Assembly: GCF_028641065.1 (NCBI RefSeq)
Contig: NC_073378.1
Location: forward strand, 114,018,001-114,082,000
Length of the DNA: 64,000 nucleotides
Origin: Leucoraja erinacea
Lineage: Eukaryota
Reading direction: 5' to 3'
Under the pieces are notes generated by a model, which did no database searches, was not told the DNA's origin, and was given only the letters and a program-made list of their open reading frames with translations. Every line of letters starts with the position of its first letter. Position 1 is the stretch's first letter. This document shows positions 1-64,000 of this stretch, piece after piece. Made by a program: the position numbers and the translations under genes.

Positions 1-2386
1 GGTGGGGGGGGAGAAACGGGCGGGGGGGGGAGACACGCGGGGGGGGGGGAGACACGGGCGGGGGGGGGGGGAGACACGGGCGGGGGGGACACGGGCGGGG
101 GAGGGCACGGGCGGGGGAGAGACACGGGCGGGGAGGCACAGGCGGGGGAGACACGAGCGGGGGGGGAGGCTCGGGCGGGGGAGACACGGGCGGGGGAGGC
201 ACGGGCGGGGGAGACACGGGCGGGGAGGCACGGGCGGGGGGGGAGGCACGGGCGGGGGAGACACGGGCGGGGAGGGCACGGGGGGGGAGGCACGGGCGGG
301 GGAGACACGGGCGGGGAGGCAGGGGGGGGGACGGGCGGGGGAGGCACGGGCGGGGGGGGAGGACACGGGCGGGGGGGACACGGGCGGGGGAGGCACGGGC
401 GGGGGAGGCACGGGCGGGGGGGACACGGGCGGGGGAGGCACGGGCGGGGGAGAGACACGGGGGGGGGGAGGGCTCGGGCGGGGGGAGACACGGGCGGGGG
501 AGGCACGGGCGGGGGAGACACGGGCGGGGGGAGGCACGGGCGGGGGGAGGCACGGGCGGGGGGAGGCACGGGCGGGGGGAGGCACGGGCGGGGGGGGGGG
601 ACACGGGCGGGGGGGGGGCGGGGGGGCACGGGCGGGGGGGGACACGGGCGGGGGGAGGCACGGGCGGGGGGAGGCACGGGCGGGGGGGAGACACGGGCGG
701 GGGGGAGAAACCGGCGGGGGGAGACACGGGCGGGGGGGGAGAAACCGGCGGGGGGGGGGAGACACGGGCGGGGGGGGGGGGGGGGGGAGGCACGGGCGGG
801 GGGGAGAGACACGGGCGGGGGGAGGCACGGGCGGGGGAGACACGAGCGGGGGAGGACACGGGCGGGGGGGGAGGCACGGGCGGGGGAGGCACGGGCGGGG
901 GAGGACACGGGCGGGGGGGAGACGGGCGGGGGGGGGAGGCGGGGGGAGGCGGGCGGGGGGAGACACGAGGGGGGGGAGAGGGCGGGGGGGACACGGGCGG
1001 GAGACACGGGCGGGGGGAGGCACGGCGGGGGGGCACGGGGGCGGGGGGAGGCACGGGCGGGGGAGGCACGGGCGGGGGAGGCACGGGCGGGGGGAGACAG
1101 TGGCGGGGGGGGAGACACGAGAGCGGGGAGACACGGGCGGGGGAGACACGGGCGGGGGAGGCACGGGCGGGGGGAGGCACGGGCGGGGGAGAGACACGAG
1201 CGGGGGGGGGGAGACACGAGCGGGGGGGGGGGAGACACGGGGGGGGGAGGCACGGGCGGGGGAGACACGGGCGGGGAGGCACAGGCGGGGGAGGCACGGG
1301 CGGGGGGGGGGGGGGGGAGGCACGGGCGGGGGAGGCAGGGCACGGGCGGGGGAGGGGAGGCACGGGCGGGGGAGGCACGGGCGGGGGGAGGCACGGGGGG
1401 GGGGGCACGGGCGGGGGAGGCACGGGCGGGGGAGGCAGGCACGGGCGGGGGAGGCACGGGCGGGGGGAGGACACGGGCGGGGGAGACACGGGCGGGGAGG
1501 CACAGGGCGGGGGAGGCACGGGCGGGCGGGGGGGGCACGGGCGGGGGGAGGCACGGGCGGGGGAGGCACGGGCGGGGGGAGGCACGGGCGGGGGAGGGAG
1601 CTACGGGCGGGGGGAGGCACGGGGGGGGGGCAGGGGCGGGGGGGGGAGGGGGACGGGCGGGGGGGAGGCACGGGCGGGGGAGGCACGGGCGGGGGAGGCA
1701 CGGGCGGGGGGAGCAGGCACGGGCGGGGGGGCACGGGCGGGGGGGGCACGGGCGGGGGGGAGGCACGGGCGGGGGGGAGGCACGGGCGGGGGAGGGCACG
1801 GGCGGGGGAGGCACGGGCGGGGGAGGCACGGGGGGGGAGGCACGGGCGGGGGGGAGGCACGGGCGGGGGGGGGCACGGGCGGGGGAGGCACGGGCGGGGG
1901 GGGGGGGCACGGGCGGGGGGGAGGCACGGGCGGGGGGGGGCACGGGCGGGGGGGAGACACGGGCGGGGGGGGAGGCACGGGCGGGGGGAGGCACGGGCGG
2001 GGGGAGACACGGGCGGGGGAGGCACGGGCGGGGAGGCACGGGCGGGGGAGACACGAGCGGGGGGGGGGGACACACGGGGGGGGGAGACACGGGCGGGCGG
2101 GGGAGGCACGGGGGCATGGGGGGGGAGGCACGGGCGGGGGGGGGGGGGGGGACACGGGCGGGGGGGACACGGGCGGGGGGGGAGGACAGTGGCGGGGGGA
2201 GACACACGGCGGGGGGAGACACGGGCGGGGGGAGACACGGGCGGGGGGAGACACGGGCGGGGGGGAGGCACGGGCGGGGGGAGGCACGGGGGGAGGGGGG
2301 GGGGGGCACGGGCGGGGGGAGGCACGGGCGGGGAGGGGGCGTGGGGCACGGGCGGGGGGAGGCACGGGCGGGGGGAGGCACGGGCA
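1..2386 (+). repeat. G-rich minisatellite, unit about GGGG(G)nAG(G/A)CACGGGC (~15-17 nt); runs off the left window edge
   Basis: Well over 100 tandem CACGGGCGGGG cores with variable G-run lengths, almost no T on the + strand, and an abrupt end at ...cgggcagaga. Confidence 0.97.
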
Positions 2387-2745
2387 GAGAGAACTTCTTT
2401 TAAGCTCAACGGACACAAAGGTGGAGTTCAGAATTGAAAATAAAATAATCACTGGATTAATCCGACAATCTAAGATAAACTGCCAGATGAGCATGTGTAT
2501 GATCATTTCAAGAATGTCTCAATTTAGAACCATTTGCATTCTCAAACCCTGTAAAGGGTTAACAATCAATTTGTGGTATTAATTGCATAAGCTGAAGTCA
2601 TCCAGCTCCTCTGGAAATGTTTTGATGCCCTGCAGCAAATAGTTCTGGCTGCTCTAACCAGTGTCTCTGTATACACATAGAACCGATTTCCCAGCATTTC
2701 ACATTATATAACACATGAGGGAATGACTCAGCTTCAAGTTCTAAC

Positions 2746-2881
2746 CTGGTTTTTGTATTGAGATTGATTGAGGCTATGGAACTGGCAGACTCATCAGATA
2801 CCGTGCGCTGCAATAGAGGTGATTGTTCATTGGTCTCCATTTCTGTAAGGATGTCCTCCTCCAGTGAGTCATCTTTAGTTT
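2746..2881 (-). CDS. KMT2C: KMT2C (MLL3) third coding exon, 136 bp: (E)TKDDSLEEDILTEMETNEQSPLLQRTVSDESASSIASINLNTKT(R/S)
   Basis: Acceptor tactttctttaacAG, donor CAG|GTTAGA, phase 1 in and phase 2 out. The peptide aligns with human KMT2C EIKEQSAEED...PTLQRSVSEESANSLVSVGVEAKIS (recalled sequence). Confidence 0.93.
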
Positions 2882-3744
2882 CTGTTAAAGAAAGTAAGCA
2901 AAGTTTTCATAACCTTCAATGTAAAACTCAAATTATTTCCTATACTGCCAACTATACATTAATTTAATAATAATCATCAATTTTTTAGTTGTACACCTTG
3001 TGTAAAATATATTGCCGCTACTGGAAAGATGTATTAAATGCATCTTAACATGTAATTCCTGTAAATGTGGGTTACAAGATTTTCTGTTTAGATAGACCAC
3101 ATAAACACGTGGAAAGGAATGGAAATCAAAGATAATAGCAGATCTGTGTCATGAATTGAAATCAATCTATCAATAAATCTGGACCAAATGAATCATTTTA
3201 AACTTGCCAACCTGACTTAAAAGTGCGAACCTGACTCTGCAGAGGATAAGAACCAGAAGCTGCCCGAGGTTGAATAGTATGGACCAAGCCCTTAAGGATT
3301 TTGTTCCATAAGGACACTATTTTTACATTTGGATGATAGGAAGCAATGTAAAATGAAATGATGGATGTTTTCCTTTTTCTTCCCCACAGTTATTCCGTAA
3401 GTATTCGAGCACTGATTTTTTCAACAAAATATATATTGGGCTGTGCACTGTGCACAATAAAATAATTTTTCAGTGCCTTCGGATAAAAAAAGTCTTCCTT
3501 TTGTAGGATATTTTTTCAGTTGTACCAAACAAAATTCAAGCTTTTGGAGATGAGCTGTGTCATACTGATCTATGAATGGCCTTATTTGAACTGTTTAATT
3601 TGTCATTTCTAAGTATCACCTCTAATAAGCAAAATCCTCAACTTCATCCTCCCGAGATGGCTCTGTTCACGTCTCACTACTCATCATGAGAAATGAACTG
3701 GAGTATATCTATTTCAAAATTGTGAGGAAACACCTTGTAATCAT

Positions 3745-4020
3745 TGTAAAAATAAGGAACTGCAGATGCTGGTAGGATTCTTAATCCTTTTGTCCCACAC
3801 CTTGTTTTTTCATCTCTGGCCTTTGTCCAATCTTCAGCCTATCAACCCCTTCCTTCACCCCTCACCTGTGCTCACCTATTACCTGCCATGTTTTGTCCTG
3901 CCCCTTTTCTCTTCCAGCTTTCCCTCCCTCCCTCCACTGCATCCATGTTCTCCGGAGATGCTGCCTGACCTGCTTAGTTACTCCAACACTTTGCCTCTTT
4001 CCTTGGAATTATCTACAGTT
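3745..4020 (+). mobile_element. Penelope-like terminal repeat fragment
   Basis: Pyrimidine-rich tract followed by ccatgttctccggagatgctgcctgacctgcttagttactccaacactttg, the family tail also seen at 12.2, 13.2, 19.3 and 48.1 kb; the ribozyme core is deleted in this copy. Confidence 0.55.
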
Positions 4021-4586
4021 TTCCCAAATTCGGTGCTTCCTGGGGTTGAAGGGAGGGTGGGGAAGAGAATATTTGGTAAGTCGTGAAGAAGCCAGAACTC
4101 AAAAATAAATCTGCTTTCCCTAATGGGCTGACCATTGTATCTTTTGAGTATTATACTACTGTGCTGTGCAACAGGTTGCCACATCATGCATCCATGCTGA
4201 TAACCATGATGTAACTCTCATTGAAAGTATCAACGGAAGCTATAGCACTCTTACCAGTTAAGTCATAGATTGTTTAAAAAAAATGATTAATATTACCACT
4301 TATACATTGTAATTCCACTGGAGCCGTGTTAATCCTCTGATGTGCTCTGATGCAATCTAGAGCATTTATGAGACTAATGATTATATTTCCAGTTTTGGCT
4401 TAGAAAACATAATTCAGGCTGCAAAAAGAGAAGGCCTTTGTATAACAGTCCAACCTGAGAATTGTCATATTCGGTGCACATTCAATGACAGAAGAGTGAT
4501 ATATTTGTTTATGCAATGCCATATACGACTGGTCCGGACTTCAAGATGGCAGCCAAAAGCTTTAGGGTAAACAAATAAATAAATTG

Positions 4587-4776
4587 AAGAAAGACGCAAA
4601 ATGCTGGAGTAACGCAGCGGGTCAGGCGGAATCCCTGAAGAGCGTGGATTGGTGACGTTTCAGGTCAGAACCCTTCTCCATATGCTCCAGGGATGCTGCC
4701 TGACGTGCTGAGTTACTCCAACATTTTGTGTCTTTCTTTCTTGGTAACCCAGCACCCACAGTTCCTTATTTTTACA
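4587..4776. mobile_element. Head-to-head palindromic Penelope-like mini-element with a partial hammerhead core on the minus strand
   Basis: Inverted arms caaaatgctggagtaacgcagcgggtcaggc and gcctgacgtgctgagttactccaacattttg; the minus strand reads ...agaagggttctgacctGAAACGTCacc. Confidence 0.65.
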
Positions 4777-6335
4777 ACTAAATAAATTGTATCAATTGAC
4801 CTAATTTTCTGCAGGGATTGTTCTCAATCTACAATGCAGCAATGTGAATTAAATCCTTGCAGAAACAGGACACAAGCGATCACACTTTGGGCTGGACGTT
4901 CCACTTTGGTCACCCTAATATTCTGTCTGTTAACCAGAAATTACAAAAATAAATAATAATATCACTGTATAAAAACAAACATTCGTATCCATAGTTTTCT
5001 TCCATATAGTTCATTTGCTATTCCTTCATATTTAATCTACTACGGACTGTACTCTATGTTTCATTATAAATATATATGTATTTCCTTGAGAGAATGAAAG
5101 CCGTATTTAAAATACTCAATTGCTAAACCCAGTCACTAGTGGAAGTAGAGAACAAAGAACAATATATAAATTTGAATGAAATAATTTTAAATAAATGCAT
5201 TGTGAGTGGCATTTATTTTCCTTTTGTAATGATAAACCTGGAGGACATTTTATGTAATCAAGTATCCTTTGGTTGCTAAAGAGTAATTCAACCAAATTGC
5301 ATATATCCAAGGGTGTCATACTTTTCAGAACCTCAGAAATCTTTGTGGGACACACTACATTGCTTAACAAATGTTAACTGAAGTAGTTGAGGCAGATTAA
5401 ATATCAGTCAAATACAGCCAAAGATCCAATTTTCACCTGCTCTTAATCTAGTGCCTTCCAGAGACCTTCAAGATAATATGGTACATTTTGTAAACAGGGA
5501 GAAACAAAAATTCACTAACATAATTCTATCCGAGACAGTTTTCAATCATTCTAAACACAAGTTAATTGATATGCATAATCGACCCAATTCATCCGCCTTC
5601 TTCCTGCACCCTTCAAGCCCTCATTATTAGACAGAGATCTCAAGACCATTTTGTTTTATTTGTTTACAAGTGGTCGTACTAACATACATTCCATCACAAT
5701 GTGGCTGCCAAGGTTATTTCAGAGGGCAATACCCCAAGCCAATTGGTAGGTCAAAATTGCCTACGATGAAAGATTTCCATCCCAGAAAGAGCCATTAGTG
5801 AACCAAGTAGATTTGATTACTCTAATTAAAATCCCCAAGTTACTGCAATGACATCTAATCTTGCCTATCAGGTCTCTAATCAACGTGCCTTCAAGTCCCG
5901 GGATCCTTATTATTTAATACTTTCTGTAAAGGATGCACTATTTCGCTAACATAATTTTTCCTCAAATCCTTTCCTTTTAGAAGACTGAGGTAAGATAGCG
6001 TTTGAACCCTATTCCATATAGGCAATATGACTGTTATATAGATCAGTACAGTACAGGACAGACCCTTCGACGCACGATATTGGTTTTCACAATATTTGCA
6101 TCAGTGCTCTCCAACTATCTTTGAACATAACCAAGGTTTTCACAAACAGATTCTCCAAAGGCCCTTCAGTTATTATATACAAATGTTGCACTGTCACTAT
6201 TAAACCGTAAAATTAAAAGCCCAAATAAGTATTTTTCTGCTTTTGCCAGCCAAAAAAGTTATGAGAAATGAAACCAGAAAATAAAACAATAGATGAAACA
6301 AAAACTACGACTTATACATATATCACCTATCATTA

Positions 6336-6630
6336 AGTGCCTGTCCCACTGTACGAGATAATTCAAGAGTTCTCTTGAGCTCTCCCGATTCGAGTTTGTG
6401 TAATGTAAGTAGCGGGTACGTCGGAGCTCGTGGATGTCATGTAGCGGCTCACAACGCTAACAGCAGGTACTCGTGAAACGCGGTAAGCTCGTGAAGTTTT
6501 TCAACAGTGCAGAGAGTGTCCACGAGAGTCCCCGAGTACCTACGAACGGCTATTACCATAATTATCAGAGCTTGAATCAGGGGAAACTCGGGAGAACTCT
6601 TGAATTACCTCGTACAGTGGGATAGGGTCT
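6336..6630. mobile_element. PIF/Harbinger-type MITE
   Basis: TIRs agtgcctgtcccactgtacgagataattcaagagttctc and gagaactcttgaattacctcgtacagtgggatagggtct, with TTA on both sides. Confidence 0.8.
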
Positions 6631-7247
6631 TTACAATTGCTCCACGATATATAAAGGGTTTTGAATAACTGAATTAATTGTAAATGATCAATCATTGAGT
6701 GTTCAAAATGGTATAGAAAAGTGTTTTAGCAATATGTAATTAAAATTTGAACTACATAACGTTAATCAGGCATAGAAATTCAATTCTGCAGGAGCCTCCA
6801 TAACTAACCAGATGTATGTTTAAGACACCAGAGACTAAAAATGATTAGAGTACTTCAATTTTACTGAAGGGTTTGCAGGGAAGTTTTAAAATATCAATTT
6901 GGCTCAAGTTAATATTTATTGCGGGGAATATTCACACTTCATTCATGGCACTACGGTTACAATAAACGCCTGATGTAACCAAAATGTTTTGCGATTTAAT
7001 TCCCAATTTTCTTATCTGTACCTTAATCTTTGCTACGGAAAGCACCGATGCAGAGACAAATAATCAAGCAATTATCAGAATAACCTGCTATCCAAGAATG
7101 CGAAGAGTCATAGTCAAATTAAAACTAAATCCTGTGAAAATGTAAAACTTTCAACTATATCAGATGAATTTTGCAGCTAGCACTTTACACAGCAGAAACA
7201 AATACTCAAGAGACTGCAGGTAAGACCGTACAACTGTCTGCCTGTAA

Positions 7248-7470
7248 AGGGCCTGCCCCACTTGGCGATTTTGCTTGCGTCATCAGTGTTGCCAAAAGAT
7301 TTTGAACATTTCAAAATCCAGCGGCAACAAAAAAATGTTGCGACACTTGAAAATACAACGCTCGTCATACGTCATCACGCCGCATCATGCTGCGTATTTT
7401 TTGGAGACCTGATACATCATTCAATGATGCTGGCAGACGCCGAAAAAAATCGCCAAGTGGCACAGGCCAT
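7248..7470. mobile_element. PIF/Harbinger-type MITE
   Basis: TIRs agggcctgccccacttggcgatttt and aaaatcgccaagtggcacaggccat, TAA target duplication. Confidence 0.82.
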
Positions 7471-7949
7471 TAACTCATTAATAGTTTGATGTCATTTCCC
7501 AATGGAGTTCAGACCTCTGTTGCACTCCATGCTCTGCAATGCACTTGCATTTGTTGTTCTGTACTGAACTTGGGTCAGTAAAGGGTGAAAACTCCACACC
7601 AATGGACTGGTTGAGAGATTAAGTTTCCAATGGGAAGCGACCAGCAAGATACCCAATTTGTTGGTGGGTGGAAGGTCAGCAGTTTAGTCATCCTCAAGGG
7701 GCTTGACTGATCCAGCAAGTATTTTGGCACTTTATGCTGGACACATACAGGAAGGGTTTGGCGGGGTACAGACCAACGGCAGGCAAGTGGCAATAGCTTG
7801 GTTAGGCAACTTGGTTAGCATGTATGAGCTGGGCCAAAGGGCCTGTAGCTGCGTTCTATAGCTCTGAGTTTAGAAATATTACAGCGAGATGCTTATCATT
7901 TTATGAGCAAGGTGAACATATTTTCAGAAGAGCAAATCAAAAGGTAAAG

Positions 7950-8640
7950 GATGCCATCTTTACTAGCAACCTCTTCCTACACTATTCTGAGGTTCCCACC
8001 TGTTTAAAGAAGACCATTATAATCCCGGTGCCAAAGAAAAGTAAGGCATTATGCTATAATAACTATCATGCCCTTACATGCACCATTATGGAATGCTTTG
8101 AGGTGCTTGTCATGACTCACATTAGCTCCAGTCTCCCAGAAAGCCTTAAGGGTTTGTCCCACTTGGCGATTTTTTCGGCGACTGCCTGTGTGGCGACAAA
8201 AAAATATTGCGACACGGCGTGTCAATGCGTCGTCACGCCGCGACTTTTTCGGTGACCTGATACATCAGTCAATGATTCCGGCAGTCGCCGAAAAAAATCG
8301 CCAAGTGGGACAGGCCCTTTACTCCACAGCAATTTGCCTACCGTTGCAACAGACCCACTGCAGATACCATCTTCCTTTACTTATCATTGTTATCAGACTA
8401 TTCAACAGACCTCTCATAAACTACAAATATATTCCTGATCTCCTAATCTACCTCATTGCGACTTGCACTTTTTAAAATATGCATTTTTTCTTTAGCGGCA
8501 ACAATGTTTCCTTTCTATCGTTACAATATCTGTTGTATTCATGTATGGGTTAATTTTACCCATGTATGATATGATTTGCCAGGAGAGCACGAATGCAGAT
8601 ATTTTCACTGCATCACAGTACACGTGACAATAATAAACCA
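7950..8640 (+). mobile_element. Degenerate Rex1/Babar-type LINE fragment (RT N-terminal part plus 3' UTR), interrupted by a MITE
   Basis: EVPTCLKKTIIIPVPKKSK...LTCTIMECFE...SSSLPESL followed by QQFAY after the MITE; 3' tail gtacacgtgacaataataaacc. Confidence 0.75.
8149..8318. mobile_element. PIF/Harbinger-type MITE, same subfamily as 7248-7470
   Basis: TIRs agggtttgtcccacttggcgattttttcggcgactgcc and ggcagtcgccgaaaaaaatcgccaagtgggacaggccct, TTA duplication. Confidence 0.88.
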
Positions 8641-11600
8641 ATTTGCCCTCTAATGCTTTATAATCTGCTAAGATCGTAAAACTAAAACAATTCTTACAAT
8701 TGTTTCAATGATTCAGAATTAATTTCAATTCAGGCTGTTACCCCCTGGCAAGTTTAAGAGCAGAGCTGCAGCCTCTGGAAATAAGATCACAATAACTTGG
8801 CAGATTCCAAGCTTTTTTGATAGGCATTCATGTCATACAATTTTCAAATCGTGACTTCAGGTGGACAAAGATAGGAACATGGATGTGAAGTTTAGGAGAA
8901 ACAGTATGGAGAAAAATTAATATTTAATCTTTACTATTCTGAGGTACATATAATAGCATAAGACTGAATGGAGATATACTCACACATGTCGATATGATAG
9001 TTAAGAAAGTATATGAATTATAGACAATAGACAATAGGTGCAGGAGTAGGCCATTCGGCCCTTCGAGCCATTCAATGTGATCATAACTTGTGTTTCACAA
9101 GTTAATATATTATGCACACCGAATCAAGTAGCTACAGTTGATAAGAATGCTTTGTTGTTTGAATGGATTTACAAGATGCTACCAGGGATGTGAACCTTCT
9201 GTTATATAGAAAAAATGGGGATGTTAGGATTGTTCCCCTGAGAACAGATACAAAGTGTCAACCAATATACCTCAAGGAATTTGATAAGGGGGGTGGGTGG
9301 GGGGAATTGCTTCCATTGGCTAGGGTCAATAACCAGTCAGCTGTACAGCACGGAAGCAGCCATTTGGTCCAGGGAAAACTCATCCATGCCAACCAAGTTG
9401 CCTAACTGAGCTGGTAACACTTACCTGCACCTGGCCCATATCCCTCCAAACTTCTCTGATCCATTAACCTATCCAAGTATTTTAAATGTTGTAATTGCAC
9501 CTATATCACTGGCAGCTCATATACACACTGCTCTGTGGAAAAAAAACTGCCCTTAGATCTCCTTTACAAAAAAAGTTGCCCTCTCACCTTATTCCCTGGT
9601 GGATGTTCTAGCTGGAGACTTAGCTACTCCAGGGAAAAGACTGATGCGCTATTCACCCTGAGATCTATATCTCTCGTGAATTGTATGATCCCCAAAGCTA
9701 CCTATCGCCTCGTCCAGTCCAATTGTATTAAAGACCTGGTCCAGCCAATTTTTCTCCTATTAGTCAAACTTTGAAAAGGTGGTTCACATCCTCATAAGTC
9801 TATTTGGCAATCCTTTCTAATTACTAAAGAGGCCGAATGTTTACATAATATTTACAAAAAAGTTTTACCTCCAGGACTGGGGGACAGCTTAAGAGCTGGA
9901 GGGTAGCTATTTAATGGAACTGATGCGCTACGTTTTTGACAATTAGATTCTGCACTCTGTAACTCTCTTCCACACTGGGTCTACCAGTATCGTACTTCAT
10001 ATTTGAGAGGGAGTGTATTAATGTATTGTGGCTATCCGATCTGTTATGGATAGAAGGCAGGTACGGGAAACTGAGGTTTTCACTGCACCTCTGTACACGT
10101 TGAATGGCGGTAATAGGCTCGAATTACTAAATGGCCTAGTGAGCACCTAATTTCTATGGAACTATGTTACAGGATAATTGAAACATACTTAGCAGTCTTA
10201 TGGGTTCAAAGCAAAGATAAGTTCATGCTGAGACTAAGTTTAACAGCTGTCACACAGCCTACATCTACACATAGACATAAATTATATACCATTCTGTTTA
10301 CTCACACACTCCAACAGGAAAATAGTTATCTTAATAAACACATAACACAATGAAAACATTTCTACCATCCCAAAGATATTAATTATAATTCTAAATATCT
10401 CATCAGGTCTGACATCAGAAATCAAGAATCTGGGACATAAAACAACCGTTCCCAAACTAGAGATCAGCCAGAAAATAATTATATCAATGTAATTGAATCT
10501 TTTAAGTAACAATTCTACTTTAACAAGATACCTGGATATGTTGATAATGTAAAACTAGTCAAATCTAGAAAACCAGACAAAACACAATGGACAAAATGTA
10601 CCTACACATTTTAAGGACTTAACGTTTAAGGACTTATCATGTGGATTTAGTCCCAGACCACATAAAGTCACCCACTCTGTTCAATCAATGCTCCTCTTGA
10701 AGATACTATTATTGCTCTTTTAAAAAACACTCCAAAAGCAATATACTATTTCTATCAATTGCAGCTAGTGCTTAATGATGATATAATAAGATACTGTTAC
10801 TCAGGTGAATAGATTCATATTCTGAACTGCTGAGATCAAGTATGTCAAAAAGGCATTCATCTAATCTTCTAATAGAAGACATTTTTTTAATGACTACCAC
10901 TCTGGGTTCTGCAGAGAAATGCTGAAAATCAATACGCTACACTGGCACAGAGATTATGCAGCATTTTGGAATCACTTCAACAGTGTGCCAACAGTGAAGC
11001 ACCCAAAAATTATGCAGTAAAGTTTACTATTGAGGCAGTGTAGGTTTCTTTCTCATTAAATTATAGATATCAGATGTGGATAATATATTTGATCCAAGCC
11101 TTGTCTATCATATACTATAGAAAATATTGCTTTTTTTGAGAAATAAATGAACACAGTTTTGTATGTGGAGGTATTACGTGAAATATTAATGGAAGATTAG
11201 CTTTTTAGTAGAACTTGGCTCATAGCCAATTTTAAAATGAAGTAAAATATTACCATGGTTATAAATCCATGATCATGTTGATATATTTTCCACAAACTTG
11301 CACATTTTAAAAATAGTTAAAAGATTAACGGGCATACTAATAGCTACATTTTATGTTTTGTTTTTCCAAAATCATTTCGTAACATGTAGCTCCTGGACTC
11401 CCAGCAGACTCGTATGCGCCCATCTCAAATGCTTCACGTCCTACATGCATTAATATTATAAATTAATCAGCTGCAACACCAATTTTGATGAAGTGTCCCA
11501 CATTGCAAATTATCCTGCAAGGAGGGGGAAACAATCATTTCAGCCCTCAATATTGCCAAAACAGTTTTGTACAACATTAGCATGGATCACAAGTGTAATA

Positions 11601-12074
11601 TTATTTTGCAGTGTCAATTTGGTTCTTATGGTGTGGGGCTGAATGGAAGAAGGGAGCACCTTCCCATGAAAATGTCAAGAAGGTAGCCTAAAATCAATAG
11701 CTTCCACTGCGCGTGTGTTTGGTTCAACGCTAGAAAGGTAGCATATTGTTGACTATTCTACACTGGATTTTTGTTCACCCTATCCATTGCAAAGATAATA
11801 GAAAATGTGCACCTTACTTTAGAAACAACTGAAGCAGGACTGCAAGGACAACATTGGAAATCCATCCGCAATGCATGGTGCCATATATGCATATATACGC
11901 TTTCTGAAACTTGGTTTCGTTGAACATCTGAAGGCTTAGCAATTCATACGTTTCACCTTTTCTTTCAAAATTATTTTTTCTTCATTTATTTTTTGAAAGA
12001 ATAAGTTAGGCATTTTAAGATAGGCACTTGGTTGGAAGAAAGGCCACAGATAAGAAAGAAAGGAAGAAAAAAGC

Positions 12075-12292
12075 CTTTGTCCATGCTAACTGATTACCAG
12101 CCAGGCCTCTACTGTTTCTCCCCGTTTACAGCTTCCTTTCCCCCCCTCTCTTCCCCACACATTCAGCCAAATTAGTGTGAAGAAGGCTCGACCCAACACG
12201 TCACCTGTCCATGTTCTCCAGAGATGCTGCCTGACCTGCTGAATTACTCCAGCACTCTGTGTATTTATCAGCATCTGCTGTTTTTTGTTTCT
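12075..12292 (+). mobile_element. Penelope-like terminal repeat fragment with a degenerate hammerhead core
   Basis: gtgtgaagaaggctcgacccaacacgtcacc followed by the family tail gagatgctgcctgacctgctgaattactccagcac. Confidence 0.6.
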
Positions 12293-13040
12293 CCATGTGT
12301 ATTCAAAATGGGTCATCTGTGTGACTTTGATTTCTAGGCCTCAGACATTGGTTGATTTTAAGATTCAGGTTTTATTTTGTCATGACATTAGTACCACTTC
12401 CATAACACATTTTACACGGTTTGTAGTTTCTTTGTTAACCTGCCATTTTCAAAGTATTGGAGACATTTATTTCCAAGTGATTTGAATAGATGATCCCGTG
12501 GAACCTGTTTATTATTTCTGCACAGCCACGGAAGTGCTGTTAGTTCTGCAAAGTTAATGGAATCTTTGAATCAGATTATCAGCATTGCATAGTGCTGAGG
12601 AATGGTGCAGACTGTGACAGACAAAAGAGGACTAAGTTGTTTCAGCTTATTGTGAACACTGTAGCAGCAAAACATAACTGGAAATGAACTAATACGAAAC
12701 CGTGAAATCAGCAACAATGCAATACTTATCCAAAACTTCAATTGAGATATCAGTAACTCAAAACTATTTAATAGTTGTGATTAAGTAATGCAGCGAGGTG
12801 GCAATTTAAAAAATATTGTTTTTTACAAATTTTATCCGATCACTTTACACTTGGGAAGGCATAAAATGTGCTGGTTAGTGACTAACTTGGCAGATAGCCT
12901 ATGAAAATTGGACTCCGTCCAGAAGAGTTATTCCACATATATAAAAAGGACACGTAGCACAAAAATCATTCCACCGATTTCTTGAAAACAAATGCCAATG
13001 CCAAGAACTACTAAAACCAAAAGAAACTCATTGGTATTGG

Positions 13041-13280
13041 AAGATAGGTACAAAATGCTGGGGTAACTCAGCGGATCAGGCAGCATCTCTGGAGAATTGA
13101 GTAGGTGACGTTTCAGGTCGGAACCATTCCCCGGACTTGAGAAAGTCTCTTCTGAGGAAGGGTTCCGACCCAAAACGTCACCTATTCCATTTTGTCACAG
13201 ATGCTGCCTGACCTGATGAGTTGCTCCAGCATTTTGTATCTATCTTCGGAAAAAACTAACATCTGCAGTTCCTTCCTACA
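13041..13280. mobile_element. Head-to-head palindromic Penelope-like mini-element with two hammerhead-like cores, one per strand
   Basis: Inverted arms of about 95 bp (13041-13135 and 13150-13246); + strand ctgaggaagggttccgacccaaaacgtcacc, minus strand ...ggttccgacctgaaacgtcacc. Confidence 0.75.
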
Positions 13281-13762
13281 CCAGTGTTTAATTTTAGATT
13301 AGTTTAGTGGGACAGCACAGATACAAGCTCTTCGACCCACATGAATCAGATATTAAATATACACATTATATTTGATGCCAGAAAGGACTGTACCATACAA
13401 CTGAAGCCAGCTGCACTATTCGTTACTGATTCTCCACCTCAAATACACTCTCAGTGAATACTCGTTTCCACAAATACCTAGCGGTCAAATATCTCTCTAT
13501 TCTAAACGTACTCAATAATATATTGGGATTCTCTACTTTGAAGTCTAAAGAAGCATTACCTTTTGAATAAACCAAGTGCAAATCCATTTTGTGACCCAAA
13601 GCCGCGGTACAGGAAATATCCTCCCAATAACTAGCATTCCAGCCATTGATACGGGTTCCAACCAGGTTTAGTTTCCTTCATATCAGAAATTACATTAACA
13701 ACATAAATACCAGTGGGATCAGACATGGCTCGGGGTGGGACTGCAAAAAATGTCTGCCCAAT

Positions 13763-14884
13763 ACTGGTCACTCTCGGCCTCTTCACTGTCACATGTGCCT
13801 GGATTAAGGATTTCCTCACAAACCGGCCCCAGACTGTGAGACTCGGCCCCCACCTCTCCTCCACTCGCAGGTTGAGTACCGGTTCCCCACAGGGCTGTGT
13901 GCTAAGCCCCCTCTTATACTGTCTCTACACCTACGACTGTAGTCCGGCCCACAACAACAACCACATCGTCAAATTTGCTGACGACACTACTGTGGTCGGA
14001 CTTATTTCAAAGGGAGACGAGGCAGCCTACAGAGAGGAAGTCCTGAAGTTGACAACCTGGTGCTCAGAAAACAATCTGGCTCTGAACACCAGGAAAACAA
14101 AAGAGCTCATTGTCGACTTCAGGAGGCACAGCACCGACTTAGTCCCCCTACACATTAACGGCGAGTGTGTGGAGAGGGTCAACACCTTCCGGTTTCTCGG
14201 CATCCATATTGCTGCTGATATCTCCTGGACGGACAACACGACGGCGGTCATCAAGAAGGCTCAGCAGCGGCTGCACTTCCTGAGGGTCCTCAGGAAGCAC
14301 AACCTGGACTCTAACCTGCTGCTGACCTTCTACCGCTCGTCCATCGAGAGCCTGCTGACATACTGCATTACAGCATGGTATGGCAGCTGCACCAAGGCAG
14401 ACAGGGAGAGGCTTCAGAGGGTAACCAGGACAGCGCAGAGGATCATTGGTTGCCCTCTCCCCTCCCTGATGGACATCTACACCTCCCGCTGCCTTAGCAG
14501 GGCAAAGAAGATCACCAAAGACAGCTCCCATCCTGCGTTTGGACTGTTCGACCTGCTGCCCTCTGGAAGGCGCTATAGGTGCATCAAATCCAGGACAAAC
14601 AGACTCAGGAATAGCTGCTTCCCGAGAATTATATCTACCATAAATTCAAATCCACACATGCACTGACTACACCGCCCAACACGGACTTCCATCTGTATAT
14701 ATGTATATATGTATGTAGCGCCGTAGAATTTGTGCACCTATTCCCCCCCCCCCCATCTCCCTTCTGTTTTTTTGTTTTTTCTGTTTCTTGTTTTTTGTGT
14801 AAAATTGTATGTATGCACTGAGTACGAGCAGCTTTCAGTTTCACTGTACATGTATAGTGACAATAAATGGCATATCATATCATA
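13763..14884 (+). mobile_element. 5'-truncated Rex1/Babar-type LINE with an uninterrupted RT C-terminal ORF (stop at 14666)
   Basis: [39 protein letters not shown] and LLPSGRRYR motifs; 3' UTR ends in tgacaataaa and a (catat)n tail. Confidence 0.92.
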
Positions 14885-15017
14885 TTGGGGATGAGTCACT
14901 GAATTTGTGATTGCCACTTACAGGAAAGAAGATTACAAGTACCCGCTGCAGGACGAGTAAACAATTTTCAAAGATGATAATATTATTCTAATGTTAAAGC
15001 AGGATGTAATTTCTTAC

Positions 15018-15100
15018 CTGTTTCCATTGCATTTTCTGTTGTCTCCAACCCATCCATACTGTCATCATCATCAACAACCATCTTCCCCCTGCTTCGAGTC
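15018..15100 (-). CDS. KMT2C: KMT2C second coding exon, 83 bp: (K)TRSRGKMVVDDDDSMDGLETTENAMET(E)
   Basis: Acceptor tctttcatgattgcAG, donor CAG|GTAAGA, phase 2 in and phase 1 out, matching the flanking exons. The peptide matches human KPRSRGKTAVEDEDSMDGLETTETE (recalled sequence). Confidence 0.95.
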
Positions 15101-15229
15101 CTGCAATCATGAAAGATATGTCAAAAGCTATAATACAATGGATTCACCTTGCAGAAGGAAGTTACTCAAGTTTTTTCCTGTTTATGATGATGAGATTTTA
15201 TCTCTTTAAAATCAAATTAAATATTTTCA

Positions 15230-15435
15230 GAGTTGAACAGCATGGAAAAAAGCCCATCAGCCCAACCTGCCTACCCCGATCAATATTTCCCATCTATACT
15301 AGTCCCATCTGCCTGCAGTTTGGCCAATTATCCTCTAAACCTATCCTATCCACGTACCTGTCTAAACGCTTCTTAAATGTTGCGATAGTACCACACTCAA
15401 ATAACTCCTCCAGCAGCTGGTTCCACCCACCCATC
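15230..15435 (-). mobile_element. CR1 LINE 3' end, antisense on the + strand
   Basis: cagcatggaaaaaagccc...cctctaaacctatcctatccacgtacctgtctaaacgcttcttaaatgttg, a tail repeated many times in the window. Confidence 0.7.
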
Positions 15436-15489
15436 TTGCCTGTATGTTCTCACATAGTCTCTAACCTGGAGCTATCAGAAAAAAATTAT

Positions 15490-18480
15490 TAGTATTCAGA
15501 TCATACTTCTCCCGCAATTCTTGGAAGAAGGAAAGTGTCCCCTTCCAATAAAGGTCTCCCACGGTGTTGATTCCCTTGTTCTTCTACTGGGTGAAAACAC
15601 CATCTAAAGTAGAGGGTTTTTAAGAGTGATTGTTTGCAATAGGAAGAAGGAGAGACATGTCTTTCAATTTGAGACTGAGCTTCAACTGTTCCCAGAAACA
15701 ATAGTGCCAGTATTATAGGGTTATGCTCATACATTGACCTATTCAGGTGTATTGGAGACAGGACAATCGAGCCTATGGAGAAATGCAAGCAATCTTCTCT
15801 TTCCAGTTTTAGCCAGTTGGCCTGTTGATGCAAATCATCTAGCCAGAAAATTATGGTTTTAATATTTGTTGCCCAATAGTAAAAGAGGAAATTGGGTAAG
15901 GCTTGTCCTCCTTTCTCTTTGAATTTGCACAGGAGTCGTTTATGTATTCGGTGGCTTTCGTAGTCCCAAATGAAATTAGTAACAATGGAATCAATTTTTT
16001 TGAAGAAAAATTTGGGAAGATATATCGGTATTGTCTGGAATAGATATAAAAGCTGCGGGAGAAAGATAATTTTTACGACATTTAGTCTGCTGAGGAGGGA
16101 AATAGGCAATGATTTCCAAAATTGAATATAAATATGAAGTTTTGTGATTAATGGAGGGAAATTTGGTTTAAACAGAAGGGAATATTTCCTGGTAATGCAA
16201 ACTCTGAGGTATCTGAATTTGTCAGTAACAATTCTACTGGGGAACTGTTGGAGCCGGGTGGCGTCTTGTTCGTTTATTGGCATAATTTCGCTTTTATTCC
16301 AATTAATTCTGTTGCCAGAGAAGGTGCCGAATTGTTCTATAATGGATACAGCTGCACAACCTTTTATCCGGTGTTCCGGAAACCGAAAAACTCCGAAAAC
16401 CGGCCATTTTTTCCAGGATGTCGTCTGCACACCAAAGCTCGCGTTTGGCGCCAAACTTGACCCGAAACGACCCACGGTCAACCCAGGTCTGTACTACTGT
16501 AGCGGCTGCCTCCTCCCCGGAGACCGGGGAGACGCTTAAACATCTGTAAATCATTGCTTAAATGTTAGTCAGTTAGTTTGGAGGGCTTTTATGTGAGGGG
16601 GGGGGGGGTGAAGGGGTAAACTTTAATTCTTAGTCCCCTACCTGGTCGGAGAGGCGGGGAGCGGTCAATGCCTTACCGGGTCGCCGTGCAGTAAGCTCCG
16701 CAGCGCCGTGGCCACCAACTCCCAGCTGGGGCTGCGGGCGTCCAGCCGCGGGCGGCGCCGGTTGTAGCTCCGACCCCGGCAACTCTACCCCTGGCGGCGC
16801 AGCGCTCCAAATCCAGCGCCGCCCGCGGCCGGACGCCCACAGCCCCAGCTCCGCGAATGTTGGGAGTTGGCGGCGTCGCAGCGCTGGGATACCAGCGGGG
16901 AGCGGGCAATGCCTTACCGGGTCGCCGTGCGGTAAGCTCCGGAGCGCTGTGGCCGCCGACACACAACATTCGCGGAGCTGGGGCTGCGGGCGTCCGGCCG
17001 CGGGCGGCGCTGGATTTGGAGCGCCGCGCAGCCAGGGGCAGAGTTGCCGGGGTCGGAGCTCCAACCGGCGCCGCCCGCGGCCGAACGGAGCCCCCAGCTC
17101 CGCGATGTTGGGAGTCGCCGACCAGGTAGGGGACTAAGAATTAAAGTTTCCCCCTTCACCCCCCACCCCCACCACATAAAATCCCTCCAAACTAACTGAC
17201 TAACATTTATGCAATGATTTACAATGATTCCCTGGTCTCCGGGGAGGAGGCAGCCGCTCCAGACTTTTCAAGCCGCCCGCGCTACCTACCTAATCTACGC
17301 TAAAAATCTTCCATTCGGAAATCCGAAAATGTCCGAAATCCGACAAGTGTCTGGTCCCAAGGCTTTCGGATAAAAGGTTGTGCACCTGTAGTAAATTTGG
17401 GATACTGGTTCGGGGGTTAGTAATGTATAACGTCTGCATAGAGGGAACTTTTGTTCATAGTGTGTTTAGTATTGTATCCATATGAAAGTATTTGATTGGT
17501 TAATATTCTGGCGGTCAGGTTAGTAAATAGAAGTTTTTGGCCAATTGGAATTTTTCCAACGATGTGAAATGATAAGACCATTCAACTTGGTCGAAAGCTT
17601 TTTCCACATCCAATGAGATGATTGTGAGGTCTTTCTTCGGTATTCTATGTGAATAAATTATATTAAACAGGCGTCTTAGATTAAAGAATGAGTGTCGTTT
17701 AGGTATGAACCCAGTTTGATCTCAGCATACAAGTTTCCCAAAGACTAAGCTGTCTACAAGCCAGAGTCTTGGCTAGAATCTTCTGGTCAGTATTTAAAAA
17801 GGAAATTGCACTATAAGATCCCGGCTCTTCATGGTTCTTATCTTTTTTAGGAATTAATGTGATAATTGATTCCGCTAAAGTCTGCGGTAAGGTCTGCTCA
17901 ATGAACGCTTGGGTATGCAGGGTTTGTAGACGTGGGGAAATTGTGCTGTTACATGTTTTGTAAAATTCATTATTGAGCCCGTCTGGGCCAGGAGTTTTTC
18001 CATTTTTCAGTGATTTAATGGTCTCTGAAATGTCCTTTACTGTTATTTCTGCAGCCAACTCCTCACGTTCAGTCTCACTGAGGGATGGAAGGTTGCACTT
18101 ATCCAGAAAAGTCTGCATCGTGACTGAATCGGCTGTTGTTTGAGACGAGTAGAGGGTTTGATAAAATTGTTGAAATCTTTCGTTGATATCTTTGGGCAGT
18201 GAGAGCAGTTCACCTTTTTCTGATCTGATTTTATGTGTGGTACGGTCATTCTCTAGTTTAAGAAGTTGTCTTGCTAAAAGTTTATGGGGTTTATCTCCGA
18301 ATTCAAAGTGTTTTTGTTTGGTGTATTGAAATGCCCTACTGATATTTGCCGAGAGTATCTGGTTTAGTTTGAATTAGTGCAGCTATCTTGTTATGTTTTC
18401 TTGTGGACGGGTCAGCCGCGTTTTCTAAGTCTAATTGTTTTATTTGTTTTTCTAACTCCAATTGTTCTGCCTTATTTCAT
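15490..18480 (-). mobile_element. L1/Tx1-clade LINE ORF2 remnant (frameshifted), split by a MITE
   Basis: IKSLKNGKTPGPDGLNNEFYK, TLIPKKDK, FGTFSGNRINWNKSEIMP, LPQLLYLFQTIPI and LPNFLFYYWA motifs; the frame PNLL-SIIEQFG is continuous across the MITE. Confidence 0.9.
16349..17388. mobile_element. Non-autonomous Tc1/mariner (pogo/Tigger-like) MITE, 1040 bp, with a GC-rich palindromic interior
   Basis: TIRs CAGCTGCACAACCTTTTATCCG and CGGATAAAAGGTTGTGCACCTG, TA on both sides, internal inverted repeat 16501-16649 versus 17118-17258. Confidence 0.88.
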
Positions 18481-19271
18481 TTAATACTTTATAAACCTTA
18501 ATAATTCTCAATTTGTTTTTCCTCCTATCTCTCTTTAATTTAGAGAAAATAGTTTTCTATTTATTTAAGTCTGCAACCTCCCTGTATCTGAAAATACACA
18601 CTTTCCTCTATTGAATGGTAGCCGTAAATGAACTGTTCCTAGTTCTCACATATTAGAGAGGTCCAATGGTCTATTTCACTTTTTGTTGTGTCAAAGTGCC
18701 TTAAGCTTGCATTTCCTAACTAGCAGAGTTAATACTGGGAACCCAGAATCTCAACACAGATCACGCTCAATTTACAAACATTAGATTGACAATTTTTTTT
18801 TGTATAATGTGACTAACTCCACCTACAAAGCTATTTGGCACTATAAATGAACAATCCTTCAACATTAGGGAGCAGAGAGGAGGGGTGGGGGTTGAGTCAT
18901 TTTAAGTGATATCAGCAGTAAGTGTCAATTAAAATCCCAGGCACAGCTGAGTCAAAGATCACTATCCATTTCTGACAGTTAATAGACTGTTTCTTGTGCA
19001 GACCATTTACACAAGTGCTTGATGAAAGAATACTCCCGATGCAATTATCTGTTGGAAACAGAACTGTACCGGCTGCAGCAGAATGTTACTTCCAGTTGTG
19101 TTCTGAATATGACGAAGGGGTGTGTGACTGATGTTTAAACATGTGCTTCTATGATCAGAATCAACAACGTGTGCCAAAGGTTGATGATGGCCCATGATAT
19201 AGCTCAGAAACAGACTGAAAAAGAATGCTACGATGAATCTTCTGAAAGTCTTAACACATTCAAGACTAGTC

Positions 19272-19363
19272 TGAAGAAGTGTTTCGACCCAAAACGTTGC
19301 CTATTTCCTTTGCTCCATAGATGGTGCCTCACCCGCTGAGTTTCTCCAGCATTTTTGTCTACC
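19272..19363 (+). mobile_element. 92-bp Penelope-like mini-element that begins at the hammerhead core, with an 11-bp TSD
   Basis: caagactagtc at 19261-19271 and 19364-19374; body (c)tgaagaagtgtttcgacccaaaacgttgcc...tttttgtctacc. Confidence 0.8.
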
Positions 19364-20254
19364 CAAGACTAGTCATTGGTTGTTTGGATGCCTTAATAAC
19401 TGTACCAGTTACGACTGAACAAGTTGAGCAGCATAGTGGCGCAGCTGGTAAAGCTGCTCAATGTAATTGAATGGTGGCAGACTCAAGGGGCCAACTAGTT
19501 TGCTCCTGCTTTTTTCTGCTTTTAGAAATCTGCATAGATGACAATGCCAATAGGAACCACAGTATTGGATGTGGTCACATGATGGAAATGGCTATGCTTT
19601 GCTATAAGGAGATTTATCAGATACAAAGTTATCCATTAATATCGTTCTTAAGTCTTGTTATAAGCCACGGAAGAAAAGTCAAAAAAGAATCTTTGCTTTC
19701 AATGTTGCCAGCTCCATTGGGTTCTGATTCAAGAGCAGCGGCACCATTATCGGAACACCAGGGACCACTAAATGTCACAACATCCCTTTCGCTATCTTAA
19801 CATATGAGGGCCACAAAGATTAGGAGCAGGTTTAAATAACTTGGCTCTGAGCTGCTCTGCGATTATATTACATTATGGCCGATTTGATTGCTGCCACAAT
19901 TCTGCAACTGCTTTCACAGCCATTGATGAAGACGACAGTCTTACATGAGCAAGTTTTTATTTTTAGGCAACGACCCCTACTCTAAACTGTCCCGCAAGAG
20001 GATCTCAGCAGCATTCTATTACTCCCATTTTTTTACGATTCACATGAGTACTACCCTGAATAGATAAATTATGTTTTATTATTTCAAAGATTTTATTGTC
20101 AATAAAACATTTTAGCATTTCAAATTATTGCCTTGGTGGCTTCATAAACTTTTGCGCATCTAATTCTTATGCAATTTGACGATGATTTATTTTCAAAATG
20201 AAATGACAAAAGATGCTTTTCACATGACATTCATCTTCCTTGCACTCAGCATCC

Positions 20255-20487
20255 CAACTGACAATCAACCCTCTCACCCCACCTGTATCTACCTATCACT
20301 CACCAGGCTTTGTCCTGCCCCCACCTGTCTTTTCCAGCTTCCTTCCCCTATTGAAATCAGTCTGAAGGAAGCCGACCCAAAATGTCACGTCCATTCTCTC
20401 CATCAGACACGCTGTCTGACCCACTGAGTTGCTCTGGCACTAAGTCTTGATCAAGATTCCAGGATCTGCAGTTGTTTGCTTCTCCAC
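20255..20487 (+). mobile_element. Penelope-like terminal repeat fragment with a degenerate hammerhead core
   Basis: cagtctgaaggaagccgacccaaaatgtcac followed by the family tail. Confidence 0.55.
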
Positions 20488-20534
20488 ATTTTCTTGAAAA
20501 TGATTATTACATGACCAAGAAAATAAGCAACTTA

Positions 20535-22124
20535 CAGTGCATTCAGAAAGTATTCAGACCCCTTCAATTTTTCCACATTTTTGTTACGTTGCAGCCTTAT
20601 TCTAAAATGGATTAAATTCTTTTTTTTTTTATCATCAACCTGCACACAATACCTCATAATAAAAAAAGCAAAAACAGGTGTTTTAGAAATGTTTGCAAAA
20701 TAATTAAAGAGAAATAACTGAAATATCACATTTACATAAGTATTCAAACCCTTTACTCAGTACCTTGTTGAGGCACCTTTGGCAGCGATTACAGCCTCAA
20801 GTCTTCTTGGGTACGACGCTACAAGCTTGGCACACCTGTATTTGTGTAATTTCTTCCATTCTTTTCTGCAGTTCCGCTTAAGCTCTGACAGGTTGGATGG
20901 GGAGTGTTGATGCAGTTATTTTCAGGTCCCTCCAGAGATGTTTGATTGGGTTCAAGTCCGTGCTCTGGCTGAGCCACTCAAGGACATTCACGGACTTGTC
21001 ACGAAGCCACTCCGGCGTTGTCTTGGCTGTGTGCTTAGGGTCGTGGTCCTGTTGGAAGGTGAACCTCCGCCCCAGTCTGAGGTCCAGAACGCTCTGGAGC
21101 AGGTTTTCATCAAGGATCTCTCTGTACTTTGCTCCTTTCATCTTTCCCTCGATCCTGACTAGTCTCCCAGTTCCTGCCGCTGAAAAACATCCCCACAGCA
21201 TGATGCTGCCACCACCATGCTACACCATAGGTATGGTATTGGCCAGGTGATGAGCAGTGCCTTGTTTCCTCCAGACATGATACTTGGCATTCAGACCAAA
21301 GAGTTCAATCGTGGTTTCATCAGACCAGAGAATCTTGTTTCTCATGCCTTTTGGCAAACTACAAGAGGGCTGTCATGTGCCTTTTACTGAGGAGTGGCTT
21401 CCGTCTGGCCACTCTACCATAAAGGCCTGATTGGTGGAGTGCTGCAGGTATAGTTGTCCTTATGGAAGGTTCTCCCATCTTCACAGAGGAATGCGGAGCA
21501 ATCGGAGGAGAAGGGTTCTTGGTCACCTCCCTGACCAGGGCCCTTCTCCTCCAATTGCTCAATTTGGGCAGGCGGCCAGCTCTATGATGAGTCCTGGTGG
21601 TTCCAAAGTTTTTCCATTTAAGAATGACGGAGGCCACTGTGTTTTTCTGGACCTGCAATGCTGCAGAAATTGTTTTATACCCTTCCCCAGATCTGTGTCT
21701 CGGAGGTCAACGGACAATTCCTTCGTCTTCATGGATTGGGTTTTGTTCTGACCTGCACTGTCAGCCTTATATAGACAGGTATGTGCCTTTCCAAATCATG
21801 TCCAATCAATTTAATTTACCACTGGTGGACTCCAATCAAGTTGTAGAACCATCTCAAGGATAATCAATGGAAACAGGATGAACCCAAGTTCAATTTTGAG
21901 TGTCATAGCAAAGGGTCTGAATACTTATGTAAATGTGATATTTCAGTTATTTCTTTTTAATTCCTTTGCAAACATTTCTAAACACCTGTTTTCGCTTCTT
22001 CATTCTGGGGTGTTATATGTACACTGATGATTAAAAAAAAAGAATTTAATCCATTTTAAAATAAGGATGTAATGTAACAAAATGTGGAAAAGTTAAGGGG
22101 TCTGAATACTTTCTGAATGCACTG
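20535..22124 (-). mobile_element. Full-length Tc1 (IR/DR-type) transposon with a decayed transposase at about 20757-21732
   Basis: TIRs of about 220 bp starting CAGTGCATTCAGAAAGTATTCAGACCCCTT, TA TSDs; MKTKELS start, [20 protein letters not shown] and NPIKHLW (catalytic E changed to K); several frameshifts. Confidence 0.95.
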
Positions 22125-24004
22125 TATATTCTCATTTTCATGTACTCACCTATCTTGATAATAATGATATCACTCTCATGATAAACATCACTTGAATTGA
22201 TATTTCATGAAAATTGACTTGTGGATTCAAATCAACATCTTTAAATATATTCAGTACAAAGGTTTTCCTTCAGTATAATATGAAAAAAAGTGTATTTTGA
22301 AGCAACTAACAGCAGGGCTCATGGCTGGAAAATTATCTTATCCAGTCTCAAGTTCGTGAGTAAAGATATTATCTTGGTAATTCATTGTCATGTACATCAA
22401 GATACAGTGGAAAACTTTGTTTTGAGCGCTACCCAGGCAGATAATACAAGTACAATCAGACAACCATGAGCAGTGTAAAAGAGAAAATAAACAGAGTGCA
22501 TAATATAATGTAATAGCTATAGAGAAAGTGCAGAATTTAAAAAAAAAGGGCAAAGGTCACAACAAGGTAGATTGGAAGATCTAAAATACCTTTAAAACTC
22601 TAAAAATACATTTGAGAAGTTTGATCAAGAGTGGTATCAGCAGGAAAAGGCTGTTTTTTTTAATCTAGTGGTAGATGCGTTCAAGCTTTTGTATATTTTG
22701 CCTAATGGGAGAGGGGGTAAAATAAATGATTGGGATGTGAGAGGTCCTCGATAATGTTGGGTGCATTCCCGAGACTGCATAAAGTGCAGTTGGAGTCAAT
22801 GGGGGGGGGGGTTAAGGATTATCTCTACTTCAACACCATTGATATAGACTCGGATGTGCATTCCTGCCCGATGACCAGCTCCTTTTCATCTTCAATTCAC
22901 CATGTTACCAAGCTCTCTTTTTTGCGCTCAGCCTCGTTATTTTTTGAGATATGGCCCCACTATAATGGTGACATGTGCAAAATTATGACCGGAGTTTAAG
23001 CAGAATTTGGCCAAAAGGGCATGATCATCATCAGCCCCTTAACACACCACACGCTGAGTACCAGGGGTGGAAATCGCTATCAAAACATGGGGGGAGGGGT
23101 GTAATGTCTTGAATCATCATGTCCCGCCTCCACTGCCTGCTGACCGACATCTCTCTCGTCCAATCGGTGCCCTCGATCATCAGTCACAACCCCACTGTCT
23201 CACAGAAAGCGGGGATTTTTAATAGATTTTTTTTCACAGAATTTCAAAATTCAGATTACAAAACATGGGGGGGGGATTGTATTTCCCCCCGAGATTTCCG
23301 CCTATGCTGAGTACGGTAAGGGGCTGAATACATGATATCGGGGGGAATCTGTCGAGGATGTTTCGTGTATATCCTTACGGATTGTGGTCTACAGGTTAAG
23401 AAGTCTAAGTTCCGGATGCTGTGTGGTTGTAGGTCCAAGAGTTTGGAGATGAGTTTGGTTAGAAATATGGTGTTGAAAGTGGAAAATAGGATGTAATAAA
23501 AAGGACCTGTGGGTGCTGGTTTATACCAAAGATAAACACAAAATGCTGGAGTAACTCAGCAGGTTTGGCAGCATCTCTGGTTCACTCTCACAAAGGATGT
23601 CTCCCCTTGTGTATTGAAATAATTTTCACATCCCAAACTAAAGTATGCATTTCATCATTTGGGGCCATGATTCCCGTGAATAGATAAGATTCTGGATAAG
23701 TACTGTACACAAATGATGCAAATATAACCCTTTGAGACAGATTGGAAAATAAATGATCACCCGGAGCTTTTAGCTTTGTTTTGAATGCAAGCACCAGCAA
23801 GCTGTAATTCTCAAGCAATAAATCGCAAACTAAGTATTATTAACATAAATAGAAACAAGACAAACATGCCCAGCTACAAGATATAATTTAAAATCATTTT
23901 CATCATTGAGCCTCCGAAGCCTCGCGCGTGTGTGAGTGTGCGCATGCTCACACGGCCGCCAAAAAATTGTGTTCCCCGTCCCCTCCATGTTTTGATAGCG
24001 AGTT

Positions 24005-25264
24005 CCGTTCTTGATCTCCAGGGACCTAAAATGGGAGGCCACCATCAACTCCACAGTCACAAAGACCCAACAGAGGATGTACTTCATGCGGCAGCTGAGA
24101 AGACCCAATCTCCCACAGGCAATGATGGTCCATTTCTTTACTGCCATCATAGAGTCTGTCCTCGCCATCTCCATCATGGTCTGATTTGACTTAGCCACCA
24201 TGCATGGCATCCGGAGGCTGCAACTCATTGTTCGATCAGTCGAGAAGGTTGTTGGCTGTAACCTTCCCCCCATTGACGAACTGTACACTGCAGGGGCCAG
24301 GAAGCGAGCGTGTAAGATCTTCTCTGATTCCTCTCTCCCTGGCCACAAATGCTTTGAAGTACTTCCCTCTGGGAGGCGACTACTGGCTGTCAAATCCGCC
24401 ACAACCAAACATAAAAACTGCTTTTTTCCCCACGATCAATAACCAAAAACTAGCAACCCTATCCTTATGCACAGCACTGCTCTAGAGGAGATAGAAACAT
24501 TCACATACCCAGGCAGTGTTGTGGACATCAGAGGGGCAGAGGCAGATATAAAAAGTAGAATCAATAAGGCTAGGATGGTGTTTAACATGCTCCGGAAGAT
24601 CTGGAGCTCAAAACACATCACAATCAACACCAAAATACGCAACTTTAACTTAAATGTGAAACGGGTGATACTATATGGATCAGAAACATGGAAAACAACA
24701 AAACACACTACAAACAGGCTGCAAACATTCATTAACACCTGCCTTAGGAGAATATTTAACATCTGGTGGAGAGACAAAGTAAGCAATGTGGACCTGTGGA
24801 AAAGAACAAGCCAGGAGCCCATTCACTTACAAATTCGAAGGAGAAAATGTTGGATTGGACACACCCTCAGGAAACCTGCCCCAAACATCAACCAGAAAGT
24901 CCTAAAATGGAACCTCCAAGGAAAAAGGAAAAAGGAAAAGATGTTGCCCCAGGAACAGCTGGAGAAGAGGTGTCCAGACAGAAATGTCAGAGAGTGGGCT
25001 CAACTGAGGAGATCTCGAAAGAACTGCGAACAACCGAGTGAGGTGGAGGACATTTGTCAATGGCATTTGCTCCCTAGAGGAGCAAAAGGCTTAAGAAGAG
25101 AAAGAAGAAGTAGCTCTACTCAACAGCCAAAAATGTAGCCACCTTTTGCTCTGGTATTTTATTTTATTCTTCACGTGTTTAAGTTGTATTGTTTTATTTT
25201 CAATTGTCTACTATATATCATGTTGTTATCCTTGCGAGCAAAACGCCAAGGCAAATTCCATGTA
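24005..25264 (+). mobile_element. Rex1/Babar-type LINE 3' part hosting RTE and Tc1 insertions; its tail resumes at 26878-26925
   Basis: EVLPSGRRLLAVKSATTKHKNCFFP; the 3' UTR ...ggcaaattccatgTA continues as TAtgtatacattcttggctaataa...ttcaattcaatt after the Tc1. Confidence 0.8.
24436..25110 (+). mobile_element. RTE-clade LINE 3' fragment
   Basis: EEIETFTYPGS...DIKSRINKAR...VILYGSETW...RLQTFINTCLRRI...WIGHTLRK; tail aagaagagaaagaagaag. Confidence 0.88.
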
Positions 25265-26877
25265 CAGTGGCTCGCTAAAGTATTCATACCCCTTGAACTT
25301 TTCCACATTTTGTCATGTTACAACCACAAACGTAAATGTATTTTATTGGGATTTTATGTGATAGACCAACACAAAGTGGTGCATAATTGTGAAGTGGAAG
25401 GAAAATGATACATGGTTTTCAGATTTTTTTACAAATAAAAAACTGAAAATTGTGGCGTGCAAAAGTATTCAGTCCCCCTGAATCAATACTTTGTAGAACC
25501 ACCTTAAGCTGCAATTACAGCTGCAAGTCTTTTGGGGTATGTCTCTACCAGCTTTGCACATCTATAGACTGAAATTTTTGCCCATTCTTCTTTGCAAAAT
25601 AGCTCAAGCTCAGTCAGATTGGATGGAGAGCGTCTGTGAACAGCAATTTTCAAGTCTTGCCAGAGATTCTCAATTGGATTTAGGTCTGGACTTTGACTGG
25701 GCCATTCTAACACATGAATATGCTTTGATCTAAACCATTCCATTGTAACTCTGGCTGTATGTTTAGGGCCGTTGTCCTGCTGGAAGGTGAACCTCCGCCC
25801 CAGTCTCAAGTCTTTTGCAACCTCTAACAGGTTTTCTTCCAAGATTGCCCTGTATTTGGTTCCATCCATCTTCCCATAAATCTGACCAACTTCCCTGTCC
25901 CTGCTGAAGAAAAGCATCCCCACAGCATGATGCTGCCACCACGTTTCACAGTGGGGATGGTGTGTTCAGGGTGATGTGCAGTGTTAGTTTTCCGCCACAC
26001 ATAGAGTTTTGCATTTAGGCCAAAAACTTCAATTTTGGTCTCATCTGACCAGAGCACCTTCCTCCACATGTTTGCTGTGTCCCCCACATGGCTTGTGGCA
26101 AACTGCAAACGGGACTTCTTATGGCTTTTTTTCAACAATGGCTTTCTTCTTGCCACTCTTCCATAAAGGCCCGATTTGTGGAGTGCACGACTAATAGATG
26201 TCCTGTGGACAGATTCTCCCACCTGAGCTGTGGATCTCTGCAGCTCCTCCAGAGTTACCATGGGCCTCTTGGCTGCTTCACTGATCAATGCTCTCCTTGC
26301 CCGGCCTGTCAGTTTAGGTGGACGGCCATGTCTTGGTAGGTTTGGAGTTGTGCCATACTCTTTCCATTTTCGGATGATGGATTGAAAAGTGCTCCGTGAG
26401 ATGTTCAAAGCTTGGGATATTTTTTTATAACCTAACCCTGCTTTAAACTTCTCCACAACTTTTTCCCTGACCTGTCTGGTGTGTTCCTTGGGCTTCATGA
26501 TGCTGTTTCTTCACTAATGTTCTCTAACAAACCTCTGAGGCCTTCACAGAACAGCTGTATTTATACTGAGATTAGATTACACACAAGTGGACTCTATTTA
26601 CTAATTAGGTGACCTCTGAAGGCAATTGGTTGCACTGGATTTTATTTAGGGGTATCAGAGTAAAGGGGGCTGAATACTTTTGCACCCCACACTTTTCAGT
26701 TTTTTATTTGTAAAAAAATTTGAAAACCATGTATCATTTTCCTTCCACTTCACAATTATGCGCCACTTTGTGTTGGTCTATCACATAAAATCCCAATAAA
26801 ATACATTTACGTTTGTGGTTGTAACGTGACAAAATGTAGAAAAGTTCAAGGGGTATGAATACTTTTGCAAGCCACTG
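25265..26877 (-). mobile_element. Passport-like Tc1 transposon, copy 1; transposase pseudogene at 25483-26498
   Basis: TIRs CAGTGGCT...AAAGTATTCATACCCCTTGAAC, TA TSDs; MKPKEHTRQVREKVVEKF...WSDETK intact, then a 3-bp deletion near 25942, a 1-bp frameshift near 25880 and a late stop near 25504. Confidence 0.96.
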
Positions 26878-27174
26878 TATGTATACATTCTTGGCTAATA
26901 ACATGTATTCAATTCAATTGAAATTTAAGAGTTTGAAATGCAATTCTCGCAAATGAAGTTGGACATAAAATTGCATATGCAGAATTTTTGGCAGTTCACG
27001 TCCTCAAATGTCTGGCAAATGTCTGGCAAAATATATAATGGTTTGCTTTGAAGTCAAAACCTCACCAAATATGATGGCAAGATATTACTCCATTAATCAA
27101 AGCTGACCCTCATGGAAGATACCTGGGGAAATTCACCACTTTCAGGCCAAAGACTTAAGAGCTTCTGATAAGGA

Positions 27175-27443
27175 ACGGCACAGTGGCATAGCGGTAGAAC
27201 TGCTACCAGAGAACTGTGTTCAATCCTAACTACAGATGCTGTCTGTGTGGAGTTTGTATGTTCTCTCTGTGACTATGTGGGTTTTCTCCCACACTCCAAA
27301 GGCATACAGGTTTGTAGGTTAATTGACTTCAGTAAAATTGTAACATCACTTGTGCAGGACAGTGTTAGCGGACAGGGTGATCGCTGGTTGGCATAAATCC
27401 GTAGGCCGAAGGACCTGTTCCTATGCTGTATCTCTAAATAAAT
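27175..27443 (+). mobile_element. tRNA-derived V-SINE (HE1-like) with CR1 tail
   Basis: A-box-like agtggcatagcggtag, B-box-like gttcaatcc, V-domain tgtgtggagtttgtatgttctc..., tail gccgaaggacctgtt...tgctgtatctctaaa. Confidence 0.8.
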
Positions 27444-28372
27444 GCGACCCCTGCATTACACCCATTCAGATACAGAAACTTGCCCCGACAAAATTCACGT
27501 CACTACCGCAAACTTTGATTTATGGGATAAAATTCACTCACATAATTGATGTAGAATAAAAGAATAGCATTGCAGCCTGCATTTCTTGCCACATGCTCAG
27601 ATGACACTGCTTTGCGTAATGGAAAATCATAATTCTACCAGTTTACTCGGAACACAAATTCCCCCTATAAAATAGGGGTCACCTGTAACACCAGAAAGAA
27701 AACCATGCTCTCACTTGCATCCCCTATTTCAACACTCTACCATGATACATTAGGCTAATGGTTTTCTTGCAAGATACATTTTGCATACAACCCAATTCTC
27801 CGGAGACCTCCGCCCAGTGATCTGCATTATTATGCTCTCTTAACTAAATAGAATGAGACTCGCTTCTCATAGACTTTTCAAACATTCACATTGCCTTTTC
27901 AGTATCCTTCTAAAACAGAAATCCCACAACTGGTCCCCAGGTATCTTTGACGAGGGTCTATAGGTTTAACATGAAGGAAAAAGATTTAATAGGAACCACA
28001 GGGATCAACTTTTTCCACAGAGGATGGAAACACATCTACCCACATGCCACAAACCTCGATTAAATGGGGCTTAAATGTCAATTGCAATCTGCCATGTAAC
28101 ATATTTGGCCCCTGTATATTTACAATCACTATTTTTGCCAATAATTCAAGAAAAATCTCTAACCACAGCCTTTAAATGTCTTGGTGGCGTTTCCTGCTTC
28201 TAGTTCCACAATATCTTACCGAACAATGTTCTATGCTACCTTTTATAGTCAATCCCCTCATTCCACTATGGAAGACGATGCCTTCAAATGTGTATGTATG
28301 TACCTAGAGTTCCATTCCTAACATATCCACTTCTCACTTCTACAAAAACCTTTAACTAATTTAATTAAACTA

Positions 28373-28885
28373 CAGCACGGTGGCGCAGCAGTAAAGTTAG
28401 CTGTCGGCCCATAAGGTCATTAGGAATTCCCATTCTAGGTGACGTAGAACAATGGGCTAGAGTTCCGACCGGAAGGTAGCCGGCCCAAATCAATACTGTC
28501 CTACACTCACCCATCATTCAATGGAATGGCGGCAGGCGCTCTCCCTTTCAGGGGAGATGCTTGCCGTTGTCTCTGTACTGTACACTGACAATGACAATGC
28601 CAATCTTTTTTCACAGCGCCAGCGCCAGACGGGTGCTCGATCCTGACTACAGGTGTTGTCTATACAGAGTTCGTACGTTCTCCCCGTGACCTGCGTGGGT
28701 TTTCTCCAGGTACTCTAGTTTCCTCCCACACTCCAAAGACGTACAGGTATGTAGGTTGATTGGCATCGGCAAAATTGTAAATTGTCCCTAGTGTATGTAG
28801 GATAATGTTAGTGTGAGGGGATCTCTGGTCGGTGCAAACTCGGTGGGCCGAAGGGCCTGTTTCTGCACTATATCTCTAAAATAAC
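28373..28885 (+). mobile_element. V-SINE interrupted by an insertion of about 205 bp (28404-28610)
   Basis: cagcacggtggcgcagcagta[insert]tcacagcgccag...gagttcgtacgttctccccgtgacctgcgtgggtttt...gggccgaagggcctgtttc. Confidence 0.8.
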
Positions 28886-31845
28886 CAACCTAATTTATCC
28901 TTCCAACAGTTTGACGTGCCTCAAGTGCTTTAGGAACTTTGCATGTGGACAACCACCCTTGTTTCCAAGGGGGTATGCTGCATTGAGTTCCGAGATTGCT
29001 ATTTTCCATAACATGAAGCAGTATCATTTGCACAATTTGGAAAAAAACGTGTTTATTTACTTGTTTTTACACAAATTTCATGAGCACGAATTTTATTCCG
29101 TTTCTCAACTTTTTGGATAGTCATTTGAGAGATATCAGGAGGAAATATCCATCACCCAAGCAACTGCAACTTGTGGGCATGTGTGTGTGGAAGGGATTAC
29201 CTAAAACACCGTTACACAGTTAAGGCTTCTGTTAGTTGAGAGAATCAGGCTTCCAATAAAAGTGACATTTTTAGATTAATTGCATCAATTTACAAACTTG
29301 CATGAAAAATAATCATTACATTTCAGTAAATAACTTCATCCCCAATGGACCCATATTTACCCTTCGATGTGCAACTCAACCACTTGTTCTTTGAAACACT
29401 TTGGTCCCTATTGGTAAAATATGCTTAAAATGGGTATTTGACATTTAAAAACTAGAAATAAATTATTCTGGAGTGGTTTTTATTATCGATCACAATAGTA
29501 TCTTCAATGATGTGATACAGGTTTGAAGGCATAATCCACTGTTAACACAGCAAAGCCAGTTCCCACTTCATCAACTGCACTTGCTAAAAATTCTGGGACC
29601 GTGGTACCGTGTTCTATTTCTTCAGTTTTTGTTTATTTGTACTGAAAAATGTTGATGTGTAAAAGTGCAATGCTTTTAATCATTACAGTGCAGAAACTCA
29701 TTACAGCTAACTATCAGGTCGTCTTTGAACTCATCTAAAAACATGTATTAATACTGTGCATTCACATAAAAAGTTGATAAAGCATTAAATGTACTCCAAG
29801 AAAGTTTACATTAATTTAATACAAAAGTGGCATAAATCTCAAAATCAGACTCTGCTACTACTTCACATTGCTTTCGGGCCATAAACATTGTACGGATTGA
29901 CTCGTGGGTATGGTGTATTGTTTGAATACTGTAAACATTTGACTGATCAACTTAAACTTCCTACTTCCTAATGCACTTCTGTTTTTCTCTTTTTTATTTT
30001 AGTCAGTTCAATTAGGAGATATGGTTCTGAGCAATAAAAATCACTCAAGAGTTTAATGAAAGAAGCAAAATCTGTTGTCTCAGTTGCAAACCCAGCACGA
30101 TGGGGAAAATAACCTTCCTTTCTGCTGGAGTATATTAACTTGTTTCTTATTATTTTAACCACCCAAGCTACATCTTTTCTGAATTAACAATTCTCAAAGT
30201 AACTGTATGTAAATGCTAGCACTCCATCATTCAGTGGAAGATAGTTCGAAGATGTATTTCAGCAGCTTGAGACTATTCTTTTACATGGCAAAAATCCAAT
30301 TGATAATTTACCAGTTATTCAGTGCTAACTATGGAAAGTTATAAGTTTATTTTCACTGTTTGAGTTATTATGGCCTTTGGTCTGTTGTGTTGTCACAGCA
30401 ACTAAGACTTACCCAATTAAATTTTTGATCGAAGTTGAATCCCATCCCAGGATACTGATGGTGAGTGATTTGGTAACAGTCATACTTTTGGATCTCTTGG
30501 TGGATATTGTCAGTCTCTTGTACCTCAAGCCCTCAGTTTCACCTAGCTGCATATGTGTGTTTTTACAATACAGGCTACAAAAAGTATGACATCATACATA
30601 AAACTGAAGTTCACAATTAAATTATTTCAACACGATTCAGATTAATCAAAAACCCTCACAGCGGCAGTACATGGCAGGGAGAGATAGTAAATGAAGTTTG
30701 AGAAAATTTCATTAATGAACAAAATTCCTTGTTTAACATGCGTTCCTATGTGTTTTTTCACACTTTAAGTTTGGTGTCCACCATAACATGAAACTTAGAA
30801 AGACATTTTTTTCTAAACCATGATAGCTGATTTCTTCACTTTTGCTGTTTTTCAACATACAAATGTACTTTCTTGCTATAAACATGGAGTATGTGACCAA
30901 ATGAGCAAGATCCCTGTTACCTACTGAAACGTGCGTTGCACGCGTTACACAGTGTCCAAGGGTGGACACCAAAATGAAAGTAGCTCCAGTTTCTTCCAGT
31001 ATTTTTTTTTGTGATTTCTTTCTCATGTTTTGAATAAACTTTATGGACGTAATTGTCCATACATAATAAGAGACTGCAGGTACATAATTTGATGGAAATA
31101 TAGCTACTGCAAAATGCTGGTGTTATGCGTGTGATGGTGGACACCAAAAATATTCATTAATTTTGGCATGCAACAGCTTTTACAGAATCTTGATATGAAG
31201 GTCACTTTCTTCTCATAATTTCATTATCTATTGAGTACTTCAAACTAGAAAAAATTCAATCTCATTGGGAAGTTCCTTGGTCTTAATTTACCGTTGTGGT
31301 GTAACGGTGGTTACTCTAAAATAGGGCAGACACCAAGTGTAATCACCGTTACACTCTTTGAAATATGGCCATTCAGAGCACTTAATGCCAAATTCATCAA
31401 TAGTTTTGCTTATTACTGTGAAACATGCATCTCTGCAAAGCAACAAACTTGAAAATGTTTTGAATTATAATGAGATAAATGCAGAAATTGCCTCTTTATT
31501 TCATTGTGTCAAAGCATGTCACATCATTGGTGTCCTAAAAATTTATATATTTGAGATATAAACTGATTGAATTAGGGAATTAATTTAATTCCTAACTTGA
31601 TTTTATATCTACTATCTCTTGCACGTTTGAGTAACAATCCCTGAACAAATTAACACCATACTACTTGAAACAGTGGAGATATGACATTTTTAATGTTCTG
31701 TGCTGAAATCTCTCCAGTATTGTAAAAATACACATATGGATACAAATTGTTTCATTAATTGGTGTTAATCAGTTCAGGTTGTAATCATCAGCTGACATGT
31801 CCACCTTATGATACGGGCTATTGATGGAGAAAGTGTAGAGAGTTA

Positions 31846-32062
31846 TGGGCCTGTCCCACTTAGGCAACTCTTTAGGTGATTGCCAGGGATTAGTTTTAAA
31901 GGAATTATCCTACGACACCTGGTGAGAACCTACGACAGTACCTACGACTACACCTACGTCAACCTACGACAGCAAAAATTGTCGCCACCGTCAGCGAAAA
32001 TGTTTCAACATTTTGAAAATTTTGCAGCAGTCGCCCAAATAATCGCCTAAGTGGAAGGCCCA
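31846..32062. mobile_element. PIF/Harbinger-type MITE with internal ACCTACGAC repeats
   Basis: TIRs tgggcctgtcccacttaggc and gcctaagtggaaggccca; TTA on the left, TTT on the right. Confidence 0.75.
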
Positions 32063-33039
32063 TTTGTCCCAGGAGCGTTTTCTCAAAGTCCAACAGTGAC
32101 GTCCTGCAGCTGAGGCTTTACAACTGCGATAGAATTTCCTGTGTTACTTCCGAGTTTATACAATGGAGTTTTCTCCAATATTCCCATTGAAACCGTTTTG
32201 CCAGGACTCCCTGATACCAAATTCAATTGAACTCAGCCATAATATCTGTCATTAACACATTACCTTTTGAAGTCAGTACTCCATCGTTGAACCAAATCTG
32301 GTTGTCCTTGCAAACTCAAACTTAGCAGGCAATAACTAACTGGTTACCTAAAGACAGGCTTAATTATACATTGCATTACCTCATTGATGAATGAAAACTC
32401 CTTCAGCTTCAGTGGATTGGATATTGTTAGTTAAATACGCTGGTGTAGCTGGACTGGGACAGCTTGACTAGAGGCATAACTATAGGCATGGAAGTCATGA
32501 AGCAGAGAAGACACTGCCTGTCCCTTTTGCAGTATTCTTTATATTAACATTGGTGAACTCAGAAAGCAACCATCCTCGCTTAAGTCAGTTGCAAATAGTT
32601 CAATGTTATTGCCTTTCAACTGGGTATGGAAAATGTTCATCTGATCTGTCAATTTGGGGATTGTTTTTTGTAGTTTCCATTATTTAGAATGCAAATTTGT
32701 TTACTTTTCTCCTACTTTTCTTTTCTCCTCGTCGTGGAGGACATGCCCAACCTGACTTGCTGTGTACGTCTTCCTGCTCTGAATTTCCCAACTCCCACAT
32801 TCTTTTGCCTGTTCTCATTCTGTTTCAATTCACTAAATGCCGAGATAACCAGATTCTCAATGCCCAGATAACCCAACAAGCTCCTAATGCCTCCTTCCCA
32901 GATCTGAAAAAATGTCCATAATATGAAACAGTAACTGTTTCTCTCCCTATAGATACACCTGATCTGCTGAGTATTTCCAATATTTTTTGTTCTTATTTCC
33001 AATTTCCACACAAAACTTTGCGCCATAGAAGACACAACA

Positions 33040-33460
33040 GTCAACTTGAGATGCACTCTATCTCCAACTATCCACACACTGACACACAGCAGTAGCAGTT
33101 TCTACCATCTACACGATGCACTGCAATAACTCATCGTGACTCCTTAGACAGCACTTTCAAAAATCTATGACCTCTACTAGCTAGAAGAAACAAGGCCAGC
33201 AAAAGCATCTGAACACCAGCTTAGTAGTTGCCATCCAAACTGCATACCACCCCGAGTTGAAAATATGTCACAGTTCCTTCATCATTACTGTGTCAAACCC
33301 CTGCAATTCTCTCCATAAAAGTATTCTCGGTATATCTATACCCGAAGGACTGCAGTGGCTCAAGGCAGCAGCTCACCAGCACCCTCTCAAGAGCAATTAA
33401 GGATAGACAATTGTATGCTGCCTCAGTCTGTGAAATCCACATCACTTGAATGAATAAAAA
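33040..33460 (+). mobile_element. Old CR1-type LINE 3' end
   Basis: ...gtgactccttagacagcac...ggactgcagtggctcaaggcagcagctcaccagcaccctctcaagagcaattaaggat...aatgaataaaaa; a reverse-complement relative lies at 62690-62960. Confidence 0.65.
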
Positions 33461-34096
33461 TAGCTGATTATGCATTTTGAAGGTGCAAATGTTTTCATAG
33501 AGGTTGCCCACTGCTGGCTCAAGTTTAAATAACTGTTCTGTAATTTGTTTTTTTTTCCCTACGTGGCTTTGTAGACAATAGTACAGCATTAACAATCCTT
33601 TAATCCTCTGGGATCTCATTTAGCCATGGAAGATATTTAAAAAAGTATTCACAATTTTCTGCCTTTTAACAGCTTATGATATATTTCACTTGACAAGATT
33701 TCCATTCTTGGAGATAATTAACCCCTTACTTATTCTTTTTTAGGGTTATCCCATCAAATATTGCACACATTTCTGCCTTGACTACAACTTTGGGAAAGTA
33801 CCCTTTTTAGTGAATGCAGTCACAAAATATTATGAAGCTTGTGCATTCTCCGTTCCACACAGATTACCTCTTTGGTTCTTAACTGATCTGTTCTCACCTT
33901 AGATATCCTTTTGCCTCTTACGTAGTTAGAAAAACTACTCTTGGAGTTTTTTATTTTACTGTTGATATTTTCTTATATCGTTGCTCTACCTTCTTAATTT
34001 CCCTTTCAACTTTACTCCTCCATTCCTATAATCTATCAGGCTTGCAGTTCAATGCCCAATATCCAAATCCCTTTTCCGTCTTATCCCATTTTCTGC

Positions 34097-34955
34097 AAGA
34101 TACAAGATACATTTATTCATCACATGTGCCAGATGGCACAGTGAAATGAAATTCCCATACAGCCATACAATAAAAAAAGGGACACAACACACTATAGGGT
34201 TTGACATAAAACATCCCCACACAGCAGAATCAAAGTTTCCCACTGTGTGGGAAGGCACCAAAGTCAGTCTCTTCCTCCATTGTTCCCCGTGGTCAGGGCC
34301 TCCCCGTGCCCTCCGCAGTTGCCGCTACGGGCGGCCCGATGTTCAGGACCGCTCGCCGGGGTGTTGTAAGTCCGACGTCGGGGCTGCGGGACGTCCTCAG
34401 CGGCGTGGACACCAGAGTCGGCCCCCTCCTACCGGAATCGGCGGCTTCCAAAGTCCGCAGGCCGCGCCGGGTGGAGACTGCTGCTGGAGACCCTCTGCAA
34501 GGCGCCCCAGGACTCCACGATGTTGTTCAGCGCCGCCCGCGTTGGAAGCTCTCCGCACCAGAGCTCCACGATGTTGGAGCAACGGCCCAACGCTCCGGAG
34601 CTCCAAACGGCGACCCAGGTAGGCATCGCCTGCTCCGCGGTGACTCCAGCGCTGCGCCGCCGCTGTAGCAGCCCTGGTCCGGTTCCCGGTCCCCGGCAGA
34701 AAAGACCGCTCCGATCCAGCTGGTAGGCCGCGAGGTGGGGGGCGAGGACGCGACTCAGAGAAATAGTCACGTCCCCGCCAGGAAGAGACTGGGAAACGGT
34801 TTCCCCCTTCCCCTGCCCCCCCCCCCCCCCCCCCCACATAGAAAAGTAAAAGTTTCCCCCGACACAAAACTTTAGACTAACTAAAAATAAAAAAAAGATT
34901 GAAATAACAGACAGGCTGTAGGTAGAGGCTGCCGCCAGTGCAGCGCCCCTAGTGT
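34097..34955 (-). mobile_element. Non-autonomous GC-rich retroelement with a LINE-type (TCTTGTA)n tail
   Basis: The + strand starts aagatacaagatacatttatt (tail and AATAAA on minus), followed by a CpG-rich core without a credible ORF; its 3' part resembles the insert at 54827-55037. Confidence 0.6.
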
Positions 34956-36689
34956 CAGCCATTGGGTTTCTGATTGTTTGAAAATAGCCACAACTATCCA
35001 TTTTTGACCACGGTATAACAAAAGCACATGAGGAAAAGGCAGCTAAAGTAAACTCCAATGTTCAACTCTCTGATTGTTTGAAAATCCAGAGGATTCAGCA
35101 ACTGACACACTGCGTGCAGGCCACGTTCCCACGCTCCCTTTAAATTCGCCTGGTATGCAAGAAATTATACTGCTATGTAAAGTCCAAATTAAAAGTTAAA
35201 AGGTATGCTTGGAGTATTCATTGGAGTAACGTATGATTGAAATGAAATTCTACCAGTCTGGCACCAAAGCTGCAAGCATGCTGGATTAATTGTATTTTAC
35301 TGTTAATGGAGATGAGCCACACATGATCAAAGAGTGCTGGAAATGAATCAAGGGGCTGAATAGTTTACTCCTACATTCTTCTTACATCCTTCTTACATTC
35401 ATATCCAATCCACCTACATGTTTTTAAATTTTCATTAATATCATTGATTTCTGTTCAGACAATCCTCTTCCAATCACTTAGGGACATTAAACGATGAATC
35501 TGGTCACCTCTCTGGTTCTCCAGTTAATCATCTTAACCTTATAACTTACTTGTCAAATGTCTTGAAATTGAAAATAGCTCTTCCTTTTTCCCTCCATCAA
35601 CCCTAACCGACCAACCAACACCAACCACCCTCCTCCGCGCCCCCCCCGATCCCTCACTCAATTTAGCAAGTTGATGTAAAGTGGCAGGTGATGTACTGTC
35701 AGCAATTGCTATTAGTCTTCAGGTTAAGAAATTTGGATAATTTTAATAGAAATTCTGCAGTAGTCATAAGGGCAACATGGTTAAGGGGCTAGACACAGCT
35801 CCCTGTAGCATGTAAGTGTCCAGAAGACTGTGTTGCCTGCTTGGTGACAGAGTGAAGGATATTCCTTTTTCACTGAAGAAATTGGAATGGGAGGTGGAGG
35901 ATCCAGCCCCTGTGGTCCATGGAGGCACCAAGAACAAAGCTAAAATGAAAAAGAAGGTAATGATAACAAAACTGATAAAAAACAAGGTTGATAATCTCCT
36001 TATTCTTATTTTAACCACATGTGAACTGGCAAAAGGTAAATAGGATTGATGGAGATTGCATGGCTGAAAGCATGGGGTGAGAGAAATGTGTTCCGATTCA
36101 TGGAACGCTGCCCTAATACTGGGGAAGAAGAGCAGTTCTGTGGGATGGACTCCACCTGAACCTTTGTACGACCAGTGTTCTGATGAATCACAACTAGAGC
36201 TGAAGATCACATTTTATTTAGGACAAGGGAAGGGTCTGTGAACAGAAGGTTTAATAAATCAAGAGGAAATGAAAGAGTAGCTGCAGAAGATAATAAAGTG
36301 GGAACTGAAGGTCATAAATTTATAGTCAAGGGCAGAAGAGGCAAATTAGAAAACAAAACAGAGCAAATCCAGAGTTGTACATAACTGTTTAAAAAAACAA
36401 ATCTAATATTCTTTATTGAAATGACATGTCATTGGCAACAAGGCAGGGGGGGTGATAGCATGATAGCATTTATAAAAACTCAAAATACAAGGCATTAAGT
36501 ATTGGAGAAATGCAGGGAATTCTAGGCAGAGAAGTGCCCAGGACCCAATGGACAGCACGCTAAGGTTTTAAATCAAGAGGCTGCACAGAAATAAACCCAA
36601 TGGCTGAATATTTTGCGAAAAAGCACCACACTCAGAAGATACCAGAAGATTGAAAAACAGACAATGTGACTCCCTTGGAAATGTTAAAC

Positions 36690-37125
36690 AGGTTGAGACT
36701 ATTCATTGGAGTTTGGAAGAATGAGGGGAACTTATTGAAAGAAAGATTCTTATAAGTCTAGATTGTGTAAATATTAACAGGATGCTTCCTCTCAAGAGCA
36801 AGTCTAGAACCAGTTGTCTCAGAATAAAATGAGTCAATTTAAGACAAAGATGAGTAAGAATATCTTCTGAGGATTGGGTCTTTTGAACTTATTGTCACAG
36901 AGAGCTTTGGGGACAAGAGTCCTCAAATCCTCTGGTTCGTATATGGAACAAGCTGCAGGAGAAAACAACTGAACAGGTACAATCAGAACATGCAAAGACA
37001 CTTCAACAGATACATGGATATGAAAGATTTAAGAGGGTTATGTGCCAACCACAGACAAATGGGATCAGGTTGGGTTGGTCGGCATGGACAAGAGGTGGGA
37101 AAGGGTCTATTTCCTTGCTGCATGA
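36690..37125 (+). mobile_element. Degenerate CR1 LINE 3' fragment
   Basis: aggttgagactattcattggagtttggaagaatgagggg...tctagaacc...aagggtctatttccttgctgcatgact. Confidence 0.6.
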
Positions 37126-38654
37126 CTATGGCTCCAACAAACATGATCCATTTCTTGTTTATTATATTGTTTACATAGTATTATGTTTACATATTCCGTT
37201 GTGCTGCTGCAAGTAAGAATTTCATTGTCCTGTCTGGGACATATGACAACAAAACACCATTGACTACTAAATGGTGATGCAGGCTCCAATGGCTGAATGG
37301 CCTTTCCTGTTTCTATTTCTTTTAGTCTTGGCACATCTGCCTCAAGACCAGGGACAATTCAATCCTAACCTAGGGTGCTGTCTGCATAAAACCTGTACAT
37401 ACGTCATGACCTCATTAGTTTTCACAATTTACTTGCACATTCCAACGACATACTGGGAGGATATCTAGCACTACAAGTTACCGCTTAGCTTAAACAAGTA
37501 GAAAAATAATCAAAGGGCAGTTGATGGACATGTGTAAGAGAAGGGCTACAGGGAAATTAGCAATGGATGGCTCTGCAGGAGGACGTTTGGGCAGAACATC
37601 TTCACTTACAAAGTCATCAGTTCTTAGCCAAAATACACACTACAAATGCCATCTTAGCTACTTAAGAAAACCCTTGTGGATTCACAATTAATTCAATTCA
37701 CAATGCTCCAAAATCTAATTTAAAAATCTGATTTCTTCTAAAGCTCAAATATCAGTTTAATGAGGATAAAGCCCTTAATACAAGATAATTTTCCTTTACC
37801 ATGGGGGAGAGACCAAAGCATAGTACATAATCAAATGTGCACCAGTATGTGCAGACATGCTCATCATCAATTTCAGGAAGTTGAGATGTAAATTTCTCAA
37901 ACAATTGCCTTGATTAAATCTAGATCTCTGTGACTGCATCGGAAATGCTGAAGCCACGTAGCTACTCAGTCATACAAGGAGACTTGAATACTATATAGCA
38001 AGCGTAAAAATGACCAGTTATCCATGTCTCAAAATGATGTTAGAACCAATCAAGGCCATTTGTTTTGAGACACTATAATAGATTAAGGAAACTATTAAGC
38101 CAATTCAGTGCAGGTAGGTACAAATGCTCAATTTTCCCCATCTTTCATTTTTCCAAATCACATTTGCAGATAATAAAGAACAAATGCACCAGCGAATCCA
38201 ACAATTAGACATCATCAGATGAGGAATACTTAAAGTTGTTATAAAAAATGAAATAATACACCAAATTGAAAGGTGTGCAATATATTGCTCATGGAAAATA
38301 GCCTCTGGGAATAACACTTCCCTCAACTAATGTCAGTATTTGCCAATGGCAAAAAAAGTAAATGTTAGATATACAATAAAATAATAACAATAAAATAAAA
38401 AGCTCAAATGCTTTGGTCATGCGACATCTGGGGAATGAGAAATACACTCAGTGTTTCAAAGTGAAGACCAGTCATGTGAAATGAAAAATATTCACTTGTT
38501 TTATGGAGAAGCTTGGTTGGGGCGGTGGGGAGAGGAAGGAAGTGAGGATGAATGGGGTAAATGGAATATCTGTGATAGGATAAAGTCAGTGTTTTCAGGC
38601 CATTGGTAGGTGGGTGGGGGTGATAATACGATCAATGGATTGTTGTTGATTGGT

Positions 38655-39110
38655 GAAAATACAATGGAGAGAATACAGAGAAGATTCACCAGGATGTTAA
38701 TGGACTTCAGTTTTGTGAAGAGATTGAATATGGCAGATTTGTTTCTCCTGCAGCAAAAGGGGGCAAGAGGCGATATGATGGAGCTATATCAAACTAAAAG
38801 GCATAGAAAGGTTAAATGGTCAAAATGTTTTCCAATAATCGAGGCATCGAAACAAGAGGTCATTGGCTTAAGATGGGGAAGCAGTTTAAAGAAGATTTGA
38901 GGAAAGGTTTTTTGTTGCAGGGAGTGGTTAATATTGGAGCATATCGCCAGAGGAGTTAACTTTAAGAGATATTTAGGCAAGCATTTAAATATGCTTGGCA
39001 TCCAAGGATTCATACTTATTATGGGCAAATGGGAGTTGTGTTGAATGACCAATAATGACCATGAATATGGTGTGCTGAAAAACGATTCAGTGCTCCATGA
39101 CTCAATTTCT
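38655..39110 (+). mobile_element. Degenerate CR1 LINE 3' fragment
   Basis: MERIQRRFTRML...RGDMMELYQ, typical of the CR1 ORF2 C-terminus. Confidence 0.7.
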
Positions 39111-41344
39111 CGAATGAAGTGCAAAATGCATGGCTATTGAACATTCCCAGCAGATTAAACCGTGGTAATGTTCAGTGAAAAACAGAGCCACTATCTCAAA
39201 TGGACGGCTTACAGCAGAAACTGTTCATTATGATAAAAAAATGAAAAGTAGTTAATCAAAGTTGCACTCTAATATCAAGAAGGATTTTTAAACAAATATG
39301 ATTAAAAAGGAGTTTAATTTTTGATGGTTTGAACAAGACCTGTATACATACCAACAGAATTGCCTTGCACAGAATTGAGTCTCAAGAATTATTAATGGAA
39401 GATCAGGTGTTGGCAGATGAGTTAAATAGGCATCTTTAATCACCCAGTCAAGAGTGTACGTAACCTCAGAAATAGCAAGAGAAAGTTGGAAGGGAGAGAG
39501 TTAAAGGGAACATCCAGAACTAGAGCACGGTCTCAACCTAAAACCTAAAACATTGACATGCAGCTTTTGCCTCCACAGATGCTGCTTGGCCCGCTGAATT
39601 ATCTAGCATTGTTTTTTTTGTTACAGAATCCAATGGCTCTAATCTTTGTGCTTTTTGAAATAGTGGTCACTGCATTAAATAACGAGTCACCGTTTTAAGA
39701 TAGTGATGAGGCAAAAATAAATAAATTCAGAGCATCATACTCTTTGGAACTATTCCTCAAAGGCCCAAGAATGTAAACAAACTCTTGATAAGCAAGGTAG
39801 ATATAAATCAGGAGTTACATTATAATTAAAGTAGATGGTATGTTAAATGGCAGAATGGGCTGGGAAATCTGAGGGGCAAGTGGCTTTCTCCTACTTACCA
39901 GCAGGATTCTTCCATGAGCTGCCTGGTTTTAATCAATTGAATTTCAGCAACATTTGGAAGTACCTTAAACTCCAGCTCTATGAACATAGATGCTGCCTCA
40001 CCCGCTGAGTTTCTCCAGCACTTTTGGTCTACCTTCGATTTTCCAGCCTCTGCAGTTCCTTCTTGAACATAACAAAACACAATGGATCTTGCTTGGCAAG
40101 CATGCGATACTTAAAGAACCTGGTACTCCCCACCACCCCTCCACTCTCCGCCTCCCCATGCTTCTCTGAAGTGAAAAGGTATTGGCATGAATAAATGTAA
40201 TGGTGCAACAGAGCATCCACAGATCTGTGGGATAAAGAATCACAACCTTCAGAGTGAACTTCTTATCTCAGTCTTAGGTGGCTGCCTCCTTATCCCAAGA
40301 CCATGTTACTTACTTCCCAACAAGCTAAATATCCTCATTGCATTTACTGTCAAGCAACCTCAGCATCTTAAGTTTCAATGAAATTACCACTAACTCTTTG
40401 AAACTTCTGAATATGTAAGCCCATTTTGCTTAACCTTTCTACTGAATACCATCTCTCATCCATGAATCATAGGTTGCAGAGTACATCGCTGCCTTATAGC
40501 GCTTTAGGATATGATTAACTCTCAACAAATGGCACACAAAATAGCAATGGTAAGGTGGGGAGAAGAAATTAAATGAAAATGACTGACAGTGACAGTGTCT
40601 GGAAGTGAGCTTGAATTTGTCTAAATGGACCCAACGAGAAAGCCACAACAATCCTGTTTCACATCCCCAGCTGTACATTAGGAAAAGTGATCACCATTTC
40701 CACTAAACAAAACAGTTATCCATGTTTACTCTATATCCTTCACCGTAAGGCAAATCAATTTCACATTGCTACTATTATTTTTAAATGCCTTTTTCCTCGA
40801 TTAATGCAATTTCAACAAAGTAAGTCATATTTCAATTTTACAGATTGCACCTTCTAGCAATTAAAATGCTATATTCAATAACAAATTAACAGGTATTTGC
40901 AATCTGTAGATGGCTCATTTCTGTATCTATGTGAACGTCCAGCACCTGTTTTGCACCGGTGAAAAGACGACATTTTAACCTTTATGGTAACACCTTTCGC
41001 AACTTCAGAAGTCCCAAGATGTACGTATGTTGGCATTTGAAGGATTAAAAAAAATATTTAAATATAAATATCACAAGAGCCTATAGATGCTAGAATCTGG
41101 AGCAAAAGACAAACTGTTGAAAGAACTCAGTGGGCCAAACAAGAGCAGGGAAAGCTAGGGATGGATTAATCTTTCAGATTGCTTTCCTGCAGGACTGGAA
41201 CATTTGGATCAGGATCATTAAAAATATGTCTTCAATCTAAAACTGGATTTCTCAACGCTGTATTATTTAATGCTAGGCGAAATCAGTCTTATTCCCCCTC
41301 TTTATTAAACCTAGGATGGATTTTATTGTATGTTTGATCTTGAT

Positions 41345-42670
41345 TTCATCAATAATTTAGATGAAGGGATTCAAAGTAACATTAGCAAATTTGCAGATGT
41401 CACAAAGCTGGCTGGCAGTGTGAACTGTGAGGAGGATGCTATGAGAATGCAGGGTGACTTGGACAGGTTGGGTGAGTGGGCAGATGCATGGCACATGCAG
41501 TTTAATGTGGATAAATGTGAGGTTATCCACTTTGGTAGCAAAAACAGGGAGGCAGATTATTATCTAAATGGTGTCAAGTTGGGAAAAGGGGAAGTACAAT
41601 GGGATCTGGGGGTCCTTGTTCATCAGTCAATGAAAGTAAGCATGCAGGTACAGCAGGCAATGAAGAAAGCGAATGGCATGTAGGCCTTCATAACAAGAGG
41701 AGCTGAGTATAGGAGCAAGGAGGTCCTTCTGCAGTTGTGCAGGGCCCTAGTGAGACCACATCTGTAGTATTGTGTGCAGTTTTGGTCTCCTAATTTGAGG
41801 AAGGACATTCTTGCTATTGAGAGAATGAAGCATAGGTTTACAAGGTTTATTCGCGGGATGGCGGGACTGTCATATGCTGAGAGAATGGAGCGGCTGGGCT
41901 TGTATACTCTGGAATTTAAAAGGATAGAAACATAGAAAATAGGTGCAGGAGTAGGCGATTCGGCCCTTCGAGCCTGCACCGCAATTCAATATGATCATGG
42001 CTGATCATCCAACTCAGTATCCTGTACCTGCCTTCTCTCCATACCCCCTGATCCCTTTAGCCACAAGGGCCACATCTAACTCCCTCTTAAATATAGCCAA
42101 TGAACTAGCCTCAACTACCTTCTGTGGCAGAGAGTTCCGGAGATTCACCACTCTCTGTGTGAAAAATGTTTTTCTCATCTCGGTCCTAAAGGATTTCCCC
42201 ATTATCCTTAAACTGTGACCCCTTGTCCTGGACTTCCCCAACATCGGGAACAATCTTCCTGCATCTAGCCTGTCCAACCCCTTAACAATTGTGTAAGTTT
42301 ATGAGAGGGGATGATAGAAACATATAAGATTATTAAGGGTTTGGACACACTAGAGGCAGGAAACCTTCCCGATGTTGGGGGTGTCCAGAACCAGGGGCCA
42401 CAGTTTAAGAATAAGGGGCAAGCCATTTAGAACAGAGATAAGGAATCACTTTTTCACACAGAGAGTGGCGAGTCTGTGGAATTCTCTGCCTCAGAGGGCC
42501 GTGGAGGCCGGTTCTCTGGATACTTTCAAGAGAGAGCTAGATAGGACTCTTAAAGATAGCGTAGGATAAGGCAGGAGTGGGTACTAATTGGGGTGATCAG
42601 CATGATCACATTGAATGGCGGTGCTGGCACAAAGGGCCGCATGGCCTACTCCTGCACCTATTGTCTATTG
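41345..42670 (+). mobile_element. CR1 LINE RT 3' portion with a nested antisense CR1 3' end
   Basis: FINNLDEGIQSNISKFADVTKL...MQFNVDKCEVIHFG...TRGHSLRIRG; tail cctactcctgcacctattgtctattgtc. Confidence 0.92.
41925..42298 (-). mobile_element. CR1 LINE 3' end inserted in inverse orientation
   Basis: ORF 42014-42277 DRLDAGRLFPMLGKSRTRGHSLRI...FFTQRVVNL; tail tagaaacatagaaaatagg on the + strand. Confidence 0.9.
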
Positions 42671-43864
42671 TCACCATTCTGCTTTATCTTCCCTGGCTAA
42701 TCTTCCCTGGCATCTCATACTTCAACAATGAACTCTTCATACTATGTCAACTTTATGCCAATTCTTAGCTGCAAACACAGCTTCAGTCCTGCACATTACC
42801 GTTGGTGTAGGAGCATGTACCCAAAGGGATTGGCTTCAATCACTTTCCTAAAAAAAATTCCAACTTCTATTTTTCTCCCTGTTTTTAAACACAATACTCC
42901 AAATGTGGCCTTCCACTAAAGAAACCAGTTATTCATATTTACTCCATTTCCTCCACCGTAAGGCAAATCAATTTGACATTGCTCAAGTCTAGATGGACTA
43001 ATTCACATTTTCAAATGACATATGTAAGCTTCCAAGAACAAATCAGAGAATTCCACACTAACAATACAGAATTTACCAATGAAAATGCAGGTCTACCTGG
43101 AAGGTCTTCCAAGGTGAGCCCCATTTATTAATAGGAAATAATAAAGTAATTTTCTTTGAATTTCTTGTTAAGTGAAAGTGTTCAGAAGTCAGTAAAAGTA
43201 CAAAAACCCAATTTGCTTTCTTCAACTCTTCCCAATGGGAGTGGATGATTTTGAACTTGCTGCTTTAAAACAGATTGCATCAACGATGAAGAGGCAGGCT
43301 CTATCCCAAGTTGGAAGAAAAAATATGCCAGACTCTATTGGAAGACCTGCACATGATGCGCCCACTTTTTTAATAGAAATAAAATGTTGGGAAAATGAGA
43401 ACATTTCTGATTGGTAAATCAATATATTTTTCATGGCAAAGGACAGAAAATATCATCTTGTGTGGACGTATAGCTGACACTAAAGATAAGAGTTTAATAA
43501 ATTCCACTGTGTTACATACATACTCGAGAATGAGACATAACATGGATTCATCCAGAGTCTGACAAATGTACCCAAAGGAGTAGCAATACTATTCATAGAC
43601 ACAGGCTCACCTTAGAGAGACTACAATTTAAGTGTTTGAAAAGATCAGACTGATAAAGAGGCACAGAAATCAGAAATGGCTCCTATAATGTTTAAAATTA
43701 AGCCAGAAGTCCGTCAATACCCCATTTTGTCACCTATCACGAGGCAAAGATCACATCATTAGTTGCTGATATTTTTCCTGATCAACATCTCTCTGCAGTG
43801 CCAAGGCCATAAAAGCACAAAAACCAAAACCTGTCTACTTTTAGGATGTACTTTTCAAGGAGAA

Positions 43865-43953
43865 TCTTGCGATAACAAAACGATGCGATAGAATTTAATT
43901 TATCCCAGGATGGTATTAAAGTGAGGAGTGGAAAGGATTGGGGATGTACAAAG

Positions 43954-43989
<36 letters not shown>

Positions 43990-44895
43990 GGAAATCAGTC
44001 TCAGTTGACACCATGACAGAAGGGGAGGAGTTGTACAGTTTGATAGCCACAGAGAAGAAGGATCTCCTGTGGCGTTCTGTCCTGCATCTTGGTGGGACCA
44101 GTCCTGAAGGTACTCCTCAGGTTGACCAGTGTGTCATGGAGGGGTGAGCTGTATTGTCCAGCATCCTCCTCGCCAAGACCTCCTCCAATGAATCGAACTC
44201 CGCCCCCGGGACGGAGCCAGCCTTCCTGATGAGTTTGTTCATTCTATTGGCGTCCATGGCCTTCGCTCTGCTGCCCCAGCACACGGCAGCGAAGAAGGTG
44301 GCACTGGCTACCACCGATTGGTAGAACATCTGCAGCATCTTACTGCAGACGTTGAAGGAGCGGAGCCTTTTCAAACGGTACAGGCGGCTCTGTCAATTCT
44401 TGTACAGGGTCTCACCGTTCCTGGACCAGTCCAGTTTACTGTCCGGGTACACTCCAAGGTATTTGTGCTCCTTGGTACACTGCACATCTACACCATTGTT
44501 GGAGACAGGAGACAGGGGTATTCCTCTCCTCTTAAAGTCCAACACCAACTCCTTAGCCTTGTCAGTGTTGAACTGTAGGTGATTCAGCCCACACCGCTCA
44601 ACAAAGTCGTTGACTACACCTCTGTGTTCAGCATCCCTCCCCTCACTGATGCAGCCCACAACTTGTAGAGTCATCTGAAAACTTCTGCAGGAGGCAGGTC
44701 ACAGAGTTATATCTGAAGTCAGAGGTGTAGGTGGTGAACAGGAAGGGAGAGAGGACCGTCCCCTGTGGGGCCACTGCATTGCTCACTACCATGTCCGAGA
44801 CACAGTTCTGTAGCCAGACATATTGCAGTTGTCCAGTCAGGTAGTTGGCAATCCAGGACACCAATGCAGCATCCAACCACATCTTCGTCAGTTTG
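43865..44895 (-). mobile_element. Rex1/Babar-type LINE RT 3' fragment with a C-run in its 3' UTR
   Basis: APQGTVLSPFLFTTYTSDF, QKFSDD, KYLGVY and RLRSFNVCSKML in shifted frames. Confidence 0.88.
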
Positions 44896-45077
44896 AAAGT
44901 GATGAATTTGAGATTGTTAAAAGTGATTGTCTTGAGGACAGTATTATGGTTAAGTAGGTGCTGGACATCCTAAGGCATATAAATGTAGATAAATTACCCG
45001 AGCCTGACCAAATATATCCGGGGACGCTGTGGGAAGTTAGAGAAGAAATTGCAGAAGCCCTGATGGAGATATATCAA

Positions 45078-45508
45078 GGGAGGTAGGGAGGTGGGGAGGG
45101 GAGGGGTGGAGGAGGGAGGGGTGGGGAGGGAGGAGGGAGGGGGGGGTGGAGGAGGAGGAAGATGGGGAGGGGTGGAGGAGGGAGATGGGGAAGGGTGGAG
45201 GGGGGGAAGATGGGGAGGGGTGAAGGGAGATACCCCCTCTATCTACCCTCACTCCCACCCTCTCTACACCCTCACCTCCCTCCCCCTCTACCCCCCCCCT
45301 CCCTCTCAAGGGATTGAAGAGGGAGGGTAAAGAGGAGGAGGAGGGGGGAGTGCTGGGGGATGAGGAGAAATGAGCCGCGCCTGTGCAGTTGGTGGTTATG
45401 CGTGAGTGGTGCAATATTGCGTTGGGAGAACGGCTTGCGTTGGGGGAACGGGTGAGTGGTGGAATCTTGCGTTTGGGAGCAGGCCCAACGGGTCTGCCCT
45501 TGGTCTAG
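45078..45508 (+). mobile_element. Putative non-autonomous Helitron/Helentron with a low-complexity purine/pyrimidine interior
   Basis: Ends in the hairpin GCAGGCCC-AAC-GGGTCTGC (45479-45497) followed by ...ggtCTAG (45505-45508); the left boundary is uncertain. Confidence 0.55.
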
Positions 45509-45749
45509 ACTTCCATAAACGTCAACTCCGTTTCTCCTTCCAAAGACGAGGCCTAATCTGCTACATATTTTTTTTAACAGTTAAAAACGTTTTTTGTTAC
45601 TGCAAGCTTAAAAATGGATTGATTGATACTTTCTTTGTTTTGCAGACCTTTCACAAAGTATACAAAGTGTTAGAAAGTGTCAAATGTAGTCCCAATGGCC
45701 CCTCTTTGTTCTCCGGGTCTCGCTATAGAGTGTGATTGAGTAAGCCAGC

Positions 45750-46070
45750 ACTTTATTCCTATGAGCACAGGAGACAAAGTAGTGATCTTATAGAGGTGTA
45801 TAAAATCATGAGGCAAATTAACAGGGTGAATTCACAGAGTCTTTTACCCAGAGTGGGAGAATCAAAAACCGGAGGACATGGGTCTAAGGTGAGAGGGAAA
45901 AGACTGAGGGGCCCTGAAGGGCAACTTTTCACTCAGAGGTTGGTGGGTATATGGAATAAACTACCAGGGAAGGAAGTTTATGTATAATGACAACATTTAA
46001 AAGACTCTTGGACAGGCATATTGATAGGAAAGGTTTAGAGGGCTATGGTCATATACTAGCTTAGATAGAA
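45750..46070 (+). mobile_element. CR1 LINE 3' fragment
   Basis: DLIEVYKIM...SKTGGHGSKVRG...FTQRLVGIWNKLP. Confidence 0.82.
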
Positions 46071-46184
46071 CGAGTTTGGCCAGACTCTTACTATAAGCAT
46101 TAATCACACCCCAATACAATGGAGTGTCTTAAATCCTATTTAATTTCCCCCTTTGTTGTCATAGGTTCATAGATTAATACAGTG

Positions 46185-46412
46185 TGGGTTTTTAATGCGT
46201 TTCAATGCCAGCATGTGGAGATGGGGGCTCCGCCAGAGCCCAGGCTGTGAATGCGGAGCAGAACAACAGACGGCCAACTACGTCATCTCTGAGTGCCCGC
46301 TCTACCACCCACCAAATGGAGCTCAGGGCCTGGCAGACCACAACCTGGCTGCTCAACACCCGGCTTGAGATCTAACTATTCCGTTGGTTTAGTTACGTTT
46401 CATTCGCAAGGA
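46185..46412 (+). mobile_element. Vingi/ingi-like LINE C-terminal fragment (CCHC zinc knuckle)
   Basis: Translates as WRWGLRQSPGCECGAEQQTANYVISECPLYHPPNG, a Cx1Cx7(H/Y)x4C pattern, followed by a short 3' UTR. Confidence 0.6.
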
Positions 46413-48112
46413 GAGTGGAAACAGGCCCTTCGTCCCAACTCGCCCATACCAGCCAACAATGTCCCAGCTACCCTAGTCCCATTTGCCTGCGCTTGATCCA
46501 TAACCCTTCAAACCTGTCCTATCCATGCATTGATATTGTTTGTTCTTTACAATACCTTCCTCAATTGAAGGTGCTAATTCCTCTGGATGATTTCGTAGGT
46601 GCACAAAGATTTGTGTATATTTTTTCTTGTTGCTAAATTCAACATTTTAAATGTGCAAAGCCTTAAAAAGCCTTCTGATTAAACCATTTTAATGTGCCTA
46701 CAAGTTCTTCTAAGGCCTGACCCCCATCTCATTCCAGTGTGCTCCAGTCCACAACCTCCAGAGAACTTTCCACTTCTGGCCATAAATCCTCAACCCATTC
46801 CACTGATAGCTTCACCTCTCCTCAAGCTGCTTGTAAAGTCTACTTCTTAGTCCTATCTTTCAGTCACATATCCCATTATCTTTGGAACCTCAGTACCCAA
46901 ATGAAATGCATGTATACCTATGAAACACCCGAGGGCAAGTGTCAATGGCACTTAGATGCAGCCCATTGTGGAATTTGGGCAACGTGGCTTCTAAGAGCAT
47001 AAATGACAAAGCTTCTTTCAATTATTTTACACTTTAATATTTACTCCTCAATGATTTGTAACACATCATATGAGCTAATAGGCCTGTCATATTTCAGTAT
47101 TTAACCAGTTATCTAATAGCTTAAACCTAAATGTAAAAAAGTACATTAATGTACAATCAATATAGTTGAAAATTAATGCATTAAATCTGACAGGACAACA
47201 GATTCAATATTTCGTTACAGTAAAAAATAACCTCTACACAAGAATCAGGAAGTGATTTTTTTATTACAAGTTCTGTGATACAACTATTACTTTTTCAAAC
47301 CATTTTATTCTGACCTCGAAACATAACTACAGCTATAAGAACAATCAATACAACTATACTTCAATTGATTACTGACAAATGAAGGATAAAGCAACTGTCA
47401 CTGCCCCACAGTAAACACTATTCTGAGGGAAGATGCAGACCACGGTCTGCAAGATGGGGGTAACATAAATCACTACACATTATATACTCCACTGCACGCG
47501 TCTCTCCTTTCATTGCGACCCATTTCAAATGTTTGTTTAGCTGTAATCTGACATTTAAAGTGAAATTAACGAACAAGTCATAATCACAATATTTAAATAT
47601 CATTCAGTAACTGACTCCTAAAGTTGTAAATATATCGAAAATATCTTGTTTGGTTTTTGTAGAGAAACTGCATTCAGCGCTCATTGTAAACTCCATTAGA
47701 TGAAAGTGTTTTCCAAAAACAAACAAGAAATTGCAGAGTATGTTGTAACTTCCATTTAAAATATTACGCTGGCAACAAAAAAATCCACAATCTTAATGGT
47801 CCATACCCCACCCCCAGCCAATGCAATAAAACTTATCCTCATGATCCAACTAAAATGAAGAGGGGGCGGAACACTGCTGGCAAAAATAGTGCCGACCCTA
47901 AGGCTGAGCAAAAATCCTGGCATGGATCAGTTTAAGATCCGGATTCAAAAACTGACACATGGCGACGGTCTCAGAATGAATTGAAACTTAACCCATTACA
48001 CGCCAAAATTCTTAACCAAGCTCAAGGGAAGACAGGAATCATTACTTGTTTCTGGACAAGATTTTTAACTTCAAGTGTGGCTGTGGTACGGTATGTGGTA
48101 TGATGTCGCCAT

Positions 48113-48205
48113 CAGTCTGAAGAAGGGTCTTGACCTGAAACGTTACCCTTTCTCTCCGGTTATGTTGCATCACCCGCTGAGTTACTCCAGCATTTTGTGT
48201 CTACC
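48113..48205 (+). ncRNA. Minimal type-I hammerhead ribozyme motif at the head of a Penelope-like mini-element; best-preserved copy
   Basis: cagt CTGAAGA A GGGTC TT GACCT GAAA C GTT^ACC: CUGANGA box, helix II, GAAA box, palindromic ACGU helix III and an NUH triplet ending at 48144. Confidence 0.65.
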
Positions 48206-48684
48206 TATACAGCAATTAACTTCAACATCTCGATGAAAGCCTCCCTTTAGCAGTATTTTCATCACATTACGTTCCAATGTTGATCAAGCACCTTCATATG
48301 ATTCCATTGATACACAAAATGCAATTGTTCCATATTAAATTTAAAGGCGGACTAGGTTTCTACATTAAAAAATAAACCTAACTTAACTATGATAAATACA
48401 GCAAATGGTCAGGAGGACAGAGGGAGAGTTTCAGATCAATTAACTTTTATCAGAAACAAACGGTTAATGCTGGGGAAATTAAAATAAGCTTACGGCATAC
48501 GGATAAAGAGAATGGTGATGGGACAAGAAACTAATACAGGATATAGACAGAAGTGTATTTGCAATAACCGAATCATTATATAACTTAATGTTGAGTCCAC
48601 AGGCCGCTATGCTCAGTTGAATGTTGAGTCATTGCTCCTGGCACAGCAGTACTGCTGTTGAGAAGAGGTTAGGTCAGAACGTAA

Positions 48685-49170
48685 TTGAGTCATGCAGCGA
48701 GGACACAGGCCCTTCAGCCCAATTTATCCATGCCAACCAAATTGGCATTATATCTAATTTGCATGCATTTGGCCAAAATCCCTCTAAACCCTTTCTATTC
48801 ATACATCTGTCCAAATATCTTTTGAAAGTTGTAATTGTATCCACTTGTATCTCCCAGCAGGCAAGAGGTACATAAGTTTGAAAACACATACTTCCAGATT
48901 CATGGACAGTTTCTTCCCAGCTGTTATCAGGCAACTGATCAGACCATTTGTCAGCTAGAATGCAATCCTAACCTTCCATCTACCCCATTGGAAACCTTTG
49001 AACTATTTTTAATTAGGCTTTATCTTGCACTAAATATTGTGTCCTTTACCTGTGCACTGTGGACGGCTTGTTGATAACTATGTATTGTATTTTCTTTGAC
49101 TGGCTAGCACGCAACAAAAGCTTTTCACTGGACCTCGGTACACATGACAATAACAAACTAAACTAAACCT
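48685..49170. mobile_element. Antisense CR1 3' end interrupted by a Rex1/Babar 3' end
   Basis: gacacaggcccttcagcccaa...cctctaaaccctttc, then ggacagtttcttcccagctgttatcaggcaactga...tgacaataacaaactaaactaaac. Confidence 0.7.
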
Positions 49171-49958
49171 AAGCTTCCTCCAGCAGCTCATTCCAGACGT
49201 GGACTACCTTCTTAATGAAAAAGACGGCCAAGGTCCCTATTCAATCAAGATAGGTCGACTGTATCAGAGTTCACTTGAGTTTATAGAGAGAGGGGGGGGA
49301 GGGGGGAAAGAGAAGAGGGTTGTCTAAATGAAACAAAATTTGGCAGGGTTTGATAGATTGGGTGCATGGAGAATGTTTCTATTGGATATGGGCCACGGGC
49401 TCAGGTTGCAGGACAAGAAATTTAGGTCCAAGAAGTGAAGAAATTTCTCCAGAAGGTGATGAAATTATGGAATTTGCTACCGCAATGGGGTGCAAAGGGG
49501 AAGTCATTGAATATATTTAAGATAGAATGCTAACTTTGTATACGCAAAACAATCAAGAGGTATGGACTAAGTCTAGAAAATACAGCATTGGAGACCGATG
49601 ATCACTGCGATCGTAGTGAAAGCTTCTTCTGCTCCTGCTTTCTATGTGTCTATGGTTAAGTTTGATGAGGCCAATACAGGAAGCTAACAAAAATTTAAGA
49701 GTGTGGAGTACAGAATTACAAGAGAAACTGTCATTCTTTTCAATTAAATTGAGATACGACTCAAACCAATCATGTAATCTGGATTCCGTCCTAACTGTCT
49801 TACTGTCTCCACTCCCTACCCATTTCCACTCAATTACCTAAAGACAACCAGGCACTAGTAACTAAAACTTCAATTAGATCAATATTTCAACAAGGCAGTA
49901 TTCAAGGCTCTGCACAGTAGCATGGTGTAGGAACAAAAATAGAAGACGTACTAGAAAG

Positions 49959-50050
49959 TAGACAAAAGTCTACTGGGGAAACTCAGCGGGTGCAGCAGCA
50001 TCTATGGAGCGAAGGAAATAGGCAACGTTTTGGGCTGAAACCCTTCTTCT
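49959..50050 (-). mobile_element. 92-bp Penelope-like mini-element that begins at the hammerhead core, with a 15-bp TSD
   Basis: agacgtactagaaag at 49944-49958 and 50051-50065; the minus strand reads agaagaagggtttcagcccaaaacgttgcctatttcc...ttttgtcta. Confidence 0.82.
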
Positions 50051-51499
50051 AGACGTACTAGAAAGGCTAATATAGCATCTCCTGTGCCAACATGGAAAAA
50101 TATTGTAAAGAACCAGAGTGCTGGGAGTAACTGAAGAGAGAAACAGTGTATAAAGAATGGCTATATCATAAGGCTGAAGAGGGAAGAGAGATCTGCTTGA
50201 TGGTGGAACCATTTTAGAGTTGACAGAAATGGCAAATAGATGATCAGTTTAAAGTGGAGAATGCTGGGACAGAGGACGAGAACAAAGACTACCTTTACCA
50301 ATGGAGCATGAAGCATGAAAGCAGAAATGCAGAAAAAGGAACAGGGTTAAGTCAATGATGGTCACTGGTACTTATGCGGAAGTTGTAATCATTGGCGCAC
50401 ATCCAATAATACAAAATTGGGAGAATAGAAAATAGCCCTTTCAGGAAGCAAGGCTTAAAGATATGCAACCAAGGTTGTGTTGAGAATCTGCGGACCTACA
50501 GTGTATATTAATCAATAAAATGGAAGTGAAAACAGGATGGTCATGAAGGAAAAATAAAAGTTAGGTGGGCTCATGCAAAAAAGACTAAATCAAAGCAACT
50601 TTAATTAGTTCCAAAATGGACAAAATTCAAACAAAAGAGCGAGAATATAATAAAAACAGGTGAGAAAAACAAAACAAAGGGGTTCCACATATTCAGTGAA
50701 AAACTGGGATTAATAGATTCCCATGAGCAACACCTTCTTTCAAGGGAATAGAGTAAAAAGTTTTGTAATACGAGAACATGTTCAGTCAGGCAGAGAATAC
50801 AGGTGACAGATGGGACAGGTTTGGCCTCAAATCAAAAAAGGAGTATCTGGGGGTGGCATGATGAAAGATGAAGCAGTAGATAGATTGGGAAATGTAGTAA
50901 AACTTTGACAATTAGGACCACAAGAACATGAACCGATGAGGGCATCGGAAAAAGGGATTCAGGAAGAAAACACAGGAAGAAAAATAAAAGCCGAGTTACA
51001 AATATTTCCATGAAACAAGGACAGGCTAGATTGATTTTGGGAAGAAGTAGAATATGTAGGGTTGGAATTTGTGAATTTTCTTTCATGTTTTTTTCAGTCC
51101 AGCTTCAGAGTATGCCTGACATTATATTTGTTGTTGAGCCCATACTGACCTTGGATCTCCAGCAGTAATCCACCAAATCTTGGGAGATAACATCTTGCCT
51201 TCCAACAAGGCACATTACAATATCTCAAATTTAGTAAAAATAATTTCACAAAATTATCCTAATATTGCCATTTACCCCCACTTTTGACCGTTTGCAAGGT
51301 TCACATTTGTTTACCACCTATTTTTGGCTTGCACTCATTTAGCATTTATCTCTTCTACCTCCTTCCGACAGCATCCCCTTCCCTACTGTACTTTCCTCCA
51401 CCAATCCCTTTTCTTTCAACTTTGTTCTGTCACGGGTTCTGATGAAACATCAAATCCGAAATATTAACTCTTATTTCCTTCTTACAAGGGGGGTGGGTT

Positions 51500-51538
<39 letters not shown>

Positions 51539-51969
51539 GCAGAGAAGGGGGGAAAGAGTTGGGAAAGGTGAGGTACAAACATATTAGCCATCATATAGTC
51601 ATATTGCAAAATAGTTATTAGCCTGGAATTGGATGGAAGTAGAAAACAAGTGGAGAAACAAGGTCAAAAAAGTTCACTCGGTCTGAAGTCCAACTCCATC
51701 AAGTTTAGGAACAGCTATTTTCTTACACCCATCAGGTTCCTGAACTGATATGTACAACCCTAATCCTACTTGGCTAAAAAACACTACATACCATGCCTTG
51801 CTTTACCATGGACTTGTTTTCTAATTATGTTTTGCACTAATATTTTTTTCCACAACGTCTATCATTTCACTGATTGGCAGAATTTGTATACGATTTATGT
51901 ATAATCTTCATGTTTCTGAGTGTTGTCCAAGTCTATGTGCTTGAGATGCTGCTGCAGTCAAGATTTACT

Positions 51970-52545
51970 GCTTCATCTGGTTAGGCCTGATAAAGTAGCT
52001 CTTGGACAGAGGAAGCTGCAAAAAGGGGTGGATTTTGCCAGAACCATCACAGGTATTGACCTCCCCGCTATTGAAGGGATCTACAGGAAGTGCTGCCACA
52101 AGGAGGCAGCTAATATGAAAGACCACACCACCCTGGCCATGCTCTCCTCTCACTGCTACCAATTGGAAAGTGGTATACGAGCCCGAGCACCATGACCTCC
52201 AAAGTTCAAGAGCAGCTTCTACCCAGCAACCATCAGGCTATTGAACTACACGGCACAACCCTAAACACCACCCTGCCTCAGCAACAATCCACGATGGACT
52301 TTGTTTTTGTTATACTACGTAATTTGGTTTTGCACTGTTATGATCTGGTTGCCTTGTATTATTGATTATTAATTTATGGTATAATTGATTATTGTATATT
52401 TGTATTTTGTGTTATTTCACTAATGGGCATGTAAATCTGAAGCAAGAAAACATTTCATTATTCCGCTCCTGGCACATGACAATTAAACACTATTGACTCT
52501 TGAACATACTTGTGCATATGACAATAAACTCAACTCAACTTGACT
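51970..52545 (+). mobile_element. Rex1/Babar-type LINE 3' end
   Basis: ARTITGIDLPAIEGIYRKCC...; tails tgacaattaaacac and tgacaataaactcaactcaacttgactt. Confidence 0.75.
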
Positions 52546-52749
52546 TAGCAACTCCACTGGGTCATGATGGACTTCATTCCAGGGTCTTAAAAAAGAGGTG
52601 ATCAATGAAGAGTTGGTTCTAACCTGGGTCACTGACCTGAAACATTTGTTCGGTTTCTCTCACCATACATACCGCCCGATTAGTATTTCCAGCATTATGC
52701 TTTAATTTCACAGTTACTGCTTTGGTTTTAATTTTCAAAAAAACTCCTT

Positions 52750-53310
52750 ACATTTGGGGGAGGTTCTATTAGATTGAGTAAAGCAGTTATTACATTCTCT
52801 ATTTACCAAAATGGGAGGGACACCGAAAGCAGGAAACTACAGGCCAATTAACTCACCAGCTGTCATAAGAAAACTGTTGGAGGCTATTATTAAAGATGTT
52901 AAAGCAGACACTTAAAAGATATCCAAGGTAATCAGGCAACAACATGTTTTTTTTAAAGGTAGATCATTTATGAACAATTTAATGGCGTCCATTTAAGTAG
53001 TAACATGTACTGTAGAAAATGGGGAAATACTACATTTAGACTTTCAGAAAGAATTTAAAAAAAGGGGCAGCATCAAATGATGTTACAGAAATTGAAAGCT
53101 TATGGTGTAGCAGATAACATTTGTGCGGACAGACGATTGTTGGCTAACACAGAACTAAGTATGCAAAATGGATCTTTTAGCGGTTGGCAAGATGTATACA
53201 AGTAGTGTACTACAGGAATCGTTACTAAGTCTTCAAATTCTTACAATCTGATCGCTAAATTTGCTTATTACAAAGATAGGTAGGAAATAACACTGCAAAT
53301 ATGACAATAT
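52750..53310 (+). mobile_element. Highly degenerate CR1 RT fragment
   Basis: gcaggaaactacaggccaattaactcacc (GNYRPI), ttagactttcagaaag (LDFQK) and aaatttgcttat (KFA) motifs. Confidence 0.65.
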
Positions 53311-53711
53311 GTTTTGGGATTAATTTGGCAAGTGTTTGACCAACAGTCATAGATGTGCAGTACTAAACAATACAAACCAAACTGATGCATTCAGAACACC
53401 CGAAAGTGTTTACTGCATAAATTATATTAAAGCCAGCAAATGGCTTATTCAATTTGTACTGTGAGATAATTAATGAAAAGCAGAAATACAGCAAGAGCAC
53501 CCATAAAATACTTCCAAATCAACTGAATGAAAGAATTGAATGCCATATTAATAGTAAGCATTTCTGTCTGAACATGCAATGAAAAGGATCTTTACTCAAA
53601 ACCATAATGTGTGCTGTACCCCAAAGTACTGCAACAAACAGATTTTTTGAAACTACTAATATATTTATTGAGCTAATAGACATCCAGCATGGAAACTGGC
53701 TCTTCGACCTA

Positions 53712-55571
53712 CTGTGCCCTCCATAATGTTTGGGACAAAGACCCGTCATTTATTTATTTGCCTCTGTACTCCACAATTTGAGATTTGTAATAGAAAAAAA
53801 TCACATGTGGTTAATGTGCACATTGTCAGATTTTATTAAAGGGTATTTTTATACATTTTGGTTTCACCATGTAGAAATTACAGCTGTGTTTATACATAGA
53901 CCCCCCATTTCAGAGCACCATAATGTTCGGGACACATGGCTTCACAGGTGTTTGTAATTGCTCCGGTGTGTTTAAATGCCTCTTTAATGCAGGTATAAGA
54001 GAGCTTTCAGCACCTAGTCTTTCCACCAGTCTTTCCATCACCTTTGGACACTTTTATTGCTGTTTATCAACAGGTGGACCAAAGTTGTGCCAATGAAAGT
54101 CAAATAAGCCATTTTGAGACGGAGAAACAAGAATAAAACTGTTAGAGACATCAGCCAAACCTTAGGCTTACCAAGATCAACTGTTTGGAACATCGTTAAG
54201 AAGAAAGAGAGCACTGGTGAGCTTACTAATTGCAAAGGGCAGCAGGTGAAGGAAGACCTCCACAGCTGATGACAGAATTCTCTCTATAATAAAGAAAAAT
54301 CCCCAAACACCTGTCCGACCGATCAGAAACACTCTTCAGGAATCAGATATGGATTTGTCAATGACCACTGTCCGCAGAAGACTTCATGATCAGAAATACA
54401 GAGGCTACAATGCTAATGCAAACCACTGGTTAGCCGCAAAAATAGGATGGCCGGGTTACAGTTTGCCAAGAAGTACTTAAAAGAGCAACCACAGTTCTGG
54501 AAAAAGGTCTTGTGGACAGATGAGACGAAGATTAACTTATATCAGAGTGATGGCAAGAGCAAAGTCTGGAGGAGAGAAGGAACTGCCCAAGATCCAAAGC
54601 ATACCACCTCATCCGTGAAACACAGTGGTGGGGGTGTTATGGCCTGGGCATGTATGGCTGCTGTAGGTACTGGCTCACTTATCTTCATTGATGATACAAC
54701 TGCTGATGGTAGTAGCATAATGAATTCTGATGTGTATCGACACATCCTATATGCTCAAGTTCAAATAAATGCCTCAAATCTCATTGGCCGGCGGCTCATT
54801 CTACAGCAAGACAATGATCCCAAACACAATACACAATACAATTTATTTGTCACTTGAACCTCATAGACGCTCAAATGAAATGTTGTTTCTGCAGTCATAC
54901 ACACATGAAAAAAAAGACCCAAGACACAACACAATTTACACACACATCCATCACAGCGCATCTCCTCCTCGCTGTGATGGAAGGCAAAAAAACGTATCTC
55001 TCCCCTGCACTCCCCATCCCCCTCCCGATGTCAGAGTCAAACATACTGCTAAAGTAACAAAGGAGGATTTTCAAAGCTAAAAAATTGTAAATTCTTGTCA
55101 ATCACCCAATCTGAACCCAATTCAGCATGCCTTTTATATGCTGAAAAGAAAACTGAAGGGGATTTGTCCCCAAAACAAGCATAAGCTAAAGATGGCTGCA
55201 ATGCAGGCCTGGCAGAGCATCACCAGAGAAGACACCCAGCAACTGGTGATGTCCATGAATCGCAGACTTCAACCAGTCAATCCATGTAGAGGATATGCAA
55301 CAAAATACTACTTTCTACATAACTACTTTCAATTACATGACCGCTGTGTCCCAAACACTATGGTGCCCTGAAATGGGGGGACCATGTATAAACACTGCTG
55401 TAATTTCTACATGGTGAAACCAAAATGTATAAAAATAGCCTTTATTAAAATCTGACAATGTGCACTTTAACCACATGTGATTTTTTTTTCTATTACACAT
55501 CTCAAATTGTGGAGTACTGAGGCAAATAACTAAATGATGGATCTTTGTCCCAAACATTATGGTGGGCACTG
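53712..55571 (+). mobile_element. Tc1 transposon of a distinct family; decayed transposase at about 54069-55310
   Basis: TIRs of about 225 bp, C(T/A)GTGCCCTCCATAATGTTTGGGACAAAGA; TA on the left, TG on the right; FWKKVLWTDETKINL, VMAWACMAA and QQDNDPKH motifs. Confidence 0.93.
54827..55037 (-). mobile_element. 211-bp retroelement 3' end inserted in the Tc1 catalytic domain
   Basis: caaaca duplicated at 54821-54826 and 55038-55043; caatacacaatacaatttatt tail on the + strand. Confidence 0.8.
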
Positions 55572-55810
55572 TGACTCACACATGCCAACCAAAATGCTGC
55601 ATCTAAGATAGTTCCATCGACCTGCATTTGGCCCATATGTCTCTCTAAACCTTTCCTATCCATGTATCAGTCTAAATGTCTTTTAAATGCTGTTTATGGT
55701 ACCCGCCACAACTACCTCCTCTGGCAGCTCGTACCACGTACCCACCATCCTAGGAGTGAAAACGTTTCCTTTCGTCCCTATTAAATCTTGCCCCTCTCAC
55801 CTTAAACCTA

Positions 55811-57418
55811 TAGTGGCTTGCAAAAGTATTCATACCCCTTGAACTTTTCCACATTTTGTCATGTTACAACCACAAACGTAAATGTATTTTATTGGGATTT
55901 TATGCGATAGACCAACACAAAGTGGTGCATAATTGTGAAATGGAAGGAAAATGATACACGGTTTTCAAATTTTTTTACAAATAAAAAATTGAAAAGTGTG
56001 GCGTGCAAAAGTATTCAGCCCCCCTGAGTCAATACTTTGTAGAACCACCTTTCGCTGCAATTACAGCTGCAAGTCTTTTGGGGTATGTCTCTACCAGCTT
56101 TGCACATCTAGAGACTGAAATTTTTGCCCATTCTTCTTTGCAAAATAGCTCAAGCTCAGTCAAATTGGATGGAGAGCGTCTGTGAACAGCAATTTTCAAG
56201 TCTTGCCAGAGATTCTCAATTGGATTTAGGTCTGGACTTTGACTGGGCCATTCTAACACATGAATATGCTTTGATCTAAACCATTCCATTGTAGTTCTGG
56301 CTGTATGTTTAGGGTCGTTGTCCTGCTGAAAGGTGAACCTCCGCCCCAGTCTCAAGTCTTTTGCAGACTCTAACAGGTTTTCTTCCAAGATTGCCCTGTA
56401 TTTGGCTCCATCCATCTTCCCATAAACTCTGACCAACTTCCCTGTCCCTGCTGAAGAAAAGCATCCCCACAGCATGATGCTGCCACCACCATGTTTCACA
56501 GTGGGGATGGTGTGTTCAGGGTGATGTGCAGTGTTAGTTTTCCGCCACACATAGCTTTTTGCATTTAGGCCAAAAACTTCAATTTTGGTCTCATCTGACC
56601 AGAGCACCTTCCTCCACATGTTTGCTGTGTCCCCCACATGGCTTGTGGCAAACTGCAAACGGGGCTTCTTATGGCTTTTTTTCAACAATGGCTTTCTTCT
56701 TGCCACTCTTCCATAAAGGCCCGATTTGTGGAGTGCACGACTAATAGTTGTCCTGTAGACAGATTCTCCCACCTGAGCTGTGGATCTCTGCAGCTCCTCC
56801 AGAGTTACCATGGGCCTCTTGGCTGCTTCTCTGATCAATGCTCTCCTTGCCCGGCCTGTCAGTTTAGGTGGACTGCCATGTCTTGGTAGGTTTGCAGTGT
56901 GCCATACTCTTTCCATTTTCGGATGATGGATTGAACAGTGCTCCGTGAGATGTTCAAAGCTTCGGATATTTTTTTATAACCTAACCCTGCTTTAAACTTC
57001 TCCACAACTTTATCCCTGACCTGTCTGGTGTGTTCCTTGGGCTTCATGATGCTGTTTGTTCACTAATGTTCTCTAACAAACCTCTGAGGCCTTCACAGAA
57101 CAGCTGTATTTATACTGAGATTAGATTACACACAAGTGGACTCTATTTACTAATTAGGTGACTTCTGAAGGCAATTGGTTGCACTGGATTTTATTTAGGG
57201 GTATCAAAGTAAAGGGGGCTGAATACTTTTGCACACCCACACTTTACAGTTTTTTATTTGTAAAAAATTTGAAAACCATGTATCATTTTCCTTCCACTCA
57301 CAATCATGTGGCACTATGTGTTGGTCTAGCACATAAAATCCCAATAAAATACATTTATGTTTGTGGTTGTAACGTGACAAAATGTGGTTGTAACGTGACA
57401 AACTTTTGCAAGCCACTG
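55811..57418 (-). mobile_element. Passport-like Tc1 transposon, copy 2; transposase 56029-57047 is one base short of an intact 339-aa ORF
   Basis: TA TSDs; DD34E residues intact ([21 protein letters not shown]) and a GGSTKY end; single 1-bp deletion near 56898 relative to copy 1. Confidence 0.97.
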
Positions 57419-58039
57419 TATATCATCTGGTTCTTGATTTCTCTACACTGAGACTGTAATTGTTCATTTTATTTTCCAAATAAAGTTACGAGATCACACG
57501 AACCTTGGTCCTTTTCCTAACAATACTCAATTTTCCAGTCTTAGTTGAGTTGTACAGCATATTAACAGGTGCTTCGTCCCACTGCATCTATGCCAACAAT
57601 CATACCTATCTACATCAATCTCACTTCCCTGCATTAATTTTATATCGCTCTATGCTTTGCTTATTCATGTACTTTTCCAAATGTCTTAACCATTGTTACC
57701 ATTCTACCTCCGTCACTTCCTCTGGCAACTCATTCCAGTTTCCCCCCGTGAAATATTTACCTCTCAGATCCCATTTTGACCACCTCCCTCTTACCCACAC
57801 TATATATTTGCAGACAGACTGCCCTACAAAAACATTAATAGGATGTCAAAACAAATTTCTAATCATAGTTTGAGTTAGGAATGCAATTAAGAAGTTAATT
57901 TCAGCCCGACATAAACCACAATAATAAGGAAAATCAAGAAATACTCAACAGATCAGGCAGCAGCTCTAGAGATGGAAAATTAGGTAACATTTCAAGTTAG
58001 CAGTTTTTTGGTAGAAAGACCAGAAACATTAAGTCAATT

Positions 58040-59135
58040 TTCATTTCAAGAGTGTTTATTGCCAAATGTCCCAAAACGGAACAATGAAATTCTTACTCGC
58101 AGCAACACCACAGATAATGTAAACATAATACTCTGTAAAACACCAAATAAACAAAATTTAAAAACAAAAGCAATAATAGTACAAAGTCAAAAATAATACC
58201 CCCGAGTATGTAGCTTGGATCCTATTTGGAGGTTGTAGTGTTTAATAGCCTGGTGGTTGTAGGCAAGAAGCTGCTCCTGAACCTGGATGTTCCAGTTTAC
58301 AAGCTCCCATACCGTCTTCCCGATGACATGAATGACATGAATGTGTGGCCAGGGTGGAGTGGGTCTATGATAGTTCTTGCTGCCTTTTTTGAGGCAGCGA
58401 CTCTTGTAGATACCTTCGATGGTGGGGAGGTCAGTATCCGTGATAGACTGGGCAATATTCACCACTTTTTGTAATCTTTTTCATCCCTTTCCATTCAAGT
58501 TGGCAAACCAAGCCATGATGCAGTCAATATTCTCTCCACTGCACACCTGTACAAGTTTAAGAGTATTCGTTGACATACCAAATCTCCTCAATCTTCCCAG
58601 GAAGTGGAGGTGGGCTATCTTTATAATTGCATCAATGTGCTGGGTCCAGGATAGACCTTCAGAGGCATGCATTCCCATGAGTTTGAAGCTTTTGACTCCA
58701 CACTAGCGTCTCGTCAATGAAGACAGGTTTTTGGGTCCCTGTCCTTGCTCTTCCAATACCCACAATCAGTCCCTTGGTCTTATTGACATTAAGAGTGAGG
58801 TTGTTGGTCTGGCACCATTTATTCAGTTCATCGATCTCCCTCCTATATTCTGACTCATCGTCATCTGTAATTCGTCCAACAGTGATGATGTCGTCAGCGA
58901 ACTTCAAGATAGAGTTCGAACTGTGTCCGGCTACTTAGTTGTCAGTGATGATGTCGTCAGCGAGTCGAGCAGGGACTGAGCACACACCTTGGAGGTGCTT
59001 CATTGATGATGGTTTCATTGATCATGAACAGATTGTGGTCTGTTGATGAGTAAGGCGAAGATGGGATGAGCAGAAAACCAATTCTGTGAGCTTGGCAGCC
59101 AGCTTGGAGGGAATGAACGATGATGAACGCCACAA
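58040..59135 (-). mobile_element. Rex1/Babar-type LINE RT 3' portion
   Basis: APPRCVLSP, KFADDIITVGRITDDDESEYR, LSWTQHIDAI and DLPTIEGIYKSRCL in shifted frames. Confidence 0.88.
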
Positions 59136-60138
59136 ATTTGAACAGATTCTGCCACACCTTCCCAACATTTATTTCAGATTTCCAGCATCTATGACTATTT
59201 TGCATTTCTACATTAATTTGGAGGAAGTTTAAATAAAAGACAAAACTTTCCGTCTTAAATTTAAGAAGAATTTTCCGAATGGCAAGTGTAGATATTTCAG
59301 ACAGCTTCCACTCCAACTGCTTAAAAAACACTCAGCCAAATGTTTTGGTTTTGTGAGTGAATGCATTACTACAAATGAATGCATTTCTGGTACTAGTGAT
59401 GGCATAATTAGAACAATTTGAGTGGATGAAAAAAAATGCTGAAATTAGTCAACCGCTTTAAATATTATTTTTTGGATTATATGTAAGCACTGTACTAAAT
59501 GAGTGACAAGGGTGAAATTAGAGGATATTTACATAATGCTAAGTGCAAATATTACATATATCTTGGGGAAACAAATGATGAACACCTCATGCCTGGTAGA
59601 CAGTCAATGTTTACAGTGGTGGATGAAATATCAATAATCGGCTGTTTTGTCCAGGAGGGTGTTACGTTTGAGTGCTACTGGAGTTACACTTATCCTGGCA
59701 ATTGAAGTTCTTTCACATTTCTGGCTTGCACCTTCATCTGATAGAAAGTAATCTTAAACTGACCTATTAAAATAGTTAGTAGTCCACATACATTTGAATT
59801 CAGACAAGATTCAAAACCATGCCGATTTTAACATGCCGCAAAGAGAAAAGGCTTTGTAGCAGAAGATCATTGTATTTCCAAAAACAATAAAGATGTTGAG
59901 GGAGCATCAAATATATTATCCTAACCATGCCAGGCCATCTGTTCCATGAACCAAGTACACAAAGCAATTGGGTTTAAAATAAAAGTGTTCCTGAAAGCTG
60001 ATGCGTTTTAGGCATTAGCAAATCTCAAGATATCAGATGCAGATTTCGGAGAACCATCATACGGAGTACAGTAGCTGCTTGGTAACATCTGAACACAACC
60101 AATGCAACTTAATTTACAAATTTTCAAATAACACTTAC

Positions 60139-60299
60139 TTCTTTTTCTTCTGTAGAGGAGTTGTGCCATCTTTGCGAGGTCGGCCCCGTGGCCGTTTGTC
60201 ATTATTTACAGGGCTGCCAACAGGAACAGCCGCGAGGGCGACAGAAAGAGGTGGCGGTCCTAGGTCAGATGCCTCCACACTTTTGTCCTCTGATGACAT
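60139..60299 (-). CDS. KMT2C: KMT2C first coding exon, 161 coding bp: MSSEDKSVEASDLGPPPLSVALAAVPVGSPVNNDKRPRGRPRKDGTTPLQKKK(K), with AT-hook
   Basis: MSSE(E)DKSVE and DKRPRGRPRKDG are the recognisable KMT2C N-terminus; donor GAA|GTAAGT; phase 2 joins the exon at 15100 in frame. Confidence 0.96.
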
Positions 60300-61404
60300 T
60301 CTAAGGAGATGAAAGAATAAAATTTGGAATTAGAAAACAATGACTAACACTGAAAACTAAGCATCAAATCCAGTTGCTAAATCCCAAGTATCCGGAGATA
60401 TTTGTCTGACTATTTTAACCCAAATAAAATAGCACAGATCAAGTGTGGTTGCCTTTGACCAGCAACTGATTGAAACACGAACTGCTAACAAAACCATCTT
60501 TCTGTAACATAAGGAACTCTATTGGTTCACTTCAGAGATTGTGCACCACAACCATCAATGCAACATTTTAAATTCAGTCACTATTTTAGTTGTCAATCCC
60601 AGTAATATGCAGTATTTCTTATCCATCCAAAATATTTCACTTTTGAGCAATGGATTACCAGTGGATCTGTTAAAACAAGCAGTTGAGTCAGTTTGAAGTT
60701 CATGTGATTATAGAAGGTAGCTGATTAGTGAGTACTTTACAGAGACTTCAAGATGCTGTGGTGTATATGTATGTATGTATGATTTTAATCCTTGAGCCAA
60801 TGCTGTTTGTGACCAGAGAGGCCCAGGCTTTTGATACAATCATGATGAAATTGCCATGATGCTGTGCAAATTCAAGGAAAACAGTCACCTGCTTCTTCAC
60901 AACAGTGTGACCCATCTTTTTCTTAACGGTAAGCTTTTAGAGGAAGAACATGTTGCCAATGGCTGCGGGTAACACCCAAATTGCACAACCTCTACTCACA
61001 CATGTGATGGTACTTGAAGGAACAGATATCGGGTTCACTGGCAGCAGCACCATCTACCGTAGAATTATTCTACCATGGATAACATCAAGCTTCAGATTTT
61101 ATTGCAACAGCAACAATCAGACAAGTGGTTAATACAATCACAATGTTGAGTGGAGATTTTTAGATGATAGAAGATTTTTGGGTCAATGGGAAGAGAGTAA
61201 TTTGTCAAAGAATTTCCAGCCTTCATCTTTTTCTTTATCTAGATAATAGTTATTGTTTATGATCTCGCCCACCAATAATCATGGGAAGATTTCTTGGGCT
61301 ATATCATGTTTGGACAAGATGGTATATTTAAGACACACTCTATGTGATGCTTGCTGGAAGGGATGTAAACCGTGTTTTGATGTTCCTGATCCAGACTCAT
61401 AACT

Positions 61405-61724
61405 AGGGCGGCATGGCAACGCAGCTGGTAGAGCTACTGCCTCACAGCACCAGAGACATAGGTTTGATCGTGACCTTGTGAAAGCCTGTGTGGAGTTTGC
61501 AAATTCTCCCTGTGACTGTGTGGGTTTACGCCAGGTTTCCTCTCACACCCCAAAGACGTGCAGATTTGTGAGTTAATTGGCCTCTATAAATTGCCCCTGG
61601 GTGTGTAAGGAATAGATGTGAAAGTGGGGTAACCTAGAACTAGTGTGAACAGGTAACCAGTGGTCCAGTGTGGATTCAGTGGGCCCAAGGGCCTGATTCC
61701 GTGCTGTATAGCTAAACTAAACTA
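61405..61724 (+). mobile_element. tRNA-derived V-SINE with CR1 tail
   Basis: gggcggcatggcaacgcagctggtagagc...cctgtgtggagtttgcaaattctccctgtg...aagggcctgattccgtgctgtat...aaactaaact. Confidence 0.82.
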
Positions 61725-62689
61725 GCCATCGTTAACACTGCCTGAAGCCTGGAAAAAGCATCATAAAGCTGTTTAAAATCATTACAACTATTCTGAGAAA
61801 CAGCACCCAATACCTGCGATTTAAGGACAAACCCATTTGCCTGGTGGAAGGGTCATTTAGACATACCAATGCAAGAATACTTCATTGTTGACACTGCAGG
61901 AGGTAATCTTGGCCTCATCTATACTGGAGGACATCGCTCATCGAAAACCTCACAAGAGATGGAGGTTGTGACAACTTGCAAAATAGTAGATGACCCAAAG
62001 TGCAATTATGGCCATGGGAACCTGACCATGAAATATGTCCACCTGCCTATTAAGCTCGTTGAGAAGTCACCTCCGTAGTCCATTAACTGGATTGTCAGAC
62101 AAGGCGTTCAATTGAGAGGCTTTTTACATCATGCAGACAAGACATTCCTGAATGTGATGCCAGCTCCACAATTTCCTTTTTTACCCCAGGCAACATTGGG
62201 AAACCAATGGAAGGAATGGAGATCAAAATCTTCTGGGCTTAATCAGGAAGTTGCAATGAAATCTAGTTAACAAACGCAACTAACATGCATCAGCCAAATG
62301 TTTGTTTTAAATTGGTTGAATGATATGCACAGAATATCCACAGAAAACAGATATTAAATAGGTTAAAATATAATTAAATAATCATTAGCTGGCTTTAACA
62401 TCAGACATGGGTTGGGTCCAGCTTTAAAATCAATCAACTTCACATGTGGTCTAACATGTGAACAAACTTTTCAGGAGAATATTTAATTTTTTCCAGTGCT
62501 ATTACATTAAAGAATTAAGCATTATCGAGAATTAAATGCACAAATGATTTCAATTTATTCGATACATGAAATTTGAAAGACATGCACAATATTTTACATT
62601 TAATTAAAGTATTTTTCTTTTGCTTTAGAGGGTGTGGCATTTGTCAGTTATTAAACAACATTGCACGTATAGGTCATGAGAATTTTGAT

Positions 62690-62960
62690 TTTATTCTTTC
62701 AAGGGATGAGGGTTTAACAGGCTGAGCCAACAATTATTTGCCCTCCATAATTGTCTTTGAGAAAGTGGTGCCTTCATGGACTGCGACAGTCCTTGACATG
62801 TGGTTATAACTACAATGATTTTCAGGAGAATTACAGGAGTTTGATCCAGCGTCGGTGAAGAATGGCAAAATATTTCCAAGTCAGGATGGCGTGTGGCTTG
62901 GTGGACAACTTCCAGGTGGCGGAGTTCTCAAATTTTTCTTGCCCTTGTACTAGCTGGCAG
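62690..62960 (-). mobile_element. Old CR1-type LINE 3' end
   Basis: Reverse-complement relative of 33040-33460 (tttattc...ttgagaaagtggtg...atatttccaagtcaggatgg). Confidence 0.6.
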
Positions 62961-63159
62961 AGGTTGTGGTTTTGTAAAGATACTTTCCAAGGAGTAATAA
63001 AGCCAAACGATAAAAGATATACCAGCCCAAAACAAAGCAACCAGTCCCAAATTCTGCTAACAGTCGGAAGGATCTCAAACACAAGCAAATGACACATACC
63101 AAATGTAAATGTTTATCAAACCCACACAATGATTTAAACCTTGCACAATACTAAACAAC

Positions 63160-63336
63160 GTACCTCGGTGACTGCCAATCACCCCCCCCCCCCCCCCCCC
63201 GGATACTTATTATTTATTTTTTATTCAAATCGTTTGCTATGTCGCTCTTCAAGGGAGATGCTAAACGCATTTCGTTGTCTCTGTACTGTACACTGACAAT
63301 GACAATTGAAATTGAATCTGAATCTGAATCTGAATC
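63160..63336 (+). mobile_element. LINE 3' UTR with a C-run and (TGAATC)n tail
   Basis: catttcgttgtctctgtactgtacactgacaatgacaatt...tgaatctgaatctgaatctgaatc. Confidence 0.7.
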
Positions 63337-64000
63337 ACAACTAAAATTCAAGGGGAAAACAATTATATCTAGCCCAACTTTTATACCTTCAACAACATCA
63401 CTGGATTAATTAAGTGCAACCTGTTTTAACAAAGTTGAGATGAAAATACATCTCATCAATTTAAAAGTCAGAATTTGTTTTCTCTGTCATAATGGCATTT
63501 AAACTGCCAGGCAAAATCTGTCCTGAAACACTTCTGGCAATCGTAGGCACAGCGATGGTTAATCCAATCGCATTCTGAATGCAAAAACACCCGGAAGTTA
63601 TTTTATATAACGTTTTCTAGCTAATTTGCCAAACCGGGTTTTATACCTCATTAAGAGAGCATACAGAACTAAGATGAATTTTTATTCGTCTTTTTTTTAA
63701 ATATACGAACGTTGAATTAACCACACAATAATCTTGAAGTGACTCAATGTATGCTCGTACAACAAGAACATTTACACTGCATAAAAGGAGGCTAAGAAAT
63801 ATTGCTATTAATAGGACAGATGTCAAAACTGGAACATTTGAGATCCCTATTCAGGTCATCTAACAAAATAATTTTGGTTAGAACACATTACAGATAAAAC
63901 CCAATCTGATTCCGCAGTGATATTCAAACTACACCAGAAATAATATTCTTGTCAGTTCTGAGGTATTTTATCTGCGAAGATCCAAGCCTGGCACTTTATT

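What the first reader, a model, noticed from the sequence alone, without database searches (positions are those of the whole stretch)
48113..48205. Hammerhead-ribozyme-bearing mini-retroelement family scattered through the KMT2C introns
Seen: a short repeat occurs more than 10 times (about 3.9, 4.6, 12.2, 13.1, 19.3, 20.4, 23.5, 32.9, 39.6, 40.0, 48.1, 50.0 and 52.6 kb). Its head has the consensus AGT-CTGAAGA-A-GGGTYYCGACCC-GAAA-CGTY-ACC, and the 48.1 kb copy keeps both catalytic boxes and helix II. Established: this architecture (CUGANGA, short helix II, GAAA, loopless palindromic ACGU helix III, NUH) is the minimal type-I hammerhead of Penelope-like elements and animal retrozymes, which cleaves as a dimer. 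Inference: this is a non-autonomous, ribozyme-headed retroelement family that may be poorly annotated in elasmobranchs. Helix I pairing looks weak by eye and most copies are decayed.
Basis: partly seen in the sequence, partly recalled or inferred. Interest (0 to 1): 0.75.

Follow-up and report, generated by a model that had tools for sequence, protein, structure and literature searches.

The report
Penelope retrotransposon stubs with minimal hammerhead
This very common short repeat in a cartilaginous-fish gene carries a known miniature self-cutting RNA motif and is likely the cut-short end of a known kind of jumping gene (Penelope-like); the copies here are worn and probably do not cut the host RNA, so it is ordinary in kind.

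Summary
The repeat and the motif are real. All 13 sites named were recovered (two only weakly), and 48117-48146 is the only minimal type-I hammerhead in the window (0 hits in 200 shuffles). It fits the published consensus for Penelope-like element (PLE) hammerheads. The copies also show the PLE insertion signature: 8-15-nt target-site duplications (6 of 15 sites), head-to-head inverted pairs, an optional 37-nt tail and variable 5' truncation into a longer upstream sequence. They are dispersed, not tandem, so they are not retrozymes. They are best read as stubs of a PLE end repeat, not a separate family, though no RT/GIY-YIG partner could be linked here. Against activity: no helix II covariation, a 2-bp helix I, a competing hairpin, and no read-end pile-up in RNA. 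The intact copy is antisense to KMT2C. The class is published (2014); I found no paper on it in sharks or rays, but this scan has already noted the family many times in this and related genomes. One unexplained detail: the CpG that holds catalytic G12 is lost in 8 of 8 heads, while neighbouring CpGs survive in 12 of 16.

The parts
48111..48208 (+). The reported copy: hammerhead head plus body, short 3' end (no tail)
   Evidence: about 16% from the in-window majority
48115..48146 (+). Minimal type-I hammerhead: helix I 48115-48116/48145-48146, CUGAAGA 48117-48123, extra A 48124, helix II 48125-48128/48133-48136 (first pair G.U), GAAA 48137-48140, palindromic ACGU, U17 48144, predicted cut after 48144
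   Evidence: only descriptor hit in the window, 0 in 200 shuffles; fits the published consensus
48065..48074 (.). Left target-site duplication, 10 nt
48216..48225 (.). Right target-site duplication, 10 nt
48075..48110 (+). 36 nt of unrelated GT-rich filler inside the duplication, 5' of the head
   Evidence: origin unknown
3741..4031 (+). Long copy: inverted tail (3741-3776, minus strand), about 170 nt of pyrimidine-rich upstream sequence, head deleted, body
   Evidence: opposite-strand joints 3772/3773 to 3990-3993 show that the piece is the tail
4587..4778 (.). Head-to-head inverted pair; minus arm has a part head and short end, plus arm has no head and has the tail; one 11-nt duplication (4576-4586, 4779-4789) around the whole unit
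12080..12290 (+). Copy with about 85 nt upstream sequence, damaged head, tail with a deletion
13034..13285 (.). Head-to-head inverted pair; both arms have heads, only the plus arm has the 37-nt tail (13244-13281); no duplication found
19268..19363 (+). Short copy with head, short end, 11-nt duplication (19261-19271, 19364-19374)
   Evidence: left junction also bridged by a contig of organism F
20230..20495 (+). Long, diverged copy (29%) with upstream sequence, damaged head and tail
23483..23582 (-). Headless copy with tail
39985..40063 (+). Headless copy with tail, 8-nt duplication (39981-39988, 40064-40071)
41081..41138 (-). Headless diverged copy with tail, 8-nt duplication (41073-41080, 41139-41146)
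49959..50052 (-). Short copy with damaged head, short end, 15-nt duplication (49944-49958, 50051-50065)
32900..33010 (+). Old, weak copy
   Evidence: E 0.79, 0.19
39523..39622 (+). Old copy with remnant head
52620..52705 (+). Old, weak copy
   Evidence: E 0.044
57943..57998 (-).
   Evidence: E 0.00017
60138..60329 (-). Frame holding the first coding exon of KMT2C (host gene)
14986..15120 (-). Frame holding the next KMT2C exon
2601..2906 (-). Frame holding the third KMT2C exon found

Best explanation
The repeat carries a minimal type-I hammerhead motif and is likely the terminal repeat (pLTR) of an endonuclease-bearing Penelope-like retrotransposon, left in very many short, now decayed stubs that the element's own enzyme would have written into the genome. 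Shown: the motif, target-site duplications, inverted pairs, two 3' end points about 37 nt apart, longer copies with shared upstream sequence, and very high abundance. Inferred steps: (1) the RT/GIY-YIG protein nicks AT-rich DNA with an 8-15-nt stagger; (2) reverse transcription starts inside the RNA, at either end of the tail, about 60-100 nt 3' of the ribozyme; (3) it copies through an uncut hammerhead and usually stops within a few bases of helix I, probably the RNA's 5' end or a structural stop, giving 90-135-nt stubs; (4) sometimes it runs further or switches template and gives long copies or head-to-head pairs. The ribozyme would work only on the RNA of tandem full-length elements, as a dimer and probably with protein help. 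Single intronic stubs are passengers and would not cut KMT2C RNA.
For: Motif fits the published PLE consensus, including the extra base after A9, the palindromic helix III and the U-rich 5' flank; the only descriptor hit, 0 in 200 shuffles. Duplications of 8, 8, 10, 11, 11 and 15 nt sit at the copy edges at 6 of 15 sites tested; PLE inserts in rotifer have 8-10 bp. The 4.6-kb unit is an inverted pair with the tail on one arm inside one duplication, as described for PLEs; the 13.1-kb pair and the inverted tail at 3741 repeat the pattern. Tail 37 nt against 30-40 bp in print, and the tail lies between two RT start sites in the anole PLE. Three copies run 85-170 nt upstream with different 5' ends. 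In public runs, 24,765-56,265 contigs per run lay on the two stretches in organisms A, D, F and G; the majority letters upstream of the body give an intact core with constant GGGU/ACCC stems and a variable loop (CCCG, CUCG), agreement 0.52-0.76. The body is about 190 times deeper than the upstream part in DNA and about 80 times in RNA. No pile-up of read ends in either lay, as reported for the anole PLE, where uncut RNA is the main template.
Against: No RT or GIY-YIG frame linked to the repeat was found: none in the window, none through translated-repeat searches or DNA pattern scans. The PLE clade is therefore not tested. Helix II shows no two-sided change in 8 heads, and 246 of 500 shuffles match the score. 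Helix I is 2 bp, shorter than most published rows. In the 48.1-kb head the hammerhead fold scores -2.0 kcal/mol against -7.7 for a competing hairpin, helix II pairing probability rounds to 0, and two copies folded together do not give the dimer form. 9 of 15 sites have no duplication at their edges. The sharp 5' edge and the large excess of short copies also fit a short non-autonomous source. The depth ratio depends on how well the 3.8-kb copy seeds the mapping, and the tool says summed depth is no copy number.
Confidence: 0.8

Rival explanations
1. A separate non-autonomous family: a 95-135-nt ribozyme-headed RNA is transcribed and copied as its own unit by PLE enzymes in trans.
For: Heads at 13.15, 19.3, 48.1 and 50.0 kb, and less clearly the minus arm at 13.1 kb, begin within about 7 nt of the CUGA box; stubs have their own duplications; the body far outnumbers the upstream part; two sequence groups are visible among copies; non-autonomous PLE derivatives are described.
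Against: Long copies share the same head, body and tail and differ only in 5' extent; no internal promoter was identified; inverted pairs and tail are those of ordinary PLE insertions.
Confidence: 0.12
2. An animal retrozyme: tandem monomers, each with a hammerhead, that self-cleave into circular RNA.
For: Same type-I motif; retrozymes were reported in the one chondrichthyan sampled, mean unit 363 bp. One head-to-tail joint was seen in 129 RNA reads of a relative (3990 back to 3941).
Against: No tandem array of this repeat in the window (16 rows, none at a copy); neighbours are inverted, not head to tail; unit about 95-135 nt; that joint was not seen in the two DNA runs laid and may be one locus.
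Confidence: 0.03
3. A tRNA-derived SINE whose B box happens to look like helix II.
For: GGGTYYCGACCC resembles a Pol III B box (consensus recalled, not from a call); short, high-copy, with duplications.
Against: ARAGORN finds no tRNA and Rfam no tRNA-like match; both catalytic boxes and the palindrome are in register; no A-rich or simple-repeat 3' end; inverted pairs.
Confidence: 0.02
4. The 48.1-kb copy is kept as a working ribozyme that regulates KMT2C.
For: It is the one copy with both boxes intact; G.U at 10.1-11.1 occurs in published PLE rows.
Against: It is antisense to KMT2C; it is about 16% from the family majority, like the others; no minus-strand copy passes the descriptor; the monomer is predicted to misfold.
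Confidence: 0.02

Closest known systems
Minimal hammerheads (min-HHR) in pLTRs of metazoan Penelope-like elements (Cervera and De la Pena 2014, PMC4209133)
   Same: CUGANGA-H, helix II opening with G, GAAA, loopless palindromic helix III, NUH, U-rich 5' flank; mostly single, genome-wide, tied to truncated PLEs; thousands of copies in coelacanth and Xenopus.
   Different: Helix II is short (4 bp, tetraloop) and helix I 2 bp; no chondrichthyan row among the 10 vertebrate rows of their alignment; abundance here appears higher than their 4,000-9,000, though they counted intact motifs and I counted contigs.
Insertion units of endonuclease-bearing PLEs (Penelope/Poseidon, Neptune; PMC8557442, PMC3846280)
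   Same: 5' truncation, adjacent inverted copy head to head, 30-40-bp tail on one arm, 8-10-bp duplication around the unit, solo pLTRs.
   Different: No coding part in this window; most units are reduced to 90-135 nt and many begin at the edge of the hammerhead.
PAc (Poseidon of Anolis carolinensis; Frangieh et al. 2024, PMC11167929)
   Same: Hammerhead upstream of a tail bounded by two 3' end points; AT-rich targets; no RNA ends at the predicted cut.
   Different: In PAc the frame starts in helix II; here there is no ATG at that place. Protein-assisted cleavage was shown for PAc and is untested here.
Animal non-LTR retrozymes (bioRxiv 10.64898/2026.07.22.740005)
   Same: Type-I hammerhead, kinship to PLE pLTRs.
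   Different: Defined by tandem units with a hammerhead in each and depleted from introns in Xenopus; these copies are single or inverted and intronic.

Membership tests
PLE minimal type-I hammerhead | CUGANGA and GAAA boxes, NUH | tested here: met
   48117-48144; majority letters intact in public runs
PLE minimal type-I hammerhead | One extra base between A9 and 10.1 | tested here: met
   A in 8 of 8 heads
PLE minimal type-I hammerhead | Helix II with G10.1-C11.1 | tested here: met
   89% of cells paired in 8 heads, against at most 50% for the slid structure; 10.1-11.1 is G-C in 4, G.U in 2, unpaired in 2; G.U in the 48.1-kb copy
PLE minimal type-I hammerhead | Covariation in helix II | tested here: inconclusive
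   0 two-sided changes in helix II; 246 of 500 shuffles reach the score; only 8 decayed copies
PLE minimal type-I hammerhead | Palindromic 15.2-16.2, no loop III | tested here: met
   ACGU in the 48.1-kb copy; the CG is kept in 7 of 8 heads
PLE minimal type-I hammerhead | Helix I | tested here: inconclusive
   2 bp, 81% of cells paired; 2-bp rows exist in print (D. virilis, Culex)
PLE minimal type-I hammerhead | Self-cleavage as a dimer | not testable with these tools
   needs a bench assay; folding favours another hairpin; no end pile-up in polyA reads
Endonuclease-bearing Penelope-like element | Single frame with telomerase-like RT and GIY-YIG endonuclease | tested here: inconclusive
   absent from the window; no genome held; outside searches blank
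Endonuclease-bearing Penelope-like element | Hammerhead in the terminal repeat | tested here: met
Endonuclease-bearing Penelope-like element | Adjacent inverted truncated copy | tested here: met
   4.6 and 13.1 kb pairs, inverted tail at 3741
Endonuclease-bearing Penelope-like element | Optional 30-40-bp tail | tested here: met
   37 nt; 6 hits end at profile 261-269 and 8 at 291-313 (seed limits affect these ends, duplications confirm them at 6 sites)
Endonuclease-bearing Penelope-like element | Short target-site duplication | tested here: met
   8-15 nt at 6 of 15 sites
Endonuclease-bearing Penelope-like element | Partial tandem forming pLTRs | tested here: inconclusive
   none in the window; no full-length copy present
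Animal non-LTR retrozyme | Tandem units each with a hammerhead | tested here: not met
   one intact head in 64 kb
Animal non-LTR retrozyme | Abundant circular RNA | not testable with these tools
   only a polyA library of a relative was laid
tRNA-derived SINE | tRNA-like head with A and B boxes | tested here: not met

The most novel reading that the evidence does not exclude
[quoted passage not shown] Inserted copies are then switched off at one base pair: the CpG holding C11.1 and the general base G12 is lost far faster than its neighbours, through selection against intact hammerheads or a hairpin-loop mutation hot spot built into the element.
Probability: 0.2. Interest if true: 0.5.

Novelty: new member of a known kind. 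Interest (0 to 1): 0.2.

Why it matters
The class is known, so the finding mainly extends PLE minimal hammerheads to cartilaginous fish, where my searches found no paper. Its use would be as material: very many dated insertions with sharp ends allow tests of where PLE reverse transcription starts and stops, whether cut RNA is ever copied, and whether hosts purge intact ribozymes from genes. What the PLE hammerhead does is still open in the papers read.

Tried and rejected
Rfam: no hammerhead model hit. Whole genome: none held, so no genome-wide count, tree or extension. DNA pattern scans: blank in viral, metagenome (20, 22) and genome collections (23); two looser patterns gave 4 and 10 loci that match only 22-47 nt of the body around the pattern, with no head, and are treated as chance. 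Protein route to a partner: translated upstream part or body gave nothing; two weak hits among 1.84 billion representatives were unrelated repeat proteins without names. Short PLE protein motifs (recalled) found nothing convincing in six frames; of 12 frames scanned against Pfam, 4 had hits, none GIY-YIG. One search used a mis-indexed structure and is discarded; one search is the corrected count. Run search: no RNA holder listed. APOBEC-type editing as the cause of G12A was rejected because G5 and G8, also followed by A, are G in 8 of 8 heads. Local sequence context was not supported: CG share is 0.091 in CCGA/TCGG and 0.098 in ACGT in 53.5 kb of background. Selection against cutting KMT2C RNA does not fit, as 5 of the 8 heads are antisense. 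The dimer-cleavage paper of Lunse et al. is not held; I know it only from a review's passages.

Full report
Observation. The repeat is real. The 48.1-kb copy alone finds 14 hits, 13 at E<0.01. A profile of 12 copies finds 23, of which 16 are at E<0.01 (12 are its own seeds), and none in the reversed window. Eight copies keep an alignable head. A relaxed descriptor for the minimal type-I hammerhead hits only 48117, on either strand, and never in 200 shuffled windows. The predicted cut after 48144 is correctly placed. In this copy pair 10.1-11.1 is G.U and helix I has 2 bp. Rfam has no hammerhead match here.

Host. Three consecutive KMT2C exons lie on the minus strand near 60.2, 15.0 and 2.8 kb. 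The best protein hit is from a bamboo shark at 84%, so this is a cartilaginous fish; 'skate or ray' comes from recall and from earlier scan notes, not from a call. The intact copy is antisense to the gene. None of the three sense-strand heads passes the descriptor.

Anatomy. The unit is head (about 35 nt), body (about 60 nt) and an optional tail (37 nt). Exact duplications of 8-15 nt sit at the edges of 6 of 15 sites tested (4.6, 19.3, 40.0, 41.1, 48.1, 50.0 kb); the other nine have none at their edges. At 4.6 kb two arms lie head to head inside one 11-nt duplication, with the tail on one arm only. The 13.1-kb pair is built alike, and the 3.8-kb copy starts with an inverted tail. Copies at 3.8, 12.1 and 20.2 kb continue 85-170 nt upstream into a shared pyrimidine-rich sequence and stop at different points. 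Most other heads begin within about 7 nt of the CUGA box. There is no tandem array and no tRNA-like head. Copies are 11-29% from the in-window majority.

Other genomes and RNA. Twenty listed runs in 8 studies hold the stretch or part of it. Laid on 19100-20700 and 3660-4110, DNA runs of organisms A, D, F and G gave 24,765-56,265 contigs each (the first stretch also holds a Tc1 end). Summed depth on the body is 3-7 x 10^5 times single-copy depth; the tool warns that this is no copy number, so I take it only as 'very abundant'. The majority letters next to the body give an intact core with constant helix II stems and a variable loop, at 0.52-0.76 agreement. A per-column majority of C and G does not show how many copies keep both. 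The body is about 190 times deeper than the upstream part in DNA and about 80 times in RNA, with the caveat that seeding differs. Contigs of organisms F and G bridge junctions of the 19.3- and 3.8-kb copies, so these insertions are shared and old. PolyA reads of organism D (6% of the run read; 7,281 and 5,490 laid) come in both directions about equally, lie on the repeats and not on the unique flanks, and show no pile-up of ends. Fragmented polyA libraries are a weak test of cleavage.

Against activity. Helix II pairs in 89% of cells but shows no two-sided change, and 246 of 500 shuffles reach the covariation score. Folding z-scores of five stretches run from -1.7 to +0.9. In the 48.1-kb head a competing hairpin (-7.7 kcal/mol) beats the hammerhead fold (-2.0), and two copies together do not form the dimer by free energy alone. 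In print these motifs show no cleavage as monomers and low cleavage as dimers, and the anole one cuts only with the element's protein. A weak fold therefore does not argue against membership, but it does argue against a working single copy.

Partner. No whole genome is held. No PLE frame was found in the window, by translated-repeat searches or by pattern scans. The PLE assignment therefore rests on motif and insertion anatomy. Earlier notes of this scan name a Neptune-type element (e1-9885287); I could not check that.

Mechanism. See Best explanation. The target-primed insertion, internal start at the tail and use of uncut RNA are taken from the anole PLE and inferred here from duplications, two 3' end points and heads copied whole. 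I had seen the sharp 5' edge; the reading of it as run-off at the RNA's 5' end is taken from e1-9854223 and e1-9806395 and is untested.

An unexplained detail. The CpG at C11.1-G12 is lost in 8 of 8 heads (5 CA, 3 TG), while the two nearest CpGs are kept in 5 of 8 and 7 of 8 (Fisher p 0.0013 pooled, 0.026 against the loop CpG alone). I chose the site after seeing the data, n is small and copies need not be independent. Four older, weak copies were left out of the count; by eye they have lost both this CpG and the ACGT one. Background context does not explain it, nor does selection on KMT2C RNA, since five of the eight are antisense. One contig keeps this CpG, so intact copies exist.

What is known. 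Minimal hammerheads in PLE terminal repeats, mostly as single truncated copies in thousands, were described in 2014 (PMC4209133: text parts 1-2 of 4 read, supplement file 2 part 2 of 3 read and searched, file 1 not available). Its alignment has no chondrichthyan among 10 vertebrate rows, and six shark or skate terms were absent from the two files searched. Insertion structure: PMC8557442 and PMC3846280 (passages). Mechanism: PMC11167929 (parts 1-2 of 4). Retrozymes: bioRxiv 10.64898/2026.07.22.740005 (parts 1 and 3 of 5 and passages); it sampled one chondrichthyan and found retrozymes there, and its supplements, which I could not see, may hold this family. Reviews PMC6155905 and PMC6765202: passages. 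PMC9605692 and bioRxiv 2025.06.08.657570: passages, 'Penelope' absent from both main texts. Searches for a paper on this family in sharks or rays found none (open-access library only; repeat databases were not searchable). Within this scan 27 notes in the same genome fit the look-up, with more in related genomes.

Verdict. Observation confirmed; interpretation partly supported. A new member of a known kind, already noted many times by this scan. Interest 0.2.

Noticed in passing
heads of 8 copies (48136-48137 in the reported one): The CpG at C11.1-G12 is lost in 8 of 8 heads (5 CA, 3 TG) while the CpGs five bases either side are kept in 5 of 8 and 7 of 8 (Fisher p 0.0013 pooled; site chosen after seeing the data). 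The two arms of the 13.1-kb pair differ (TG, CA), which suggests loss after insertion. The site lies in the loop of the competing GAC/GUC hairpin.
   Followed up: partly
20335-20361 and 48111-48116: A pyrimidine tract ending in CAG directly 5' of helix I looks like a 3' splice site; in D. virilis Penelope an intron ends at helix I. No spliced form was seen among the loose ends shown.
   Followed up: no
48075-48110: 36 nt of GT-rich filler inside the target-site duplication, unrelated to the element.
   Followed up: no
heads of 5 copies folded: A long competing hairpin (purine-rich box strand with the pyrimidine run after the cut site) is the best fold in all 5 heads folded; it could be an off state relieved by the element's protein.
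   Followed up: partly
run X22, joint 3990 back to 3941: 129 RNA reads from 76 starts show a head-to-tail junction of the repeat in organism D; possibly one expressed locus.
   Followed up: no
25259-26885 and 55803-57387; 20529-22082; 53711-55572: Tc1/mariner elements with terminal inverted repeats; the first two are 93-98% alike and the 56-kb one has a 314-aa frame with HTH and DDE hits.
   Followed up: partly
13707-14666, 15501-18373, 24443-25138, 41315-41985, 44393-44969: Fragments of other non-LTR retrotransposons; RVT_1 hits at 13.7 kb (strong) and 44.6 kb (weak). Clade names were not tested.
   Followed up: partly
16545-17223, 41932-42668, 6312-6654, 7385-8324: Further fold-back or paired repeats (MITE-like), unrelated to the hammerhead family.
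   Followed up: no
1-2400: G-rich minisatellite with a unit of about 15 nt.
   Followed up: no
45077-45345: Purine/pyrimidine inverted low-complexity tract that draws most of the spurious Rfam microRNA hits.
   Followed up: no
27281-27343, 28718-28780, 61535-61597: A second dispersed repeat (family D14); from recall it resembles the core of fish V-SINEs.
   Followed up: no
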